NCBI GenBank assembly: GCA_040752815.1
Contig: JBFMGC010000004.1
Location: forward strand, 2,551 to 66,550
Length of the DNA: 64,000 nt
Source of the DNA: Candidatus Zixiibacteriota bacterium
GTDB taxonomy: Bacteria > Zixibacteria > MSB-5A5 > GN15 > FEB-12
Direction of reading: 5' to 3'
The notes under the pieces were generated by a model that worked only from the letters and a program-made list of their open reading frames with translations, was not told where the DNA came from and did no database searches. A program made the translations under genes and the position numbers. Shown here one piece after another: positions 1 through 64,000 of the stretch. Numbering within the stretch: the first letter of the stretch is position 1; each line of letters starts with the position of its first letter.

Positions 1-213
1 CGCACGCCTGCGGCGCACCGGGACAGATTTCGACCTGCAAGCTTTTGGGTAGGATCAAAACAACGCCTACGTGAAGAGAAACGCTATCGGGTTTTTCGCC
101 TCAAAGGTCAATGTTCGAAACGCGTCCTGCGGGACCGTTCGGCCGAGTCGACCGACAATCCCGTCCAGCCACCCGCCCGCCGGAAAAAATCTCCGCCGTC
201 GCGCAAAAACTTC

Positions 214-241
214 TTGACATTCCCCCCGAACCGCATATAAT
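214..241 (+). promoter_or_regulatory. sigma-70-type promoter TTGACA-N16-TATAAT
   Basis: Perfect hexamers TTGACA (214-219) and TATAAT (236-241) with a 16-nt spacer, about 60 nt upstream of the GTG start at 304. Confidence 0.6.
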
Positions 242-248
242 GGGCCGC

Positions 249-281
249 GTTAATTAAACAAAAAGGTAGTGTTTATTAAAC
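249..281. promoter_or_regulatory. pair of AT-rich palindromic boxes (putative operator of the XRE-cupin regulator)
   Basis: GTTAATTAAAC (249-259) and GTTTATTAAAC (271-281; the second is a perfect 11-nt palindrome). Centres are 22 bp apart, immediately downstream of the -10 box. The segment is AT-rich within GC-rich DNA. Confidence 0.4.
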
Positions 282-303
282 CTCGCTTTTTCAGGATTGG
301 ATA

Positions 304-846
304 GTGGAGCTCAAGCTCGGACAGAAAATCAAAACCCTGCGACTGGCCTCGGACCTGACTCAGACCGAACTGGCCGATCGCGCCAATCTGACCAAGGGAT
401 TTATCTCCCAGCTTGAGAATGACCAGTGTTCGATCTCGGTCGATTCGCTGGCCGACATTCTCGACGCGCTGGGTGTCAGCCTGCAGGAGTTCTTCAGCGA
501 CAAGGCCGAGCCGGAGGTGGTGTTTACGCCGGGCGATCGGGTTTCGGTCGAGGGAAAGGGGGCCAGCCGCTTTGAGGTTCTGGTGCCTGGGTCCACCAAC
601 AATGAGATGGATCCGATCCTGGTGGAACTCAAGCCGGGGGAACGTCTGGATGCATTTGACCCTCACCCCGGGGAGCAGTTCGGCTATGTGCTCAAGGGTG
701 AGGCTACGTTGCGGCTGGGCAAGAAAGACTATCGGGTGCGGGCCAATCACTGCTTCTATTTCGAGGCCGACCAGCCCAGTCAGATAATGAACAAGAGCCG
801 CTCGATGGTTCGTCTGCTGTGGGTCACGGCCCCGCCGCAGATGTAA
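304..846 (+). CDS. XRE-family HTH + cupin transcriptional regulator (PuuR-like architecture)
   Basis: GTG start. N-terminal HTH ([20 protein letters not shown]) and a C-terminal cupin barrel ([17 protein letters not shown]...FYFEA). First gene of the polyamine operon. Confidence 0.85.
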
Positions 847-865
847 GATCGAAGGAGAAACGGAT

Positions 866-1279
866 ATGAAAATTCTGGGACGTCACTTGATCGCCGAGTA
901 TGTCGATTGCACGCCGGGCCGGCTGAATGATGCCGCGTTTTTGGAACGCTGCCTGCTCGAGGCGGTCCGCCGCTCCGGGGCGACCATTGTCAACTCGGTC
1001 TTCCACCGTTATGCGCCACAGGGTGTCTCCGGCGTCGTGGTGATTGCCGAGTCGCATATGTCTATTCACACCTGGCCGGAGTACAACTATGCCGCGGTCG
1101 ATTTCTTCACCTGCGGGCAGGCGGTCGACCCGTACCTGGCCAACGAGTACCTCAAGGAAATGCTCGGCAGTCCGAATGCCTGCGTGACTGAGATCAGCCG
1201 TGGGATACCGTCGAGCGCCAACGAAATCATCCAACACAAGCCGGCCGCGCTCAAGGCCGCAAAGACCGCCGCCGGCTAA
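866..1279 (+). CDS. speH: S-adenosylmethionine decarboxylase proenzyme (small class-1 type)
   Basis: 137 aa. Self-processing motif [23 protein letters not shown] at 852-857. Confidence 0.92.
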
Positions 1280-1292
1280 AGGGAGGACACAG

Positions 1293-2462
1293 GTGACAAG
1301 TTCGTTTTCATTCAAGGAAATCGCCGAATCACAGGTGTTGCGGGGGGTGGACACCGGCCTGGTGCGCAGACTTTTCAAGCGGGGGCGGCTCGAATCCCCG
1401 CTCATGCTGCTCTCCCGCTCGGAGATCAGCCGCAACTACCGGGCTCTTGCCGAGGCGCTCCCCCGCGCCGAGATCCACTACGCGGTCAAATCGAATAATC
1501 ATCCGGTTTTTCTTGACGAGCTCCACCGGGCCGGCAGCCGGTTCGAGGTCTGCTCCGGGCGTGAGATCGAGGTGGTGGTGCGCGCCGGCGCCGAGCCGTC
1601 GGCGCTGGTTCACTCGCACCCGGTCAAATCGCTGAGGGAATTCGACACGGCGGTGAGCGCGGGGGTGCGGACATTCGTGGTCGACAATATCGACGAAGTG
1701 CGCAAGCTGCGGCGCTTTCGGACCACCCGGCTGCGGATACTCATTCGCTTTCGGGTTGTCAACGCGGTCAAGGCGGTGGTCGATCTCCAGTACAAGTACG
1801 GGTGTACGGTCGACGAGGTCCTGCCGCTGGCCGAGGAAACCCGCAAGGCGGGGCATGACGTCTACGGCCTATGTTTTCATATCGGCTCGCAGTGCATACA
1901 CGCCGAAAACTATGTGAACGCGATCAATGCCGCGGGTGACCTTATCAAGGCGCTGGAGCGGGCCGGTTTCGACATCCGCCTTCTGGACATCGGCGGCGGC
2001 TTTCCGGTCGCCTATGTCGAGCCGGTGCCGCCGATTGATCAGTTCTGCCGGCCGATCAACAAAGCGCTCGAAACCCAGATCCGCCCGGACATCAAAGTCA
2101 TCTGTGAGCCGGGCCGATTCATCTCCGCCAGCCCGGTGACCTTAGTCTGTTGTGTGATCGGCAAGGCGGTCCGCGACGGCAAGATTTGGTACTATCTGGA
2201 CGACGGCCTCTACTCCACCTTCTCGGGTATCGTCTATGACCATTGCCAGTACCCGGTGATTACGAATCGGTCCGGTGAGGGTCGTCTATCCGTGCTGGCC
2301 GGGCCGACTTGCGACTCGTTCGATGTCATGTACGACGGCCTGCTGATCCCGGAGCACAATATCGGCGACATGATTGTCTTCCCGCTGACGGGCGCCTACT
2401 GCGCTGTCTCCGGTTCCGATTTCAATTCGCTCAAACGTCCTGAATATGCGATAATCGACTGA
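1293..2462 (+). CDS. PLP-dependent ornithine/arginine/lysine decarboxylase (alanine-racemase fold; probably ODC)
   Basis: Motifs HYAVKSN (PLP lysine), GGGFPV, EPGRF and GPTCDS. The ORF-track start at 1200 overlaps speH. An in-frame GTG at 1293 is preceded by GGGAGG at 1281-1286. Substrate is not determinable from sequence alone. Confidence 0.85.
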   Translation: MTSSFSFKEIAESQVLRGVDTGLVRRLFKRGRLESPLMLLSRSEISRNYRALAEALPRAEIHYAVKSNNHPVFLDELHRAGSRFEVCSGREIEVVVRAGAEPSALVHSHPVKSLREFDTAVSAGVRTFVVDNIDEVRKLRRFRTTRLRILIRFRVVNAVKAVVDLQYKYGCTVDEVLPLAEETRKAGHDVYGLCFHIGSQCIHAENYVNAINAAGDLIKALERAGFDIRLLDIGGGFPVAYVEPVPPIDQFCRPINKALETQIRPDIKVICEPGRFISASPVTLVCCVIGKAVRDGKIWYYLDDGLYSTFSGIVYDHCQYPVITNRSGEGRLSVLAGPTCDSFDVMYDGLLIPEHNIGDMIVFPLTGAYCAVSGSDFNSLKRPEYAIID

Positions 2463-2471
2463 GGCAGAGAT

Positions 2472-3368
2472 ATGGACACGAAACCCACCGCCGGAGAGAA
2501 GTACATCACCGAAGAAGGCATGGAGGACCTGTGGAATGTCTGGTACTCCGAGTTGCACAATCATACGTCGGGTCTGACCCTGAAGGTCAACCGGGTGGTG
2601 GAGTCGTGCCGGTCCGAGTTTCAGCGAATCGAAATTCTTGAAAACAACGATTTCGGCAAGATTCTCGTCCTCTACGGCTCGCTCATGGTCTGCGACCGGG
2701 ACAACAACGCCTACAACGAAATGATCACCCACGTGCCGCTATTCTGTCATCCGTCCCCGAACGAAGTGCTGATTATCGGCGGCGGCGACTGCGGCGCGCT
2801 GACCGAAGTGCTGAAGCATCTCGAGGTCAAACGCTGCACGATGTGCGAGATTGACAGGATGGTGGTCGAGGTCTCGAAACGGCACTTCCCGCGTCTGACC
2901 GTGGGCCTGGAGGACCGCCGCGCCCGGGTGGTGTATCAGGATGGGAAGAAGTTTATTGAAGATACGTCTGAGAAATTCGATTTGATCCTGCTCGACCTGT
3001 CCGACCCGGTCGGCCCCGCCGCCGATCTGTTTCAGAAATCCTTCCACCAGAGCGTGTTCGACCGCCTGAACAACAACGGCATTATGGTGGCGCAGTCCGA
3101 ATCGCCGTATTACAATCAGGAGACGGTACGGGCGATGTACCGAAACTTGCGGGAGATTTTCCCCCTTGTGCGTATGTACACCTGCTTCATGCCGATCTAC
3201 CCGTCCGCCTTCTGGTCTTTTGCGTTCTGCAGCAAGGGGATTGATCCGGTAAGAGATTTCGACCAGGCCCGGTACGATAAGACCAAGCCCTCGACTCGCT
3301 ACTACAACGCCGAGATCCATCGCGCCGCATTCAGCCTGCCTCAGTTTGTGAGGGAATTGGTGGGTTAG
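2472..3368 (+). CDS. speE: spermidine synthase (aminopropyltransferase)
   Basis: 298 aa. Motifs VLIIGGGDCGALTEVLKH and LDLSDPVGPA, plus the typical N-terminal beta-hairpin region. Confidence 0.92.
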   Translation: MDTKPTAGEKYITEEGMEDLWNVWYSELHNHTSGLTLKVNRVVESCRSEFQRIEILENNDFGKILVLYGSLMVCDRDNNAYNEMITHVPLFCHPSPNEVLIIGGGDCGALTEVLKHLEVKRCTMCEIDRMVVEVSKRHFPRLTVGLEDRRARVVYQDGKKFIEDTSEKFDLILLDLSDPVGPAADLFQKSFHQSVFDRLNNNGIMVAQSESPYYNQETVRAMYRNLREIFPLVRMYTCFMPIYPSAFWSFAFCSKGIDPVRDFDQARYDKTKPSTRYYNAEIHRAAFSLPQFVRELVG

Positions 3369-3371
3369 GTC

Positions 3372-4058
3372 GTGAAGCCGGTTTGTATCGTTCAGAACTG
3401 GGCAGCGGAATCGGCCGGCAATCTGGCCGACTATCTCGCCGAGCAGAAGATCCCCTACAACGTTGTCCGCACCTATGCGGGCGAGGCGCTGCCTGAGGTT
3501 GCCTCACTCGAAGCCGCTATCGTACTCGGCACGCCGCTCTCGGTGCGCGACTATTTGCGGTACGAGTATCTCATGCGGCTCTTCGCCTTTATGGCTTCCG
3601 CCGTGAAACACGATCTCCCCTTTCTGGGCGTCTGTTTTGGCGGACAGTTCCTGGCGCGGGTGCTGGGCGCCGAGGTTCGTCGCAACGAGGTGCGCGAAAT
3701 CGGCCTCTACAAAGCGACCCTGACCGAGGAAGGCCGGCAGGACCCGCTCTTCGCCGGTATGCCGCCGGAATTGGAGGTCTTCCACTGGCACGGCGACACC
3801 TTTCAAATCCCATTCGGAGCTACTCTACTGGCCACAGGTAAAACCTGCCGGAACCAGGCCTTTCGCAAGGGGAAGGCGGTGGCGATCCAGTTCCATATCG
3901 AACCTCGCGCCGATGAGGTCCCGCTCTGGTGCGACGCATACCAATCGGAACTGACCGAAGAAGGCAAGACCAAGGAGCAGATCGTCTCCGAGTACACTGC
4001 CAAGGCCGAGCAGATGAAAGCCCTCAGCTACCGGCTGATGGGGAATTTTCTGGGGTAG
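3372..4058 (+). CDS. class-I glutamine amidotransferase-like protein (GATase1 / peptidase C26 fold)
   Basis: Nucleophile elbow LGVCFGGQ and a distal FHIE (His-Glu). Last gene of the operon, 3 nt after speE. Specific function unknown. Confidence 0.75.
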   Translation: MKPVCIVQNWAAESAGNLADYLAEQKIPYNVVRTYAGEALPEVASLEAAIVLGTPLSVRDYLRYEYLMRLFAFMASAVKHDLPFLGVCFGGQFLARVLGAEVRRNEVREIGLYKATLTEEGRQDPLFAGMPPELEVFHWHGDTFQIPFGATLLATGKTCRNQAFRKGKAVAIQFHIEPRADEVPLWCDAYQSELTEEGKTKEQIVSEYTAKAEQMKALSYRLMGNFLG

Positions 4059-4068
4059 ACTTTTGACG

Positions 4069-4088
4069 GGCAGGGCTCCGCCCCTGCC
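4069..4088 (+). terminator. weak hairpin after the GATase gene
   Basis: GGCAGGG (4069-4075) pairs with CCCTGCC (4082-4088) around a 6-nt loop. The tail GCTTTCG is only weakly T-rich. Confidence 0.3.
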
Positions 4089-4098
4089 GCTTTCGACT

Positions 4099-4184
4099 CG
4101 TAGGTCGGGATGCTCGTCATCCCGACGTCTTCGCGTGTGTCAGGACCCCGCCGCGGCGGACAGGCACGAGGGTCCCGACCTACG
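4099..4184. repeat. nested inverted repeats sharing a GTCGGGA core (REP-cluster-like)
   Basis: CGTAGGTCGGGA (4099-4110) is the perfect reverse complement of TCCCGACCTACG (4173-4184). The overlapping GTCGGGATG (4104-4112) also pairs with CATCCCGAC (4118-4126). Confidence 0.6.
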
Positions 4185-4237
4185 GTTGCGGCGGGCACGG
4201 AGGCCTGCCGGTCGTATCGAGGGAACTCTACGCACAC

Positions 4238-4277
4238 ACAAGAAAAAGCCCGGCTCGAAAATCGAACCGGGCTTTAT
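4238..4277. terminator. bidirectional rho-independent terminator (mainly for the minus-strand OMP gene)
   Basis: AAGCCCGG (4246-4253) pairs with CCGGGCTT (4267-4274). On the minus strand the stem is followed by TTTTTCTTG, and on the plus strand by TTTATGCT. Confidence 0.7.
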
Positions 4278-4290
4278 GCTCAATGTGAGG

Positions 4291-4317
4291 CGGCAGATGA
4301 GGACATCTGCCGGCCAC
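4291..4317. repeat. REP family 1 copy (CGGCAGATG-N4-CATCTGCCG)
   Basis: 9-bp stem (4291-4299 / 4304-4312) with loop AGGA. The same element occurs at 51131 and 55650. Confidence 0.75.
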
Positions 4318-4333
4318 GAGAAACTAAACGAGT

Positions 4334-5668
4334 TTAGAACATCTCGTACAGCATCGAAACCTGGAAGTTCAGGTCATCAGCATCGTTGCTGCCGGAGATG
4401 AAGTTGAACCCGTCGAGGACGATCTCCGGATCCATATAGGTGTCAAGATACAGTCTGCCCCAGTGGAAACCGAGACCAAGGTAGGTGTCCGATGACGGCT
4501 CGTTGTAGGTCTGGTCGACCATGAAATCGGACTCGATCTTGAACGACGAGGACCAGAGGTAGGTGTAACCGCCGGCGCGGACATCCATCCAGTTGAACAC
4601 TTCGCCTTCGAAGCCGAGCTTCAAGTACGGGAAGATGAAGTAACTCTCGGAGTGTTCACCAAGGAACTCAGGATCGATGTCGGTCCCGCCGGTGCTCTCA
4701 CCCTTTACTTTCCAGTAGGAAAAGCCGAGATCTGCCACGGCCAACATATTGGCACCCGGGGTGTAGTTCATGCCGCAGCCGAGATCAAAGGCAGTCGAAG
4801 TCCATTCTACTTTGAAGTCATCGTCGGGCGTAGTGTCGGGCAGGTCGCCGAAGTTCTGGGCGCCCCGCTTGCCAATACCGAACGACGCATGAGGAACGAG
4901 CGTGACCTTCGGGTTACGCACCCAGAAATAACGGCCCGAAGCCATTAGATCGTAGTAGCCGCTCGGCTCATTGAACTTCTCACCTTCCGGATTTTCGTTG
5001 GTCCAGCCGCCGAACATGAAGCTCAGGCCGAGGTCCCACTTGCCGGTGGAGGCTTCGGTGAGACCAAAACCCAGCGTGTACTGATAGAACGACTGCTTGG
5101 CATCGGTGTTGACCGGCACATACTGGGTCGAATCATCTTCGGCCTTCCAGCTGGCCTTCACTGCCTGCGCGCTGAAACCGAAGTTCTGACCACCCAGCTT
5201 GCGGCCGTAGATGAGATGCAAGCGGCGCGGATATGAGTCGCTCAGCTCATTGACCGCAGCCGGGGCACGGTCCTCGTATCCAAAGTCGTACCACCACCAC
5301 CAGGGGTAGTTGTATAGCCACTGATTCGGGAAAGTGCTGAAGGCCTGGCCGAACTGCGACAGATCACGACCGTCATAATCATGGGCACCGAATTCCGGGT
5401 AATAGGAGACGAAAGTTCCCAATACCCAGGGGTTCTCGTCATTGAATTGCCAGGTGATACCGGTTTGGTAGAAATTCGGACCCTGGCTGAATTCCCCCAG
5501 CAGCAAGTTCGGGTAATTGTTCACCCGGCCGGGATACATGAACATGTTAAAGTCATCCACCATGATCATCGAGTTCTGCCCCATAACCAGGGTGCGGGTT
5601 TCGGTGGCGAAAGCGCTCGCACTGACCAGCACTATCAGTCCCACGAAAGCAATTAGCGTTTTCTTCAT
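4334..5668 (-). CDS. outer-membrane beta-barrel protein, family unknown
   Basis: Signal peptide MKKTLIAFVGLIVLVSASAFA. Alternating aromatic/Gly-rich strands. C-terminal ...SMLYEMF ends in Phe, as in OMP beta-signals. Confidence 0.7.
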   Translation of the reverse strand: MKKTLIAFVGLIVLVSASAFATETRTLVMGQNSMIMVDDFNMFMYPGRVNNYPNLLLGEFSQGPNFYQTGITWQFNDENPWVLGTFVSYYPEFGAHDYDGRDLSQFGQAFSTFPNQWLYNYPWWWWYDFGYEDRAPAAVNELSDSYPRRLHLIYGRKLGGQNFGFSAQAVKASWKAEDDSTQYVPVNTDAKQSFYQYTLGFGLTEASTGKWDLGLSFMFGGWTNENPEGEKFNEPSGYYDLMASGRYFWVRNPKVTLVPHASFGIGKRGAQNFGDLPDTTPDDDFKVEWTSTAFDLGCGMNYTPGANMLAVADLGFSYWKVKGESTGGTDIDPEFLGEHSESYFIFPYLKLGFEGEVFNWMDVRAGGYTYLWSSSFKIESDFMVDQTYNEPSSDTYLGLGFHWGRLYLDTYMDPEIVLDGFNFISGSNDADDLNFQVSMLYEMF

Positions 5669-6000
5669 ACTGTATTCCTCATCTCTTGGGATGTTAGTTC
5701 TTCAAAACAATTGCGTGAAAAGCCCTCGTCAGAGCCAGGCCCTGTCGAGGTGACAGTGACAGCACCGTCAAGAACTTCACACCATAGGCAACCTCCCGGT
5801 GGCGGCAAAGCCGTCCACTCCTTGAACTTCCATGTCCACAGATACTCTTTGCATCTATATTCAGGTCTGATTAGCTGTCTAGCCCTTTAAGTTCGCCAAA
5901 TCTGTGTTGGGGGCCAACAAGATGCAAGAAAAAAAATCGATTTTATCTGGCCCCTATTCGCCCCTCGCCCACTCAGAGTAAGTCGCTGATAATCAACGGC

Positions 6001-6810
6001 TTACAATTCGCTCTTCACGTCCTGCCAAACCGCCTCCATTTGCTCCAGGGTGTACTCCTCAAACCGTCGCCCACCCTCGGTGAGCCGCTTTTCCATCACC
6101 TCGAACCGTCGGCGAAACTTGCTAAGAGCATCGCGGAGAGCCACCTCCGGGTCGATTCCCTCCAATCGCGCCACCGAGGACATGGCAAAAAGCAGATCGC
6201 CGATCTCATTCTTGAGGTGTTCCCGCCTGTCGGGTCGGGTCGAGGCCGCCTCACGCCGAACTTCAGCGACCTCCTCCGCAACTTTGTCAAGTGCATCGCT
6301 GGAGGACTTCCAGTCGAACCCGACTCCGGCGGCCTTTTCGCCAATTCGAAAAGCCATGGTCAACGCCGGCATAGTCTTAGGCAAACCTGCCAGAACGCTC
6401 TCCTTCTCGCCCGAACTGGTCTTGATCTTCTCCCATTGATCCCGAACCGCTGACGGTCGCAGGTCGCGCCGTTCGCCGAAGACGTGGGGGTGGCGGTTCA
6501 GGAGTTTCTGTATAATCGTGTCAAGCGTGTCGTCTATGGTGAAGTGCCCGGCTTCGGCGGCTAACTGGGAATGGAAGACGACTTGAAGCATTAGGTCCCC
6601 CAACTCCTCTTTGAGGGCCGGGGAATCGCCGGCCTCCACCGCCTCGACTACCTCGTAGGCTTCCTCGATCAGGTATGGCAGGAGCGATTGGTGGGTCTGC
6701 GTCCGGTCCCAGTTGCAACCGTCGGGCGAGCGGAGAATCGCCATCAGCCTGACCAGGCGTTCAAAGGGAGTGAGCGAGGGGTCGAGCACTTGTGCTTTGA
6801 GATCGGCCAT
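6001..6810 (-). CDS. mazG: nucleoside triphosphate pyrophosphohydrolase MazG
   Basis: Tandem MazG domains. Motifs RSPDGCNWDRTQTHQSL, EEAYEV, ELGDLMLQVVFH and a second EIGDLLFA. Confidence 0.9.
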   Translation of the reverse strand: MADLKAQVLDPSLTPFERLVRLMAILRSPDGCNWDRTQTHQSLLPYLIEEAYEVVEAVEAGDSPALKEELGDLMLQVVFHSQLAAEAGHFTIDDTLDTIIQKLLNRHPHVFGERRDLRPSAVRDQWEKIKTSSGEKESVLAGLPKTMPALTMAFRIGEKAAGVGFDWKSSSDALDKVAEEVAEVRREAASTRPDRREHLKNEIGDLLFAMSSVARLEGIDPEVALRDALSKFRRRFEVMEKRLTEGGRRFEEYTLEQMEAVWQDVKSEL

Positions 6811-6872
6811 AGCTGTCGATAATATCCTGTACTAAATGTTTGACCGGCTTTCTGTTGCCGAGGTTTCGGTGC

Positions 6873-6901
6873 TTGACAACTTAAGGCTGCCCAGATTAAA
6901 T
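6873..6901 (+). promoter_or_regulatory. candidate sigma-70 promoter for valS
   Basis: TTGACA (6873-6878), a 17-nt spacer, then TTAAAT (6896-6901), about 60 nt upstream of the ATG at 6964. Confidence 0.4.
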
Positions 6902-6963
6902 GGAAAGCTTTAGTCGGGCGCAAAGTGCCACTCTGTGCCGGTCCCGGCGGAAACTGAGACCAA

Positions 6964-9645
6964 ATGAAGACAGTAACTGACAACGGCGAAAAGAAATCAA
7001 CCGCCTACTCGGCGGCTGAGATCGAGAATAGGATTTATCAGCATTGGGTGGAGGCGCGCTTTTTCCACGGCTCCTCGGAGTCAAAGAAGAAGCCGTATTC
7101 TATTGTGATTCCACCCCCCAATGTCACCGATGTCCTCCACCTCGGCCACGCCCTGAACAACACCATTCAGGACATCCTGATACGCAAACATCGGATGGAG
7201 GGGTTTGAGAGCGAGTGGCTGCCGGGCACCGACCACGCCGGTATAGCAACCCAGGTGATTGTCGAAAAGCAACTGGCCAAAGAGGGTACGACCCGCCGCG
7301 AAATCGGGCGCGAGAAGTTTGTCGAGCGCACCCGCGCTTGGGCCTATCGCAATAAGGACATTATCCTCAGCCAGTTGCGGCGGATTGGCTGCAGCTGCGA
7401 CTGGGAGCGCACCCGGTTCACCCTCGACGAAAACCTTTCGCGCGCCGTCAGCGAGGTCTTCATCCACCTCTACAACAAAGGCCTGATCTACCGCGGCCAC
7501 CGTATCGTGAACTGGTGCCCGTCGTGCCGGACGTCGCTGTCCGACGACGAGGTCGAACACGAGACCTTCAAAAGCCACCTCTGGTACGTGCGATACAAAA
7601 TCAAAGGCTCGGACGAGTACCTGACCGTTGCTACGACCCGCCCGGAGACAATGCTGGGCGATACGGCGCTGGCAGTGTCACCAAAAGACAGCCGTTACAA
7701 AAAGCTGGTCGGCCGCACCGTTATTCTCCCTATCCTCGAGCGGGAGATACCGATTGTCAGCGACAGTTATGTTGACCCAGAGTTCGGCACCGGGGTAGTC
7801 AAAGTGACCCCCGCTCACGACCCTAACGACTTCGAAATCGGCAAGCGACACGATCTGCCGGAGATCAATATCCTAAACACCGACGGCACCCTCAACGAGA
7901 ACGCGGGCAAGTACAAAGGGTTGGACCGTTACGAAGGCCGCAAGGCGCTAGTGACCGATCTCGAAGCCAAGGGGCTGCTGGAAAAGACTGAGGATTACGA
8001 GCTCTCGGCCGGGACCTGCTATCGCTGCCATTCGGTGGTGGAGCCGTATCTCTCGCTGCAGTGGTTTGTCAAGATGCGCGAGCTGGCCAGCCCGGCTGTG
8101 GAAGTACTCAAGAAGGGCGAACTCCGCTTCCACCCCGACTACTGGGCCAAGACTTATCTCCACTGGATGGAGAATATTCGCGATTGGTGCATCTCCCGGC
8201 AACTCTGGTGGGGGCATCGCATCCCGGTCTGGTACGCCGAGGACGGCACCGCGTTTGTCTCAGTGGATCGACCCGCGGCCGAACAATGCCCCGGCTATGA
8301 CCCGGCTACTCTGGTCCAAGACGAAGATGTTCTCGATACCTGGTTTTCGTCGTGGCTCTGGCCGTTTTCTACGTTCGGCTGGCCCGATAAAACACCGGAA
8401 CTGAGAAAATTCTATCCCACCCGCGTTCTCGTTACCGCCTCGGAAATCATCTTCCTCTGGGTGGCGCGGATGGTCATGGCCGGTTTCGAGTTCATGGGCA
8501 AGTGCCCGTTCAGCGATGTCTATATTCACGGGACGGTGCGCGACGCCAACGGGATCAAGATGTCGAAGTCGCTCGGTAACGGAATTGACCCGGTGGAGAT
8601 TATTGATAAGTACGGCGCGGACTCTCTTCGCATATCGCTGGTGCTGGCCACGCCCGACGGCCAGGACCCGTGGATCAGCCGCAATACTTTCGAGGGCGGT
8701 CGCAACTTTGTCAACAAGCTCTACCAGGTATCGCGTTTTGTCATGCTTCGCCTCGAGGGTCGGTCCCCGGTGTTAGACAAGCTCGATGAATCCGACCTGG
8801 TCATTTTCGACCGCTGGATCCTCTCGCGGCTGGAGCGGACGATTGCGTCGGTGGAGCGATCCTTCGACGAATTCCGCCTCTCCAGCGCCGCCAAGACGCT
8901 GTACAACTTCGTCTGGGAGGACTACTGCTCCTGGTATGTCGAGCTGATTAAGCCGGATCGCCCGGGTGAGCCGATCCGCGAAAACTCGCTGAACGTAGCC
9001 ACCTATGTTCTGGCCCGCATTCTGCGGCTGCTGCACCCGTTTATACCGTTTGTCACTGAGGAAATTTACGGTCAATTGGTGGCTTCCGCCGGCAGGAGCG
9101 AGCGCGACGCTACGCTAGTGTTCGGCCCGTGGCCGAGCTCCGACGGCAGGCATGTCGACGATCGTCTCGAGGAAAGCCTGAAGCAGATTCAGGAGGTGGT
9201 TGTGGCGGTTCGCTCGACCCGATCGGAGTTGAACGTGCCGCCGGGCAAGCGGTCGGATTTGTATGTTCGCGTGAACAACGAATCCTTCGCTCGACTACTT
9301 GAGGATCACATACAGTACTTTCGCTCGCTCGCCCGGGTCGAGAATCTGCATTGTGGAACCACGGTCAAAAAGCCTCCGCTCTCAGCCTCAGCGGTTATCT
9401 CAGGAGCGGAGATCTTCATCCCGCTGGAAGGACTGATCGATATCGAGGTGGAGAAGACACGCTTGAGCAAGGAACTGACCAATTTGAAGGACCAACAGGT
9501 CAAGGTCGCCAAGAAGCTCGCGAACCCCGATTTCCTGGCCAACGCGCCGGCCGAGGTTATCGACCGCGAGAAGCTCAAGAAACGCGACTACGAAGAGCGT
9601 ATCGAGCGGATCAATAAGAATCTTGAGCAGATTCTGGGGTGGTAA
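6964..9645 (+). CDS. valS: valine--tRNA ligase
   Basis: 893 aa. HIGH-type motif (DVLHLGHALN), KMSKS (IKMSKSLGN) and a C-terminal coiled coil. Confidence 0.97.
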   Translation: MKTVTDNGEKKSTAYSAAEIENRIYQHWVEARFFHGSSESKKKPYSIVIPPPNVTDVLHLGHALNNTIQDILIRKHRMEGFESEWLPGTDHAGIATQVIVEKQLAKEGTTRREIGREKFVERTRAWAYRNKDIILSQLRRIGCSCDWERTRFTLDENLSRAVSEVFIHLYNKGLIYRGHRIVNWCPSCRTSLSDDEVEHETFKSHLWYVRYKIKGSDEYLTVATTRPETMLGDTALAVSPKDSRYKKLVGRTVILPILEREIPIVSDSYVDPEFGTGVVKVTPAHDPNDFEIGKRHDLPEINILNTDGTLNENAGKYKGLDRYEGRKALVTDLEAKGLLEKTEDYELSAGTCYRCHSVVEPYLSLQWFVKMRELASPAVEVLKKGELRFHPDYWAKTYLHWMENIRDWCISRQLWWGHRIPVWYAEDGTAFVSVDRPAAEQCPGYDPATLVQDEDVLDTWFSSWLWPFSTFGWPDKTPELRKFYPTRVLVTASEIIFLWVARMVMAGFEFMGKCPFSDVYIHGTVRDANGIKMSKSLGNGIDPVEIIDKYGADSLRISLVLATPDGQDPWISRNTFEGGRNFVNKLYQVSRFVMLRLEGRSPVLDKLDESDLVIFDRWILSRLERTIASVERSFDEFRLSSAAKTLYNFVWEDYCSWYVELIKPDRPGEPIRENSLNVATYVLARILRLLHPFIPFVTEEIYGQLVASAGRSERDATLVFGPWPSSDGRHVDDRLEESLKQIQEVVVAVRSTRSELNVPPGKRSDLYVRVNNESFARLLEDHIQYFRSLARVENLHCGTTVKKPPLSASAVISGAEIFIPLEGLIDIEVEKTRLSKELTNLKDQQVKVAKKLANPDFLANAPAEVIDREKLKKRDYEERIERINKNLEQILGW

Positions 9646-9792
9646 TTCGGGCCACAAGCCGGTGGAAGCGCGCGTTTTGCAGAACCACAATTGTCGCTCG
9701 CTGACGCTTGCTCCGCTCAGGTTCTCCCCTACGATTAGCTTCTGGTACTGCCCGACGCTCCGACCGCCAGACAGGGCATCCCGCAGAAATGA

Positions 9793-9826
9793 AAACCGTC
9801 CGGGGGGAACCGGACGGTTTCGTTGA
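9793..9826. terminator. bidirectional rho-independent terminator
   Basis: 11-bp stem AAACCGTCCGG (9793-9803) / CCGGACGGTTT (9810-9820). An A-tract lies 5' and a T-tract 3', so both strands read stem plus U-run. It sits 34 nt after the minus-strand gene end and 148 nt after valS. Confidence 0.7.
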
Positions 9827-9853
9827 GAAGAGGTATATCAAAAAGAGAAGGGG

Positions 9854-10303
9854 TTAGTTTTGACTTTTCTTTACCATATCTTCAAGGAAGCCTTGCATAG
9901 TCCGGGCGCCGGCGGTGTCGGGATACGACGCGATTTCGACCGGGATCGCTCGATCGGCCTGGTCACCGTAGCGAGCCTTGAGACTGCCCTTGACGATCTC
10001 AGTTAGCCGCCTGGCGGCGATTTCCGCCCCCTGGCGAGGGGTTTCCGGCTGCAACACAGCCAAACAATGGCCCATCAGAAGGTCGACGTGATCACACGCC
10101 CTGACTGCCGCCTTAACTCGGCTGGTCACGTCCTCAAGGACCTCCGCGGCTTGATCGGCGGCGATTTCTCGGGCCGGCCCCAGGTCAATAATCGTAAGGG
10201 AGACAAATACTCGGTACCGCTCAGCGCGATTGAGTTCAACCGCCACTTTGTCCGCGAACGTCCCGGGACACCGCGTATCGATGGTGGTTCTCGGTGCTTC
10301 CAT
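9854..10303 (-). CDS. stand-alone degenerate GGDEF-fold protein (A-site MGHCL, I-site RxxD retained)
   Basis: VRACDHVDLLMGHCLAVLQPET aligns without gaps to the PleD-type VRAIDLPCRYGGEEFVVIMPDT. The upstream RAERYRVFVSLTIIDLG and downstream VEIASYPD match GGDEF-core positions. RBS GGAG lies 8 nt before the ATG. Confidence 0.6.
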   Translation of the reverse strand: MEAPRTTIDTRCPGTFADKVAVELNRAERYRVFVSLTIIDLGPAREIAADQAAEVLEDVTSRVKAAVRACDHVDLLMGHCLAVLQPETPRQGAEIAARRLTEIVKGSLKARYGDQADRAIPVEIASYPDTAGARTMQGFLEDMVKKSQN

Positions 10304-10362
10304 AATCGTTGCTCCACCAAACGGGGCCGTCGTCTGGCATACCTACCTATCTGGTTAGTGTG

Positions 10363-10378
10363 AGCAATAATCGTTCCA
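10363..10378 (-). promoter_or_regulatory. sigma-54 (-24/-12) promoter
   Basis: The minus strand reads TGGAACGATTATTGCT, versus the consensus TGGCACG-N4-TTGCW. GG and GC spacing is exact and 11 of 12 conserved positions match. It lies about 60 nt upstream of the ATG at 10303 and downstream of a bEBP gene. Confidence 0.6.
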
Positions 10379-10664
10379 GTTACCTAATAAGGAGATACGC
10401 GGGAAAACGTTTCCGACCTGAGATCTCGCCCGACGCTTTAGCCGCACTAACTGCTTGTCATGCACGTAGAGGACACTGTGGACAACATCATGATCTGGTC
10501 GTGACATCCACATGACACCTCGACATGTGCAGAGGGGTGCTCAAAACTTGCACAGGGGGACATGATGGTATGTATGGGAGTTTTCTGATTGTGCCGCTGG
10601 GCGACCCTGCCCGGCGGAATGTGCGCCATCCCACTCTCAAGCGCGTGGGCCACCGAAGATGGCC

Positions 10665-12095
10665 CTAAGATGTCGAGTTGAGATTATAGTCTTTGATCTT
10701 GTAGAGCAGGGACCGGTAGCTTATGTCCAGGAGTTCGGCCGCCTTGCGGCGGTTCCAGTTGGTCTTGGTCAGGACCTCGGCAATAAGTCGTTTCTCTTCG
10801 GCAGCGACCTTTCTGCCGACTCTCCCTTTCAGAGAATAACCGACTTCAGCCTCACCCTCTGCCGGTATGGGCGCGATCACCGGTTCCGAGGGCGGCCGGG
10901 GATCCTCGGGGCGTGCCATGTGCGCGGCAGCGGCGATAAGCTCCGTGATTATCTGCTCGTCGGAGCGCACCACCACCTGCTTGACCATATTCTCGAGCTG
11001 GCGGACGTTGCCGGGCCAGTGGAAGGCCATCAGCCGGGCGACCGTTTCGGGCGTCAGTGCCTGGTACTCCTTGCTGTAGAGCTTGTTGTACTTGGCCAGG
11101 AAGTGAGTCAAGAGCAGCGGTATATCTTCTTTTCGATCCCGCAAGGGCGGCAGGAACAACGTGATTTCATTGAGGCGGTAAAACAGATCGTCACGAAATT
11201 CCCGGCTGGATATGGCATGCTCAAGATTGCGGTTAGTGGCGCAGATGATTCGGACATCCACCCGGATGTTGTTGATTCCGCCGACCCGCACGAACTCCTG
11301 CTGCTCGAGTACTTGAAGCAGTTTTGACTGCAGTTCCAGCGGCATATCGCCGATTTCGTCGAGGAATATGGTCCCCTTGTTAGCTGATTCAAACCGACCC
11401 TGCTTGGTTTTGTGCGCGCCCGTAAAGGCGCCTTTCTCGTACCCGAAAAGCTCCGCCTCAAGTAAGTCACGGGGAATGGCGGCACAGTTCACTTTGACAA
11501 ACGGCTGATCCCGACGCGAGGACAACTGGTGCAGAGAACGAGCCACGATCTCCTTACCGGTACCGGACTCACCTCGTATAAGCACAGTCAACTCCGAGTC
11601 GGCCACCTGATCGATTATTCCCTTCACGCGGGCCATCGGTTCGGAATCGCCGACAAATGTTGAGTAGTCGCTGCGCGCTTCCAGCTCTTTCTTCAGAGCG
11701 GAAACCTCCTCCCGAAGTTTCACCCGCTCCATCACACCGTTCAGGTGAATCTCCACTTCACGGACGTCGAACGGCTTGTCGATAAACTCGGCCGCCCCAA
11801 GCCGCATGGAGTCGACCACATACTTGGTGCCTCCATGACCGGAGATCATAACTACCTCGGGCCGGTTCTCCATCTTGTTCAGCTTCTCCAGGACCTCCAG
11901 GCCGGTCATGCCGGGCATCTTGATATCCAGCAGAATCAGGTCCGGTTTCTCCGTGGAGACCATTTGAATGCCCTGGATTCCGTCGGTAGCCGACACAAAC
12001 TCGAAACTCGTAGACAGCCCTTCGGAAAGAATCCAGGCGATCTTGGGATCGTCGTCGATAACCAGCACTTTGATCTTGGCTTTTTCGCGAGGCAT
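10665..12095 (-). CDS. sigma-54-dependent response regulator (NtrC family: REC + AAA+ + Fis-type HTH)
   Basis: REC (VLVIDDD...LILLDIKMPG), Walker A GESGTGKE, GAFTGA loop (YEKGAFTGA), C-terminal HTH (NWNRRKAAELLDISYRSLLYKIK). ATG at 12095 has a GAGAGGG RBS. The ORF-track start at 12140 is a TTG without an RBS. Confidence 0.93.
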   Translation of the reverse strand: MPREKAKIKVLVIDDDPKIAWILSEGLSTSFEFVSATDGIQGIQMVSTEKPDLILLDIKMPGMTGLEVLEKLNKMENRPEVVMISGHGGTKYVVDSMRLGAAEFIDKPFDVREVEIHLNGVMERVKLREEVSALKKELEARSDYSTFVGDSEPMARVKGIIDQVADSELTVLIRGESGTGKEIVARSLHQLSSRRDQPFVKVNCAAIPRDLLEAELFGYEKGAFTGAHKTKQGRFESANKGTIFLDEIGDMPLELQSKLLQVLEQQEFVRVGGINNIRVDVRIICATNRNLEHAISSREFRDDLFYRLNEITLFLPPLRDRKEDIPLLLTHFLAKYNKLYSKEYQALTPETVARLMAFHWPGNVRQLENMVKQVVVRSDEQIITELIAAAAHMARPEDPRPPSEPVIAPIPAEGEAEVGYSLKGRVGRKVAAEEKRLIAEVLTKTNWNRRKAAELLDISYRSLLYKIKDYNLNSTS

Positions 12096-12194
12096 AGTTG
12101 TCGCCCTCTCGAAGTTACTTATCGGCAACAAATCCTGCAATTTAAGTCAGAATCTACCGCCGTTGCCGAAAAGTCGCAATAACCTGCAATAGAA

Positions 12195-14336
12195 TCAAGG
12201 TTTATATGGGAAATACACAGAGACCGTGGTCCCCTTGCCTTCGACGGAGCTCAGATGCAGCGTGCCGCTGTGTGCGGAGATGACCCGCTCCACCACGGCC
12301 AGTCCGAGGCCGGTACCAGTCTCTTTAGTTGTGAAGTAGCGATCAAACACTCGGGACAAGTGCTCTTTCTTGATACCACAGCCGGTGTCCGAGACGTGGA
12401 TGCCGAGGTAGTCTTCATGGCGGTGGGGGGGTCGCTCGATCCGTCCGGTCACAGTCAACTTGCCGCCGTCGCGCATGGCGTCAACCGCGTTAATGAACAG
12501 GTTGAGAAAGACCTCCATCACCTGGTTCTTATTGGCGATGATCTCCCAGTTGCCATCGGAAAAATCGGTTGAGTACTCAATCCGATTCTTCCTCAGGTCA
12601 GGCCCGACAAGCTCGGAGGCTCGCTGAACTATATGGCGCAGGTCGAGCTTGGCGGTTTCATAACGATTGGGATTGGAAAAATTGACCAGTTCCTTGACAA
12701 GGTCGTTCATGCGGTGGATTTCTTCCTCCGCCATCTTGAAGAAATCCGACTTCTCGGTGATATCCGGCCAGCGCTGGCGGAGTATCTGCAGCTCGCCTTT
12801 GATAGTCGTGAGAGGGCGCCGCAGATCGTGCGAAATCTCAGAGATCATGTTCCCCATGGTCATGAGGCGGGTGGCGTTGAGCAGCGCTTTTTCCTTTTCG
12901 AACAGCACGGATGCCTGTGAAATGACCAACTGGGCTAGCGTGAAATCCTCCGGTGAATAAGCGCGTTCGTCGTCGGCACCGAGATAGAACACGAATGCCA
13001 GCTCGCCTGAACGCAAGATGGGAACCGCCATATAGGCGTGGGCCGGCTGGGGAAAATGTTTGTTGCCCCGGATCCGGTCTCCGACGAGTTGACTCAGCGC
13101 GGCTATATCTTCGAGATTCACTTGATCGGGATTGAGCCCGGTGATGAGGACCGCCTCGCGACTTACTCTCGAGAGATCGATCTTGCCGCTTTCGGTGAGC
13201 GGTATATCGGTCTTTCCCAGGGCGCCGGCCGGTATAAGCGCCCGGGCAGCGTTATCCCAGGCGAACCAGATCGCATAGTCGACTGGGAAAGCCCGGCGGA
13301 GCTTCTCGATCAACACCTGGCGAAAGTTTTCCCACGAATCGATCCCGGGCAGAGCGCGTGAGATCTGATGCAGCACTTCGTATTCTACCAACCGACGTCG
13401 GTTCTTTTCAAACTGGGAGGCGTCATCTACCGCCACAGCAGCTTGCGAGGCGAAATTGCTCAGCAGGCGGAGATCGTCACTCGTAAACACCTGGCCGCCG
13501 TTTTTATTGGCCATGTTTATGACCCCGAGCACGGTGTTCTTGATCCGCAGCGGCGCGCAGAGGAGCGACGCCGCGCCGTACCGTTCCCGGTTTATCCTCT
13601 GAAAACGACTGTCCTTCTCGACATCCTCGACAATAAGCGGCTCGCCGGACTTAGCAACGAATCCGGCGATAGAAGCCCCCAGGGGCAGCTTGGTCTTGCG
13701 GACGATGTCGTCGTGAAGGCCGATAGCCGCCTCAATGGTCAGGTATTGACCGGTTTCGTCCACCAGCATAATCGAGCCGACATTGGCCTCAGTCACAGTC
13801 GAGGCCAGGATGACGATCTGGCGCAGCAGGTCATTGAGGTTCGCCAGCGAACCTATCGACTTACCCGCCTCGTAGAGGGCGTTGAGTTCCCCCACACGCT
13901 GCTGGAGAATGAGATTGGAGAGGCGGAGTTCTTCCACCAATCGCAAGCGGGCGAGCTCGGACTCGCGACGCTCCAGGGCGCGGGTTACCGACAGCTCCAG
14001 GCGATCAAAATCGACCGGCTTGAGAAGGTAATCGTAAGCGCCCAGACTGATGGCCTCCAGCGCGCTGTCCATCGACGCGTACCCGGTCAGCAGGATGACC
14101 GGGATGCCCTCATCGACCTGCTTGACTATCTGGAGAATCTCCAGACCGTCGAGAACGGGCATTTTGATATCCGAGATGACGAGATCGACTTTCTGGTCAC
14201 GGATCGCCTTGGCGGCATCGGGCGCCTGCTGAAAGGCGAGGACTTCGCGTCCGTCTCCCTGTAGCAGCGCCGAGAGTGACTCGCACAAACGGAGTTCGTC
14301 GTCGACTATGAATATCCGGGCAGCGGGTTTGGTCAT
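12195..14336 (-). CDS. hybrid sensor kinase REC-GAF-GAF-HisKA-HATPase (no TM segments seen)
   Basis: N-terminal receiver (IFIVDDE...LVISDIKMP), two GAF-like regions, H-box ISEISHDLRRPL, and G-boxes DTGCGI / GTGLGL. ATG at 14336 lies 5 nt after the upstream stop. Confidence 0.88.
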   Translation of the reverse strand: MTKPAARIFIVDDELRLCESLSALLQGDGREVLAFQQAPDAAKAIRDQKVDLVISDIKMPVLDGLEILQIVKQVDEGIPVILLTGYASMDSALEAISLGAYDYLLKPVDFDRLELSVTRALERRESELARLRLVEELRLSNLILQQRVGELNALYEAGKSIGSLANLNDLLRQIVILASTVTEANVGSIMLVDETGQYLTIEAAIGLHDDIVRKTKLPLGASIAGFVAKSGEPLIVEDVEKDSRFQRINRERYGAASLLCAPLRIKNTVLGVINMANKNGGQVFTSDDLRLLSNFASQAAVAVDDASQFEKNRRRLVEYEVLHQISRALPGIDSWENFRQVLIEKLRRAFPVDYAIWFAWDNAARALIPAGALGKTDIPLTESGKIDLSRVSREAVLITGLNPDQVNLEDIAALSQLVGDRIRGNKHFPQPAHAYMAVPILRSGELAFVFYLGADDERAYSPEDFTLAQLVISQASVLFEKEKALLNATRLMTMGNMISEISHDLRRPLTTIKGELQILRQRWPDITEKSDFFKMAEEEIHRMNDLVKELVNFSNPNRYETAKLDLRHIVQRASELVGPDLRKNRIEYSTDFSDGNWEIIANKNQVMEVFLNLFINAVDAMRDGGKLTVTGRIERPPHRHEDYLGIHVSDTGCGIKKEHLSRVFDRYFTTKETGTGLGLAVVERVISAHSGTLHLSSVEGKGTTVSVYFPYKP

Positions 14337-14340
14337 GGCG

Positions 14341-15717
14341 TTACGGCTTGGCCACCAACGGAAGGTGTATATCGAAACAGCCCCCGTGGTCTGCATTCGT
14401 ATAGATTATCGACCCCTTGTGGCTTTTGATGATACTCTGACAAATGGACAGTCCCAGGCCGGAGCCGTCATCACCCTTGGTCGTGAAGAACGGCTCGAAA
14501 ATGCGCGGGATGACTTCCGGTGGGATGCCGGGGCCGGTGTCGGCGAAGCGAACGTGTGCCTCGTTGCCGCGGCGGTTGAGTTCCACCGTGAGTCGTCCAT
14601 CCTGTTTCATGGCGTCGCGCGCATTCAAGATCAGGTTCAGAAAGACTTGTCGGAGGTGGTCGGCGCTCCCTTTCACAAACAGCGGCTCGGACGACAGTTT
14701 TCTCTGTATGTCGATTCGGGAAATCGAAAGCTGGCGCGAGGACAGCGCCAGGGTTCCGTCGAGAATCTCTCGGAGGTCCACGACGGCGAATTCGACCCGC
14801 GACGGCCGGTGAAACCGCCGCAGCTCCTCGACGATTCTGGCAATCCGATCGATCTCCTGGCTGACTACCTCGACATAGTGCTTCTGTTTGTCCGGCTCGC
14901 CGCCGGAACGCTGCAGCAGCAACAGGTAGTTCTTGATAATACCGAGCGGGTTGTTGACCTCATGGGCGATTTTGGCCGACATCTCGCCGAGCGTAGCCAG
15001 CCGCTCCGCCTGCATGAGCTGACTCTGCGCCTCCCAGAGTTGTTCATTGGCTGCCTTCTCCCCTTCATAGAGGCGGGCGTTTTCAATAGCGACAGAAATC
15101 TGGTTTCCCAGCGACGAAATAAACTCTATTTCGTCCTGTGTAAACGCCTTCTCGGCGATCTTGTCGGCCAGCAGAAACAGCCCGGCCAGGCGGGTTTTGT
15201 AAATGAGCGGGACCAACATACCGCCTTTGAAGAAGCCAAGCACCTCTCTCTCCCTCACCGTGGTTAGGTCAGGCGAGAGATCCACCACCGGTGTCGGTCG
15301 GTTCAGTCGACTGAGATACCGTATGAGCCGGGTGTCATCCTGGAAGCCGCTTCCGGCAGGCGGCATGGCTCCGGACCCCTTCGCTTTGGCCAGCCGGAAC
15401 TCGCGGGAATCGGCGCTCTCTTTCAGAAAAAGGGCGGCCCGAAGCGCGCCCACCTGTCCCAGGCAGGTGAAGATGAACGACTCGAGAAGAGTTTTGTAAT
15501 CCAGCACCGCGTTGAAATTGCGGCTGATTTCGAATATCGTGTAGAGATCGAAGATCTTGCGCTTGAGCTGACGATTGGTCCGCGATAACTCCTCCAAGCG
15601 GGCCTCTGCGGATTTCTCCGGTTCGGGCGGGCGCTTTTTGAGCGGCGAGGGGCGAGTTGCCCGTGGGATTGACGCGCTTCGCTTTCCCTTGAGATGGCTG
15701 TCCCTGGTTCGGGCCAT
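14341..15717 (-). CDS. soluble GAF-domain sensor histidine kinase
   Basis: Basic Lys/Arg/Pro-rich N-terminal tail, a coiled coil, a GAF region, H-box SAKIAHEVNNPL, and an ATPase domain (DTGPGI, GSGLGL). Its ATG overlaps the folC stop by 1 nt (TAATG). Confidence 0.88.
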   Translation of the reverse strand: MARTRDSHLKGKRSASIPRATRPSPLKKRPPEPEKSAEARLEELSRTNRQLKRKIFDLYTIFEISRNFNAVLDYKTLLESFIFTCLGQVGALRAALFLKESADSREFRLAKAKGSGAMPPAGSGFQDDTRLIRYLSRLNRPTPVVDLSPDLTTVREREVLGFFKGGMLVPLIYKTRLAGLFLLADKIAEKAFTQDEIEFISSLGNQISVAIENARLYEGEKAANEQLWEAQSQLMQAERLATLGEMSAKIAHEVNNPLGIIKNYLLLLQRSGGEPDKQKHYVEVVSQEIDRIARIVEELRRFHRPSRVEFAVVDLREILDGTLALSSRQLSISRIDIQRKLSSEPLFVKGSADHLRQVFLNLILNARDAMKQDGRLTVELNRRGNEAHVRFADTGPGIPPEVIPRIFEPFFTTKGDDGSGLGLSICQSIIKSHKGSIIYTNADHGGCFDIHLPLVAKP

Positions 15718-17005
15718 TATTGTCTTCCGTATTTGCTCAGGTATTCGCCTACCAGATAATGCGAACCTATAATGGCTATGATATCACTTGGATCGGCATT
15801 CTCCAAGAGTCGATCATAGGCCATTTCGAAGCGGCTAAACCTCTTGACGGGCACTCCGTGCCAGTCAAGAGCGCTCACCAGTTCCCTGGTGTCGACACTT
15901 CGCCCCGTTTTGAGCGGAACGAGCCGGAAGCTGTCGGCGACCCTGGCCAGATGGTCGATCATCTCCTGATGGGCTTTCCGCTTCACGAAACCAGCGATGA
16001 TCGATGCTTTTCGGCCGGGAAAGACCCGCTTGAAAGTGTCGACAAACGCTGCCGCCCCACCCGGATTGTGGCAGACATCGAGCACCACAACCGGCGATCG
16101 GGCGCCTTCCCGAACGATTTGGAACCGCCCGGCCCAAACGGTATGCTCCACGCCACGTTTGATCGCGCGGCCCGACAGCGATATTCCCTGCCGTCTCAAA
16201 ACTTCGACCGCTTTCAATACAACCGCCGTGTTGCGCAACTGGTGCGGACCTCTGAGCGCGGGCGTCAGATTCTCGAACCGCGAATCATCCGAATGGAAGC
16301 TCAGCGTAAGCTGCTTCATATCCGCGGAGAAGTCACCGTGCCTGAGGGTCACTAGCTCCGAGCCGCGCTCACGGCAAGCGGCTGCTACTACGCGCCGTGC
16401 TTCCCGCGGCAGCAAGCCGATTACATTTGGGACGCCCGGTTTGATTATACCCGCCTTCTCGCCGGCGATCGCCTCGAGAGTCGGCCCCAGGATCTCGACG
16501 TGATCGTAGTTGATGTCGGTGATGATTGTCAGCGCCGGTTTGAGAACGTTAGTGGCATCGAGTCGTCCGCCAAGTCCGGTCTCGATGACGGCTACATCAA
16601 CCGCCTGGCGGGCGAAATAGTCGAACGCCAGCGCCGTGACTAGTTCAAAGAAGGAGAGTTTTTTTTTACCAGCGCGGTGCGATGACTATCGACGTAGCGT
16701 GCTACCGCCTGCTTCTTAATCAGACTTCCGTCGACCCTTATCCGCTCGCGAAAGTCAACGAGATGCGGCGAGGTAAACAGCCCGGTTCGGTAACCGGCCC
16801 GGCGAAAGATCTCAGCCAGCATGGCTGAACATGAACCCTTGCCGTTGGTACCGGCCAGATGCACGGTCAGGTACTTACGCTGGGGGTTGCCACGTTCTTC
16901 GAGGTAATCCGTAATATTCTCCAGCCCGAGTTTCATGCCGAAGAACTCGCGCGAGAGAATGAACCGCTCGGCCTGCCGATAGGTGTGGCGTCTCACTTTC
17001 TCCAC
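15717..17005 (-). pseudogene. folC: folylpolyglutamate synthase / dihydrofolate synthase, interrupted by a 1-nt frameshift in a homopolymer
   Basis: The N-terminal ORF (16640-17005) has HLAGTNGKGS. The C-terminal ORF (15717-16415) and the open frame upstream of it encode LSFFELVTALAFDYFA...VIETGLGGRLDATN...GEKAGIIKPG. The frames switch at the T9 run at 16659-16667 (A9 on the coding strand). Ten A would give continuous ...TALVKKKLSFFELVT.... Confidence 0.85.
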
Positions 17006-17835
17006 ATGTACTCCAGCAGGCTGATAATCGTGGGGCGGAGGTCCTTGCGGTCAACTACCGCGTCGACAAAGCCCTTTTCCAGCTGAAACTCGGACGATTG
17101 AAACCCTTCGGGCAGATCCTGGCCGATCGTTTGCTTGATGACACGGGGGCCGGCAAATCCGAGGAGCGCTTTTGGTTCGGCGATGATGACATCACCTAGC
17201 GCGGCGAACGAGGCCATCACACCGCCGGTGGTCGGATTGGTCACCACCGAGATGAACGGAATCTGCCGGTCCGCCAGCACGGCCAGAAGCCCGGAGGTTT
17301 TGGCCATCTGCATCAGCGAGAGCACTCCCTCCTGCATGCGGGCTCCGCCGGAGCAGGAGACGATAATCAGCGGAAGCTGCCGTTCGATGGCCCGCTCAAT
17401 CGCCCGGGCGACCTTCTCGCCGATCACCGAACCCATCGAGCCGCCGATATAGGCAAAGTCCATGATGGCGAACGAAACTGTCTTGCCGCCGATACTGCCG
17501 ATCCCGGCGATCAGTCCTTCGGTCGGACCGGCCGCATGAGTGGCGGCCTTAATGCGCTCGGGATACGGCTTGGAATCGACAAACTCGAGCGGGTCGGCCG
17601 ATTCAAGGTGGTTGTCATACTCATCGAGAGCGCCGTCGTCCAGGAGCAGCGCGATATATCGCCGGCAGGAAATGCGAAAATGAAAATTACAGGCGGGGCA
17701 GACCCAGAAGCCCTGCTCCAGTTTCTTGCTGTATATGATCTCGCCGCAGGATTCGCACTTATGCCACAACCCTTCCGGTATGTTGCGTTTTTCCTGGGCC
17801 TCCACCCCCGATTTATCTTTTCTAAACCACTCCAT
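16993..17835 (-). CDS. accD: acetyl-CoA carboxylase carboxyltransferase beta subunit
   Basis: N-terminal Zn ribbon CESCGEIIY...CPACNFH and a carboxyltransferase core (GGSMGSV, SGGARMQEG). Confidence 0.95.
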   Translation of the reverse strand: MEWFRKDKSGVEAQEKRNIPEGLWHKCESCGEIIYSKKLEQGFWVCPACNFHFRISCRRYIALLLDDGALDEYDNHLESADPLEFVDSKPYPERIKAATHAAGPTEGLIAGIGSIGGKTVSFAIMDFAYIGGSMGSVIGEKVARAIERAIERQLPLIIVSCSGGARMQEGVLSLMQMAKTSGLLAVLADRQIPFISVVTNPTTGGVMASFAALGDVIIAEPKALLGFAGPRVIKQTIGQDLPEGFQSSEFQLEKGFVDAVVDRKDLRPTIISLLEYMWRK

Positions 17836-17838
17836 TTT

Positions 17839-18300
17839 TCACCGATCGCTGGCGGCCACGTTGATCCAGCGCATCATTATCAGGGCGTCCTCGACCGGGC
17901 TCCGGTAATAACGAACCCACCGATCGACAGTGCGAAAGGCAGAAGCCTCATAAAAGCAACGAGCTGCTTCGTTTGAGATTCTCACCTCAAGGTAAACCAG
18001 CTCGCATTCCCGATCCCGGGCGAGATCTAAGATATGGGCGAGAACCTGCTTGGCAATTGATTTTCTCCGGAGCGTCGGGTCCACGGCCAGGTTGGTAAGG
18101 TGAAGCTTATGGTTCTCAAGCTGATAGCAGGCATAGGCGACAATCTCGCCCTCGCGCTCGGCGACCAGCGCACCGGCCTCGGGGTCGTTTATGTGCTCCC
18201 TGAACGCTTCCAGCGGCCAGGGATCCGAGAAAGCGTTACTCTCCAGCGACATGACCCTTTTCAAATCGGCCTTGTGCATTGGCCTGATGACCAGCTCCAT
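17839..18300 (-). CDS. rimI: ribosomal-protein-alanine N-acetyltransferase (GNAT)
   Basis: MELVIRPMHKADL...NLAVDPTLRRKSIAKQVL (GNAT motif A). The ORF-track extension to 18516 overlaps tsaB. ATG at 18300 follows the tsaB stop (18302) directly. Confidence 0.85.
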   Translation of the reverse strand: MELVIRPMHKADLKRVMSLESNAFSDPWPLEAFREHINDPEAGALVAEREGEIVAYACYQLENHKLHLTNLAVDPTLRRKSIAKQVLAHILDLARDRECELVYLEVRISNEAARCFYEASAFRTVDRWVRYYRSPVEDALIMMRWINVAASDR

Positions 18301-18301
18301 T

Positions 18302-18988
18302 TCAGACCTCCCCGCGGCGGCGATCAAACCTGATTTCCGCAATCGCCTTCTGATAATATACCGGTTCGAGCGCGGCCAGATCGGCGTGCTGCCTCGCCTG
18401 CAGTTTATTAAGACCGACTCGAAGCAAATCCATGGCGTCGTAGTTGAACCGACGGGCAGCCTGCTGGAGGTGATCCGACAAAAACGCCTCAGCGCCACAT
18501 CCAACGGTATACACAACGTAATCCCCGATCTTCGCTGACAGTTCCGCCTCGGAGACTATCGTGACAATTGGCTCGGCGTTGTCCTCGTGTCCGTAAGTCC
18601 CGAGATACAATTCATCCTTGCGCGATGGAATCACCACATAGGTTGGTCTTTCTTCGTGACGCAGGCGCGCACCGACTAGTTCAAACATGGTGACTCCGAC
18701 TATCGCAATCTCCCCCGCTACTGCTATGCCCTTGGCTGCGGCAAGACCAATTCTTAACCCGGTAAAGGATCCCGGCCCAAGCGAAACCACAATGCCCTGA
18801 AGTTCTCCGACGGCTACCCCTGACGACTGGAAGAGCTCATCGATCTTCTTCATGATAATCTGTCCGTGGGTGCGGGCCACTGATTCACTCGATTGCACCG
18901 ACCTGTCTCCGTGATGGAGGAGGGCCAGGTTGAGCCGCATCGTGGCCGTATCGACCGCCAGAACGTTTTCGAAACTCATCGCATTCAT
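18302..18988 (-). CDS. tsaB: tRNA t6A37 biosynthesis protein TsaB (YeaZ)
   Basis: VLAVDTAT...VVSLGPGSFTGLRIGLAAAKGIA. Confidence 0.9.
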   Translation of the reverse strand: MNAMSFENVLAVDTATMRLNLALLHHGDRSVQSSESVARTHGQIIMKKIDELFQSSGVAVGELQGIVVSLGPGSFTGLRIGLAAAKGIAVAGEIAIVGVTMFELVGARLRHEERPTYVVIPSRKDELYLGTYGHEDNAEPIVTIVSEAELSAKIGDYVVYTVGCGAEAFLSDHLQQAARRFNYDAMDLLRVGLNKLQARQHADLAALEPVYYQKAIAEIRFDRRRGEV

Positions 18989-19416
18989 GACTGCACCAGC
19001 GAAAAGCTGATTTGCCGCTGCTCCTCGTCAATGATCGAAAACTCGGCCAGATAGTAACGCGACGGCAGACGATAATCGGCCCGTTCGCCCCACTCTACTA
19101 TGACAATCCCGTCGCGGCTGAGAAAGTCATCCCAGCCGATCTCGGTCAACTCCGAGACATCCCCCATCCGGTACAGATCAAGATGATAGATCGGCGGGTC
19201 ACCGGGGTACTCGTTGACGAAAGTGTACGACGGTGAGGTGACGAGACGCTCATCTATGCCCCGCGCCGCAACCAGCGCCCGCACGAAAGTTGTTTTGCCT
19301 GAGCCGAGCTCTCCCCTAAGGATGATGACATCGCCGCTGTCAAACGACGCCGCCAGGCGTCTTCCCAGGGCGACAGTTTCATCCTCGGAATGCGAGATGA
19401 CTTTGAGCACCTTCAC
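18985..19416 (-). CDS. tsaE: tRNA t6A37 biosynthesis ATPase TsaE (YjeE)
   Basis: P-loop GELGSGKTTFVRAL, SPSYTFVNEY, HLDLYR. GTG start. Confidence 0.9.
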   Translation of the reverse strand: MKVLKVISHSEDETVALGRRLAASFDSGDVIILRGELGSGKTTFVRALVAARGIDERLVTSPSYTFVNEYPGDPPIYHLDLYRMGDVSELTEIGWDDFLSRDGIVIVEWGERADYRLPSRYYLAEFSIIDEEQRQISFSLVQS

Positions 19417-19420
19417 GCGG

Positions 19421-20977
19421 CTACCTGGGATTGAGCACCGCTACCGGCACGATCATTTCTTCAAGCGAAATGCCGCCATGCTGGAACGAATTCTGGAAGC
19501 GGCGAACCATTTCGTTATAGTTGTTGGGGTAGACGAAATAGAAATCTTCCCTGGCGATCAGGAACGTGGTGCCGAGAGTGAAAGCCGGCAGGCGCCACTC
19601 CTGCGGCTTCTTGATAACCAACGCCTCTTTTGGATCGGCCTTCAGGTTATCGCCGTATTTGTAACGCAAATTGGTCGATGTAGTCCGCCGCCCGTGGGCC
19701 ATGGTACCGCGACGGCACAGCACCGAACCGTGATCAGAGGTTACGACGACTGTAAAACCTCGGCCGGCAAAAGCTTTAAGCAAACCGAACAGGGGCGAAT
19801 GAGTGAACCAGGTTCGCATCAACATGCGGAAAGCGGCCTCGGAGCCGGCGATTTCCTTCAGGATCACGTTTGATGATCGCCCGTGCACGAGAATATCAAG
19901 GAAATTGAAAACAAAGGTCACCAATCGGCTATCGAAGTAATCCGATGCTCGCCGGAGGATTTCATCCCCCTGGCTGTTATCATTTATCTTGATGAACTTG
20001 AGCGATTTCTCGAGCCGAACGCCATGGCGCGCCAGGTTCTCCATGAGCAGACGGTCCTCGTACTTGTTGAGCGAGCCTTCGTCCTCGCCGTACGTATCGG
20101 GGTAGGCACGGTGGATGTCGTCCGGAAACATGCCGCTGAACAGGGCGTTGCGCGCGAACGGAGTGGCACTCGGGAGTATTGCATAGTAGTAGTGCCGCTG
20201 GATATCGTAGAACTCGGCAACCATCGGCTCGACCAGCATCCACTGATCCAGGCGCATGCAGTCTACTACGATATAGACGACCGGCCGGCCCTGCTTGAGC
20301 GGCGGCACGACATACTTGCCGGTAATGTCCGGCGAGAGCATCGGGCGGCTCTTGCCTCGGAGCCAGTCAGGGTAGGTTCTCAGGATGTACTTGGTGAACT
20401 CGGTATTCCACTCGCGCAGCGTGCCATCGTGGGTCTCCTGCAAACCGGAGTCCGTGCTTTCGTCGAGTTCGAGATTCCACTCCGCCAAAATACGGGCGGC
20501 GTCCTGCCAGTCCTCGGGCGACATGGCGCCGTACAGACGCTGACTGAAGCGATTGATTTCGGTGATATATCGCCGCATGGATGACGAGCCGATAATTCGG
20601 CGGGAATCGAGCAGCCGTTTTATCACCATCAAAATCTGCGACGGCACCACCGGCTTGACCAGGTAGTCATCGATCTTCTGCCCGATCGCCTCGTCCATGA
20701 GCGTTTCTTCTTCCGACTTGGTCACCATGACCACCGGGAGGTGCGGCTTGAGCGCCTTGATTTCCTCGAGCGTGGTCAAGCCATCCTTGCCCGGCATCAT
20801 TTCGTCCAGCAGCACCAAATCGAAGTTCTGGCGCTGGACTTCCGCGATACCGTCGTCCCCGGACATTGCCCCGACTAATTCAAATCCCTTGCCTTCAAGG
20901 AAGACAAAATGCGAGCGCAGCGAATCGATCTCATCATCGATCCAGAGAATTCTCTTCTTGTCGGTAGTGGTTGGCAT
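19421..20977 (-). CDS. response regulator with C-terminal PglZ/alkaline-phosphatase-like domain (PorX-like)
   Basis: REC (ILWIDDEIDS...LVLLDEMMPGKDG...VVMVTKSEEE) followed by a PglZ-like region (VVYIVVDCMRLDQW, ILPSATPFARNALFSGMFP, VVVTSDHGS). 518 aa from the ATG at 20977. The ORF-track start at 21085 overlaps the upstream kinase. Confidence 0.75.
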   Translation of the reverse strand: MPTTTDKKRILWIDDEIDSLRSHFVFLEGKGFELVGAMSGDDGIAEVQRQNFDLVLLDEMMPGKDGLTTLEEIKALKPHLPVVMVTKSEEETLMDEAIGQKIDDYLVKPVVPSQILMVIKRLLDSRRIIGSSSMRRYITEINRFSQRLYGAMSPEDWQDAARILAEWNLELDESTDSGLQETHDGTLREWNTEFTKYILRTYPDWLRGKSRPMLSPDITGKYVVPPLKQGRPVVYIVVDCMRLDQWMLVEPMVAEFYDIQRHYYYAILPSATPFARNALFSGMFPDDIHRAYPDTYGEDEGSLNKYEDRLLMENLARHGVRLEKSLKFIKINDNSQGDEILRRASDYFDSRLVTFVFNFLDILVHGRSSNVILKEIAGSEAAFRMLMRTWFTHSPLFGLLKAFAGRGFTVVVTSDHGSVLCRRGTMAHGRRTTSTNLRYKYGDNLKADPKEALVIKKPQEWRLPAFTLGTTFLIAREDFYFVYPNNYNEMVRRFQNSFQHGGISLEEMIVPVAVLNPR

Positions 20978-20987
20978 CGGGTTCTTC

Positions 20988-22244
20988 TCAGAGTCCGCCG
21001 GATATGGGGAGCGTGACTTGGAAAACGGTTTCGCCGGGCTGAGATCGCACCAGGGTGATCCGGCCCACGTGGTACTCTTCGACAATCCGCTTAACCAGAG
21101 TCAGTCCCATGCCCCAGCCGCGCTTTTTTGTGGTAAAACCGGGACGGAATATCTTTCGGGCCGATCCCGGCGGTATGCCGTGGCCGTTGTCAGCGATTTC
21201 AAGCATAACCTGTGTGCGATCAGGGTTGATACTGGTGCTTATACTCACGCGGCCCGATTTCGGATCGACCGCCTGCAGGCTGTTCTTGACCAGATTCTCC
21301 AGCACCCACGAAAACAGCTCCGGATTTAGCCGCACCGGCGGGATGTTGCCCGGAGTGACAACTATCTGTGTGCCCTGTCCTTCGAACGGCAACCGGGCGC
21401 GATAATATTGCACGCAGTCGGTTACCAGGGAGTTGAGATCACATTCTTTCACTTCCGGTATTGAGCCAATCTGACTGAACCGGGTGGCGACCCGCTGGAG
21501 TCGGATAACATCCATTCGCATATTCTGGACAGTATTGTCGACGAGCTGTACTTGTCCTTCGCGATCCAAGTCCTGCCGGTTTTCGGGGCTGATTACTTCC
21601 AGCCAGCCCATGAGCGACGACAACGGCGTACCCAACTGATGAGCCGTCTCCTTAGCCATGCCGACCCAGATGTACCGTTCTTCGGAGCGCCGGATATTCT
21701 GGAAACCGATTACCGCTACGGTTACAAAAGCCAGCACTATGCCGATAGCGACAAACGGCATCACTCGCAACTGCTTGATTATTTCGGAGTCGCCATAGAG
21801 GAAGTAGTTGATGTTGTTTTCGCCGAAATTGAGCGGGTACTCACCATTGTGGCGGTACATGGCCTCCGCTTCTTCCTTTACGCGCTCAAGCGATCTTCGG
21901 CTGGTGTCGTCGGAAGGGATACCCGGAATATTGCGCCAGGACACCGGTTCTCTGTTACTGTCGAGTACCACCACCGGAAATCTTGCCTTGACGATGATTT
22001 CATCAAAAATGAACGGCAGAGCGTCTTCCGAACTCGGCGACGTCACCGCCCATTGCCATAAATGAACATATTTATCGACCTGGTCACGCGTATCGATCTG
22101 CAGGCGTTCTATAACCTGAAAAGTGTACCAGATGAACGCGCCCGAGATAACCACCACGCCGGTTACCAGAAATATCTTAAAAAAAGTCGATCGCCCGATA
22201 TACAGATCGGCCAGACCCCCACGCGTTTTTTTTATCATGGCCAT
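20988..22244 (-). CDS. membrane sensor histidine kinase (two TM segments flanking a ~135-aa periplasmic loop; PorY-like)
   Basis: TM1 FFKIFLVTGVVVISGAFIWY, TM2 VMPFVAIGIVLAFVTVAVIGF, H-box KETAHQLGTPLSSL, ATPase DNGHGI / GWGMGL. Its start overlaps the serS stop by 1 nt. Confidence 0.88.
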   Translation of the reverse strand: MAMIKKTRGGLADLYIGRSTFFKIFLVTGVVVISGAFIWYTFQVIERLQIDTRDQVDKYVHLWQWAVTSPSSEDALPFIFDEIIVKARFPVVVLDSNREPVSWRNIPGIPSDDTSRRSLERVKEEAEAMYRHNGEYPLNFGENNINYFLYGDSEIIKQLRVMPFVAIGIVLAFVTVAVIGFQNIRRSEERYIWVGMAKETAHQLGTPLSSLMGWLEVISPENRQDLDREGQVQLVDNTVQNMRMDVIRLQRVATRFSQIGSIPEVKECDLNSLVTDCVQYYRARLPFEGQGTQIVVTPGNIPPVRLNPELFSWVLENLVKNSLQAVDPKSGRVSISTSINPDRTQVMLEIADNGHGIPPGSARKIFRPGFTTKKRGWGMGLTLVKRIVEEYHVGRITLVRSQPGETVFQVTLPISGGL

Positions 22245-23509
22245 CAGCCGATTCTATCCGCCCCGCCCATGTACTTTCGGAGCACCTCGGGAATAGTCAC
22301 GCTGCCGTCCGGGTTCTGGTAATTTTCCAATATCGCGGGAATGAGCCGTGCCAGGGCCAGACCGGAGCCGTTGAGCGTGTGGGGGAAGTCAAGTTTCTTG
22401 TCAACATTGCGGTAGCGAAGATTCATGCGTCGGGCCTGGAACGACTCAAAGTTAGAAATCGACGAAATCTCGAGATACCGCTCCACGCCGGCGGCCCAGA
22501 GCTCGAGATCGTAGGTCTTGGCTGAAGCAAATGACAGGTCTCCAGTAGCCAGCATGACCACCCGGTAGTGGATGTTCAGGCTGCGAAGAACCTGTTCACA
22601 CTGTGCCACCAGGGATTCGAGTTCGTCGTACGATCTTTCCGGGTGGACGATCTTGACCAGCTCGACCTTGTCAAACTGGTGCACCCGGATCATCCCCCGG
22701 GTATCTTTACCGGCGGCGCCGGCTTCTCTACGGAAACAGGGGGAATGGGCCACCATGTACACCGGGAGTTCTTCGTCGGTGATGATCCGTTGTTTGTACA
22801 GATTCGTCACTGGTACTTCGGCAGTGGGGATCAGCCAGAGGTCATCAGACTCGATCCGGTACATGTCGTCGGCCAGTTTGGGCAACTGTCCGGTACCGTA
22901 CATGGTGTCGGCGTTTACGATATACGGCGTGGAGACTTCGACAAACCCGGCGGCAGTGTGCAGGTCAAGCATATAGCTGATCAACGCCCGCTGCAGCCGA
23001 GCGCCCATTCCGCGGAGAACATAAAAGCCCGATCCGGCAACAGCCGCGCCTGCGGCCAAATCCAGTATGCCCAGCTTCTCGCCGACTTCCCAGTGCGGCA
23101 GGACCTTGAAAGCCGGCTCCAGTTTCGCGCCCCATTCACGCACCACCTTGTTGGCGGCGTTGTCTTTGCCGACCGGTACCGATTCGTGGGGCAGGTTCGG
23201 CACCAATTGCAGGAGCTTCTGGAGGCCCGCTTCCAGTTCGCGCAGGTTTTCGTCCTGTACTTTGATATCGTCGCCCAGGCGGCGGGTGGCCTCGATAGCT
23301 GCGTCGGCGCTTTGCCCGGCTTTCTTCTTGATTGCGATATCGGCCGAGGCCTGGTTGCGCTCGGCTTTGAGCCGCTCGACCGTACGGATTATCTGGCGTC
23401 GGCGTTCGTCGAGAGCGAGGATTCTGTCGATATCACACTGCTCGTTTTTGTGGGCCGCACCGGTCCGAACCAGGTCGGGAGCCTCGCGGATTAACTTCAT
23501 GTCCAGCAT
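22244..23509 (-). CDS. serS: serine--tRNA ligase
   Basis: 421 aa. N-terminal coiled-coil arm and class-II core (FRREAG, GSGLALARL...). Confidence 0.96.
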   Translation of the reverse strand: MLDMKLIREAPDLVRTGAAHKNEQCDIDRILALDERRRQIIRTVERLKAERNQASADIAIKKKAGQSADAAIEATRRLGDDIKVQDENLRELEAGLQKLLQLVPNLPHESVPVGKDNAANKVVREWGAKLEPAFKVLPHWEVGEKLGILDLAAGAAVAGSGFYVLRGMGARLQRALISYMLDLHTAAGFVEVSTPYIVNADTMYGTGQLPKLADDMYRIESDDLWLIPTAEVPVTNLYKQRIITDEELPVYMVAHSPCFRREAGAAGKDTRGMIRVHQFDKVELVKIVHPERSYDELESLVAQCEQVLRSLNIHYRVVMLATGDLSFASAKTYDLELWAAGVERYLEISSISNFESFQARRMNLRYRNVDKKLDFPHTLNGSGLALARLIPAILENYQNPDGSVTIPEVLRKYMGGADRIG

Positions 23510-23655
23510 CGGTGATCCTCAAGTCGGCATTGCTCTTAGAAAGGTCCGAAACTAAGGGCCAAGTTAGCACAGTTCAATGAAAATTACCAGTCCGGGATCG
23601 GCCCGATACGTTACCGGTGCACTTTGAGAATTCTCAATCGGCGGCCAGAAATTCC

Positions 23656-23683
23656 TTGCCTTTTCTGCGAGTCGACGTAAAAT
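23656..23683 (+). promoter_or_regulatory. candidate sigma-70 promoter for rpmB
   Basis: TTGCCT (23656-23661), a 16-nt spacer, then TAAAAT (23678-23683), 35 nt upstream of the ATG. Confidence 0.35.
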
Positions 23684-23717
23684 AGGGAGCTGTAGCTACT
23701 ATCGAATTGAGGATTAC

Positions 23718-23939
23718 ATGGCCAAGGCTTGTGAAATCTGCGGGAAAAAGCCGCTCTTCGGACATAACGTTTCTCACGCTCACAACGTGACCAAGCGGCG
23801 ATTCATGCCCAATTTGCAGCAGGTGCGTGCGATTGTAAACGGCCGGCCCCGGCGGGTGACTGTCTGCGCGTCGTGCCTGAAAAGCGGCAAAGTGGTAAAG
23901 AACGTTCAGGGACGGAAACCCCGCCCAGCTGCCGTGTAA
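23718..23939 (+). CDS. rpmB: 50S ribosomal protein L28
   Basis: [34 protein letters not shown]. Confidence 0.95.
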
Positions 23940-23963
23940 TTCAGTGGCATGGAATAAGTTACG

Positions 23964-23989
23964 GCCGCCCTTATGGGGCGGCTTTTTTT
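23964..23989 (+). terminator. rho-independent terminator of rpmB
   Basis: GCCGCCC (23964-23970) pairs with GGGCGGC (23976-23982), followed by a T7 run (23983-23989). Confidence 0.85.
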
Positions 23990-24020
23990 GCCTTTGCGGG
24001 CAGCTTTAGATCAGGGTTCC

Positions 24021-24062
24021 ATGAAATAAATGCCGCCGGCAGGGTAGTTTAACCGGCGGCAT
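24021..24062 (-). terminator. probable terminator of the dcw cluster (after ftsZ)
   Basis: 10-bp stem ATGCCGCCGG (24030-24039) / CCGGCGGCAT (24053-24062). On the minus strand it is followed by TTATTTCAT. Two further hairpins (24101-24121 and about 24075-24093) lie between it and the ftsZ stop. Confidence 0.55.
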
Positions 24063-24149
24063 GGTGGAGGAACCAATAGAGCTGCTCGCTCTATGTTTGT
24101 CTCCCGGCACGAGGCCGGGAGGTATGTGCTTTGACTTATCCCTCAGGGA

Positions 24150-25457
24150 CTAGTTGTCTTCGAGCCTCCTGATATAGGCTGGGATCGTGCGATCCTCCTC
24201 GGTGAAAATGGGTACCCGGCTGGGCGGTCGCAGGCCGAAGCGATTACCGTTGCCGTTTCCGCCATCAGAGGACTCAGCCGTTGCCGGCTCTATTCGGGGT
24301 TGATCCTCGTTATACGTTGGCACTCCGCCGACGGCCACGACCGCATCGCGGGCGTTGACCACCCGGCGGACAGGAATCGCCTGTATGGCGTCTTCCGGAA
24401 ACAGTGACATCACTTTGGGCTGCTGCGATCCGATGGGTACGGCTTTCGGCTCTTCCTTGGTTCGGGACCGGGCGGTCTGCTCGTCCTTGCCGATACCCGT
24501 GGCTATTACGGTCACCCGCATCTTGTTGGTCATCTCGGGATCGATCACGGCGCCAAAAATGATATTGGCATTGTCACCCGCTTTCTCGTAGATGAGCGAC
24601 GTCGCGGTGTTGACATCATGCAGGGTCATGTCTTCGCCGCCGGTGATGTTTATCAGCACCCCTTTGGCTCCGGCGATCGAGACTGATTCGAGCAGCGGCG
24701 ATGAAATCGCCTGCTGGGCGGCGTCGATAGCGCGCTCCTCGCCCTCGCCGCTGCCAGTGCCCATAAGGGCATTGCCCATCTCCTGCATGACCGTGCGGAC
24801 ATCGGCAAAGTCGCAGTTGATGAGTCCCGGTATCGTGATCAGATCAGATATACCTTTGGTCGCCTGGTGCAGGACGTCATCGGCGGTGGCAAATGCGGCC
24901 GACAGGGTGGTATTCTTGTCGACGATTTCCAGCAGCCGTTCATTGGGGATGGTAATCAGCGTATCGACTCGCGCCTTGAGTTCGGCCAGGCCCTCGTCGG
25001 CGCGGTCAATCCGCTTGCGCCCTTCGAAGCGAAACGGCGTGGTGACGATCGCGACCGTGAGAGCGCCGGATTCCTTGGCGATTTCGGCCACGATGGGAGC
25101 CGCGCCGGTACCGGTGCCGCCGCCCATACCGGCGGTAATGAAAACGAGGTTGGGGCGGCCGATCTGGTCGCCGACCTCGCGGCGGCTTTCTTCCATGGCC
25201 AGCCGTCCGATATCAGGATTGGCCCCCGCGCCGAGGCCGTTGGTGACGCCCAGACCGATCTGGATGCGCTTGTCGGCCCGGTTCTGTTCGAGCGCCTGGG
25301 CGTCGGTGTTGACCGCAATGAACTCGACGCCCTGGAGGTCGGAGGCGATCATGCGGTTGATGGCGTTGCCACCGCCGCCGCCGACTCCGACCACCTTGAT
25401 GTTCGCCACGCCGACAAAATCGGAGGCGAAGTTGAACTGGTGTCTTCTTTCTGACAT
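24150..25457 (-). CDS. ftsZ: cell division protein FtsZ
   Basis: [23 protein letters not shown] and the C-terminal peptide [18 protein letters not shown]. Confidence 0.98.
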
Positions 25458-25494
25458 GGTTCCTCCTGAACTCAGTTAAAGATCCATCTACCCG

Positions 25495-26718
25495 TTACAT
25501 TTTTCTCGTTATCCAGTCTTCCAGCCGACTGAGCCAGGAGCGCATTCGGCTGCCGCGGCGACCGGCGCTCGGCTCGTTGGCGAATCCGTACATCAGTAAT
25601 CCGAAACCAGCCGCGAAAGCCGGCCCGCTGAGAGCATCCGGCACATGAGCAAATCCCCTGACTTCACCCACCCGTACCGGTACATCGAAAATCTGCTCAG
25701 CTAATTCCGTACAACCGGCCAGCGCTGCCCCGCCGCCGGTGAGGATCATGCCCGATGCGAGTCGGTCGAGCGAGACCACCTGCCTGAGATCCCGCGCCAC
25801 CAGCGAGAAGATCTCCTCCATGCGCGGCTCGATAATCGATACCAACACGTTGCGGGAGATCTCCCTGGCCGCCCGTCCTCCCGGACCGGGCACCTCAATC
25901 ATTTCGGTTGCGTCCACGTGTGTCGTGAGCGCTGCGCCGTGGGCGATCTTCAACTCTTCCGCCTGCGAAACCGACGTGCGCAGGCCGATAGCTATGTCGT
26001 TGGCGACATTGCGCCCGCCGAGGGAGACGGTCGACGAATGCCGGATGGCGCCGTCGAAAAAGACCGACACGCTGGTGATATCGCCACCGATATCAAGCAG
26101 CACGCAGCCGGCCTCCAGATTGGTGTCGTTCAGCAGAACCTGCGACAAGGCCAGCGCTTCGAGCACCACATGATCGACGCCCAGATGACAGCGCTCCAGC
26201 GCGCGATAGACATTGCGCGCGGTGGTTACCGAGGCGGTCACGATGTGCGCCTCGACTTCGAGCCGCACGCCGTTCATGCCGACCGGATCCTGAATACCGG
26301 ACTGGTCATCGACAGAATACGCCTGCGGCACCACGTGGATTATTTCCCGGTCAACCGGCAGGGCCACCGTGCGGGCGGCATCGATCGCCCGTTTCACATC
26401 CGCGGCGGTGATCTCGTTGTCCGAGCGACTGACCGTCACCACGCCGTGGCTGTTAATCGACCGAATATGTTCGCCGGCGATGCCGACCGAGACGCGGTCA
26501 ATCTCGACGCCGGAAACCATCTGCGCATCGCCCACGGCCTTTTCGATCGCCTTGACCGTTTTGTCCATGTCGACAACCACACCGCGCTTGAGACCGTCCG
26601 CGGGCGCCACCCCATGGCCGGTAACGTAGATCGCGCCTTCGGCATCCATCTCGCCCACCAGGCAAAAGACCTTGGTGGTCCCGATATCCAGGGCAGCGAC
26701 GATACTCTCAGCGGCCAT
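25495..26718 (-). CDS. ftsA: cell division protein FtsA
   Basis: Actin-like ATPase (LDIGTTKV, LDIGGDITSV, ILTGGGA). AGAGGAG RBS. Confidence 0.96.
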   Translation of the reverse strand: MAAESIVAALDIGTTKVFCLVGEMDAEGAIYVTGHGVAPADGLKRGVVVDMDKTVKAIEKAVGDAQMVSGVEIDRVSVGIAGEHIRSINSHGVVTVSRSDNEITAADVKRAIDAARTVALPVDREIIHVVPQAYSVDDQSGIQDPVGMNGVRLEVEAHIVTASVTTARNVYRALERCHLGVDHVVLEALALSQVLLNDTNLEAGCVLLDIGGDITSVSVFFDGAIRHSSTVSLGGRNVANDIAIGLRTSVSQAEELKIAHGAALTTHVDATEMIEVPGPGGRAAREISRNVLVSIIEPRMEEIFSLVARDLRQVVSLDRLASGMILTGGGAALAGCTELAEQIFDVPVRVGEVRGFAHVPDALSGPAFAAGFGLLMYGFANEPSAGRRGSRMRSWLSRLEDWITRKM

Positions 26719-27487
26719 GCTGCTCCTCTGCGACTACCATGGTATCGCCGTTGGACGTCACTGTGTCCGGCAGGGTCGTCTGCACGATGAGATTGGCAAA
26801 GCGGAGGTCGACCAGGCGGGAGGAGTCGATCGGCGACTCGAACCCCTCCAGGAATTCGAAGAAGCCGGTTATTTGGTCGAGGAATCCTTCGGCGGTAACC
26901 TTGAGGCGGTAGGCCAACCCGGAAACGGAAATCTCCACGTGCGCGGGCGAACTCAAATCCACCTCTTCGATTAGCCGATACAGCCGACGGTTTTCGTCGG
27001 AAAGCTCTTTGAGCTGTGGTACGATCAGGGCGACACGCGGGTCCTCGCACCGCTCGAATATCTTACCCGCATTCGCACCTGTGATGATCGGATGTTCCCA
27101 GTCTCCAAAATCCTCTCGGAGCGGCACGGTGCGGCCGCCGTAGTTGAGCCCCAGCATACGCCCGCCGGCGCGATCCAGCACCAGACAAACCGGCGTGAAA
27201 CGGTTTGTGTGAATGTTGATGGATGACGGCAGGTCGATTTCGATATCGACCCGCGCGGTTTGCTCGTTCAACAGGAGAAGCTTCGCGACCGACTTAAACG
27301 GCTGCTTCACGACTGAGGCGTCCGGATCCAGGCCGAGTTTCCGGCGTGGGTTTTCGATCGGTTCGCCGTCAAGTGTCACTGCGTTGAGCGTCTGCCACCC
27401 GCTGATTTCAATGACAGCACTCAACCCGGCCCCGAAGACAATCACGCCCAGGAGAATGAGCCGGGTTCTTTTCGCAAGCGGTTTCAC
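26708..27487 (-). CDS. ftsQ: cell division protein FtsQ (POTRA + FtsQ domain)
   Basis: Single TM segment (RLILLGVIVFGAGLSAVIEI). GTG at 27487 overlaps the murC stop (GTGA). The ORF-track extension to 27724 lies inside murC. Confidence 0.8.
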   Translation of the reverse strand: MKPLAKRTRLILLGVIVFGAGLSAVIEISGWQTLNAVTLDGEPIENPRRKLGLDPDASVVKQPFKSVAKLLLLNEQTARVDIEIDLPSSINIHTNRFTPVCLVLDRAGGRMLGLNYGGRTVPLREDFGDWEHPIITGANAGKIFERCEDPRVALIVPQLKELSDENRRLYRLIEEVDLSSPAHVEISVSGLAYRLKVTAEGFLDQITGFFEFLEGFESPIDSSRLVDLRFANLIVQTTLPDTVTSNGDTMVVAEEQHGR

Positions 27488-28914
27488 CGGGTCGCCAGCC
27501 TTTCCAGAATGAGCCGCTTGATATGCGTAATCGATCCGGCCCCTATAGTCATGACGACATCGCCCGGACGGGCCAGCCGCTCGATTTCGTCGAGCGCGTT
27601 TTCCTTGATTCCGACATAACTGAAGTTCGTAGCGCCTCTGGCTTCGGCGCGTTCTTTGATGAGTGCTGACGTGACGCCGGGAATCGGCTGCTCGCGGGCC
27701 GGATAGATATCGGTCAGGATGCAATGATCGGCGGTGGCCAGTACCTCCGCGAATTCATTCACAAAGTCACGAGTCCGGCTATACAGATGCGGCTGGAAGA
27801 TGACTATCAAACGGCGCCGGTAGGATTCACGGGCGGTATTGATCGTGGCACGCAGTTCGGTGGGATGATGGGCGTAGTCGTCAATCACGAGGACGCCGCC
27901 GGCCTCGCCGATAACCTCGAAGCGCCGCCCGACACCGCGAAAGCCAACCAGGGCCTCAACAATAGTGGCGAACGAAACGTCCAGTTCGCTCGCCGCGGCG
28001 GCTGCCGCCAACGCGTTGGCGACGTTATGTCTGCCGGGGACATGCAGAACGATTTCCCCCAGCAGTTCATCCCGACGAAAAACCGAAAATCGTGTGCCCC
28101 CGTTGCGAGGGTTGAGATTGACAGCCCGGTAATCCGCCTCCTCGGATAATCCGAAAGTCACGTACGGCCGGGTAAAACGCGGCATGAGGCTGCGGATGTT
28201 GGGGTCATCCGCGGAAACAACGGCGCTGCCGTAGAAGGGTACCCGGTTGATGTACTGCAGGAAGGCGTCGCGGAGATCGTCCATATCGCGATAGCAGTCG
28301 AGATGGTCCGGCTCGACATTGAGCACGACCGCCATGCTTGGGAACATCGCAAAGATCGAGCGATCGTATTCGTCGACTTCGGCCACGAGATAGTCGCCTT
28401 TGCCCAGCGATGCGCCCGTGCCGAGTTCAGCCACAACTCCCCCGACCACCAGAGTCGGATACAGCTCGGCGGCCTGCAGGATACGTCCGACCATCGAAGT
28501 AGTCGTCGTCTTGCCGTGTGTGCCGGCCACACCGACCGAGAACTTGAGGCGCATCAGTTCGCCCAGCATCTCGGCGCGCTTGATGACCGGGATTCCCTGC
28601 TGTCGCGCCGCAAGCACCTCGGGGTTGTCGGCGGCAATCGCGGACGAGATTACGACCACGTCGGCCTTACCGATGTTCTCTTCGAGATGCCCTTCGTGGC
28701 ACTCGATTCCGATCTTCTGAAGATACTCGGTGATCTCGCTTGGGGTGCTGTCTGACCCGGTCACGGCATAGCCGAGGTTGTGCAGGATTTCTGCGATCCC
28801 GGACATACCGGCGCCGCCGATACCCACGAAGTGAAGCCGCTTAAATCTGCCGAACATCATCCTGCCACTCACGAATTTGACGATTTGCTCACGCGTTCCC
28901 TGCTCAACGATCAA
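27484..28914 (-). CDS. murC: UDP-N-acetylmuramate--L-alanine ligase
   Basis: HFVGIGGAGMSGIAEIL and GTHGKTTTTSM. TTG start at 28914 is preceded by AGGAGG with a 6-nt spacer. An alternative ATG is at 28860. Confidence 0.95.
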   Translation of the reverse strand: MIVEQGTREQIVKFVSGRMMFGRFKRLHFVGIGGAGMSGIAEILHNLGYAVTGSDSTPSEITEYLQKIGIECHEGHLEENIGKADVVVISSAIAADNPEVLAARQQGIPVIKRAEMLGELMRLKFSVGVAGTHGKTTTTSMVGRILQAAELYPTLVVGGVVAELGTGASLGKGDYLVAEVDEYDRSIFAMFPSMAVVLNVEPDHLDCYRDMDDLRDAFLQYINRVPFYGSAVVSADDPNIRSLMPRFTRPYVTFGLSEEADYRAVNLNPRNGGTRFSVFRRDELLGEIVLHVPGRHNVANALAAAAAASELDVSFATIVEALVGFRGVGRRFEVIGEAGGVLVIDDYAHHPTELRATINTARESYRRRLIVIFQPHLYSRTRDFVNEFAEVLATADHCILTDIYPAREQPIPGVTSALIKERAEARGATNFSYVGIKENALDEIERLARPGDVVMTIGAGSITHIKRLILERLATR

Positions 28915-30055
28915 CTCTCGCCTCCTGAGCTTTGACCACCAATCTGATAATGTCCTCTGCGATCACGTCGACCGCCGGCTTCCGGCCGACCGTGTGCTGC
29001 CGTAAAGTCTGGCGCATTCGCTCAATGCGGCCATCGCGATCCATTGCCACGATTTGAGCCAGAAGATCGATCGAGTCGAGATCGTCGGGATTGATCACCT
29101 CGGCGAATCCCCGGGAAACGCTTGCCTTCGCGTTCATTCTCTGATGATCGCCTGCGGCATGTGGATAGGGGATAAGCAGCGCAGGCAGGCCGCCCGCTTC
29201 GATTTCGGCCAGGCTGATCGCGCCGGAGCGAGCAATCACCATATCGGCTGCCGCGTATACCAGATCCATGCGCTGCTCGAACGGAAAGAGCACGTGGCCC
29301 TGAGCGGCGCTGCCGAGACTGCCTGCGACGTGGTTGAATTCCCTTTCGCCGGTTTGCCAGAGCAATTGGTAGCCCCGCTCAAGGGAACCAGCCCAAAGGC
29401 TCTTTGATATGGCGGCGTTAATTGAGCGCGCCCCCTGTGAGCCACCGAGCACTAGAACTGTCCTGCGGGCAGGGTCGAGCTTGAAGTGCTCCAGCGCCTG
29501 GCGGCGATCGCCCGACAGGACACTTTTTCGCACCGGGTTGCCGGTAGTGACTATCGGCGTTGTGTTGGGCAGGAACTGGCGGGCCTCGTCGAAACCGAGA
29601 TATATTCGCGCCGCCGAACCGGCCAACTGGCGGGTGACCACGCCGGGATAGGAATTCTGCTCCTGCAGTACCGTCGTGATGCCCATCATGGCAGCCATCC
29701 GCAAAACCGGCCAGCAGACGTACCCTCCCGTGCCAACTACAAGATCGGGGCGGTGCGCTTTTAGCAGGGCGCGCGACTGCCACAATGACTTCACGACCAG
29801 GAACGGGACCGCCAGGTTGCTGAACGCCAGCCGCCTGGCCATACCGCGTATGTCTATCAACTGGAGCGGAAGTGACAGCGACTCGCGAAGCCGGTACTCG
29901 ATTCCGCGCACCGTGCCGACCAAGACAATCTTCTTCTGGCAGCTTTCGCCTGCCAACTCGCCGACGCGTTGGGCAATCGCCAACGCCGGAAACAAATGTC
30001 CGCCGGTGCCGCCACCCGCGAACACGAGGCTGATTGACTTCAGTCCGGAGGTCAC
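28904..30055 (-). CDS. murG: undecaprenyldiphospho-muramoylpentapeptide beta-N-acetylglucosaminyltransferase
   Basis: GGTGGHLFPALA. GT28 architecture. Confidence 0.95.
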   Translation of the reverse strand: MTSGLKSISLVFAGGGTGGHLFPALAIAQRVGELAGESCQKKIVLVGTVRGIEYRLRESLSLPLQLIDIRGMARRLAFSNLAVPFLVVKSLWQSRALLKAHRPDLVVGTGGYVCWPVLRMAAMMGITTVLQEQNSYPGVVTRQLAGSAARIYLGFDEARQFLPNTTPIVTTGNPVRKSVLSGDRRQALEHFKLDPARRTVLVLGGSQGARSINAAISKSLWAGSLERGYQLLWQTGEREFNHVAGSLGSAAQGHVLFPFEQRMDLVYAAADMVIARSGAISLAEIEAGGLPALLIPYPHAAGDHQRMNAKASVSRGFAEVINPDDLDSIDLLAQIVAMDRDGRIERMRQTLRQHTVGRKPAVDVIAEDIIRLVVKAQEARVDR

Positions 30056-31164
30056 TTCACGACCCTCCGCGACAGGTTGAGCAGCACCCCAATCGCCGCA
30101 CTGGATACCAGGAGCGATGATCCTCCGTAGGAGAGAAACGGTAAGGCCCTGCCAGTGACGGGCAGTATAGATGTAACCACACCGATGTTTATCGCGATGT
30201 TCACGAACAATGACCAGGTCATGCCTGCAGCGAGCAGGAAGCCGAAGCGGTCGGGCTGCTGCATGGCGATACGGCAGCCGCGCCAGAGCAGGTAAAAAAG
30301 CACGCCCAGCAGAATCATCAAACCAATGAAACCAAGTTCCTCGCCGATCGACGCCAGAATGAAATCGGTGTGGGGGTACGGCAGGAAGAAGAGCTTCTGG
30401 CGGCCATCGCCCAGACCCGTGCCGAGCAACCCGCCGTTGCCAAATGTAAGCACCGCCTGCTTCACCTGGTAGCTTCCCTGAAGCGGATCGGAGACCGCGG
30501 CAAGGTAGTCAAGCACCCGCGCCCGCTTGTAGCCGATGACAAAGACAATAAAGCTGCCGAGTGCCGCGGGCGGCAGAATCGCCAGGGCGAGATGCTTGAG
30601 CCGGGCGCCGGCCACAAAGAACATCCCCAGCACCGACAGCAGCAGCACCACCACCGCGCCGAGATCAGGCTCGAAGACGATTAGCAACATGCCGACGCCG
30701 ATTATCGGTGCATAGGGAAAGAGGACTTGCCGCCAGTCGGCCAGGTTTCGTTTGTGATTGGACAGAGAGAACGCCAGGTAGTAGATGACGAGAAACTTGA
30801 ACACCTCCGATGGCTGCAGGGTCAGCGGGCCAAGAAATAGCCAGCGGTGCGAGCCGTTGCGCGCCGGCATGAGAAAAACCAGGCACAGGAGCAGCATCGT
30901 GAAGAATAGCGCCGGCACGGTGTAGACGGCCATTCTCTGAAGATCGAGCTTATTGACTATCCAGATGCACAGGATCGACAGAAGCCCCCACGCTACCTGC
31001 AGGCGCAGGAAATGCCAATGCGAGCCGAAACGGCTTTCGGCGATTATGGATGACGCCGAGTAAACCATGATGAGCCCGGTCGCCAGCACCAGCAGGTAGG
31101 CGAGCAGGAGGCGTTCGTCGATGGCTACCTTAGTGCGCCACCGCTTCATTAGTGCTCTTGCCAT
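30052..31164 (-). CDS. ftsW: peptidoglycan glycosyltransferase FtsW (SEDS family)
   Basis: Polytopic membrane protein with SEDS motifs (PSEVFKF, LPYPHTDFI, SYGGSS). Start is uncertain (ATG at 31164 or 31149). The ORF-track start at 31320 lies within murD. Confidence 0.9.
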   Translation of the reverse strand: MARALMKRWRTKVAIDERLLLAYLLVLATGLIMVYSASSIIAESRFGSHWHFLRLQVAWGLLSILCIWIVNKLDLQRMAVYTVPALFFTMLLLCLVFLMPARNGSHRWLFLGPLTLQPSEVFKFLVIYYLAFSLSNHKRNLADWRQVLFPYAPIIGVGMLLIVFEPDLGAVVVLLLSVLGMFFVAGARLKHLALAILPPAALGSFIVFVIGYKRARVLDYLAAVSDPLQGSYQVKQAVLTFGNGGLLGTGLGDGRQKLFFLPYPHTDFILASIGEELGFIGLMILLGVLFYLLWRGCRIAMQQPDRFGFLLAAGMTWSLFVNIAINIGVVTSILPVTGRALPFLSYGGSSLLVSSAAIGVLLNLSRRVVK

Positions 31165-32521
31165 TTCTGAGCCGTGATACCACGTCCTTGAACACCCGAC
31201 CGCGGTGTTCATAATTTTCAAACTGATCGAAACTGGCGCAGCCGGGCGAGAGCAGCACGGTCTCCCCCGGGTGGGCCATCTCGAAGCACTTGTGTATAGC
31301 TTCTTCCAGATTATCCGCAAACTGCGTGGGGACGAGCTTGCCGAGAGCGTTGAAGATCTTTTCTCTGGCTTCGCCGATCGCCACGATTCCGCGAATCTTG
31401 CCCCGCCCGGTTTCTGCTAGCAACTCGAACTCGCCGCCTTTGTCGCGTCCGCCGAGGATCAGATACAGCGGGGTTTCGACCGATCTTAGCGCCCAGCGCA
31501 CCGAGTCCACATTGGTGGCTTTCGAGTCGTTGATGAAAGTCACCCCGGCCACCACGCCCGCTCTTTCGAGACGATGCTCCACGCCGGGGAAGCCGGCCAG
31601 CACGCGCGCCATAACCTCCGGAGTTACGTCGAACTGCGCCGCCATAGTCACCGAGGCGCTGGCATTCTGCAGGTTGTGCGGCCCCTTGATGGCGATATCC
31701 CGCGCGGCTATTACGCGGCGGACCTCGCCGCCCAGCCGGGTACACAGCCAGCCGTCGGCAACGAATGATTCGCACGACTTGTTGTCGCCCGCCGAGAACA
31801 ACGCCCTTCGCGCCTGACTGGAAGGATTGTCCGCCATCGACTCGGCGTCATCGAAGTTCAGAACCAAGACATCGTCGGCGGTCTGGTTCTCGGTGATGCG
31901 GTATTTGGTCTGCTTATAGGTTTCGAAGCTACCGTGGCGGTCGATATGATCGGGCGTGAGATTGAGGATCGCCGCCACATTCGGCCTGAACTCTGAAATC
32001 GTCTCGAGTTGGAACGACGAGACTTCCAGTACCGCGATAGAATCCTGCCCCATCAGCCCGACTACGTCGGCCAGCGGACGACCGATATTGCCGCATACAT
32101 GCGTGTCGTAACCGGCGGCAGTCATAATCTCACCCAGCAGGGTGGTGGTAGTCGTCTTGCCGTTGGCGCCGGTGATAGCCATGATACGGCCGGGGCAGAC
32201 CCACGAGGCTATCTCGAGCTCAGAGAAAATCGGCAGGCCCGTGTCCCGCGCCTGGGTGAGTATCGGTATTGTCAGCAGCGCGCCCGGAGAGACAACAATA
32301 TAGTCACAGGCAAGAAGTCGCTCAGTGTGACCGCCGACCTCGAACGGGATTCCCAGGTTCTTGAGCTCAGCGCACTGGCTGCTCACTTTTTCCAGGGGAG
32401 CGCTGTCGGATACAAAGGGACGACCCCCGAGTGTCTGCACTAATTTAGCGGCGGCCATGCCTGAGCGTGCCATGCCGACAATGCCGACCTTGCGGCCGCG
32501 TATGCGTTCCTGTACCGTCAT
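31130..32521 (-). CDS. murD: UDP-N-acetylmuramoylalanine--D-glutamate ligase
   Basis: VGIVGMARSGMAAAKL and ITGANGKTTTTTL. ATG at 32521 overlaps the mraY stop (ATGA). The long ORF-track N-terminal extension is antisense/overlap noise. Confidence 0.94.
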   Translation of the reverse strand: MTVQERIRGRKVGIVGMARSGMAAAKLVQTLGGRPFVSDSAPLEKVSSQCAELKNLGIPFEVGGHTERLLACDYIVVSPGALLTIPILTQARDTGLPIFSELEIASWVCPGRIMAITGANGKTTTTTLLGEIMTAAGYDTHVCGNIGRPLADVVGLMGQDSIAVLEVSSFQLETISEFRPNVAAILNLTPDHIDRHGSFETYKQTKYRITENQTADDVLVLNFDDAESMADNPSSQARRALFSAGDNKSCESFVADGWLCTRLGGEVRRVIAARDIAIKGPHNLQNASASVTMAAQFDVTPEVMARVLAGFPGVEHRLERAGVVAGVTFINDSKATNVDSVRWALRSVETPLYLILGGRDKGGEFELLAETGRGKIRGIVAIGEAREKIFNALGKLVPTQFADNLEEAIHKCFEMAHPGETVLLSPGCASFDQFENYEHRGRVFKDVVSRLRNGKSTNEAVAH

Positions 32522-33606
32522 CGTATTTTCAATGTCGCCAGAGTGAGGAGGGCGCAGAGAGCGCCGACTATCCAGTAGCGCACTACGACCTTTGACTCCG
32601 GCCAGCCTATCAGTTCGAAATGATGATGCAGCGGCGCCATCTTGAAGACCCGCTTCCCGCCCCGGTAGCGATAGGACAAGATTTGAATTATGACCGAGAG
32701 GGCGGTCACCACAAAAACGCCGCCGACTATAATCAACAGTAGTTCTTTCTTGAGGAGTATCGCAATTGCCCCCAGTGCTCCGCCGAGCGCCAGTGAGCCG
32801 GTATCGCCCATGAACACTTCGGCCGGGTGCGAATTGAACCAGAGAAATCCAAGGGCCGAACCCACCGCCGCTCCGCAATACACCGCCAGCTCGCCGGTGC
32901 CGGGGAGGTAGTCGATCTGCAGATACTGCGAATAATCAAGCCGGCCGGTGATATACGCAATCCCGCCAAAGGCAATGAAACAGAGACCACACAGACCGAT
33001 AGCCAACCCGTCGAGTCCGTCAGTCAGGTTCACAGCGTTCGAGGCGCCGGTGATCACCAGGATGACAAAGGGGATATAAAACACACCCAGCATGAGGACA
33101 TAGTTCTTGAAAAAGGGAATACCGGTGGTGCCGTCGAAAGGATCCCCCGGCGCCATATAGAGCAAGCTGAGACCAAACAGCAGCCCGAGGATCACCTGGC
33201 CGACAAACTTTTTTCGAGCGACGAGACCGCTCCGCTGGCGTTTGATTGCTTTAAGATAGTCGTCCATGAAGCCGATAGCTCCCAGCCAGACGGTCACGAA
33301 CAGAACTGCCAGCACGTAGTAGTTGGTGAGATCGGCCCAAAGTACAGTGGGGATGACAATACCGGCAAGCACGATCAGCCCGCCCATGGTGGGCGTGCCT
33401 TCTTTCTTCTTGTGCGAGGCGGGGCCTTCCTCACGAATGCGCTCGGCGACCTGGTATTTTTTCAACTGCCGGATGAAGAACGGCCCGAGGATCAGGCAGA
33501 TGAAGATCGCGGTCGCGGTGGCGCCGGCAGTGCGAAAGGTGATATACCGAAACAAATTCAGTCCGGAAATCTCCCGCGCCAGTGGATACAAAAGCAGATA
33601 GAACAT
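32518..33606 (-). CDS. mraY: phospho-N-acetylmuramoyl-pentapeptide-transferase
   Basis: MFYLLLYPL..., KKEGTPTMGG, NAVNLTDGLDGLA, MGDTGSLALGG. ATG at 33606 overlaps the murF stop by 1 nt. Confidence 0.96.
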   Translation of the reverse strand: MFYLLLYPLAREISGLNLFRYITFRTAGATATAIFICLILGPFFIRQLKKYQVAERIREEGPASHKKKEGTPTMGGLIVLAGIVIPTVLWADLTNYYVLAVLFVTVWLGAIGFMDDYLKAIKRQRSGLVARKKFVGQVILGLLFGLSLLYMAPGDPFDGTTGIPFFKNYVLMLGVFYIPFVILVITGASNAVNLTDGLDGLAIGLCGLCFIAFGGIAYITGRLDYSQYLQIDYLPGTGELAVYCGAAVGSALGFLWFNSHPAEVFMGDTGSLALGGALGAIAILLKKELLLIIVGGVFVVTALSVIIQILSYRYRGGKRVFKMAPLHHHFELIGWPESKVVVRYWIVGALCALLTLATLKIR

Positions 33607-34997
33607 CAGGCGTCCCCCTCGCTCTTGACAAATTCCTTCAGCACCGCTTCCAGGCCGATCCCGCGCGAGCCCTTCAGATACACCAGGTCGCCCGGTCTGA
33701 GCAGCTCCACTGAGGCGAGCGCGCATGAGCGGGCGTCATCGAAATAGCGAAGCCGCACTGCCGTAACGCCAGAGCCCCGGGCGCTTTCGATCGTGTATCG
33801 CGACATCGGCCCCACCGCGAGGATCAGGTCGAAATCGTAATCGGCGAGTTGCTTGCCGATGTCGCGGTGGTACTCTACCGTGGGTTCGCCCAGCTCAAGC
33901 ATGTCGCCGAGGACGACGACCTTGCGCCCTGTGTGCTGCCGCAGGTGGAATGACTTCAGCCCGGCACTGACCGACTCGGGATTCGCGTTGTAACAGTCGG
34001 AGATAAATGTGATACCCTGTGACGCGACTACCTCGCCACGCATAGACGGTGTGGTCAGTTTAATAGTTGTCGTATCGATTTCATCGAAAAAGGCTCCCAT
34101 CACCCGGGCAATGGCATAAGCGCACAGCAGGTTGTAAACCTGGTACTGGCCGAATAGCGGAAGGCGGAACTCTTGATAGTCTATGGCAACATAGGTCGCG
34201 TATTTGGTCTCGCGGATCTTAAGCGGGCGGAAATCGGCGTCATTGAGAATCCCGAAAGTTATGGGACGGCTGTGCACGCGCCTCGCTTCGGCCATCAGCA
34301 CGGGATCATCGGCGTTGACAATCAGCGGCGCTCCCGGTTCGCAGTGGTGGACCGCCCTCAGTTTCTCGCGAGCTACCGCTTCAACCGAACCCAGGAACTC
34401 CAGATGAGTCGGCCCGACATTCGTGACCGCCATCAGGTGCGGCCGCACGAGCGATGCCAGGCGGTTCATCTCGCCGGGGACCGAGATACCCATTTCGAGG
34501 ATAGCCATGCTCGTATTGTTTGGCATCGCAAACAAGGCCAGCGGGATACCGTACAGGTTGTTGAAATTCCCCGGCGAACGGTAGATATTCTCCTCCACCG
34601 CGCTGAGCAGGCGATAGGTGAATTCCTTGGTGGTGGTCTTGCCGTTGGAGCCGGTGATGCCCACTCGCTTGGCGGGCAGAGTCTTCATATACTCGGCGGC
34701 CAGTTTCAGCATAGCCTCGTGTGTATCAGCTACTTCAACAACGGCCGTGGTTGCGGGCATCGCGCGGTCCGCGAAGAAACCTCTTCGCACTATCAGGCCG
34801 GCCGCACCGCGCGAGACTGCCTGATCGATATGCTCATGGCCATCATGCTTTTCCCCCTTTATGGCAAAGAACAACTGGCCCGGCTCGATCGTGCGGCTGT
34901 CGGAAGATACGCCGGTGAATTTGCGATCGTGAGATGCCGCGGTGAGAAGTCGTCCGCCCGTCATGGTCGCGAGTCTATCGAAGGCCAACGTAATCAC
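33606..34997 (-). CDS. murF: UDP-N-acetylmuramoyl-tripeptide--D-alanyl-D-alanine ligase
   Basis: ITGSNGKTTTKE. Mur ligase middle and C-terminal domains. GTG start overlaps the murE stop (GTGA). Confidence 0.94.
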   Translation of the reverse strand: MITLAFDRLATMTGGRLLTAASHDRKFTGVSSDSRTIEPGQLFFAIKGEKHDGHEHIDQAVSRGAAGLIVRRGFFADRAMPATTAVVEVADTHEAMLKLAAEYMKTLPAKRVGITGSNGKTTTKEFTYRLLSAVEENIYRSPGNFNNLYGIPLALFAMPNNTSMAILEMGISVPGEMNRLASLVRPHLMAVTNVGPTHLEFLGSVEAVAREKLRAVHHCEPGAPLIVNADDPVLMAEARRVHSRPITFGILNDADFRPLKIRETKYATYVAIDYQEFRLPLFGQYQVYNLLCAYAIARVMGAFFDEIDTTTIKLTTPSMRGEVVASQGITFISDCYNANPESVSAGLKSFHLRQHTGRKVVVLGDMLELGEPTVEYHRDIGKQLADYDFDLILAVGPMSRYTIESARGSGVTAVRLRYFDDARSCALASVELLRPGDLVYLKGSRGIGLEAVLKEFVKSEGDA

Positions 34998-36493
34998 CTC
35001 TTCTCAACCGCTCCTGACTTGACAAAGCCCATCCGGGCCAGCGCCGCGACAGCCTCGTCGGTATCGCTAAACGGGAGACGCTCACCCCTGACTTCCTGAT
35101 AGGTCTCGGCGCCTTTGCCGGCCAGCAGAACAGCCTCGTTCGGTCCGGCCAATCTTAGAATCGTCTCGATAGCGGCCCGGCGATCCACAATAACCTCGTA
35201 GTTGGTTTCCGTCAGCCCGGCGGTGATGTCTTTTATTATCGCTTCCGGATCTTCAGAACGGGGATTGTCCGATGTGACCACCACATGAGTCGCATTCTCC
35301 ACCGCCGCCCTGGCCATCAGGGGCCGTTTGCCCCGGTCGCGATCGCCGCCGCAGCCGAACATCAGGTACAGTCGACCGGAGTTTATCTCACGCACCGTTT
35401 CACACAACCGTTTGATAGCATCCGGCGTGTGAGCGTAATCTACATAGACGGCAAACGGCTGGCCGCAGTTGACCGTGTTCAGACGGCCGGGCACCGGCAC
35501 TGTGGCTTCAAGACCGGCGACCACGTTGTCGAGGTCGATGCCCGAGGCCAGTCCGCCCCCGGCTGCCGCGAGCGCATTCTGAAGATTGAACCGGCCGGGC
35601 AGTTGCAGCGTCACTGTTCGGGCGCCCATAGGGGTAACCAGATCGAAAATCGTCTGATCCGGTTTCAGTTCATAATCGCCGCAGCGAATGTCGGCCTTGC
35701 GGTCTCGGAGCGCGTAGGTCATGTGCGAGCATTGCAGCTCGCCGAAAAGCGGGCGCCACTCATCCACATCGAGATTAATCACCGCGTAGCTCAATTCTCC
35801 CCTGAGGCGGCGCACCAGGCGATACTTGGCCTCGGTGTAAGCTTCCATGGTCTGGTGGAAGTCAAGGTGATCGCGAGTCAGGTTGGTGTATACCGCGACT
35901 CGGAAGTCGACATGATCGACACGGTTCAATACGAGAGCGTGCGACGAAACCTCCATGACGACATTAACACAGCGGTTCCGCTTCATCAGGAAGAGCAGCC
36001 GCTGGATGTCGAGCGATTCGGGCGTGGTGCGCTCGGCGACGAACTTATCTTTCCCGGTGTCGTACACCAGCGAACAGATGAGACCGGCGGTCTTGTTGCG
36101 TGCCAGCATCATGTTCCATATCATGAAGCAGGTTGTCGTCTTGCCGTTGGTGCCCGTCACGCCGCACGCTTTGATCTTCATTCCGGGATATCCGTAGAAA
36201 GCCGCGGCTGTAGTCGCCATCGCCTGGCGAAGGTCCGGCACCTGAATGTGGTTGGCGATTTCGCTGCAGCTTTCGCGCTCGCCCATCACCGCAACCGCTC
36301 CGCGCTCTTGGGCGTCCTTCACAAAATCGTAGCCGTCGCGCTTGAACCCCTTGACCGCGAAAAAGAGCGAACCCGCCTTGATCAGCCGCGAGTCGTATTC
36401 GATCTGGGCGATCTCGACCGCTTCATCGCCGAGAAGTTTTGCGCCCGGGACATCGGCTATCAGCTGCGCGAGTTTGATGGCATCCTCCGACAT
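34994..36493 (-). CDS. murE: UDP-N-acetylmuramoyl-L-alanyl-D-glutamate--2,6-diaminopimelate ligase
   Basis: VTGTNGKTTT. DNPR motif (TSDNPRSEDP), typical of meso-DAP-adding MurE. Confidence 0.94.
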   Translation of the reverse strand: MSEDAIKLAQLIADVPGAKLLGDEAVEIAQIEYDSRLIKAGSLFFAVKGFKRDGYDFVKDAQERGAVAVMGERESCSEIANHIQVPDLRQAMATTAAAFYGYPGMKIKACGVTGTNGKTTTCFMIWNMMLARNKTAGLICSLVYDTGKDKFVAERTTPESLDIQRLLFLMKRNRCVNVVMEVSSHALVLNRVDHVDFRVAVYTNLTRDHLDFHQTMEAYTEAKYRLVRRLRGELSYAVINLDVDEWRPLFGELQCSHMTYALRDRKADIRCGDYELKPDQTIFDLVTPMGARTVTLQLPGRFNLQNALAAAGGGLASGIDLDNVVAGLEATVPVPGRLNTVNCGQPFAVYVDYAHTPDAIKRLCETVREINSGRLYLMFGCGGDRDRGKRPLMARAAVENATHVVVTSDNPRSEDPEAIIKDITAGLTETNYEVIVDRRAAIETILRLAGPNEAVLLAGKGAETYQEVRGERLPFSDTDEAVAALARMGFVKSGAVEKR

Positions 36494-38571
36494 CAGCTTG
36501 GCTCACACACGAGCCGGCAGTTCAAGGTGTCGGTGATCGGCTCGCCCGGCGGGACCGATTGCTCGGTCACACGGCCGGAGCCGACTATCGTATAAGTGAT
36601 ACCGGCAAAGTCGAGAAAAGCCGATGCCCTCCGGATGCTCTCTCCCCGAAGGTCGATCATGGTTGGCCGCGTCCTACCGGCCGGCACAACCGCGACCACC
36701 ACCTCATCGGTGACAAGGATTGCGCGGTCGGGCGCCGGGTACTGCCAGACCACTACACCGCTAAGGCTGTCAGATCGAAGATTGACCCCGCGCTGTTCCG
36801 CGAGCATCCGCGCCTGATAGATATCGCGCCCGACAAAGTCCGGCACTTCGACCGTGAGCATTACCGGTTCTTTCCGCTGGCCGCAGACTCGTTCGGTGGC
36901 GGCAAACTGATCGGGATGCGAGACGGTGTACCGTTCGGCGATATGCCGAAACGCTTTCCCTGCGGTGTATCCGCCGTATGTCATGGGGCGCGGGTCCTTT
37001 AGGGCAACAATGCCCGCCACGATCGGCGCCTCGGCCGGGAAGAAACCGCAGAAGCTCGCCATGAAACGATTCTTGTGATAGCCGCCCTGTTCGAGATTGG
37101 GCAGCTCCGCAGTGCCGGTCTTGCCGGCTATGTTCACGAACTCGGAATTGACCGGTTTGCCGGTACCGTTTTCAACAACACCGCGCAGGAAAGCACGGAG
37201 AGTATCCGCGGACACGGCGTTCAGGGGATGATTTACGACTTTGGGTTCGCCGACACGACTCACATAACCATCGTCGTCGACATATCCCAACACCAGTTTC
37301 GGTTCGAGCAACTGTCCGCCGTTGGCAATTGCGGCCATGGCGTTGGCCATCTGCAGGCATGTGGTGGCCACAGAGTGCCCCATCGCCAAAGCAGCCACAT
37401 TGTAATCGGACCAAACCTGGGGAGGACGCAGCGAACCTCTCGTCTCACCGGGGAAACTGAGGCCAGTGCGACTGCCGAACCCGAACCGGCGGTAAGTATC
37501 GATTAGCGCGGGACCTTCAACCAGTTGCGCGGACTTGCCCAGGCCTATATTGCTTGAAAGTTCAATAATCTGGCGGAAGTTCAGCCAGCCGTGCTTCTTG
37601 TCGTCGGCGAGGGTGCGCCGACCAACACGCCACAGGCCATTCTCGCAGTACGTGGTCTGATAGAAATTGATAACGCCGGCATCGAGCAGCGCCGCCGCCG
37701 TAAATGGTTTGTACGCTGATCCCGGTTCGAACTGATCCGAAATCGGATACAGCTTGGTCGGGTGCTCCGGATCTTTCTCGGCCGGGTCAAAATGCGCCAT
37801 GGCGAGTATTTCGCCGGTGCGACAATCGAGAAAGGCGGCCATCCCCAGTGTGGCGTGGAACGAATCCACCGCCGCTGCCAGCTCCTGTTCGACAATTTCC
37901 TGGAGCTGCCAGTCGACAGTCAGCACCACCGACTGCCCGGCGATCGGTTTGACCAGCGCTTGCTCGCGGATCGTATAGGTCTCACGCCTGCCGTCGCGGT
38001 TGAAATCGGCGTAGCCGCTGGTTCCGGACAAAAGTGAATCGCGCAACAGCTCGAATCCGGAGAGACCCTCGTTATCGATATTGGTGTAGCCCAGGATTTG
38101 CCGTCCGACCAGCGCGTACGGGTATTGACGGGCAAGATCCGCACGAAGATAGAGCCCCGGTGGAGCTTCCTTTTCGATTCGCTGCGCCAACCGCTCATCG
38201 AGCCTCCGATCAATCCACCGGAATTTGTTTACCTCGAGTTTGTATTTGCGAACGGCGTCTCCGGATCGAAGGCGGAAGATCTTTTCGAGATAGGCCGCTG
38301 CATCGGACAGATCTTTCCTGGATTGCGGGTGCGCGTAGAGCGCCTGGCGGCTGACATTCTTGGCCACCACCCGGCCATAACGATCATAGATCATTCCCCG
38401 CTCGGCCGGGATCGGTACCCGCCCGGTGGACTGCTTCTCTACAATCGACTTGTATTGCTCCGCATCGACAATCTGGAACTGCGCCAGTCGCGCGATTGCG
38501 ACCCCAAGGAACAGCATCACGGCAACCAGCATCAGACCGAGCCGGATCCGTTCCATGCGGGTGCGGTTCAT
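36493..38571 (-). CDS. ftsI: peptidoglycan D,D-transpeptidase FtsI (class B PBP) with two C-terminal PASTA-like repeats
   Basis: SxxK (GSAYKPF), SxN (LSSNIG), KTG (GKTGTA). The C-terminal ~125 aa contain two repeats of PASTA pattern (VEVPDFVGRDIYQARMLAEQRGV...; MIDLRGESIRRASAFLDFAGITY...). Confidence 0.92.
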   Translation of the reverse strand: MNRTRMERIRLGLMLVAVMLFLGVAIARLAQFQIVDAEQYKSIVEKQSTGRVPIPAERGMIYDRYGRVVAKNVSRQALYAHPQSRKDLSDAAAYLEKIFRLRSGDAVRKYKLEVNKFRWIDRRLDERLAQRIEKEAPPGLYLRADLARQYPYALVGRQILGYTNIDNEGLSGFELLRDSLLSGTSGYADFNRDGRRETYTIREQALVKPIAGQSVVLTVDWQLQEIVEQELAAAVDSFHATLGMAAFLDCRTGEILAMAHFDPAEKDPEHPTKLYPISDQFEPGSAYKPFTAAALLDAGVINFYQTTYCENGLWRVGRRTLADDKKHGWLNFRQIIELSSNIGLGKSAQLVEGPALIDTYRRFGFGSRTGLSFPGETRGSLRPPQVWSDYNVAALAMGHSVATTCLQMANAMAAIANGGQLLEPKLVLGYVDDDGYVSRVGEPKVVNHPLNAVSADTLRAFLRGVVENGTGKPVNSEFVNIAGKTGTAELPNLEQGGYHKNRFMASFCGFFPAEAPIVAGIVALKDPRPMTYGGYTAGKAFRHIAERYTVSHPDQFAATERVCGQRKEPVMLTVEVPDFVGRDIYQARMLAEQRGVNLRSDSLSGVVVWQYPAPDRAILVTDEVVVAVVPAGRTRPTMIDLRGESIRRASAFLDFAGITYTIVGSGRVTEQSVPPGEPITDTLNCRLVCEPS

Positions 38572-39068
38572 TCCCCTGCCCCCTCGTATGCCACAGTGTC
38601 GAACTTAATCGGCTCCAGCTCCTGGGCGGCGGCACGGGCCTCGGTTCGTTCGGGGAGGTAATCGGCCATCCGCCTGATCGATGAGACCAGCGCCGCAAAA
38701 GCGTCCTGCGACTCCGCCATCTCTATATCGACAGGCGTCATCGTATACAGCCCGTTCGGGGACGGCCGTTGGAGACCGAGGGTATCGGACGCAAACCGCT
38801 CTATGCGGGTAGCCATCGAGAGCGCCGCGATCTCGGTCTGAATCTTGTGGGCGTCGTCCACCAGGCCCCGGTTTTCCTTCTCCAGGGCGGCGACTTCCTT
38901 TACCAGTGACAGCACCACCACCCGCTGCCAGACATGAATGCAGGCAGCGCCGGTAATCAAAAGGGCCATGACCGCGATCGGGAAGTACCGGTGGGTACGA
39001 AGGCGATTGAAAAGCAGGGATCGGATTTCGACCGTCTCTTTGTACTTGCGAAGCGAGCGCGCTTTCAC
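38568..39068 (-). CDS. ftsL: cell division protein FtsL-like
   Basis: Position between rsmH and ftsI. Single TM segment (FPIAVMALLITGAACIHVW) followed by a coiled coil. Confidence 0.75.
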   Translation of the reverse strand: MKARSLRKYKETVEIRSLLFNRLRTHRYFPIAVMALLITGAACIHVWQRVVVLSLVKEVAALEKENRGLVDDAHKIQTEIAALSMATRIERFASDTLGLQRPSPNGLYTMTPVDIEMAESQDAFAALVSSIRRMADYLPERTEARAAAQELEPIKFDTVAYEGAGE

Positions 39069-40015
39069 GCGAGTTTCTCCGCGACTCTGAGACGGGCCGA
39101 TCGCGCCCTCGGGTTGGACGCTACTTCAGTCTCGGACGGTGTTAGCGGGCGGCGCGTGATGATCTTGAGCGACGGTGCGGCGCCGCATTCACAGCGAGAC
39201 AACTGCGGTGGACAGGTGCAAACACCTCTGCCCTGCTCCTGGAAGAACCTCTTGACGATTCGGTCTTCGAGAGAGTGGTATGAGATTACTGCCAGTCGAC
39301 TGGATGACTTCAATAAGGAGAGAGCGGCGGGCAGGACACGGCTCAATTGGTCCAGTTCCCGATTAACCGCAACACGCAAAGCCTGGAATACCCGAGCCAG
39401 GGCTTTGGTCTGGTGCGGGGGGCTGACTACCGATGTAACGATGTCCTTGAGCTGTGCGGTGGTGAGGATCATCCCTCTTTGTCTTTCCCTGACAATAGCT
39501 CCAGCAATCCTTGCTGCCAGCCGCTCTTCTCCAAAATCCTTCAGTATCTTCTTGAGTTCGCTCTGCTTGAGACTGTTGACCAGGTCCGCTGCCGTGGCAC
39601 CAGTGCCGGGATCGAAACGCATGTCCAGCGGTCCGTCGAAACGGAATGAGATGCCCCGCGAAGGGTCATCGAGCTGGTACGACGAGATACCCAGGTCGAG
39701 CAGGATGCCATCGAAACGGTCCTCTTTCAGGTTCCTGACAGCCCGGTCGATATCGCCGAACGGAGTGCGGATAACGCCCTGAAACTGTACAATCCCATGC
39801 AGGGTCCGCTCGGTGCGTGCTACCGCTTCCGGGTCGACATCGGCTCCGTATAGTCTGGCTGACGGATCGAGGTGGGCGGCCAGGGCAAGTAGATGGCCTC
39901 CGCCTCCTGCGGTCAGATCGAGGTACGCGCCTTTAGCATTTGTAATCAGCAGCTCGGCCACCCGCTCAGCCATCACCGGCTGATGGTGGCCGCCTTCAAG
40001 CCTCCGACCCGCCAT
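39065..40015 (-). CDS. rsmH: 16S rRNA (cytosine1402-N4)-methyltransferase
   Basis: HQPVMAERVAELL, DLTAGGGGH, DLGISSYQLD, ISYHSLEDR. ATG at 40015. The ORF-track extension to 40120 lies inside mraZ. Confidence 0.93.
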   Translation of the reverse strand: MAGRRLEGGHHQPVMAERVAELLITNAKGAYLDLTAGGGGHLLALAAHLDPSARLYGADVDPEAVARTERTLHGIVQFQGVIRTPFGDIDRAVRNLKEDRFDGILLDLGISSYQLDDPSRGISFRFDGPLDMRFDPGTGATAADLVNSLKQSELKKILKDFGEERLAARIAGAIVRERQRGMILTTAQLKDIVTSVVSPPHQTKALARVFQALRVAVNRELDQLSRVLPAALSLLKSSSRLAVISYHSLEDRIVKRFFQEQGRGVCTCPPQLSRCECGAAPSLKIITRRPLTPSETEVASNPRARSARLRVAEKLA

Positions 40016-40469
40016 TTCCGGAAAACAGTCTGGCAGCCACGTCCTCGTAACTGCCGGCGAATTTCTCCATGTAATACTTGAGCAGTTGCGGATTCCAGAT
40101 CTCGATCCAGCGGTTGACACCGAGCACCGCGAGTTCCTTCTGAAGGTCGGCCTCGGCCACCAGATGCGCCGGAATCAGAATGCGGCCATTCTTATCCGCG
40201 TTGACCGGCGCCGCAAAGGAATAAAAACGGCGACTGAATGAGCGGTACGCAGGATCGGTAAACTCGAGCGATGACATCCGTACCTGGATGGCGTCCCACT
40301 CCGCTGCAGGATATACCGCCAGACAACCCTCGAGACCTTTGGTGAGGAAGATGTCCCCAGCCAGCAGAGGCTTTCCGGAATCGTCGACGACAGAACGAAG
40401 CTTGGCCGGCAGAATGCATCGGCCTTTTTCATCAATCGTCGTTGAATACCGTCCGAAAAACCCGGTCAA
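39996..40469 (-). CDS. mraZ: transcriptional regulator MraZ
   Basis: Two SpoVT/AbrB-like repeats (TIDEKGRCILPAKLR; NADKNGRILIPAHL). TTG at 40469 is preceded by GGAGG with a 5-nt spacer. The ORF-track GTG at 40481 has no RBS, so the start is uncertain by 12 nt. Confidence 0.9.
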   Translation of the reverse strand: MTGFFGRYSTTIDEKGRCILPAKLRSVVDDSGKPLLAGDIFLTKGLEGCLAVYPAAEWDAIQVRMSSLEFTDPAYRSFSRRFYSFAAPVNADKNGRILIPAHLVAEADLQKELAVLGVNRWIEIWNPQLLKYYMEKFAGSYEDVAARLFSGNGGSEA

Positions 40470-40511
40470 GCGATCCTCCACTTAATACCACAGCTGCCCA
40501 AAACTTGCCTG

Positions 40512-40540
40512 AATAATCACTTTTCACCCACCCGAGTCAA
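40512..40540 (-). promoter_or_regulatory. candidate dcw (Pmra-like) promoter
   Basis: The minus strand reads TTGACT (40540-40535), a 17-nt spacer, then ATTATT (40517-40512). The spacer contains GGGTGGGTGAAAAGTG, i.e. GTGGG/AAGTG-type boxes. Confidence 0.4.
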
Positions 40541-40873
40541 GAAGTTTTTTGAAGAATCTGCGGCCATTAAGTTGAAATCACACAAGAAGTAATGGGGGAT
40601 GATTTTATTCCGGATCCCAACCGCAACGGACTCAGATAATAACAGTACTCCCCACTTCCGCTACCGACTCGATGATTTCTGGGGTAAGGAACCGCCGAGT
40701 ATGGGGTTACTCCCGGCTAGTTTGCTCGATCCGAATGACCGGGCAAGTTGGTTCGACATAGAACCAGCCCCAGTAACGACCTGCATACCAATGCGTTAGC
40801 GCAATTCAGGAACATAGAGGGTCAACCAAACCGCCGTCGCACCTGGATTGCGCATATCCAATGGGGATTCAGT

Positions 40874-43201
40874 ATGAAACCACTCGGCCGCTTGACATAC
40901 ACAGTAGTCAGCGTTCTTGCTGCCTCACTTAGCGCAATCATGCCTGCTGCTGTGTCGGCCAGCTCCGTGGAATTCGATGTGAACCGGGTGACCGTTTCAC
41001 AGGGGGACGTCACTGTGGTAAGTTATCCGCTGGATGAAACGATTTCAGTTGGCTCGGGATTGATTCTTCCCGCGCATTCCTGTCTTATCCCTCTCGCCAC
41101 GCACGAGGAGTTCGCCTCAATACGAATGGACAGAGACGATTCGGTCGATCTGGGAATCTCACTGGCGAATCATCATCGTCTTGACTACACCACATCATCC
41201 GAGAATGAGTACACCGCCATGGAAATCGCACACAATGCTGCCGACGGTATCGGAACGCGACCGATGGAGGTGCTCGGTACCGTAATGAGTGCCGACGGTC
41301 TCTATGCCGAGGTCCTGTTATTCCCGGTTACGGTGGATGCAAGTGGGAGGCTATGGTTTCATCGGGCGATCGATATCGCTATAGGCGCTCGAATCATAGC
41401 CCCAGACAGTATGGTGTCGCGCCGGACGATTATGCAGGACGTTCGAAGCCAGGGCCTATCGAGCGCTATGTCCGGAGAGTCGGACTATCTGATCGTCACC
41501 TCCTCTGCGCTCGCCGATGCCATGCAGCCGCTAATCGGTTACCGCATTGAAACCGGATACCGGGCGGCGCTCGAGACGATTGAGAACATCCGCTCGCGGT
41601 ATTTCGGGCGGGATGCCGCGGAGCAGCTGCGCAATCGGTTGATAGATTTCCATTCGACCGGCGGACGGTATGTGCTTCTGGCCGGAGACGAAACGGTTCT
41701 GCCGGTGCGCCATGCGTATCATGGGACCGCGTACTCTCCGGTACCGCTCGATCAACTCCAGGTTTGCGATCTCTACTTTGCCGACGTCAACGGCGAATGG
41801 GACGCCGACGGCGACGGTGTCTGGGGCGAGAAGTACGGCGACTCTCCCGACCTGGTGCCGGAGCTTCTGGTGGGCCGGCTGCCCGTCAGCAGTTCTGTTG
41901 ATGCTGCTAATTATATCGCGAAGTTGATTCAATACGAAACCGATCCCGGCGCGGGCGACCGCGAGTACCTCGAGCGGGCGCTGTTTTTCTCGTCGGATCA
42001 GATGCGCGACTTCGGCGACCGCGGTCAACACGGTGAAATCGCGAGCGCCTTTCCGGACCGGTTTGTCATCGATACCGCTTCAGCGGTGGAGTTGGTCACC
42101 GGTGATGACGCCAATCCCACCAACCTCGCCCCAAACGAACTGGCGCCGATCATCCGCAGCGGGATGGGGATAATCAACGTAATCGCGCATGGGCGGAGCG
42201 ATGGCTTTGTGCTCAAATCGTCCGGTTACAACGAATGGCCGAAGACTTACGTGCTTGCCGACAGCGGCGGTTCCGGACATGCAGCGCTTTCGATGTTCTC
42301 GGCTAATGAAAGGCCCACTTTCTATTATTCCCTTGCCTGCAACAACGGTGGTTTCGATCTGGACCAGCCGCCGCTGAATCAGGCGGCTCCGTGCGTTGCC
42401 GAGGAGCTGATTGTCGACCGCGGTGGCGCGGTTGGTGTAGTCGCCTATTCGCGCTGGGGGTGGATTGGGTCAAGCTACCTTCTGCAGGCGGCGTTTTTCG
42501 ATTCGCTCTTTGCCCACCCGGAACGGACCGCAGTCGAAGCGCTGTACGCATCGAAAGCGAACATGTACTATTATCGCGACCTGGTTTACGGCCTGAACTT
42601 CTTCGGCGATCCCGCCCTGAAGATTTATACGCGGCGACCGGAGAAACCCACCATCAGCTTCACCGACGAGCCGGCCGGGCTCGGTGTGGCGGTAGAAACC
42701 GGTTCGCCCGCCGTAGGCTGTCGCCTGGTACTCACCGAAGAGGGCGAAGAGTTGGCGGAATATGTCACTGACGCGGCAGGGCGCACCGTCGTCGATTATC
42801 CGATGCAAAGCACCAGCGTCTATCGGCTGACGGCACTGGTCAGCGGCGCCTGTGTCACCCAGGAGGACTTCATTCCGTCGCTAGTGACCGGAGTCCATGA
42901 TGACCCTGGCGGTTGGTTGCCCTCCCGATTTGCACTTCATCAGAACTATCCAAACCCGTTCAACCCGAGCACAATGATCGAGTTCGAGTTGCCCAGTGCC
43001 GACCCGGTACACCTGACCGTCTACAACGTGCTCGGCCAAGTAGTAAAGACACTCGCCGAGGGCAACTTCGAAACAGGCCGGCATACTGTCGTCTGGGATG
43101 GAACCGAAGCAGATGGGCGGCCGGTCGCCAGCGGTGTCTACTTCTATCGTCTGCAGGCGGGAGCAGCCACCGCGGTCAGGAAGATGATCCTCGTCCGGTG
43201 A
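40874..43201 (+). CDS. gingipain-like cysteine peptidase (family C25) with T9SS C-terminal sorting domain
   Basis: Signal peptide MKPLGRLTYTVVSVLAASLSAIMPAAVSA. C25 hallmarks DYLIVTSSALADAMQPL, YVLLAGDETVLPV, LLVGRLPV, catalytic-type INVIAHGRSDG and YYSLACNNGGF. C-terminus ...YPNPFNPSTMIEFELP...ASGVYFYRLQAG...KMILVR. Confidence 0.85.
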   Translation: MKPLGRLTYTVVSVLAASLSAIMPAAVSASSVEFDVNRVTVSQGDVTVVSYPLDETISVGSGLILPAHSCLIPLATHEEFASIRMDRDDSVDLGISLANHHRLDYTTSSENEYTAMEIAHNAADGIGTRPMEVLGTVMSADGLYAEVLLFPVTVDASGRLWFHRAIDIAIGARIIAPDSMVSRRTIMQDVRSQGLSSAMSGESDYLIVTSSALADAMQPLIGYRIETGYRAALETIENIRSRYFGRDAAEQLRNRLIDFHSTGGRYVLLAGDETVLPVRHAYHGTAYSPVPLDQLQVCDLYFADVNGEWDADGDGVWGEKYGDSPDLVPELLVGRLPVSSSVDAANYIAKLIQYETDPGAGDREYLERALFFSSDQMRDFGDRGQHGEIASAFPDRFVIDTASAVELVTGDDANPTNLAPNELAPIIRSGMGIINVIAHGRSDGFVLKSSGYNEWPKTYVLADSGGSGHAALSMFSANERPTFYYSLACNNGGFDLDQPPLNQAAPCVAEELIVDRGGAVGVVAYSRWGWIGSSYLLQAAFFDSLFAHPERTAVEALYASKANMYYYRDLVYGLNFFGDPALKIYTRRPEKPTISFTDEPAGLGVAVETGSPAVGCRLVLTEEGEELAEYVTDAAGRTVVDYPMQSTSVYRLTALVSGACVTQEDFIPSLVTGVHDDPGGWLPSRFALHQNYPNPFNPSTMIEFELPSADPVHLTVYNVLGQVVKTLAEGNFETGRHTVVWDGTEADGRPVASGVYFYRLQAGAATAVRKMILVR

Positions 43202-44072
43202 GCTGACGTCGCGCAAAGCCGACCGCCAGCGAAATCCCGAGGCCGACCATAAGCAAAAGCCCGCACAGCCATAGAAGCGGGAATTCGTACCACCTGGCGT
43301 ACTTCCTGAGATAACGGTACATCGACGTGTGCGAGATGATCTTCATGCGGTAGGGGCGCAGGCTGGTCGACGCGCCCACATGATGTTCGACTGTCGCCTT
43401 CGGATAATAAAGCAGCCGGTACCCCGCCAGTTTCAGGCGATGGCAATAGTCGACATCGTTAAAGAGAATGGGAAACGACTCGTCCAGGTAACCTACCTCC
43501 TCGACCACCGTCCTCGGCAGCAGCATCACGGCGCCCATCGGCTGGTCGACATACATTTCGCCCTTGTGGTCGAACCAGCCCATACGCCAGTGCGAGAACT
43601 CCCGGTGATGCGGAAAGAGCCGATCCAGCAGGAGAGCCCGGTAGATGACGTGGCGATACGTTGGTAGCGCGCGAGCCGATTTGTGCGGGCGGCCGTCAAA
43701 GTAGACATACCCCGGCCCGATCATGCCGAGCGCGGGTTCGCTCGTCAGCCGTTCAAGAAGGGCCCTGGTGGCTCCCGGGGGGAAGCGAAGATCCTGATTC
43801 AGGATGTACAGGAACGCACCTCTCGCCCGGTTCAGGCCGATATTTGCCGCGCGGGCGAAGCCCAGATTGGCGCTGTTTTCCACAAGCTGTGCGCCCGGAT
43901 AGTTCTCCCTGATGAACTCTACCGAGCCGTCACTAGATCCATTGTCAACGAGAAGTAACTCATACGATGTAAAGGCAAGGTTGTCGGTGAGCGTGCGCAT
44001 CAGGTCGGGCAGAAAAGCACGGCCGTTAAAGACGATGACAATAGCAGAGATTTCTGGTGTCTGGTCGGTCAT
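43176..44072 (-). CDS. family-2 glycosyltransferase
   Basis: ISAIVIVFNGRAFL...LLLVDNGSSDGS...NLGFARAANIG...LNQD (GT-A with DxD-like motif). Its 3' end overlaps the convergent C25 gene by 26 nt. Confidence 0.85.
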   Translation of the reverse strand: MTDQTPEISAIVIVFNGRAFLPDLMRTLTDNLAFTSYELLLVDNGSSDGSVEFIRENYPGAQLVENSANLGFARAANIGLNRARGAFLYILNQDLRFPPGATRALLERLTSEPALGMIGPGYVYFDGRPHKSARALPTYRHVIYRALLLDRLFPHHREFSHWRMGWFDHKGEMYVDQPMGAVMLLPRTVVEEVGYLDESFPILFNDVDYCHRLKLAGYRLLYYPKATVEHHVGASTSLRPYRMKIISHTSMYRYLRKYARWYEFPLLWLCGLLLMVGLGISLAVGFARRQLTGRGSSS

Positions 44073-45310
44073 ATCAGGCGATTCAACAACTGTGCAAATC
44101 GTTCCGCCAGCATGTCAGCGGAAAATTGCATGGCATAGGATGACAGGGGATTATAACAGTAGTTACCGTTAACGACATTTCGCACTTCTGCGACCAACAT
44201 ATCGGCAGCGGTGTCAAACGAGTCGTTATGAAAGCGACATACATTCTCGACAGGCGCAGTCACCCGGGCGACCTCGCTATCGGGTCGCGCATATATAAAC
44301 AGCGGTCGACCGGACGCTATCAACTCGAAGGTTCTCCCCGGCAAGAAACCGGGGCCATCGGCATCAGAGATGCCGAGAAATAAAACGTGAGCCTTGGCCA
44401 GGGTGCGAATAGTCTCCTCGCGGCTGAGGCGTCCGCGCAGGTCGAGCGCGATATCCAGGCCGTATTTGTCGACCAAGCCGCGGAACCAGGCCGGATCGAT
44501 CTGTCCCACCTGAAGCAGGCGAATTCGGCGAGGTGGGTCGGGGAGCTGCGCCCCGGCGAGCGAAAGCAGTTTCAGCAGCGGTTCTACCTCGCGCGTATCG
44601 TGCTGGTGTCCCATCAGTCCAATAGTGAACTGCTCTCCCGACGGCGGCGATATCCAGTGCTCGGCGTGCGAGAGATCAAATCCGTTCGGAATCGTCTCCC
44701 CCGCTCCGAGGTACTCGATTATTGACGGATTCACTGCGGTTAAGGCGGCAGCCCGTTGTTTGATACTGGCCAGTAGCCGCTCGGCTCTGCGGCGGCGACG
44801 AGTATCGCGGAAGACCTCGTCCGCCTTGTAGATCGTCCAGAAATCTCTGAAATCGGCGATCCACGGAACATCAGCGCCTTGCGCAAGCTCCATCCCGATC
44901 AAATGCGACGAAACCGGCGGCGACGTGCTTATGATCGCGTGATACTGATTCGCGCGGCAGAGTTTGTGGCCGAGCCGAACAGCGGGCCGTGCCCAGCCGA
45001 CTTTCGAATCGGGGAAGAACCGCTCGCTGACCGGGCGGGACCGGCTGATTGTCGACGCCCGCACCTGCCGTTTTCCCAGCAGATAAAGCAGCCGCTGGGG
45101 ATCGCATGAACATGAACGACGGATGCGAGACAAATCGAGCCCGTCAAGCAGCTCCGGTTCATAGGCGCGATAGAGCACCGGCTTCACCGTGAGGATATCA
45201 CAGTTCCAACCATGCGCCGGCAGGCACTTGAAGAGGTTCAGTGGCCGCCCCACTCCACCCAGACCGAGCGGCGGAAAATAGTAGCAGACCAGAAGCACGC
45301 GCCGATTCAT
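44069..45310 (-). CDS. GT-B fold glycosyltransferase (GT4-like)
   Basis: N-terminus RVLLVCYYFPPLGLGGVGRPLN. C-terminal LPGRTFELIASGRPLFIYA. ATGA overlaps at both ends. Confidence 0.65.
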   Translation of the reverse strand: MNRRVLLVCYYFPPLGLGGVGRPLNLFKCLPAHGWNCDILTVKPVLYRAYEPELLDGLDLSRIRRSCSCDPQRLLYLLGKRQVRASTISRSRPVSERFFPDSKVGWARPAVRLGHKLCRANQYHAIISTSPPVSSHLIGMELAQGADVPWIADFRDFWTIYKADEVFRDTRRRRRAERLLASIKQRAAALTAVNPSIIEYLGAGETIPNGFDLSHAEHWISPPSGEQFTIGLMGHQHDTREVEPLLKLLSLAGAQLPDPPRRIRLLQVGQIDPAWFRGLVDKYGLDIALDLRGRLSREETIRTLAKAHVLFLGISDADGPGFLPGRTFELIASGRPLFIYARPDSEVARVTAPVENVCRFHNDSFDTAADMLVAEVRNVVNGNYCYNPLSSYAMQFSADMLAERFAQLLNRLI

Positions 45311-46383
45311 GCGGAGCGCCTCGCTATAACTTCGCGGAAGACGTTAATCGTCTCGGCGATGTTGTTCTCGAAGATACCTCTTTGTTCGATCATCTCGGCA
45401 TTTCGGAGACGCATTTTCTCAAAATCCTGGTCCGCTGTCAGAATACGGGAAATCACCGACGACAAACTCTGTACGTCCGAGAGGTCAAAGAGAAAGCCGG
45501 AGTCTTTCGTCACCCATTCGCGCACGCCGGGGATATCGCCGATCACAGGGATCAGTCCCAGCCCCATGGCTTCGAGCAGAGACGCCGGCGATGAATCAGA
45601 AATCGCAGCCGAAAGGTATACGTCGTGCCCCGCGACGAACTCGAGATACTCCGGCCGCGGCAGCTTCTCGTAAAAAGCCACTCCCCGGCTGACCCGATGC
45701 GCTGCCTCATCCTTAAACCTCATCAGGAGTCCCCCGAAGTTAGGAAAAGTCAAGGTCACTTCGCCGGAATTGCACAGATCGGCCAATGCACGAATGATGA
45801 ACATGTTGTTGTACACCTCTTCATGCGGGCGCGGCGCCAGTATCCTCAGCGGGCGCGACAAGCTCATATTAGCACGTCGATATACCAAGTAATTCCGTTC
45901 AATCCCCCAGGCAATCGTTCTCGAATCACGCAGTTTGCCGATCTTGCTCGCCTCTTCCAGAATGAAGTCCGAATCGGCCAACACGCAGTCGGCCGATTCG
46001 AGCGCCAGTTTGGTCTTGTGGCGGTGAAATACCGACTTGTGCGGCCCGATCAAAATGTCGGAGCCCCACAGTTGCAGCACGATCGGCAACGAACTCCGCC
46101 GGTCGGCCAGCGCCGCCAGGAATCCGTAGCCGGAGGCGAAGTGCGGATTGACAATATCCGGCCGAGAACGCCTGAACAATGCGCGTACCTCCGACGCTCC
46201 CAGAGCATAGTGTAGCGCCTTGATCGGCCCGCGCCGACGCAGGGCATGATGCGGCATGGCGCCGGACTCGAGCGATGCCGTCAGCACTTCGCAGCCCTGG
46301 CGCTCCAGTTCGGCGGCATATCGTTCGGTGTGGAAGGCTCGGCTGTCCGCGAGCACCAATACCCGCAATGGCCGCTCGGTCAT
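45307..46383 (-). CDS. family-4 (group 1) glycosyltransferase
   Basis: LRVLVLADSRAFHTERY... and the C-terminal EX7E region SSPASLLEAMGLGLIPVIGDIPGVREWV. ATG at 46383 overlaps the upstream stop (ATGA). Confidence 0.85.
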   Translation of the reverse strand: MTERPLRVLVLADSRAFHTERYAAELERQGCEVLTASLESGAMPHHALRRRGPIKALHYALGASEVRALFRRSRPDIVNPHFASGYGFLAALADRRSSLPIVLQLWGSDILIGPHKSVFHRHKTKLALESADCVLADSDFILEEASKIGKLRDSRTIAWGIERNYLVYRRANMSLSRPLRILAPRPHEEVYNNMFIIRALADLCNSGEVTLTFPNFGGLLMRFKDEAAHRVSRGVAFYEKLPRPEYLEFVAGHDVYLSAAISDSSPASLLEAMGLGLIPVIGDIPGVREWVTKDSGFLFDLSDVQSLSSVISRILTADQDFEKMRLRNAEMIEQRGIFENNIAETINVFREVIARRSA

Positions 46384-47306
46384 AGCAGGCGGCCCAGCCA
46401 TGAGTATCGCCGCCAGCAGGGATACCGATAGACATCTCCACCCCATTTCATCTTATAGGCGGTCAGACTTTCGGCGTCAACGGGTGTCGCACCAAGATTG
46501 AGTATCCTGACTCCGCGCAGGGCGAGCTCGCGTGCGAGCGAATACGTAATCAGCTGGTTCGGCTTCAGTGACGAGAAACGCTTGTCGAAGTACACCTGCC
46601 AGTTGAGCAGCATGTCGCCCTCGACAAAGTAGATATGTGACGCCGCCAGTTCGTCGCCCTGCTCGCACACGAGCCAGCGAATGCGCATGTCGGTCATCGC
46701 GAGACGCCCCAACGCCCGGTAGAACTCGCCCGAGTACCGGGGTACCCGGCCATGTCGTTTTTCGGTACGGGACATGAGGTCGAGGAACGGATCGAGATGT
46801 CGGTTCAGGCTGAAATCCCGCACAGGTACTTCTTCGCGGAGAGCCTTGCGGATTTCAGACTGGAGCTTCTTGTCCGGCGGCAGCCAGTTGCCCGATCCAA
46901 TATCCACTTGGTTGGTCTCACACTCTATCCGCTCATAGCCGGCGACTGTGCCTAACTGACCGTAATAGTCATGGATGTATACTTTGCTAAACGTCTGCGA
47001 TGCAATCGAGGCAGCGAATTGTCCGACAATCGCCGCCTTGTCGGCTGCTCCCTCAAGAAAGTGCGCCCTGGTATAAAGCCCGTCGGGCATCGCCTGCAGC
47101 CTGGCCAGGCGGCCCGTCCCAAACTGCACGCTCGGTAGAACGGCTATCAGCTTCTCACGCTCGAACCAGGCCCAGTACACGGCGAGACCACCCATAGTCT
47201 CCCAAAGTGACACAAACGTCGGCGAACCAAGAAGCGTCCGGCGTTGCAGCCAGACCGCCGCGTGGGACGGCAGCTCTTCGGTCAGAAGTCTGCGCACGTG
47301 TGTCAC
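46380..47306 (-). CDS. FemAB/BioF2-like GNAT-fold acyl- or aminoacyl-transferase
   Basis: The C-terminal region DELAASHIYFVEGDMLLNWQVYFDKRFSSLKPNQLITYSLARELALRGVRILNLG...YKMKWGG fits the FemAB-like acetyltransferase pattern. GTG at 47306 overlaps the upstream stop (GTGA). Confidence 0.6.
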   Translation of the reverse strand: MTHVRRLLTEELPSHAAVWLQRRTLLGSPTFVSLWETMGGLAVYWAWFEREKLIAVLPSVQFGTGRLARLQAMPDGLYTRAHFLEGAADKAAIVGQFAASIASQTFSKVYIHDYYGQLGTVAGYERIECETNQVDIGSGNWLPPDKKLQSEIRKALREEVPVRDFSLNRHLDPFLDLMSRTEKRHGRVPRYSGEFYRALGRLAMTDMRIRWLVCEQGDELAASHIYFVEGDMLLNWQVYFDKRFSSLKPNQLITYSLARELALRGVRILNLGATPVDAESLTAYKMKWGGDVYRYPCWRRYSWLGRLL

Positions 47307-49519
47307 TTGCGCACCAGCAGGAATTTTCCGCGGCCTACGTTGCCTAGTTCGTCGGTGAGCACGAACAAGTATACCCCCGAGGCCACGGGTTCGCCTGAAT
47401 CGTTGCGGCCGTCCCACACCGGCTCGGCCGTCTCCGCCACAAGTTCGCCGGCAACAGTGAAAATCCGAAGGCGCGCGTTGCCCGAGAAATTGAAATTGAG
47501 CAGGTCCTCGGCCGAGGTTATCACATAGGGATTGGGAAAAGCGTAGGCTTCGGCTACTTTATCGGTCGGCGGACCTATTGTTGACAAGACCACCGAGACT
47601 CCGGAAGAAGTTGCCACGTACAAATTCCCTGTAGTGTTGTCAAAGGTCAGATTGTTGACAAAATCCGCCAGCAGACCGCTGTTGCGCTCGGTGTAGACCG
47701 TGATTTCGCCGTTCAGATAATCAACTCGCCCCAGCCCGTTCTTGGCTCCGATCCAAGCGTTGCCGCGGCTGTCGAACTCAAGCGCCGTGATGTCCGGCCC
47801 GAACCCGGCGGGCAGCGTGACCTCGACAAAACTCTCGATGCTGAGATCGAATCGCGATATACCGAGACTGGCGCCCACCCAAAGCTCCCCCTTCGGCGAG
47901 AAACGCACCACCCGCACAACGTCGGAGTTGATGCGATACCGGAAGTTCGGATGCGCCTCGTAATAGTGGTTCAGAGTGTCATCGGCCTTGTTGAACGGGT
48001 CGGCCCCGTAATAATAGTAAAAGACCCCGGCCAGACCGGAACCGACCGCGATGGCGTGATTATACTCATCGACCGAGACCATTTGGCCGCCATTGAGACC
48101 GTCACTGACCCCCAGCGTGGTCCACCCGCTGATGCTGTCCATTTCGTCCAGGGCGGCGATAGCCAGGCGGGTGTCGTCGCGCGGCTCGAAATTGACACCG
48201 AAGAAATAGTTGTCAGTGATCTTGAGGTCAAAGCACACGACATAATTCGATCCAACGCTGCCGGCCTCCTGCAGAGTGGAATTCAACGCCGTGAACTGCG
48301 CTACGGTATCGCCAATCCGTGACATCCCGGCGCCGAACGTCGCCACGTAGAAATTCCCGTTACGGTCGGCCTGCATGGCCAGTCCCCGGCTACGGACGTT
48401 GACCGGCCAGTGCACCCATTGGTCCCCCTGCTGCTCGTACGGCCCGTCGACGCGAAAGAGAAACATCAGGCGGTTATCAGGCGAACGGGTCACGTCGACT
48501 ACATCATTATCAGGCAGACCCGTGTACGGGTATGCGGCATAGTCCGTGCCGACCTGGTAGTAAAGCCCACCGTCAACTCGCCCGAACCACCGCGTACCCT
48601 GAAAGACCGCCCCGCAGCGGGCTCCGCCGGACATGCCTGGCGTGGCGATACTGGACACGGCGCCGCTTTTTACAACACCGACCACAAAGCGCGCGAAGGT
48701 AAATAGCGAGTCATTTCGGACCGTCAACTGGTAAACCGGGCGCCCCACGGAGAACGGCATCTGCGTGAACGAATTCAAGGCATCATTCCACCAAAACAGG
48801 CCGAAATCAGTACCGACATAGACACGACCCTCGAACACAGCGACACAGCGAATTGTATCCCCACCCAGCTCGGGATAATCGGTGTATCGATAACCAATCC
48901 AATTAGCCGGCGATTTCAATGCCAGATGGTTGGTGCGTTTAGCGGTCGCCAGACCAGCCGAGGTAGCCAGATAGATGCTGTCGCCGGAGACTGCGATATC
49001 AAGCACCAGCGGCGCGGGGTTGAGATCGTCGAATAATTGGAAGGCATCTTGTATTTGGCCGCCGCCGATAACTTTGGAAAAGAGGATCAGGCCGACATCA
49101 CACCCGACCCACAGGGCGTCGCCGTCGTCGACCACCCGCACCAGGCGGAACGGATCGCCCTCGTTGTCGACTACGGGATACATCATAGTGGCGGCCCCGT
49201 CCCACCTGACCAGCCGGCCTTTCCCAGCGACCCAGGTGGAGCCACCAGCGTCCTGAATGATGTCGCCGATATCAACTGTGCCGAGATCGCTCAGGTTGGT
49301 GTACTGGCGACCGGGTCGAGCGGCATCGGTTATGGCGAGCAAACCGCCCGAAGTAACCACATAGAGGGTGTCGTCAATCACGGCCATGCGGCGGGCATCG
49401 GAAAACGATGTCAGGCTTCGCCACTCGTACGCGCGCGCAACCGCACTCGAGATCCCGAGTACGACAACTGCCGCGATTGCTAGGTTGCGCGTGATGCTCT
49501 CACCTTTTTCAGAACCCAT
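47303..49519 (-). CDS. secreted beta-propeller repeat protein (two-component-regulator-propeller type repeats) with T9SS C-terminal sorting domain
   Basis: Signal/anchor LAIAAVVVLGISSAVARA. Many repeats of the form D..G..WVG...GL..F/W. C-terminus FPNPYV...RLRIFTVAGELV...ASGVYLFVL...GKFLLVRK. Its start overlaps the lnt 3' end by 40 nt. Confidence 0.8.
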   Translation of the reverse strand: MGSEKGESITRNLAIAAVVVLGISSAVARAYEWRSLTSFSDARRMAVIDDTLYVVTSGGLLAITDAARPGRQYTNLSDLGTVDIGDIIQDAGGSTWVAGKGRLVRWDGAATMMYPVVDNEGDPFRLVRVVDDGDALWVGCDVGLILFSKVIGGGQIQDAFQLFDDLNPAPLVLDIAVSGDSIYLATSAGLATAKRTNHLALKSPANWIGYRYTDYPELGGDTIRCVAVFEGRVYVGTDFGLFWWNDALNSFTQMPFSVGRPVYQLTVRNDSLFTFARFVVGVVKSGAVSSIATPGMSGGARCGAVFQGTRWFGRVDGGLYYQVGTDYAAYPYTGLPDNDVVDVTRSPDNRLMFLFRVDGPYEQQGDQWVHWPVNVRSRGLAMQADRNGNFYVATFGAGMSRIGDTVAQFTALNSTLQEAGSVGSNYVVCFDLKITDNYFFGVNFEPRDDTRLAIAALDEMDSISGWTTLGVSDGLNGGQMVSVDEYNHAIAVGSGLAGVFYYYYGADPFNKADDTLNHYYEAHPNFRYRINSDVVRVVRFSPKGELWVGASLGISRFDLSIESFVEVTLPAGFGPDITALEFDSRGNAWIGAKNGLGRVDYLNGEITVYTERNSGLLADFVNNLTFDNTTGNLYVATSSGVSVVLSTIGPPTDKVAEAYAFPNPYVITSAEDLLNFNFSGNARLRIFTVAGELVAETAEPVWDGRNDSGEPVASGVYLFVLTDELGNVGRGKFLLVRK

Positions 49520-51039
49520 GCCAGGGGCAATATAACGGCCAGAACGAGCGTGATCAAGAACGACAACTTGCCGGCGACGTCACCCGTGCGAGTGAACAAC
49601 GAAAACCCGTCCAGGAGGCTGATCTTCGCCGTCAGTGGGGACACTGCGTCGAGCGGCAGTTGCTCGCGTATGCGGCCGTGGGCATCGACCACGTAACTGA
49701 GACCGCTGTTGGCGGCGCGCACACCCCAGCAGCGGTTCTCTACCGCGCGAGTGACAAACACCCGGGAGTGCATGTGGATGCCGACCGAGTGGCCGAACCA
49801 GGTATCGTTGGTGATCTCCACTATGAAATCGGCGCCGTCAAGAATCAGCTTCCGAACATACTCCGGGAACGTGACCTCGTAGCAGATCAGCGGGCCGAAC
49901 AGTGAGCCGGACGCTTCGAACAACATCGCCGAGTCGCCCGGATAGAAATCCGACCAGAAGGGAACATCGTAAGTCTCGATGAAGGACAGATACCGGGTGA
50001 TGAATTCCTTTCGCAGAAACGGGAGTTGGTCCTGGTACGGCGACTGTTCGGTAAACGGCACCAGCTTGACCTTGTCGTATCGTCCGCCCTGTCTGCCGGT
50101 CGAATCAAAGAAGTAAGCGGAGTTGAAGTGACGCCAGTTCTCGCCCAGGCGCATGGCCCCCAGGGCTCCGACCAGGTGACAGGTTGACATATCAGCAGCG
50201 AGATTCGCAAGTTGGGAGCGACGGGCCTCGTCGTGCGACACGTAGCTGGGGGCGGCGGTTTCCGGCCACACCACGAGATTGACTCTTTCACCCAGCGAGC
50301 GGGCCAGCGAATCATACAGCTTGAAGCTGTATTCCTCGTTATCCTCGGCCCACTTCACATTGACCGGCACCGAGCCCTGCAGGATCGCGACCGGGTACTT
50401 GCCCGGTATCTGAATCGGCGGAGTGACCGCCCAGCCGCAGGCGATCAACAGCACGACAATCCCCAGCGAAACCCAGCCGGCAGTGACCCGGCGGGCGATA
50501 TCTACCTCGCGCCTCAGTATCTGCCACAGCAGGATATTGACCACCAGAATGAGAAACGACAGGCCGTGGACGCCGATCAGAGACACTACCTGCAGAATGT
50601 ACAGGTAGTAGCTCTGGGTGTAACCGAGATCAGACCACGGGAAAGCAAACTCGGAGAGTGTGCGAAAGTATTCTAGCCCGACCCAGAGAAAGGGCAGGGC
50701 GACAATTCCGTAGATCGGTTTGAACCGGTACAGCTTGTTGAAGATGCTGAAGATCGCGGCAAAGTAAAGCGAGACAATTGCCACGGCCGAGAATACTCCC
50801 GGCGGCGATACCTGCGCGACCCAGTAAAGCGAGAAGGCATTAAAACAGAACGCAAACAGATAGGCCGAGCTGAAGGCGGCTCGTCCCGGCATGCGCGATA
50901 TGATCATGATCGGCCGCACGAGCGAGAACCACGCGAGAAAGCCGGGCCAGTCGGGATAAAACGCCAGGGACAGAAGAAACGCCCAGATCGTCAATTCCAG
51001 GCGTCGCTTTCTGACCTCCACGTCCCGGGGGAGGATCAA
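49480..51039 (-). CDS. lnt: apolipoprotein N-acyltransferase
   Basis: N-terminal polytopic membrane domain plus a CN-hydrolase domain with Glu (VVWPETA), Lys (YDKVKLVPF) and Cys (LICYEVTFPE). Confidence 0.92.
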   Translation of the reverse strand: MILPRDVEVRKRRLELTIWAFLLSLAFYPDWPGFLAWFSLVRPIMIISRMPGRAAFSSAYLFAFCFNAFSLYWVAQVSPPGVFSAVAIVSLYFAAIFSIFNKLYRFKPIYGIVALPFLWVGLEYFRTLSEFAFPWSDLGYTQSYYLYILQVVSLIGVHGLSFLILVVNILLWQILRREVDIARRVTAGWVSLGIVVLLIACGWAVTPPIQIPGKYPVAILQGSVPVNVKWAEDNEEYSFKLYDSLARSLGERVNLVVWPETAAPSYVSHDEARRSQLANLAADMSTCHLVGALGAMRLGENWRHFNSAYFFDSTGRQGGRYDKVKLVPFTEQSPYQDQLPFLRKEFITRYLSFIETYDVPFWSDFYPGDSAMLFEASGSLFGPLICYEVTFPEYVRKLILDGADFIVEITNDTWFGHSVGIHMHSRVFVTRAVENRCWGVRAANSGLSYVVDAHGRIREQLPLDAVSPLTAKISLLDGFSLFTRTGDVAGKLSFLITLVLAVILPLAWVLKKVRASRAT

Positions 51040-51130
51040 ATCACCGAGTCGTTTAAGAAATCCAGCCAGAATGGAACCTCAAAGTCTGGTATAGTAGACA
51101 TCCCTGGCGCGCGGTGCTTGCCGTACAAGC

Positions 51131-51157
51131 CGGCAGATGTGGACATCTGCCGGGCAC
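51131..51157. repeat. REP family 1 copy
   Basis: CGGCAGATG-TGGA-CATCTGCCG followed by GGCAC. A solo right arm, CATCTGCCGGGCAC, repeats at 51184-51197. Confidence 0.8.
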
Positions 51158-51202
51158 GGTAGCATAAACGGCCCAATATCGGGCATCTGCCGGGCACTCT
51201 TG

Positions 51203-51231
51203 GTGCGTGGTGCACGTCCCCGTCCACCACG
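51203..51231. repeat. REP family 2 copy
   Basis: GTGCGTGGTGCACGTCCCCGTCCACCACG is 27/29 identical to 63023-63051. It has an internal hairpin CGTGGTG..CACCACG. Confidence 0.8.
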
Positions 51232-51251
51232 TCGGTCGAAACAACGACCAA

Positions 51252-52475
51252 TCACGCGCCCACCAGGTGCAGCGTGCCGAGCAGATTCTGCACCTGCGGC
51301 ATGATGTCGAGCCCGGTCATAAACCCAAGTCCGCCGCCGGTACAGGCCCTTTCCGAAAACGCCTTCACGCTGTCCACCCGCACGCCCCGGCCATGAAACA
51401 TGATCGGCACCGGGTCCGCCGAGTGGGCTTTCATCTCACACGGCGTGCTGTGATCGGCGGTCCACACCAACAGCGTATCCTCGCCGAGACCGGACAATAT
51501 CGGCACGGCGCGGTCGATCTTCTCGATAAAGTCACGCTTACCGTTATAGTTGCCATCCTCGCCCAGCGAATCGGCCGCTTTCACGTGCACGAACGCGAAA
51601 TCGTAAATCCGCAGACTGTCCACTGCCAGCTTGAACTTGTTTTCGATATTCGTGTCGGGTAGCGCGGTCGCGCCGGGGACATCGAGAATGTCCATACCGA
51701 GATAGGCTCCCACGCCTTTGTACAAGCCGCCGCCGGCTATACAGCAGGCCTTGAGGCCGTACTTCTGTTGGAAGCCGGGCGCCTCTTTGTACTGCCCCGC
51801 TCCGCGCACCAACAGGTAATTAGCAGGCAATTCCCCACGGGAGACCCGCTCTTTGTTCAGGGAGTGCTCGCTGAGTACGTCGTATGATTTGGCGAGAAAT
51901 CGGTTGAGAACGTCCGCGGTCTTCTTCGCTTCGGGAGTGTTGACGGTGGGCGTTACGTCACGAAGCGGAAGGTCTGCCTTATGCGGATCGGCGTCGATGA
52001 TAGCGTCAGACAGTCCCGCTCCTCTCATGATCACCCCAGCACGGTGGGCTGTCCCCGGCCTAACGATAAACGTCACATCGTCAATTTTCATGCCGTCGAG
52101 AGCCTCACACAGCGGGGCCACCACACGGATTCGTCCGGCTCGACGATCGGTAATCATGCCGTTCACAACGGTCCCCATATTGCCGCGCAGGGCGACATCG
52201 CCCCCCTTGAGTTTCATACCAAGTCCGGCGACTTCTATTGGTCCGCGGCCGGAATAGTATTTGGCGATGTCATAGCCGAAAATAGTCAGGTGAGCGGTGT
52301 CGCTGCCGGGGGTGTGCCCGCGCCCGAGCGTATGCATCATGCCGCACTCGCTCTCGGTCGCGAGACGGTCGAGATTAGGCGTCCGGGCAGCCTCGAGCGG
52401 TGTCAGTCCGCCCAGCTCCGGCACCGGACGGTCGCCCAGCCCGTCGCAAATCACGATGACAACCTTCTTGAGCAT
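51252..52475 (-). CDS. apgM: cofactor-independent phosphoglycerate mutase, archaeal-type (ApgM family)
   Basis: VVIVICDGLGDRPVPELGGLTPLEAARTPNLDRLA, HVKAADSLGEDGN, WTADHSTPC. Confidence 0.88.
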   Translation of the reverse strand: MLKKVVIVICDGLGDRPVPELGGLTPLEAARTPNLDRLATESECGMMHTLGRGHTPGSDTAHLTIFGYDIAKYYSGRGPIEVAGLGMKLKGGDVALRGNMGTVVNGMITDRRAGRIRVVAPLCEALDGMKIDDVTFIVRPGTAHRAGVIMRGAGLSDAIIDADPHKADLPLRDVTPTVNTPEAKKTADVLNRFLAKSYDVLSEHSLNKERVSRGELPANYLLVRGAGQYKEAPGFQQKYGLKACCIAGGGLYKGVGAYLGMDILDVPGATALPDTNIENKFKLAVDSLRIYDFAFVHVKAADSLGEDGNYNGKRDFIEKIDRAVPILSGLGEDTLLVWTADHSTPCEMKAHSADPVPIMFHGRGVRVDSVKAFSERACTGGGLGFMTGLDIMPQVQNLLGTLHLVGA

Positions 52476-52521
52476 TAGCTTTCCCTTTCAAGCCTGTGAA
52501 TCGGTTAGCGCATGATGGCGC

Positions 52522-53571
52522 TCAGACCAGGACGACCTTATGATCGCCTTTAATAATCTCGCCGATCTCGTACCCCCGTTCGCCCTGCTCGGCCAGCCTA
52601 TCGATCACCGGGCCGACCGCCTCGGGAGCCACCACAATGATATACCCCACCCCCATGTTAAACGCCCGATACATCTCTTCGTCGTCGATTTCTCCTTCCT
52701 TCTGCAGGAAATCGAATATCGGCGGGATCGGCATGACATGTCGCCGGATTCTCGCCGACAGCCGGTCCGGCAGGATCCGGTTCAAATTGCCCGGTATTCC
52801 GCCGCCGGTGATATGCGCCATCCCTTTGATCTGGTGGTCTTTCAGCAGCGGGTGAATCACGGGGGCATAGCAGCGGTGCACCTGCATGAGGGCATGCTCG
52901 ATGGTCATATTACTGTCGGGAAGCAGGTCGCCCGGCTCGAGCCCGGCGATGTCAAAAACTACTTTTCGCGCCAGGGAATACCCGTTGGTATGAAGGCCGT
53001 TCGACGCCAGCCCGATACATATGTCACCCACCCGAATCGATGAACCGTTGACGATGTGATGCTCATCGACCGCCCCCACGATAAACCCGGCCAGATCGTA
53101 TTCGCCGGGGGCGTAGAAATCCGGCATTTCGGCGGTCTCACCGCCCAAAAGCGCCATCCCGACTTTCTGACATCCATGACTGAAGCCAGCGACAATGTCC
53201 GCGATTACGTCCGGTCTCAACTTGCCGGTAGCGATATAGTCGAGAAAAAACAGCGGCCGGGCGCCGTGGACCAGGATGTCATTCACACAGTGGTTGACCA
53301 GATCCTCGCCGACCGTGTCATGCTTTCCGGTCATGAAGGCGAGTTTGAGCTTGGTGCCGACACCGTCGGCCGACGCAATCAGCACCGGGCTTTTGAGCCC
53401 TTTGAAATCCGGCCGAAAGAAGCCCCCGAATGAGCCGATTTCGCTCAGCACCTGGCTGTTGAAGGTCTTGCGCGCCAGCGCCTTGATTCGCTCCACCGCC
53501 TGGTCACCGGCCTTGATATCGACCCCGGCCTCGGCGTAGGTGATACCTTTCCTGCGAGGGGGCTTATCCAT
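52522..53571 (-). CDS. purM: phosphoribosylformylglycinamidine cyclo-ligase (AIR synthetase)
   Basis: YAEAGVDIKAG..., DGVGTKLK, NDILVHGA, HITGGG. The ATG at 53571 is preferred over the ORF-track TTG at 53607, and neither has a clear RBS. Confidence 0.93.
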   Translation of the reverse strand: MDKPPRRKGITYAEAGVDIKAGDQAVERIKALARKTFNSQVLSEIGSFGGFFRPDFKGLKSPVLIASADGVGTKLKLAFMTGKHDTVGEDLVNHCVNDILVHGARPLFFLDYIATGKLRPDVIADIVAGFSHGCQKVGMALLGGETAEMPDFYAPGEYDLAGFIVGAVDEHHIVNGSSIRVGDICIGLASNGLHTNGYSLARKVVFDIAGLEPGDLLPDSNMTIEHALMQVHRCYAPVIHPLLKDHQIKGMAHITGGGIPGNLNRILPDRLSARIRRHVMPIPPIFDFLQKEGEIDDEEMYRAFNMGVGYIIVVAPEAVGPVIDRLAEQGERGYEIGEIIKGDHKVVLV

Positions 53572-53681
53572 GGGCGGGAAGGTATTGGAGCGTGGGTAGG
53601 AAGTCAACCTTTTGGTCTGATGGGGATGCTGACTCCTGTAGGACAGGACCGCTTCAATCCCGCCAGTGATAAGGACTAAAT

Positions 53682-53715
53682 GGCAGAATCACTCCGCCGT
53701 TGCGCGGCAGGATAC
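53682..53715. repeat. 34-nt intergenic repeat (GGCAGAATCACTCC...), copy 1
   Basis: 28/34 identical, without gaps, to 55591-55624. The first 14 nt are identical. Confidence 0.65.
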
Positions 53716-53790
53716 TACGGTCGGCTAAACGGTTGAGTGTCACCCTCCGACTGGCTCAGGGTAAGTTTGGATGTATGTGTGTCATTAGGA

Positions 53791-54702
53791 TTACGGGATG
53801 GCCGCCTGCGGAACTGATTCCACACCCAGCGGCGTCACCACACGCACCCCGCGCTCACGGCCACTCTTGTCGCGGTAAACCAGCAGCGACTCAAACATCT
53901 CTCCCGTCCCGGCCGAACCGAACATCGACTGCAGCGAAAACGAAACGGCGAACACGCCGTCTTCCACTCGTCGATTCACTCGCTTGACAAGCAGACTCGG
54001 CGACGGCGACGGGAACCAATCCAGCACATCTTTTGCAGCGACCTCGGGACTGGACAGATACAGAGTGACAATCATCGCTTTGTCGTTGGTGGAATCGGGC
54101 GATAATTCGGCTTGCGCCGACCATCCGGCACGATCGGAAGCGACCGGCAGTAGTTCCTGCAACGCACGAAATCGCAACGCGTGTGTGCTTGTTTGAACTG
54201 ACAATGAGTGAACGCCTGCCATCGGCAGATCGAGCGTGAGCGTCGCCTTGCCGGGGATGCATTCGTCGTGGCAGACCATCCAGTTTACTTGCGCACCCAG
54301 CCGGACCGCCGCGCCGGGTTCGATGTTATCGGGTGGTCTGACCTCGGCGGTCAACAGCACCGAATCGACATATCCGTAGGTGGTCAGAGGACCGTTTTCA
54401 ACAAAGCGGGTCGGTATCGGCCATTGGAGTTCGCCTACTGACCAGCCATCGGGGACCGTCCAGCGTATGTCGGTCGGCAGACCGGCGTCGCCGGAATACT
54501 TCCAATACACGTGCCACTCGGGATCGATTTTGAGCAGGACACCAACCTCGAACGGTTCACCCATTCGCGCCGTATCGGTAGACGCAACCAACTCGGCCCA
54601 GACCGGGTGGCGAGCCGTTTCGTCGCCGCAACCCGCAGAGACGAGCAACGCACACGCCGCCAGGCCGAGCGATAACGTCAAAAACCGGATGCGTTTCGGC
54701 AT
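53791..54702 (-). CDS. lipoprotein with DsbD-alpha-like (thiol:disulfide interchange N-terminal) domain
   Basis: Lipobox LLVSAGC after MPKRIRFLTLSLGLAA (ATG at 54702). HVYWKYSGDAGLPTDIRW...ELQWPIP and VNWMVCHDECIPG match the DsbD N-terminal-domain pattern. The C-terminal ~130 aa are unassigned. Confidence 0.65.
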   Translation of the reverse strand: MPKRIRFLTLSLGLAACALLVSAGCGDETARHPVWAELVASTDTARMGEPFEVGVLLKIDPEWHVYWKYSGDAGLPTDIRWTVPDGWSVGELQWPIPTRFVENGPLTTYGYVDSVLLTAEVRPPDNIEPGAAVRLGAQVNWMVCHDECIPGKATLTLDLPMAGVHSLSVQTSTHALRFRALQELLPVASDRAGWSAQAELSPDSTNDKAMIVTLYLSSPEVAAKDVLDWFPSPSPSLLVKRVNRRVEDGVFAVSFSLQSMFGSAGTGEMFESLLVYRDKSGRERGVRVVTPLGVESVPQAAIP

Positions 54703-54706
54703 CAAC

Positions 54707-55366
54707 CTACTGGGCGTACTTGACACCGCAGCCGTACGGTTTGGTTTCGGCTACTGTCACCGGCTTGCCCGCGAAAATGTCGTCGAGCGCCTGGCTAACG
54801 TAACTGACCTTGCCCTTGGCATCTTTCTGATTCTGCGGGTCATCGTCCACAGCACCAGCGTAGCGGAGAACGCCATCCGGAGTGATAATGTAGACATGCG
54901 GCGTGGTCTTGGCGCCGTACATCTTGCCGACGGCGCCGGTAGGGTCAAGCAGGATGGGATGCTGGATCGACCACTTGGACTTGCGCTCGACATCGCCGCC
55001 GAACTGCGGATGGTCGGGGTTGGTCGAGTTGATGGCAATGAATGCAACATTACGTTTGTCGTAGGCGGCGTACAGGTTGCCGAACGTATGGTTGACTTCA
55101 AAGTGGCGGATGACAACCGGACAGTTGGCATTGAACCAGTAGAGAACGACCGTCTTGCCGGCGTCGAGATACTGCTTCAGAGTGTGGGTCTTGCCGTCGG
55201 TATCCGGCAGACTGAATACCGGCGCGGGCTTGCCGATTTCGGCGACTGGCGATACGGTTGTAGCCGGCTCGGTATTGGCTTTTGCATCGTTATCGGCATG
55301 GCCGGACGAGATGGCGACAAGTGTCAGCGCCGCCAAAGCGCCGGCGTACTTTGCAACTGATGACAT
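54707..55366 (-). CDS. secreted thioredoxin-fold (redoxin/TlpA-like) protein
   Basis: Signal peptide MSSVAKYAGALAALTLVAISSGHA. APVFSLPDTDGKTHTL...VVLYWFNANCPVV...TTPHVYIITPDG. AGGAG RBS 5 nt before the ATG at 55366. Confidence 0.75.
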   Translation of the reverse strand: MSSVAKYAGALAALTLVAISSGHADNDAKANTEPATTVSPVAEIGKPAPVFSLPDTDGKTHTLKQYLDAGKTVVLYWFNANCPVVIRHFEVNHTFGNLYAAYDKRNVAFIAINSTNPDHPQFGGDVERKSKWSIQHPILLDPTGAVGKMYGAKTTPHVYIITPDGVLRYAGAVDDDPQNQKDAKGKVSYVSQALDDIFAGKPVTVAETKPYGCGVKYAQ

Positions 55367-55566
55367 AGAGACTCCTTTGGTGTGAAAGGTCACGGCTCGT
55401 ACGCAGGCGGTCTAACGAGGACCCATGAAGCCCGCGAATGAGGTCCAGGTAACAGGCCCTAAACGTGCGAGCCCGGGCGGGAGTTCCAGGGGGATTCGTG
55501 GGCGGTCGAAGACGTTCGACACCCGATCCGTTGCGGACGAGGACCCCCGATCAGGTCGACAGCAAG

Positions 55567-55580
55567 CGTCCACCACGCAC
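55567..55580. repeat. solo arm of REP family 2
   Basis: CGTCCACCACGCAC is the exact reverse complement of the first 14 nt of the 63023 copy. Confidence 0.5.
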
Positions 55581-55590
55581 CGATCCAATC

Positions 55591-55624
55591 GGCAGAATCA
55601 CTCCCCCGAAGCGGGGGAGGATTC
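55591..55624. repeat. 34-nt intergenic repeat, copy 2
   Basis: GGCAGAATCACTCCCCCGAAGCGGGGGAGGATTC contains a perfect 8-bp hairpin CTCCCCCG/CGGGGGAG. Confidence 0.65.
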
Positions 55625-55649
55625 TCCTTACGACTTACTCATCAGTACG

Positions 55650-55676
55650 CGGCAGATGAGGGCATCTGCCGGGCAC
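55650..55676. repeat. REP family 1 copy
   Basis: CGGCAGATG-AGGG-CATCTGCCG followed by GGCAC. Confidence 0.8.
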
Positions 55677-55710
55677 CTTACGCCGCGCAACGACTATTCT
55701 CCAAACCTGC

Positions 55711-57963
55711 TCACACCTGGTGCTTCTGGGCATCCATGACCGCGATCGCCGCCATGTCGACAATCTCGCCGACATCGAGCGTACGATGCAGCACGTGGAC
55801 CGGTCGGGACAGGCCCATCAGAATAGGACCGATGCCCTTGAGTCCGCCCAAGTTCAGCGCCAGCTTGTAGGCGATGTTGCCTGAGTTCAGGTCCGGGAAG
55901 ATCAGCACGTTGGCCTCCTCGGTCAGTCGTGAGAAGGGGAAGTGCCGCTTCAAATAGTCGGGCATAAGCGCGGTATCGAGCTGCATCTCGCCGTCGACCA
56001 TCAGCTCGGGCGCCTTCTCCCGTACCAGCCGGGTGGCCAGCGCCACTTTGTTCGATTCCGGCAGCGGAGCCGAACCAAAGTTGGAGAACGAGAGCATGGC
56101 GATGCGCGGTTTCATGTTAAACCCGCGCGCGACCTTGGCGGCGCCGATCGCGATCTCGGCCAGTTCCTCGGCGGTCGGGTTGATGTTGACCGTCGTATCG
56201 GCAAACAGGTACAGTTTGGAATCTTTCACCAGTGCATACAGGCCCGAAACGCGGGTCACGCCGGGACTGAGATCGATCATCTGCAATGCCGGTCGGATCG
56301 TGTGGGGGTAATCCGATGTCACCCCCGACAGGACCGCGTCACAGTCGCCCTGGGCCAGCATCATGATGCCGAAATAGGTGCGGCTCAGCATCTGGTCTCG
56401 GGCTTTTTCGAGAGTCACCCCTTTGCGGCAGCGCCGCTTGTAGTAGGCTTCGGCATAGCTCTCAAGCTTGGGCGACGAAATAGGATCGATAATAGTGATA
56501 CCGGTGAGGTCGATTTCGTATTTCACCGCCAGTTTCCTAATATCGTCCAACTTACCAAGAACGATCGGTTTGGCGATACCTTCCTGCTCGACAATCTTGG
56601 CCGCCCGGATGATGCGACTGGAATCGCCTTCCGGGAAGACCACGCGCTTGGGAGACTTCTTGGCCTTGTCGAAAACCACGTTCATGAAGATGCGGCCCTG
56701 GCCGATTCGACCTTCGAGCTGTTTTTTGTACTCGTCGATATCGATCGGCGCCTGGGCGACACCGCTGTCCATGGCCGCTTTCGCGACTGCCGAGGCCTCC
56801 CACACCAGCACGCGGCTGTCGAACGGTTTCGGGATGATATACTCCCGGCCGAATCGGAAGTATTCGACCCCGTACGCCTTGGCGACATTTTCAGGAACGT
56901 CTTCCTTGGCGAGCCGCGCCAGGGCGTGGACGGCGGCGATTTTCATCTCCTCATTGATCGCAGTGGCATGGACATCGAGCGCACCGCGGAAAATAAACGG
57001 GAAGCCGAGCACGTTGTTGACCTGGTTGGGATAATCCGAGCGACCGGTCGCCATGATTGCGTCCTTGCGGACCGCTACTACGTCGGGATAAGTGATCTCC
57101 GGGTCGGGATTAGCCATAGCGAACAGGATTGGATCCTTGGCCATCTTCTTGACCATGTCCTGCGTGACCAGATCCTTCACGGAAACGCCCACGAACACAT
57201 CGGCGTCAACAAGGGCATCGGCAATGGTCCGGCAATTGGTTTTGCGGACGAACTGCGCTTTGTACTTGTTCCACTTCTCATCGCGTCCCTCATACATCAC
57301 GCCCTTGGAATCGACCATAAGTATGTTATCAGGCTTGACCCCGAGCGAAATGTAGAGCTTGGCGCAGGCGATACCGGCGGCGCCGGCTCCTGAGTAAACC
57401 ACCCGGACTTTGCTGATATCTTTGTTGACCAATTCCAATGCATTGAGCAGCGCGGCCGCGGAAATAATCGCCGTGCCGTGCTGGTCATCGTGGAAGACCG
57501 GAATTTTCATTGTCGCCTTGAGGGTCTCTTCGATATAGAAACACTCCGGTCCCTTGATGTCCTCGAGATTGATACCGCCGAAAGTCGGCTCCAGCAGTTG
57601 ACACGCCTTGATGACCTCATCGGGATCCTCGGTGGCGAGTTCAATATCGAACACGTCGATATCGGCAAACCTCTTGAAAAGAACGCCTTTGCCTTCCATG
57701 ACCGGCTTACCGGCGGCGGCGCCGATATTGCCCAGTCCAAGCACCGCGGTGCCGTTGGAGACCACCGCAACCAGATTCCCCTTGGCGGTGTACTTGTAAA
57801 CGTCGGCCGGGTTCTGATGAATCATTTTGCAGGGCTCGGCAACCCCGGGGGTATAGGCGAGCGATAAGTCGACCTGCGTACTGCACGGTTTAGTGGGGCG
57901 GACTTCGATCTTGCCCCGTTTGCCTTGCGAGTGGTAATCCAGAGCCTGTTGTCTGGTAATCAT
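55711..57963 (-). CDS. maeB: NADP-dependent malic enzyme (malic enzyme + phosphotransacetylase-like domain, MaeB type)
   Basis: 750 aa. [19 protein letters not shown] and GAGAAG in the N-terminal half, and a PTA-like C-terminal half. AGGAG RBS. Confidence 0.94.
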
Positions 57964-58159
57964 ATAGTTCTATCTCCTGTCGCCGGGCCTTGCCGGTTTT
58001 TCACGTCCTAAAACGACGCAATAAAGGACCTGTCGGGGACAGGTCAAGCGGTTTCGGGCGGGGACAAAGGCGGCTTACGATGCACCAGTGAACTCAGCAT
58101 AACCGACACGCCTCTATCGGCTTAGGATCTGGTGACGTTGGGAGGAATTCAAAGCCATC

Positions 58160-58873
58160 CTACCATTGCATCCGGTAGATACGGGGTTGATCAGAGCCGA
58201 TCCGGCGTCTACCCCTTACCGCCAGCAGCAGCCGCAGGAGCAGATAGCCGAATACGAATCCCCCCACGTGGGCCAGCCAGGCCACTCCCCCGCCGGAACC
58301 GAGGTCGAGAGTTGACATGAGTATCTGGTAGACGAACCAGAACCCCAACACCACTTTGGCCGGGAATTCCCTCAGCATGATGAAGAAGAAGACAATGAGG
58401 ATAGTAATGCGCGCCTGCGGATGAAGAACATAGTACGCGCCCATGACACCGGCGATCGCGCCGGACGCCCCCACCAGCGGCACCTGCGAATTGGGATTAA
58501 ACAGCGTGTAGAGTGCAATGGCCGCAATACCGGAGATGAGATAGAACAGGATGAACCGTATCGAGCCGAAGTAGTCTTCGATGTTATTGCCGTAGATCCA
58601 GAGGAAGAGCATGTTGCCGATCAGGTGCATCCAGCCGCCGTGGAGGAACATCGACGTAAACGGCGTGGCATACAGCCAATGAGGAACATCGAGGTATTGG
58701 TCGGACTCGAGTACGAGATCAGGAATATAGCCGAAATAAACCAGCACGTTTTGGAAACCCTCGTACCCAAGCGTCTTGGTATACAGAAAGACTGCGGAAT
58801 TGATGAGGATCAACGCAATCGTAAAGTGCGGGGGGCGCAAGGTTGGCTGGTCATCACGGATGGGTATGAACAC
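58160..58873 (-). CDS. rhomboid family intramembrane serine protease
   Basis: HGGWMHLIGNMLFLW and catalytic GASGAIAGVMGAY...AHVGGF. Six or more TM segments. GTG start. Confidence 0.9.
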   Translation of the reverse strand: MFIPIRDDQPTLRPPHFTIALILINSAVFLYTKTLGYEGFQNVLVYFGYIPDLVLESDQYLDVPHWLYATPFTSMFLHGGWMHLIGNMLFLWIYGNNIEDYFGSIRFILFYLISGIAAIALYTLFNPNSQVPLVGASGAIAGVMGAYYVLHPQARITILIVFFFIMLREFPAKVVLGFWFVYQILMSTLDLGSGGGVAWLAHVGGFVFGYLLLRLLLAVRGRRRIGSDQPRIYRMQW

Positions 58874-58952
58874 CGATCTGTTTTCCTACGCTCGGAAGAC
58901 CCACAGCAGGGCGAGTTGAGTTTCCATTGGCTGATATATAAACACGCGACCT

Positions 58953-60947
58953 CTATTTCGTACTCTTACTCTTACTCTGCTTCACTATCTCGAATTCGAG
59001 TGTTCGTTCCGCACGATTGCCGGCACGGTCCAGGACCACAATACTCAACTGATGTTTTCCGATGTCAAGCGGACCTTTCAGTTTCGCCACGCAGCGACCG
59101 GTTTCGACATCGAGTTCCGGAAGCAGCCACTGGCCGTCAATGCGCACGTCGATAGCCCGGTCATCCTCGAACCCGGAGAGGTTGTCGCTCAGTTTGAATG
59201 TCACCTCGGGACGCCGATTGGTGTACTTGTGACCGTTTTTCAAATTCAGACCGGTGATAGTCGGCGCCGCGGCATCGAGCACGACCGTAAACAGGCCGCC
59301 GCCCGAGGAGGTCCCCTCGGCGACACTGTCGCCCAGCTCGCCGTTGTCAATCCAGGTCCAGGCATCTCCCTTCTCAGCCGACCAGCCAAGGCCCGCCTGA
59401 CGAATGCCGGGCGTGGACGGGTCCAGCTTTATGGCGACTTTGAACTGTCCCTTCATGGGGAGTGACTGGGGTTCGACCCGGTATACCTGCGAGACAGGAA
59501 TCGGTTGGGTTCCGCGCAGAGGATCAGTTGCTTTCACGGCGAGAAACTGCGGCCGAAATAGAGCTCCTTTGGGTACCGTCAGTGTGAACTGGTCATCGCC
59601 GGATCGTAACTGCCGGTCCCCGTCCCAGCCGACCACCGCCAGATCAATACCTTTATTTTTGATCTCATCCTGAAGCCGGTATGATTCCAGATCATGCGGG
59701 TCCAGAAGCGTCTCATGCGGCGACTTCGCCCGGAAGAAAAGGTAGTGCTTTCGGTCACTCGCCCTGATCTGCATTATAAGACCGTCATCCGCCAATTCAT
59801 ACCCTTCCAATGTGGGTGTGGTGTCGTTCTGGAATTCGTATGACGATCTTGCTGCCGCCGACTCAGTCGAACCCGGTTCGACATAATTGAAATGAAACGT
59901 CAGCTCTGAGCGGTTCCCCGCCGCATCCTCGCCGACTATTAGCACCTCGTGACGGCCCACGCGCGGCGGCGAGTCGACTCCATAGGCGCAGGTCCCGGGC
60001 GAACGACCGCCGTAGCAGGCGCGCGCCTCGGGCCAGATCGCGTCCTGAGCCACCGGGCGAAACATCCGCCGCACCCGCCTCTCACCGTTGGCTGCCTCTG
60101 CCGGATCAAACAGGAGCGATACCGCCGAACCGACCTCGAACGGCAGCGTGTCGAAAACCGATTCGTAATAAGGGACACTATCGATGTACATCGTCAGTTT
60201 GTGAATAGCCTGGCGCATACCGCCGGGGCGCATCTGATCGAAACCGTCGACCAGAAATCCGAAAGGAGCATCCAGGGCGAGCGTACGTTCCGCCCGGTAC
60301 TTGCCGGCGGAAATCTTCTTGACCGGCAGGAACAACTTGCGGCGACCCTGCGCGAAAAGGGAGTGGTTATCGAGCAACTGAATCCCCAGACGCTCCAAGG
60401 TTGGCGGTACGCGATCGTCGAGGTCGAACCCATGCAATAACGGGTTCAGCGGCAGATTATCCGCGGTGCGTTTTTCAAAGTGGAGATGTGGTGCCCCCAC
60501 GCCGGTCTGTCCGGAGAAGGCGATTAGGTCTCCTTTCTTGACCCGAATGGAATCCGGTGGGAAGGTAAGCTCGACATAGTAGCGTTCGAGCTGAAACTGC
60601 TCGTCGGTAACCGCTTTGGTGATGGCGTCTGGAAATCCGGACAGATGCCCGAAGACGTAGATGTGCTTGTCGTCCCCTTTTAGATACAAACCCTTGCCGT
60701 ACCCGCGATAGGACATCTTGATCCGCCAGATGTACCCGTCCACCGGTGCATACACTTTGGCGCCGATCCGGCCGCCCGTGCGGAGGTCCAGACCAACATG
60801 GAACCGGCCGGCGCGGAGGTCTCCGTAGCCGGAGGACAGATCGATCTCCCCCTTGAGCGGCCATACTGGGTTCTGGCCGTAAGCTGTTGTCCCCAAAATG
60901 AGTAGCACGGCTAACAAGGCGACGGCATTGGTCGATACTCTGGTCAT
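58953..60947 (-). CDS. secreted M23 (LytM-type) metallopeptidase with a large uncharacterised C-terminal region
   Basis: Signal peptide MTRVSTNAVALLAVLLILGTTAYG (ATG at 60947). M23 motifs HVGLDL, YAPVDG, GQTGVGAPHLHFE. About 450 further residues have no motif that I recognise. Confidence 0.85.
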   Translation of the reverse strand: MTRVSTNAVALLAVLLILGTTAYGQNPVWPLKGEIDLSSGYGDLRAGRFHVGLDLRTGGRIGAKVYAPVDGYIWRIKMSYRGYGKGLYLKGDDKHIYVFGHLSGFPDAITKAVTDEQFQLERYYVELTFPPDSIRVKKGDLIAFSGQTGVGAPHLHFEKRTADNLPLNPLLHGFDLDDRVPPTLERLGIQLLDNHSLFAQGRRKLFLPVKKISAGKYRAERTLALDAPFGFLVDGFDQMRPGGMRQAIHKLTMYIDSVPYYESVFDTLPFEVGSAVSLLFDPAEAANGERRVRRMFRPVAQDAIWPEARACYGGRSPGTCAYGVDSPPRVGRHEVLIVGEDAAGNRSELTFHFNYVEPGSTESAAARSSYEFQNDTTPTLEGYELADDGLIMQIRASDRKHYLFFRAKSPHETLLDPHDLESYRLQDEIKNKGIDLAVVGWDGDRQLRSGDDQFTLTVPKGALFRPQFLAVKATDPLRGTQPIPVSQVYRVEPQSLPMKGQFKVAIKLDPSTPGIRQAGLGWSAEKGDAWTWIDNGELGDSVAEGTSSGGGLFTVVLDAAAPTITGLNLKNGHKYTNRRPEVTFKLSDNLSGFEDDRAIDVRIDGQWLLPELDVETGRCVAKLKGPLDIGKHQLSIVVLDRAGNRAERTLEFEIVKQSKSKSTK

Positions 60948-61045
60948 AGGTGCGGCCACGGCTGCTTGCTCAAAAGGTTCATGGATGGTACCAACAAGCG
61001 AGCCGAGAGAACAGTTTTTTTTGCCGCAATCGAGCTGGCTGCGCC

Positions 61046-61073
61046 TTGCCAATGGCGCGCATTTGGGTATATT
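61046..61073 (+). promoter_or_regulatory. candidate sigma-70 promoter for ppiD
   Basis: TTGCCA (61046-61051), a 16-nt spacer, then TATATT (61068-61073). RBS GAGAGGAG precedes the ATG at 61147. Confidence 0.45.
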
Positions 61074-61146
61074 ATGAAGTTTGTGCCCTCCAAACAGCGG
61101 CGGTCGCAGGAATCGGGTACAATGGTACTGAGAGGAGTTCGGTCAG

Positions 61147-62964
61147 ATGTTTGAAATGCTTCGCAAGATGATCCTGCCGATCATCATCACCGTGTTAGTT
61201 TTCTTTGTTGCCATGATCGTGCTGGAATGGGGCATGAATTTCAGCGGGCGCGGCACAGGTTTGGAAAGGAACGTGGCCGGGATCATCAACGGCGAGGAGA
61301 TCTCGTGGCAGACTTACTCCCAAGTGCTCAATAACCTGTATCAGAACGAGCGGAATACCCGGGGAGCCGATTACGAAATCCCGGAAACACGGGAGCGTGA
61401 ACTGGAGCAGCAGGCCTGGGATGAGCTGGTCGCCGACCGGCTCATAAAGCAGGAAGGTCAGAAGATGGGAGTGGTGGTGACCGGCGAGGATCTCTACCAG
61501 TTTCTCAGATTTAACCCGCCGCAGTTCCTGCAGCAGTCACCCGAACTTCAGACCAACGGCGTATTCGATTATCAGAAGTATGAGGCCCTGATGGCCGACC
61601 CCAGTCAGGCCGCCTTCTGGGCCAGTGTCGAGCAAGCATACCGAGAGGACCTCAAGCGATTCAAGGTCCAGCAACAGGTCATGGAGGCGGCCGTGGTCAG
61701 CGATGAGGAAGCACGGCAGGCGTTCCTGGATCATTTTGAGAAGATCACGCTGGGAGTTGTCAATATTCCCATGACACGGTTCTACGGCTTGATAAAGGAT
61801 CCGACACCTGAAGAAATGCAGGAATACTACGAAAAGAATCGCGAGGACTACAAATTAGGCGAGCGGGTGGTCCTGGAAATAGTCCGGGCCAGCAAGGCGC
61901 CGGGCCAGTTCGACGAGGAAGCCGCCAAAGTGCGAGCTCAAGAGATTTACGATTCCGTGACCGCCGGTTCCGATTTTGCCGAGTTCGCACGAATATATTC
62001 CGATGATCCCGGTTCGGGCTCTAACGGCGGCGATTTGGGCTGGTTTGCGCCGGGGCGGATGGTCAAGCAGTTCGACAGCGCCGCATTCGCCATGCGCGAA
62101 GGGGAGATTTCGTTGCCCATCAAGACCGATTTCGGCTGGCACGTTCTCAAGCACATGGGTTATCGAGAAGAAAACGGTCAGCGCGAGGCCCACGTGGCGC
62201 ATATTCTCGTCAAGACTGAGGCTTCAACACAGACTCTGGACGCCGCCTGGCAGCAACTCGATTTAATTAAGACCCAGGCAGCCGAGACCGGGTTCGCCGA
62301 GGCCGCGCAAGCGGAGGGCCTCGAGGTACACACAACTACGCCGCCCCTGGAAAAGACTGGCAGCGTCAGTTGGGTGGGGGCCGGGCCGAAAGACATAGAA
62401 TGGGCTTTCAAAGCTCAGGTGGGCGACATCTCGGAGGTGCTTGACCTTACCAATTACTACTGTGTGATGCGGGTAGCCGACAAGATTCCGGCCGGAGTGG
62501 CCGAACTAAAAGACGTCGAGGCCAGGGTCAAGCGAGACTTCCGTAACGCCAAACTGGCCGAGGTCTGCCGCGACACAGCCCAGGTGATCTACGACGAGAT
62601 CGGCCGCGGCGCCACCCTGGAAAACGCCGCTATTCGCTATGGCTTCACCTACGAAAAGCTGGAGCCGATTTCGCGCGACGCCTCCGTCCCGAAACTGGGC
62701 GGCGATCCAACCGCGATCGGGACGGCGTTCAGCCTCAAGAATGTCGGAGCGGTGTCAAAACCGGTTGATTACTCGACCGGCACGGTGATTATGGAGCTGC
62801 TCAATCGCGAGTCACCCGACCTCACGACCTTCAGCGAAAAACGGGATTCGGTTCTAAACGTATTGAAGCAGACCAAGCAGCAGCGCGCCTGGGGAGCCTG
62901 GTATACCAGCGTGGTGGAAAACGCGCAGATAGAGAACTATCTCAACTTCCAGCGCCGGCGGTAG
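61147..62964 (+). CDS. ppiD: periplasmic chaperone / peptidyl-prolyl isomerase PpiD-like (SurA-N + parvulin)
   Basis: N-terminal membrane anchor ILPIIITVLVFFVAMIVL. Parvulin domain FAEFARIYSDDPGSGSNGGDLGWF...FGWHVLK. Confidence 0.88.
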   Translation: MFEMLRKMILPIIITVLVFFVAMIVLEWGMNFSGRGTGLERNVAGIINGEEISWQTYSQVLNNLYQNERNTRGADYEIPETRERELEQQAWDELVADRLIKQEGQKMGVVVTGEDLYQFLRFNPPQFLQQSPELQTNGVFDYQKYEALMADPSQAAFWASVEQAYREDLKRFKVQQQVMEAAVVSDEEARQAFLDHFEKITLGVVNIPMTRFYGLIKDPTPEEMQEYYEKNREDYKLGERVVLEIVRASKAPGQFDEEAAKVRAQEIYDSVTAGSDFAEFARIYSDDPGSGSNGGDLGWFAPGRMVKQFDSAAFAMREGEISLPIKTDFGWHVLKHMGYREENGQREAHVAHILVKTEASTQTLDAAWQQLDLIKTQAAETGFAEAAQAEGLEVHTTTPPLEKTGSVSWVGAGPKDIEWAFKAQVGDISEVLDLTNYYCVMRVADKIPAGVAELKDVEARVKRDFRNAKLAEVCRDTAQVIYDEIGRGATLENAAIRYGFTYEKLEPISRDASVPKLGGDPTAIGTAFSLKNVGAVSKPVDYSTGTVIMELLNRESPDLTTFSEKRDSVLNVLKQTKQQRAWGAWYTSVVENAQIENYLNFQRRR

Positions 62965-63022
62965 GAAGCGTAGCCGGAGCTGTCAAGCATCCCGCCTCGG
63001 AGGGGCCGGGCGGCGCATCGTC

Positions 63023-63051
63023 GTGCGTGGTGGACGTCCCCATCCACCACG
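63023..63051. repeat. REP family 2 copy
   Basis: GTGCGTGGTGGACGTCCCCATCCACCACG. A 9-bp stem CGTGGTGGA/TCCACCACG with an 8-nt loop, located between convergent ppiD and the CN-hydrolase gene. Confidence 0.8.
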
Positions 63052-63098
63052 GTCTTCAAGCCGATGGCCATTCGGGGAGGGACAGCGAGGGACCCCAG

Positions 63099-63872
63099 CT
63101 ATCTAACCGACACCCCGTGATCACTCGCCTTGCGGCGGAACTCGCGGATTTCGTCGATATCAAGCGTCACGGTGAGGATGCGCTCCGAGAACTCGTCATC
63201 GTAGCCCACGCACGCGAGCATCCCCCACGGCGCGGCAACCGATGATCGCCCCTGCAATCGTCTCCCGAACAGCACCCCCACACCGCATACTTTAACCACG
63301 TATGCACCGGAAGAGGCGGCGCCGTCGACAAAGTATCGCAAATCCCGCCCTTGCTTAGCGGCGGGAGTGTCATCCGGTCGATAGGGCGATGTGGTCGGGA
63401 CAAATATGACATCAACCTTTGCGCGGCGCATTTCCCCGTACGTTTCAGGATAGAGAACGTCACCGCAAATCATTATCCCGATCCTGACCCCGTCCACATC
63501 GAACACCAGGTTACCTGAACCCGGCTGAATCCCCTTCGCCTGCTCGCCCGGCACCGGGTACCGTTTACGGTAGCTCGCCATCAGGACTCCGTTTCGCATA
63601 ACCGGGCAGCTGTTGAACAGGCGATCCTGTTCACTTTCGACCACGGTTCCACCGATCAGACAGGTCGTCAGCTCTTCTGAAAGCCGTCGCAGATACTCCA
63701 TGTACTCATGATGCTGCAGGGCGGCGCGGTGGAAGTCGCCGATCGATTCGTCGATCAACCAATACTCGGGCAGGCAGACAAAATCGGGCCGCTGTTTGAA
63801 TATGTGGATCATGTCGGGCAGGCTGAGCCGCTTGCCCATTCTCGCCTGCACGGCGACGATTTTGGTCAGCAC
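63099..63872 (-). CDS. carbon-nitrogen hydrolase (nitrilase superfamily)
   Basis: Catalytic triad context FVCLPEYW (Glu), YRKRYP (Lys), IMICGDVLYPE (Cys). GTG start. Substrate unknown. Confidence 0.85.
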   Translation of the reverse strand: MLTKIVAVQARMGKRLSLPDMIHIFKQRPDFVCLPEYWLIDESIGDFHRAALQHHEYMEYLRRLSEELTTCLIGGTVVESEQDRLFNSCPVMRNGVLMASYRKRYPVPGEQAKGIQPGSGNLVFDVDGVRIGIMICGDVLYPETYGEMRRAKVDVIFVPTTSPYRPDDTPAAKQGRDLRYFVDGAASSGAYVVKVCGVGVLFGRRLQGRSSVAAPWGMLACVGYDDEFSERILTVTLDIDEIREFRRKASDHGVSVR

Positions 63873-64000
63873 GGAATGGGGCCTCGGATGCAGGTCATAG
63901 TAGTTGATACTGGATCAGGGCAATACGGTTCCGGAAGCAAAGGTATACTGACTTGGGATACCCAGGTCAAGCCGGGGTACGACGAAAACAATGAGCGCCC

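Follow-up and report, generated by a model that had tools for sequence, protein, structure and literature searches.

The gene for lipoprotein N-acyltransferase, lnt, heads a run of overlapping genes in a Candidatus Zixiibacteriota MAG, followed by genes for a beta-propeller protein, a FemAB-like protein and three predicted glycosyltransferases, and the run converges on a gene for a C25 peptidase. The question raised by this locus is what such a combination might be for, and whether lnt has any part in it. The stretch of DNA analysed (the window) is 64,000 nucleotides long, and the genes discussed here are listed in Table 1.

Table 1. Genes of the locus and the porX gene, with positions in the window.
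Gene	Position	Strand	Product length and start
lnt	49480-51039	minus	519 aa, TTG start; first gene of overlapping run
PorZ homologue (propeller gene)	47303-49519	minus	738 aa, ATG start
FemAB-like	46380-47306	minus	308 aa from GTG at 47306; longest ORF form 46380-47417
GT4	45307-46383	minus	358 aa from ATG at 46383; longest ORF 45307-46446
GT-B-like	44069-45310	minus	413 aa, ATG at 45310
GT2	43176-44072	minus	298 aa, ATG at 44072
C25 peptidase	40748-43201	plus	ORF extent; likely start ATG 40874
PorX	19421-21085	minus	outside operon; NCBIfam T9SS_RR_PorX

The first-pass annotation described a six-gene overlapping run on the minus strand, and all of its ORFs and overlaps are present. Four of the junctions are 4-nt GTGA or ATGA overlaps: the GTG of the FemAB-like gene overlaps the TGA of the propeller gene, and the ATGs of the GT4, GT-B-like and GT2 genes each overlap the TGA of the gene before. 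The ATG of the propeller gene is 40 nt inside lnt, and the next candidate start, codon 45, is past the signal peptide. On the opposite strand, the stop codon of the C25 gene (43199–43201) gives a convergent 26-nt overlap with the 3’ end of GT2. Upstream of lnt is apgM, after a gap of 212 nt. The start codons of the operon genes are inferred; in the NCBI record the FemAB-like protein starts 9 nt downstream (305 aa), which turns the 4-nt overlap into a 5-nt gap. Overlaps or near-zero gaps recur in the independent gene calls of four relatives. The six minus-strand genes are real and conserved, not chance ORFs; each has hundreds of orthologues.

By its sequence and modelled fold, the propeller protein is a divergent, full-length homologue of PorZ, the component of the T9SS that delivers the LPS anchor. 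It has a signal peptide, two beta-propellers and a C-terminal beta-sandwich that resembles a T9SS CTD. Its sole family match is to the NCBIfam model T9SS_PorZ, with 125 bits (E 3e-36; cutoff 260). Its orthologues align with the whole length of this model, and the closest relatives outside the Zixibacteria score 313–717 bits, above the equivalog cutoff. The AF2 model (pLDDT 91) has PorZ itself as its best PDB match by Foldseek (5m11, E 4e-31, TM 0.67/0.66), while the next-best family by fold, the HTCS sensor propellers, has a TM of 0.34. The locus had been linked to T9SS cargo display and this protein called a T9SS-cargo propeller; the family model and the 5m11 fold uphold the T9SS link, but they make the protein a PorZ homologue rather than plain cargo. 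The description of the cassette as bracketed by two T9SS cargo proteins does not hold, since the PorZ-like protein is encoded inside the cassette and the other, the C25 peptidase, may be a sortase.

T9SS regulation is also encoded in the window, 26 kb from the operon. The PorX protein scores 617.5 bits on T9SS_RR_PorX (cutoff 300), matching positions 2–513 of the 513 in the profile, and has the Pfam domains Response_reg and PglZ. These profile matches show a genuine T9SS response regulator, and with it that the organism carries T9SS regulation. Neither PorV nor PorQ was seen within the window. A search of the literature found no paper on the T9SS of this phylum.

The FemAB-like protein is predicted, from its profile matches and modelled structure, to be an aminoacyl-tRNA-dependent N-aminoacyl transferase of the FemABX type, similar to VimA and acting on an amino sugar. 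It matches PF13480 (62 bits) and, far below the cutoff of 260, TIGR03019 pepcterm_femAB (28 bits, E 8e-7); the match to the FemX model is lower (15 bits, E 0.012). The AF2 model (pLDDT 94) has a tandem-GNAT fold, and its ten best fold matches in the PDB are all aminoacyl-tRNA-dependent transferases, the best being Sbb17/Sba18, FemX, A-PGS/MprF and FemA. The top three are Sbb17 and Sba18, the substrate of which is the amino sugar streptothrisamine. Homologues in Krumholzibacteriota adjoin a polysaccharide flippase, which favours a glycan over peptidoglycan as the substrate. The fold is shared with Weissella viridescens FemX, Sbb17/Sba18 and the MprF synthase domain (TM 0.67–0.72, Foldseek E 1e-10 to 3e-13), but sequence identity is only 12–15% and the coiled-coil insertion of FemA is absent. 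The context also differs – secretion and glycan synthesis here, and peptidoglycan, antibiotic or phospholipid synthesis in the FemABX-type relatives. In P. gingivalis and T. forsythia, VimA attaches Ser or Gly to the linking sugar, and it is reported to match an N-acetyltransferase domain and TIGR03019 (Veith et al., PMC7468200). The suggestion of an aminoacylated glycan anchor fits the FemAB-like protein, given its transferase fold and a TIGR03019 match of the kind reported for VimA.

The three predicted glycosyltransferases differ in how well they can be classified and how widely they are conserved. GT4 matches PF13477 (71 bits) as well as PF00534, PF13439 and PF13692, and its gene was found in all 47 of the Zixibacteria loci. 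The GT-B-like protein, encoded in 44 of 44 loci, scores 29.3 bits on PF13579, just below the cutoff of 29.7. An NCBIfam search gave no match for it, and its family profile has only marginal matches in the PDB, to TarM (E 0.03). It appears to be a divergent GT-B-like (GT4-like) protein outside the assigned families, on weaker evidence than the other two. GT2 matches PF00535 (75 bits) and has a hydrophobic C-terminal segment; its PDB matches are generic GT-A proteins (chondroitin synthase, DPM synthase, ArnC). The GT2 gene is optional, present in 21 of 41 loci, and is the least conserved member of the cluster.

The convergent gene encodes a candidate PorU-like sortase. Its product matches PF01364 (164 bits) and TIGR04183 (43 bits, cutoff 23), the latter a type A T9SS sorting domain. 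On the PorU model NF033707, which it matches in its catalytic part, it scores 76 bits (cutoff 420), or 41 bits without the CTD. The highest score among its orthologues is 111 bits, over profile positions 345–743, and both catalytic residues, His and Cys, are invariant.

Conservation of the gene order had been named in advance as a check, and across the Zixibacteria the order is conserved: lnt-porZ-femAB-GT4-GTB is invariant in 40–47 species, and the core porZ-femAB-GT4-GTB is found in 44–47 of 44–47, down to 35% identity. The housekeeping flanks (purM, pgm and, in the dcw cluster, mraZ-rsmH-ftsI) are equally fixed. Because this phylum-wide block includes unrelated housekeeping genes, conserved adjacency is weaker evidence here than usual, and by itself it is not enough to link lnt with what the cluster does. 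Nor does an overlap imply a shared function here, since pgm, a glycolysis gene, overlaps lnt by 26 nt in one relative (L064). Outside the Zixibacteria, none of the PorZ loci examined has a C25, FemAB-like, glycosyltransferase or lnt gene as a neighbour of PorZ.

The lnt product is, by sequence, a canonical lipoprotein N-acyltransferase. It scores 265 bits on TIGR00546 (cutoff 133) and contains the domains LNT_N and CN_hydrolase, its residues 22–488 align to the solved Lnt structures 5n6m and 5n6h, and the catalytic triad (E260, K323, C386) is invariant in all 41 Zixibacteria orthologues. With such an enzyme, and a fixed order that extends on either side to housekeeping genes of unrelated function, the functional role once proposed for lnt in the cassette loses its footing; lnt is probably just co-transcribed, with no chemical role in the anchoring pathway. 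The notable part of the cluster is the PorZ homologue with an aminoacyl-type enzyme and glycosyltransferases facing a C25 protease, not lnt.

The explanation favoured here, by a modest balance of the evidence, is that the locus serves T9SS cargo attachment in Zixibacteria and encodes a Vim-like route to an aminoacylated glycan anchor. It is very unlikely that Lnt works in this pathway, whether by acylating an amine on the anchor glycan or on a T9SS component, or in a Ppm1-like partnership with GT2. Its gene does come before that of the PorZ homologue in 40 of 40 loci, and the two overlap; its chemistry is the N-acylation of a free alpha-amine, which the pathway is predicted to yield; and GT2 combines the hydrophobic segment, read from sequence, with a weak match to DPM synthase. 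However, the equivalog score, full-length alignment and intact triad make it look like a housekeeping enzyme, GT2 is absent from half of the lineages, no second lnt was seen in the sequence examined (short of whole genomes), and no link between Lnt and the T9SS was found in the literature. The analogy with actinobacterial Ppm1, an Lnt-like domain with a GT2 polyprenol-phosphate-mannose synthase, extends to an Lnt-family gene and a GT2 gene within one transcription unit, but breaks down in that the genes here are unfused and separated by four others, Lnt is the full canonical enzyme, and the optional GT2 has generic GT-A similarity and none specific to Ppm synthases. Hardly probable at all is a FemX-type peptidoglycan-branching enzyme whose function would lie with the neighbouring dcw cluster. 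The locus adjoins mraZ-rsmH-ftsL-ftsI-murE, FemX and FemA are among the top fold matches, and one source names a related protein ‘lipid II:glycine glycyltransferase’; against this, the FemX model scores below TIGR03019, the closest folds use an amino sugar and not lipid II, the glycosyltransferase genes and the convergent C25 gene stand between the FemAB-like gene and the dcw cluster, and homologues elsewhere adjoin the flippase.

Two other readings carry more weight. The anchor glycan and PorZ may stand while the C25 protein is a gingipain-like surface protease, itself T9SS cargo, and the gene for the true CTD peptidase lies elsewhere; this is possible, if somewhat unlikely. At ca. 770 aa, with an N-terminal region, a C25 domain, an Ig-like domain and a CTD, the protein is built like RgpB and not like the long PorU (1,095 positions in the NCBIfam model, 1,156 residues in the solved P. 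gingivalis chain). Its catalytic domain scores 50 bits with RgpB and 20 bits with P. gingivalis PorU, its score is far under the PorU cutoff, and 4 of 32 loci lack the gene at this position. On the other hand, the convergent position is kept in the other 28, an orthologue is conserved in nearly all Zixibacteria at 38–57% identity, about as divergent as the PorZ homologue and the FemAB-like protein, and the orthologues align to the PorU model. NCBIfam gave only PorU-type and CTD-related families, and the gingipain comparison consists of two P. gingivalis sequences. A more general reading, and an unlikely one, is that the FemAB-like protein and the glycosyltransferases modify an envelope glycan such as LPS O-antigen, exopolysaccharide or another glycoconjugate, and that the T9SS genes are neighbours through frozen order. 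The fixed order does take in purM, pgm, lnt and the dcw cluster, with pgm overlapping lnt in L064; the glycosyltransferase families are generic; and FemAB-like homologues in Krumholzibacteriota and Eisenbacteria are in polysaccharide contexts without PorZ. But in relatives as in the window, the FemAB-like gene shares nucleotides with the stop codon of the PorZ homologue, the glycan genes lie between two T9SS-specific genes, VimA-type enzymes are the known source of the nucleophile for T9SS sortases (PMC7468200), and the locus has none of the genes (initiating transferase, flippase, polymerase) that a stand-alone polysaccharide locus would be expected to have.

Known systems offer partial parallels to cargo attachment by this locus. 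With the attachment complex of P. gingivalis and T. forsythia (PorU sortase, PorZ, PorV, PorQ) it shares the PorZ fold of two propellers plus CTD, a cysteine peptidase of family C25 that carries a type A CTD, and a genome that also encodes the PorX regulator; it differs in that the PorZ homologue is in an overlapping operon facing the C25 gene, and in that the C25 protein is shorter than PorU and nearer to gingipain in sequence. In P. gingivalis the linker requires VimA and the glycosyltransferases VimF, GtfC and GtfF, and vimF adjoins vimA (PMC13086638). With the Wbp/Vim pathway and A-LS linker (VimA, VimE, VimF, GtfC, GtfF, WbaP; Veith et al. 2020, 2026) the locus has in common a FemAB/GNAT enzyme matching TIGR03019, the likeness to VimA being through this common match, and the extra glycosyltransferases that a short linker requires. 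The FemAB-like gene followed by GT4 also resembles the vimA/vimE/vimF neighbourhood, the CAZy family of VimF aside. Unlike that pathway, the locus contains neither a CE4 deacetylase (VimE) nor Wbp genes nor an initiating phosphoglycosyl transferase; it also lacks a flippase. Veith et al. noted the recurrent association of a FemAB-family protein with PEP-CTERM/exosortase loci (TIGR03019), where such a gene is likewise in physical linkage with a transpeptidase system for protein sorting and with glycosyltransferases; the sorting machinery here is the T9SS (C25 peptidase, PorZ) and not an exosortase, and the TIGR03019 match is far below cutoff.

In the proposed cargo-attachment pathway, GT4, the GT-B-like protein and, where present, GT2 would build a short linker saccharide at the cytoplasmic face, on a lipid carrier or an LPS precursor. 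The FemAB-like enzyme would N-aminoacylate an amino sugar of the linker or of its nucleotide-sugar precursor and leave a free alpha-amine, as VimA does in P. gingivalis and T. forsythia, where the linking sugar carries a seryl or glycyl group. Once the glycolipid has been exported to the outer leaflet of the outer membrane, it would be bound by the PorZ homologue, which would itself leave the cell through the T9SS, and be presented to the C25 transpeptidase, which would remove the C-terminal sorting domain of the cargo and join the new C-terminus to the amine. Cargo proteins of these Zixibacteria would thereby be anchored at the cell surface.

The gene that follows lnt in the minus-strand cluster is predicted, from sequence and from fold, to encode a divergent homologue of PorZ. 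Its sole NCBIfam match is the PorZ model NF052228, at 125 bits (E 3e-36), which is below the equivalog cutoff of 260. The Zixibacteria orthologues score 132-147 bits on this model and align to it end to end, and the nearest relatives outside Zixibacteria score 313-717 bits, above the cutoff. A plain sequence search of the PDB with the protein gave no PorZ match, and a PorZ-family sequence profile searched against the PDB placed PorZ below the Bacteroides HTCS sensor propellers. The fold search decided for PorZ over these sensors, because only PorZ has the same global arrangement – the top PDB match of the AlphaFold (AF2) model (pLDDT 91) was PorZ 5M11, over the whole chain with 801 aligned columns (E 4e-31, TM 0.67/0.66), while the HTCS propellers reached a TM of 0.34 at most. 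The predicted architecture is that of 5M11: a signal peptide, two seven-bladed-type beta-propellers, and a C-terminal beta-sandwich. By analogy with PorZ, the protein may bind an LPS anchor and hand it to the sortase. The first-pass annotation had described it as a T9SS-cargo propeller; the connection to T9SS holds, but the PorZ model and the 5M11 fold take the place of generic cargo. Matches to a type A C-terminal sorting domain (CTD) in the window protein are limited to CHU_C and FlgD_ig (18 bits, sub-threshold), and two orthologues (P0157 and P0142) are just over the TIGR04183 cutoff of 23, at 23.7 and 23.6 bits.

The next gene encodes a FemAB-like protein (PF13480, 62 bits, above cutoff). 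With the correct start it also matches TIGR03019, the PEP-CTERM-associated FemAB family (E 8e-7, 28 bits, far short of the cutoff of 260), and faintly the FemX model. A plain PDB sequence search gave no match to FemX. The AF2 model (pLDDT 94) has the tandem-GNAT fold of FemX, and the best fold matches found with Foldseek (TM 0.72 at most) were Sbb17/Sba18, FemX of Weissella, the A-PGS/MprF domain and FemA – without exception aminoacyl-tRNA-dependent transferases. The top matches, Sbb17/Sba18, acylate the amino sugar streptothrisamine.

More distant FemAB-like proteins were also observed. A profile search of the representative library, with cluster look-up, gave a second group, likewise from Zixibacteria and including the original RBG-1 genome (proteins P0377-P0453; 320-335 aa; family-profile scores of 100-185 bits); these could be paralogues or deep-lineage orthologues. 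The FemAB-like homologue of Krumholzibacteriota is preceded by a B12-binding radical-SAM gene, with a Polysacc_synt flippase gene just upstream of the latter at one locus (L034), and in Eisenbacteria the gene after the homologue encodes a small protein that ends in a FlgD-Ig domain. At these loci the ORFs, measured stop to stop, are longer (431-613 aa), which may be mere high-GC extension.

Three glycosyltransferase genes complete the cluster. The Pfam assignments to GT4 and GT2 are well supported. The middle gene can be called only GT-B-like, at 29.3 bits against a cutoff of 29.7 and with marginal matches to TarM. The best matches of the GT2 protein are generic: a rhamnosyltransferase (55 bits), a chondroitin synthase (40 bits) and a DPM synthase (31 bits).

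All six minus-strand ORFs of the first-pass annotation were confirmed in an ORF listing, as were the 4-nt overlaps it had reported – the inferred starts at 47306 (GTG), 46383, 45310 and 44072 (ATG) each lie on the TGA of the preceding gene. The NCBI start of the FemAB-like gene is 9 nt further downstream than the GTG at 47306. Overlaps or gaps of a few bases are likewise found in the independent gene calls of four relatives. The ATG of the PorZ homologue at 49519 is 40 nt inside lnt and is the sole start that retains the signal peptide, and the stop of the plus-strand C25 peptidase gene is 26 nt within the 3' end of the GT2 gene. A 212-nt gap separates the upstream apgM from lnt, so in this window lnt heads the overlapping run. 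There may be a separate promoter for the PorZ homologue within lnt: a sigma-70-like match (TTGATC, 17 nt, TATATT) stands 10 nt ahead of the start codon, within the 3' end of lnt, although such matches are about as frequent here as chance would give (10, with 5.6 expected). Scanned against Rfam and for tRNAs, the window gave no matches. A horizontal-transfer island was considered and rejected, with a GC content of 0.56-0.60 in the cluster falling within the 0.55-0.61 of the rest of the window (2-kb windows).

Positions of the genes and other features discussed in the text
Feature	Position	Strand
Polyamine block	1200-4058	+
Sigma-54 activator response regulator and two GAF-domain histidine kinases	10665-15717	-
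PorX	19421-21085	-
Histidine kinase	20988-22244	-
serS	22244-23509	-
C25 peptidase	40748-43201	+
GT2	43176-44072	-
GT-B-like	44069-45310	-
GT4	45307-46383	-
FemAB-like	46380-47306	-
Predicted PorZ homologue	47303-49519	-
Sigma-70-like match	49557-49529	-
lnt	49480-51039	-
apgM	51252-52475	-
Carbon-nitrogen hydrolase without LNT_N	63099-63872	-
Loci compared with apgM	L002 4696-6225; L003 4695-6233; L064 6893-8452	
Overlap of pgm and lnt in a deep-branching relative	L064 8427-8452	
Split lnt, apgM and ftsI ORFs	L001/L004 6231-7839 and 18702-20855	
Krumholzibacteriota/Eisenbacteria FemAB-like loci	L034 6953-10909; L045 7959-10783; L047 979-4114	

The arrangement is not unique to this genome. In a synteny survey with the FemAB-family profile, one genome per species was taken, giving 60 loci onto which the window proteins were mapped. 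Nearly all of these loci are from Zixibacteria, some deposited under other labels, and the gene order is conserved across the phylum. The PorZ homologue is directly upstream of the FemAB-like gene at 45 of 45 evaluable loci, with lnt upstream of it at 40 of 40. GT4 is directly downstream of the FemAB-like gene at 47 of 47, the GT-B-like gene is present at 44 of 44, and the convergent C25 gene at 28 of 32; GT2 is found at 21 of 41. Four species lack the C25 gene at its normal position (L006, and L032, L035 and L040, where that position is between the GT-B-like gene and rsmH), and two loci (L029 and L058) have ca. 2.5 kb inserted between the GT-B-like and C25 genes. The flanking genes are as fixed in order as the core, with purM at 27 of 29 loci and rsmH at 29 of 31. 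The FemAB-like, propeller and C25 proteins have their 100%-identical or closest matches in Candidatus Zixiibacteriota MAGs. Outside Zixibacteria the cluster dissolves: the true PorZ genes of two other lineages have unrelated neighbours.

Several other features of these loci were recorded. Many of the MAGs, among them those of L007, L009, L012, L022 and L023, were deposited as 'uncultured Ignavibacteriales bacterium' and contain the complete locus of the Zixibacteria type; these names seem to be erroneous or placeholders. Between purM and lnt, the gene for phosphoglycerate mutase is an archaeal-type apgM (PF10143) in this window and in its nearest relatives, and a bacterial gpmI (iPGM_N) in most other Zixibacteria, which looks like non-orthologous replacement at one position. 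In the closest long relative, a 989-kb contig, the reading frames of lnt, apgM and ftsI are all broken into at least two ORFs – most likely assembly indel errors rather than real pseudogenes.

The first-pass annotation had put lnt at the head of a translationally coupled operon, and had pointed to actinobacterial Ppm1-type systems as the only ones with an established link between Lnt and a GT2. A leading role of lnt in the cluster is not supported. By its sequence the gene encodes a canonical Lnt: it scores 265 bits on TIGR00546 (cutoff 133), has both the LNT_N and the CN_hydrolase Pfam domains, and can be aligned along its entire length with the experimental Lnt structures 5n6m and 5n6h (P. 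aeruginosa, E. coli), and the Glu-Lys-Cys triad is invariant in 41 of 41 Zixibacteria orthologues. The adjacency of lnt is not readable as a functional link, because conserved order and overlap extend to genes that clearly have no common function. In one deep-branching Zixibacteria relative (L064), pgm and lnt share 26 nt, and lnt and the PorZ gene share 4 nt, so that the overlapping run reaches a gene of glycolysis. An overlapping gene order that is fixed across a phylum can thus take in functionally unrelated genes such as lnt and pgm. The comparison with Ppm1 was discarded as well, since the GT2 gene is four genes away from lnt, optional, and non-specific in its matches. A literature search found no paper that ties Lnt functionally to T9SS, and it is very improbable that a co-transcribed Lnt acylates part of an anchor. 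A second carbon-nitrogen hydrolase in the window resembles nitrilases and amidases and was ruled out as a second lnt by the absence of LNT_N.

What did gain support, and become more specific, is the speculative connection to T9SS cargo display: the cluster is best described as a putative attachment and anchor-synthesis locus. Elsewhere in the window is a gene for PorX, with receiver and PglZ domains, which scores 617.5 bits on NF052313 (cutoff 300) with full profile coverage and thus indicates that the organism has T9SS regulation. It overlaps the 3' end of a histidine kinase gene, whose product could be a PorY-type partner of PorX, and the seryl-tRNA synthetase gene serS is directly upstream of the kinase. 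In P. gingivalis, both porX and porY are orphans and are not linked to each other. A search of the rest of the window's ORFs gave no further genes of the T9SS, Wbp or LPS kind. Two groups of genes appear unrelated to the anchoring locus: a response regulator of the sigma-54 activator type with two GAF-domain histidine kinases next to it, and a polyamine block (Orn/Arg decarboxylase, spermidine synthase, GATase).

The T9SS of P. gingivalis and T. forsythia attaches its cargo to LPS through a linking sugar that bears serine or glycine, and a swap of vimA between the two species swaps the amino acid; VimA, which matches an N-acetyltransferase domain and TIGR03019, has been proposed as the enzyme that adds it, and genes similar to vimA are repeatedly found next to other sorting systems (PMC7468200). 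WbaP, GtfC, GtfF and VimF are the proposed builders of the linker, a pentasaccharide, and vimF adjoins vimA and vimE in P. gingivalis (PMC13086638). These vim genes are described as an operon of their own, and no linkage of it to porZ or porU was found in the P. gingivalis literature searched. The Zixibacteria layout mirrors the P. gingivalis logic – a PorZ homologue, a FemAB-like enzyme, a GT4, further glycosyltransferases and a facing C25 peptidase – in one locus. A likeness of the FemAB-like protein to VimA is suggested at family level, by the PF13480 match and by the TIGR03019 match far under its cutoff; the T. forsythia vimA primer (PMC7468200 supplement), in exact and wobble-degenerate form, had no match in metagenome contigs. 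Unlike the Wbp/Vim pathway, the locus has no VimE, Wbp enzymes or initiating transferase, and neither the window nor the genes listed for four relatives included a CE4 deacetylase (VimE).

From the gene identities and folds we infer a pathway in which the glycosyltransferases would build a short linker glycan, and the FemAB-like enzyme would aminoacylate an amino sugar of this linker from aminoacyl-tRNA. After export, the glycolipid would be presented by the PorZ homologue to the C25 transpeptidase, and this enzyme would replace the sorting domain of the cargo by the anchor.

The C25 protein is the weakest link of this pathway. It is a peptidase of ca. 770 aa (PF01364, 164 bits) in which all 14 of the sequences compared retain H481 and C531, residues that line up with the His/Cys motifs of RgpB, and it carries a type A CTD (TIGR04183, 43 bits, cutoff 23; PF18962, 29.3 bits, cutoff 27). 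A search with the protein gave Zixibacteria orthologues and no outgroup among the matches listed, and a plain PDB sequence search gave no PorU match. On the PorU model NF033707 it scores 76 bits in full and 41 bits minus the CTD, so the cutoff of 420 is not reached, and its orthologues score at most 111 bits, aligned at profile positions 345-743 of 1095 only. PorU has a long multi-domain architecture that this protein lacks. Against RgpB the profile of its catalytic domain reaches 49.7 bits, and against P. gingivalis PorU (6za2) it reaches 20.1, which places the domain nearer to the gingipain. Given its length, its low PorU score and this affinity to RgpB, the protein may be a surface protease and not a sortase. 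If it is a sortase instead, the short form could be ancestral to both PorU and the gingipains.

Taken with a C25 sortase, the cluster could be a minimal, self-contained T9SS anchoring module of ca. 10 kb, consisting of the compact sortase, the PorZ homologue, the aminoacyl-tRNA-dependent enzyme and two or three glycosyltransferases, with the last two components making a dedicated aminoacylated glycolipid anchor. This is a tentative proposal, and we consider it rather unlikely as a whole. If it is true, the aminoacyl-sugar nucleophile would be ancient and general in T9SS attachment rather than a peculiarity of oral Bacteroidota, and one operon could be enough to reconstitute the attachment reaction in full.

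What is new is that genes for T9SS attachment and Vim-like anchor synthesis, as predicted here, are clustered outside Bacteroidota and conserved in this state across a phylum; no paper on Zixibacteria together with T9SS was found in the literature search. That a PorZ homologue, an enzyme like VimA, glycosyltransferases and a C25 peptidase occur together throughout an uncultured phylum lends the aminoacyl-sugar model of anchoring independent support from genomes, and would extend the attachment chemistry of T9SS to organisms other than Bacteroidota. The short C25 enzyme is a candidate for a minimal sortase, and the locus offers a compact set of genes that could be used for heterologous reconstitution and as a test bed of the anchoring model.
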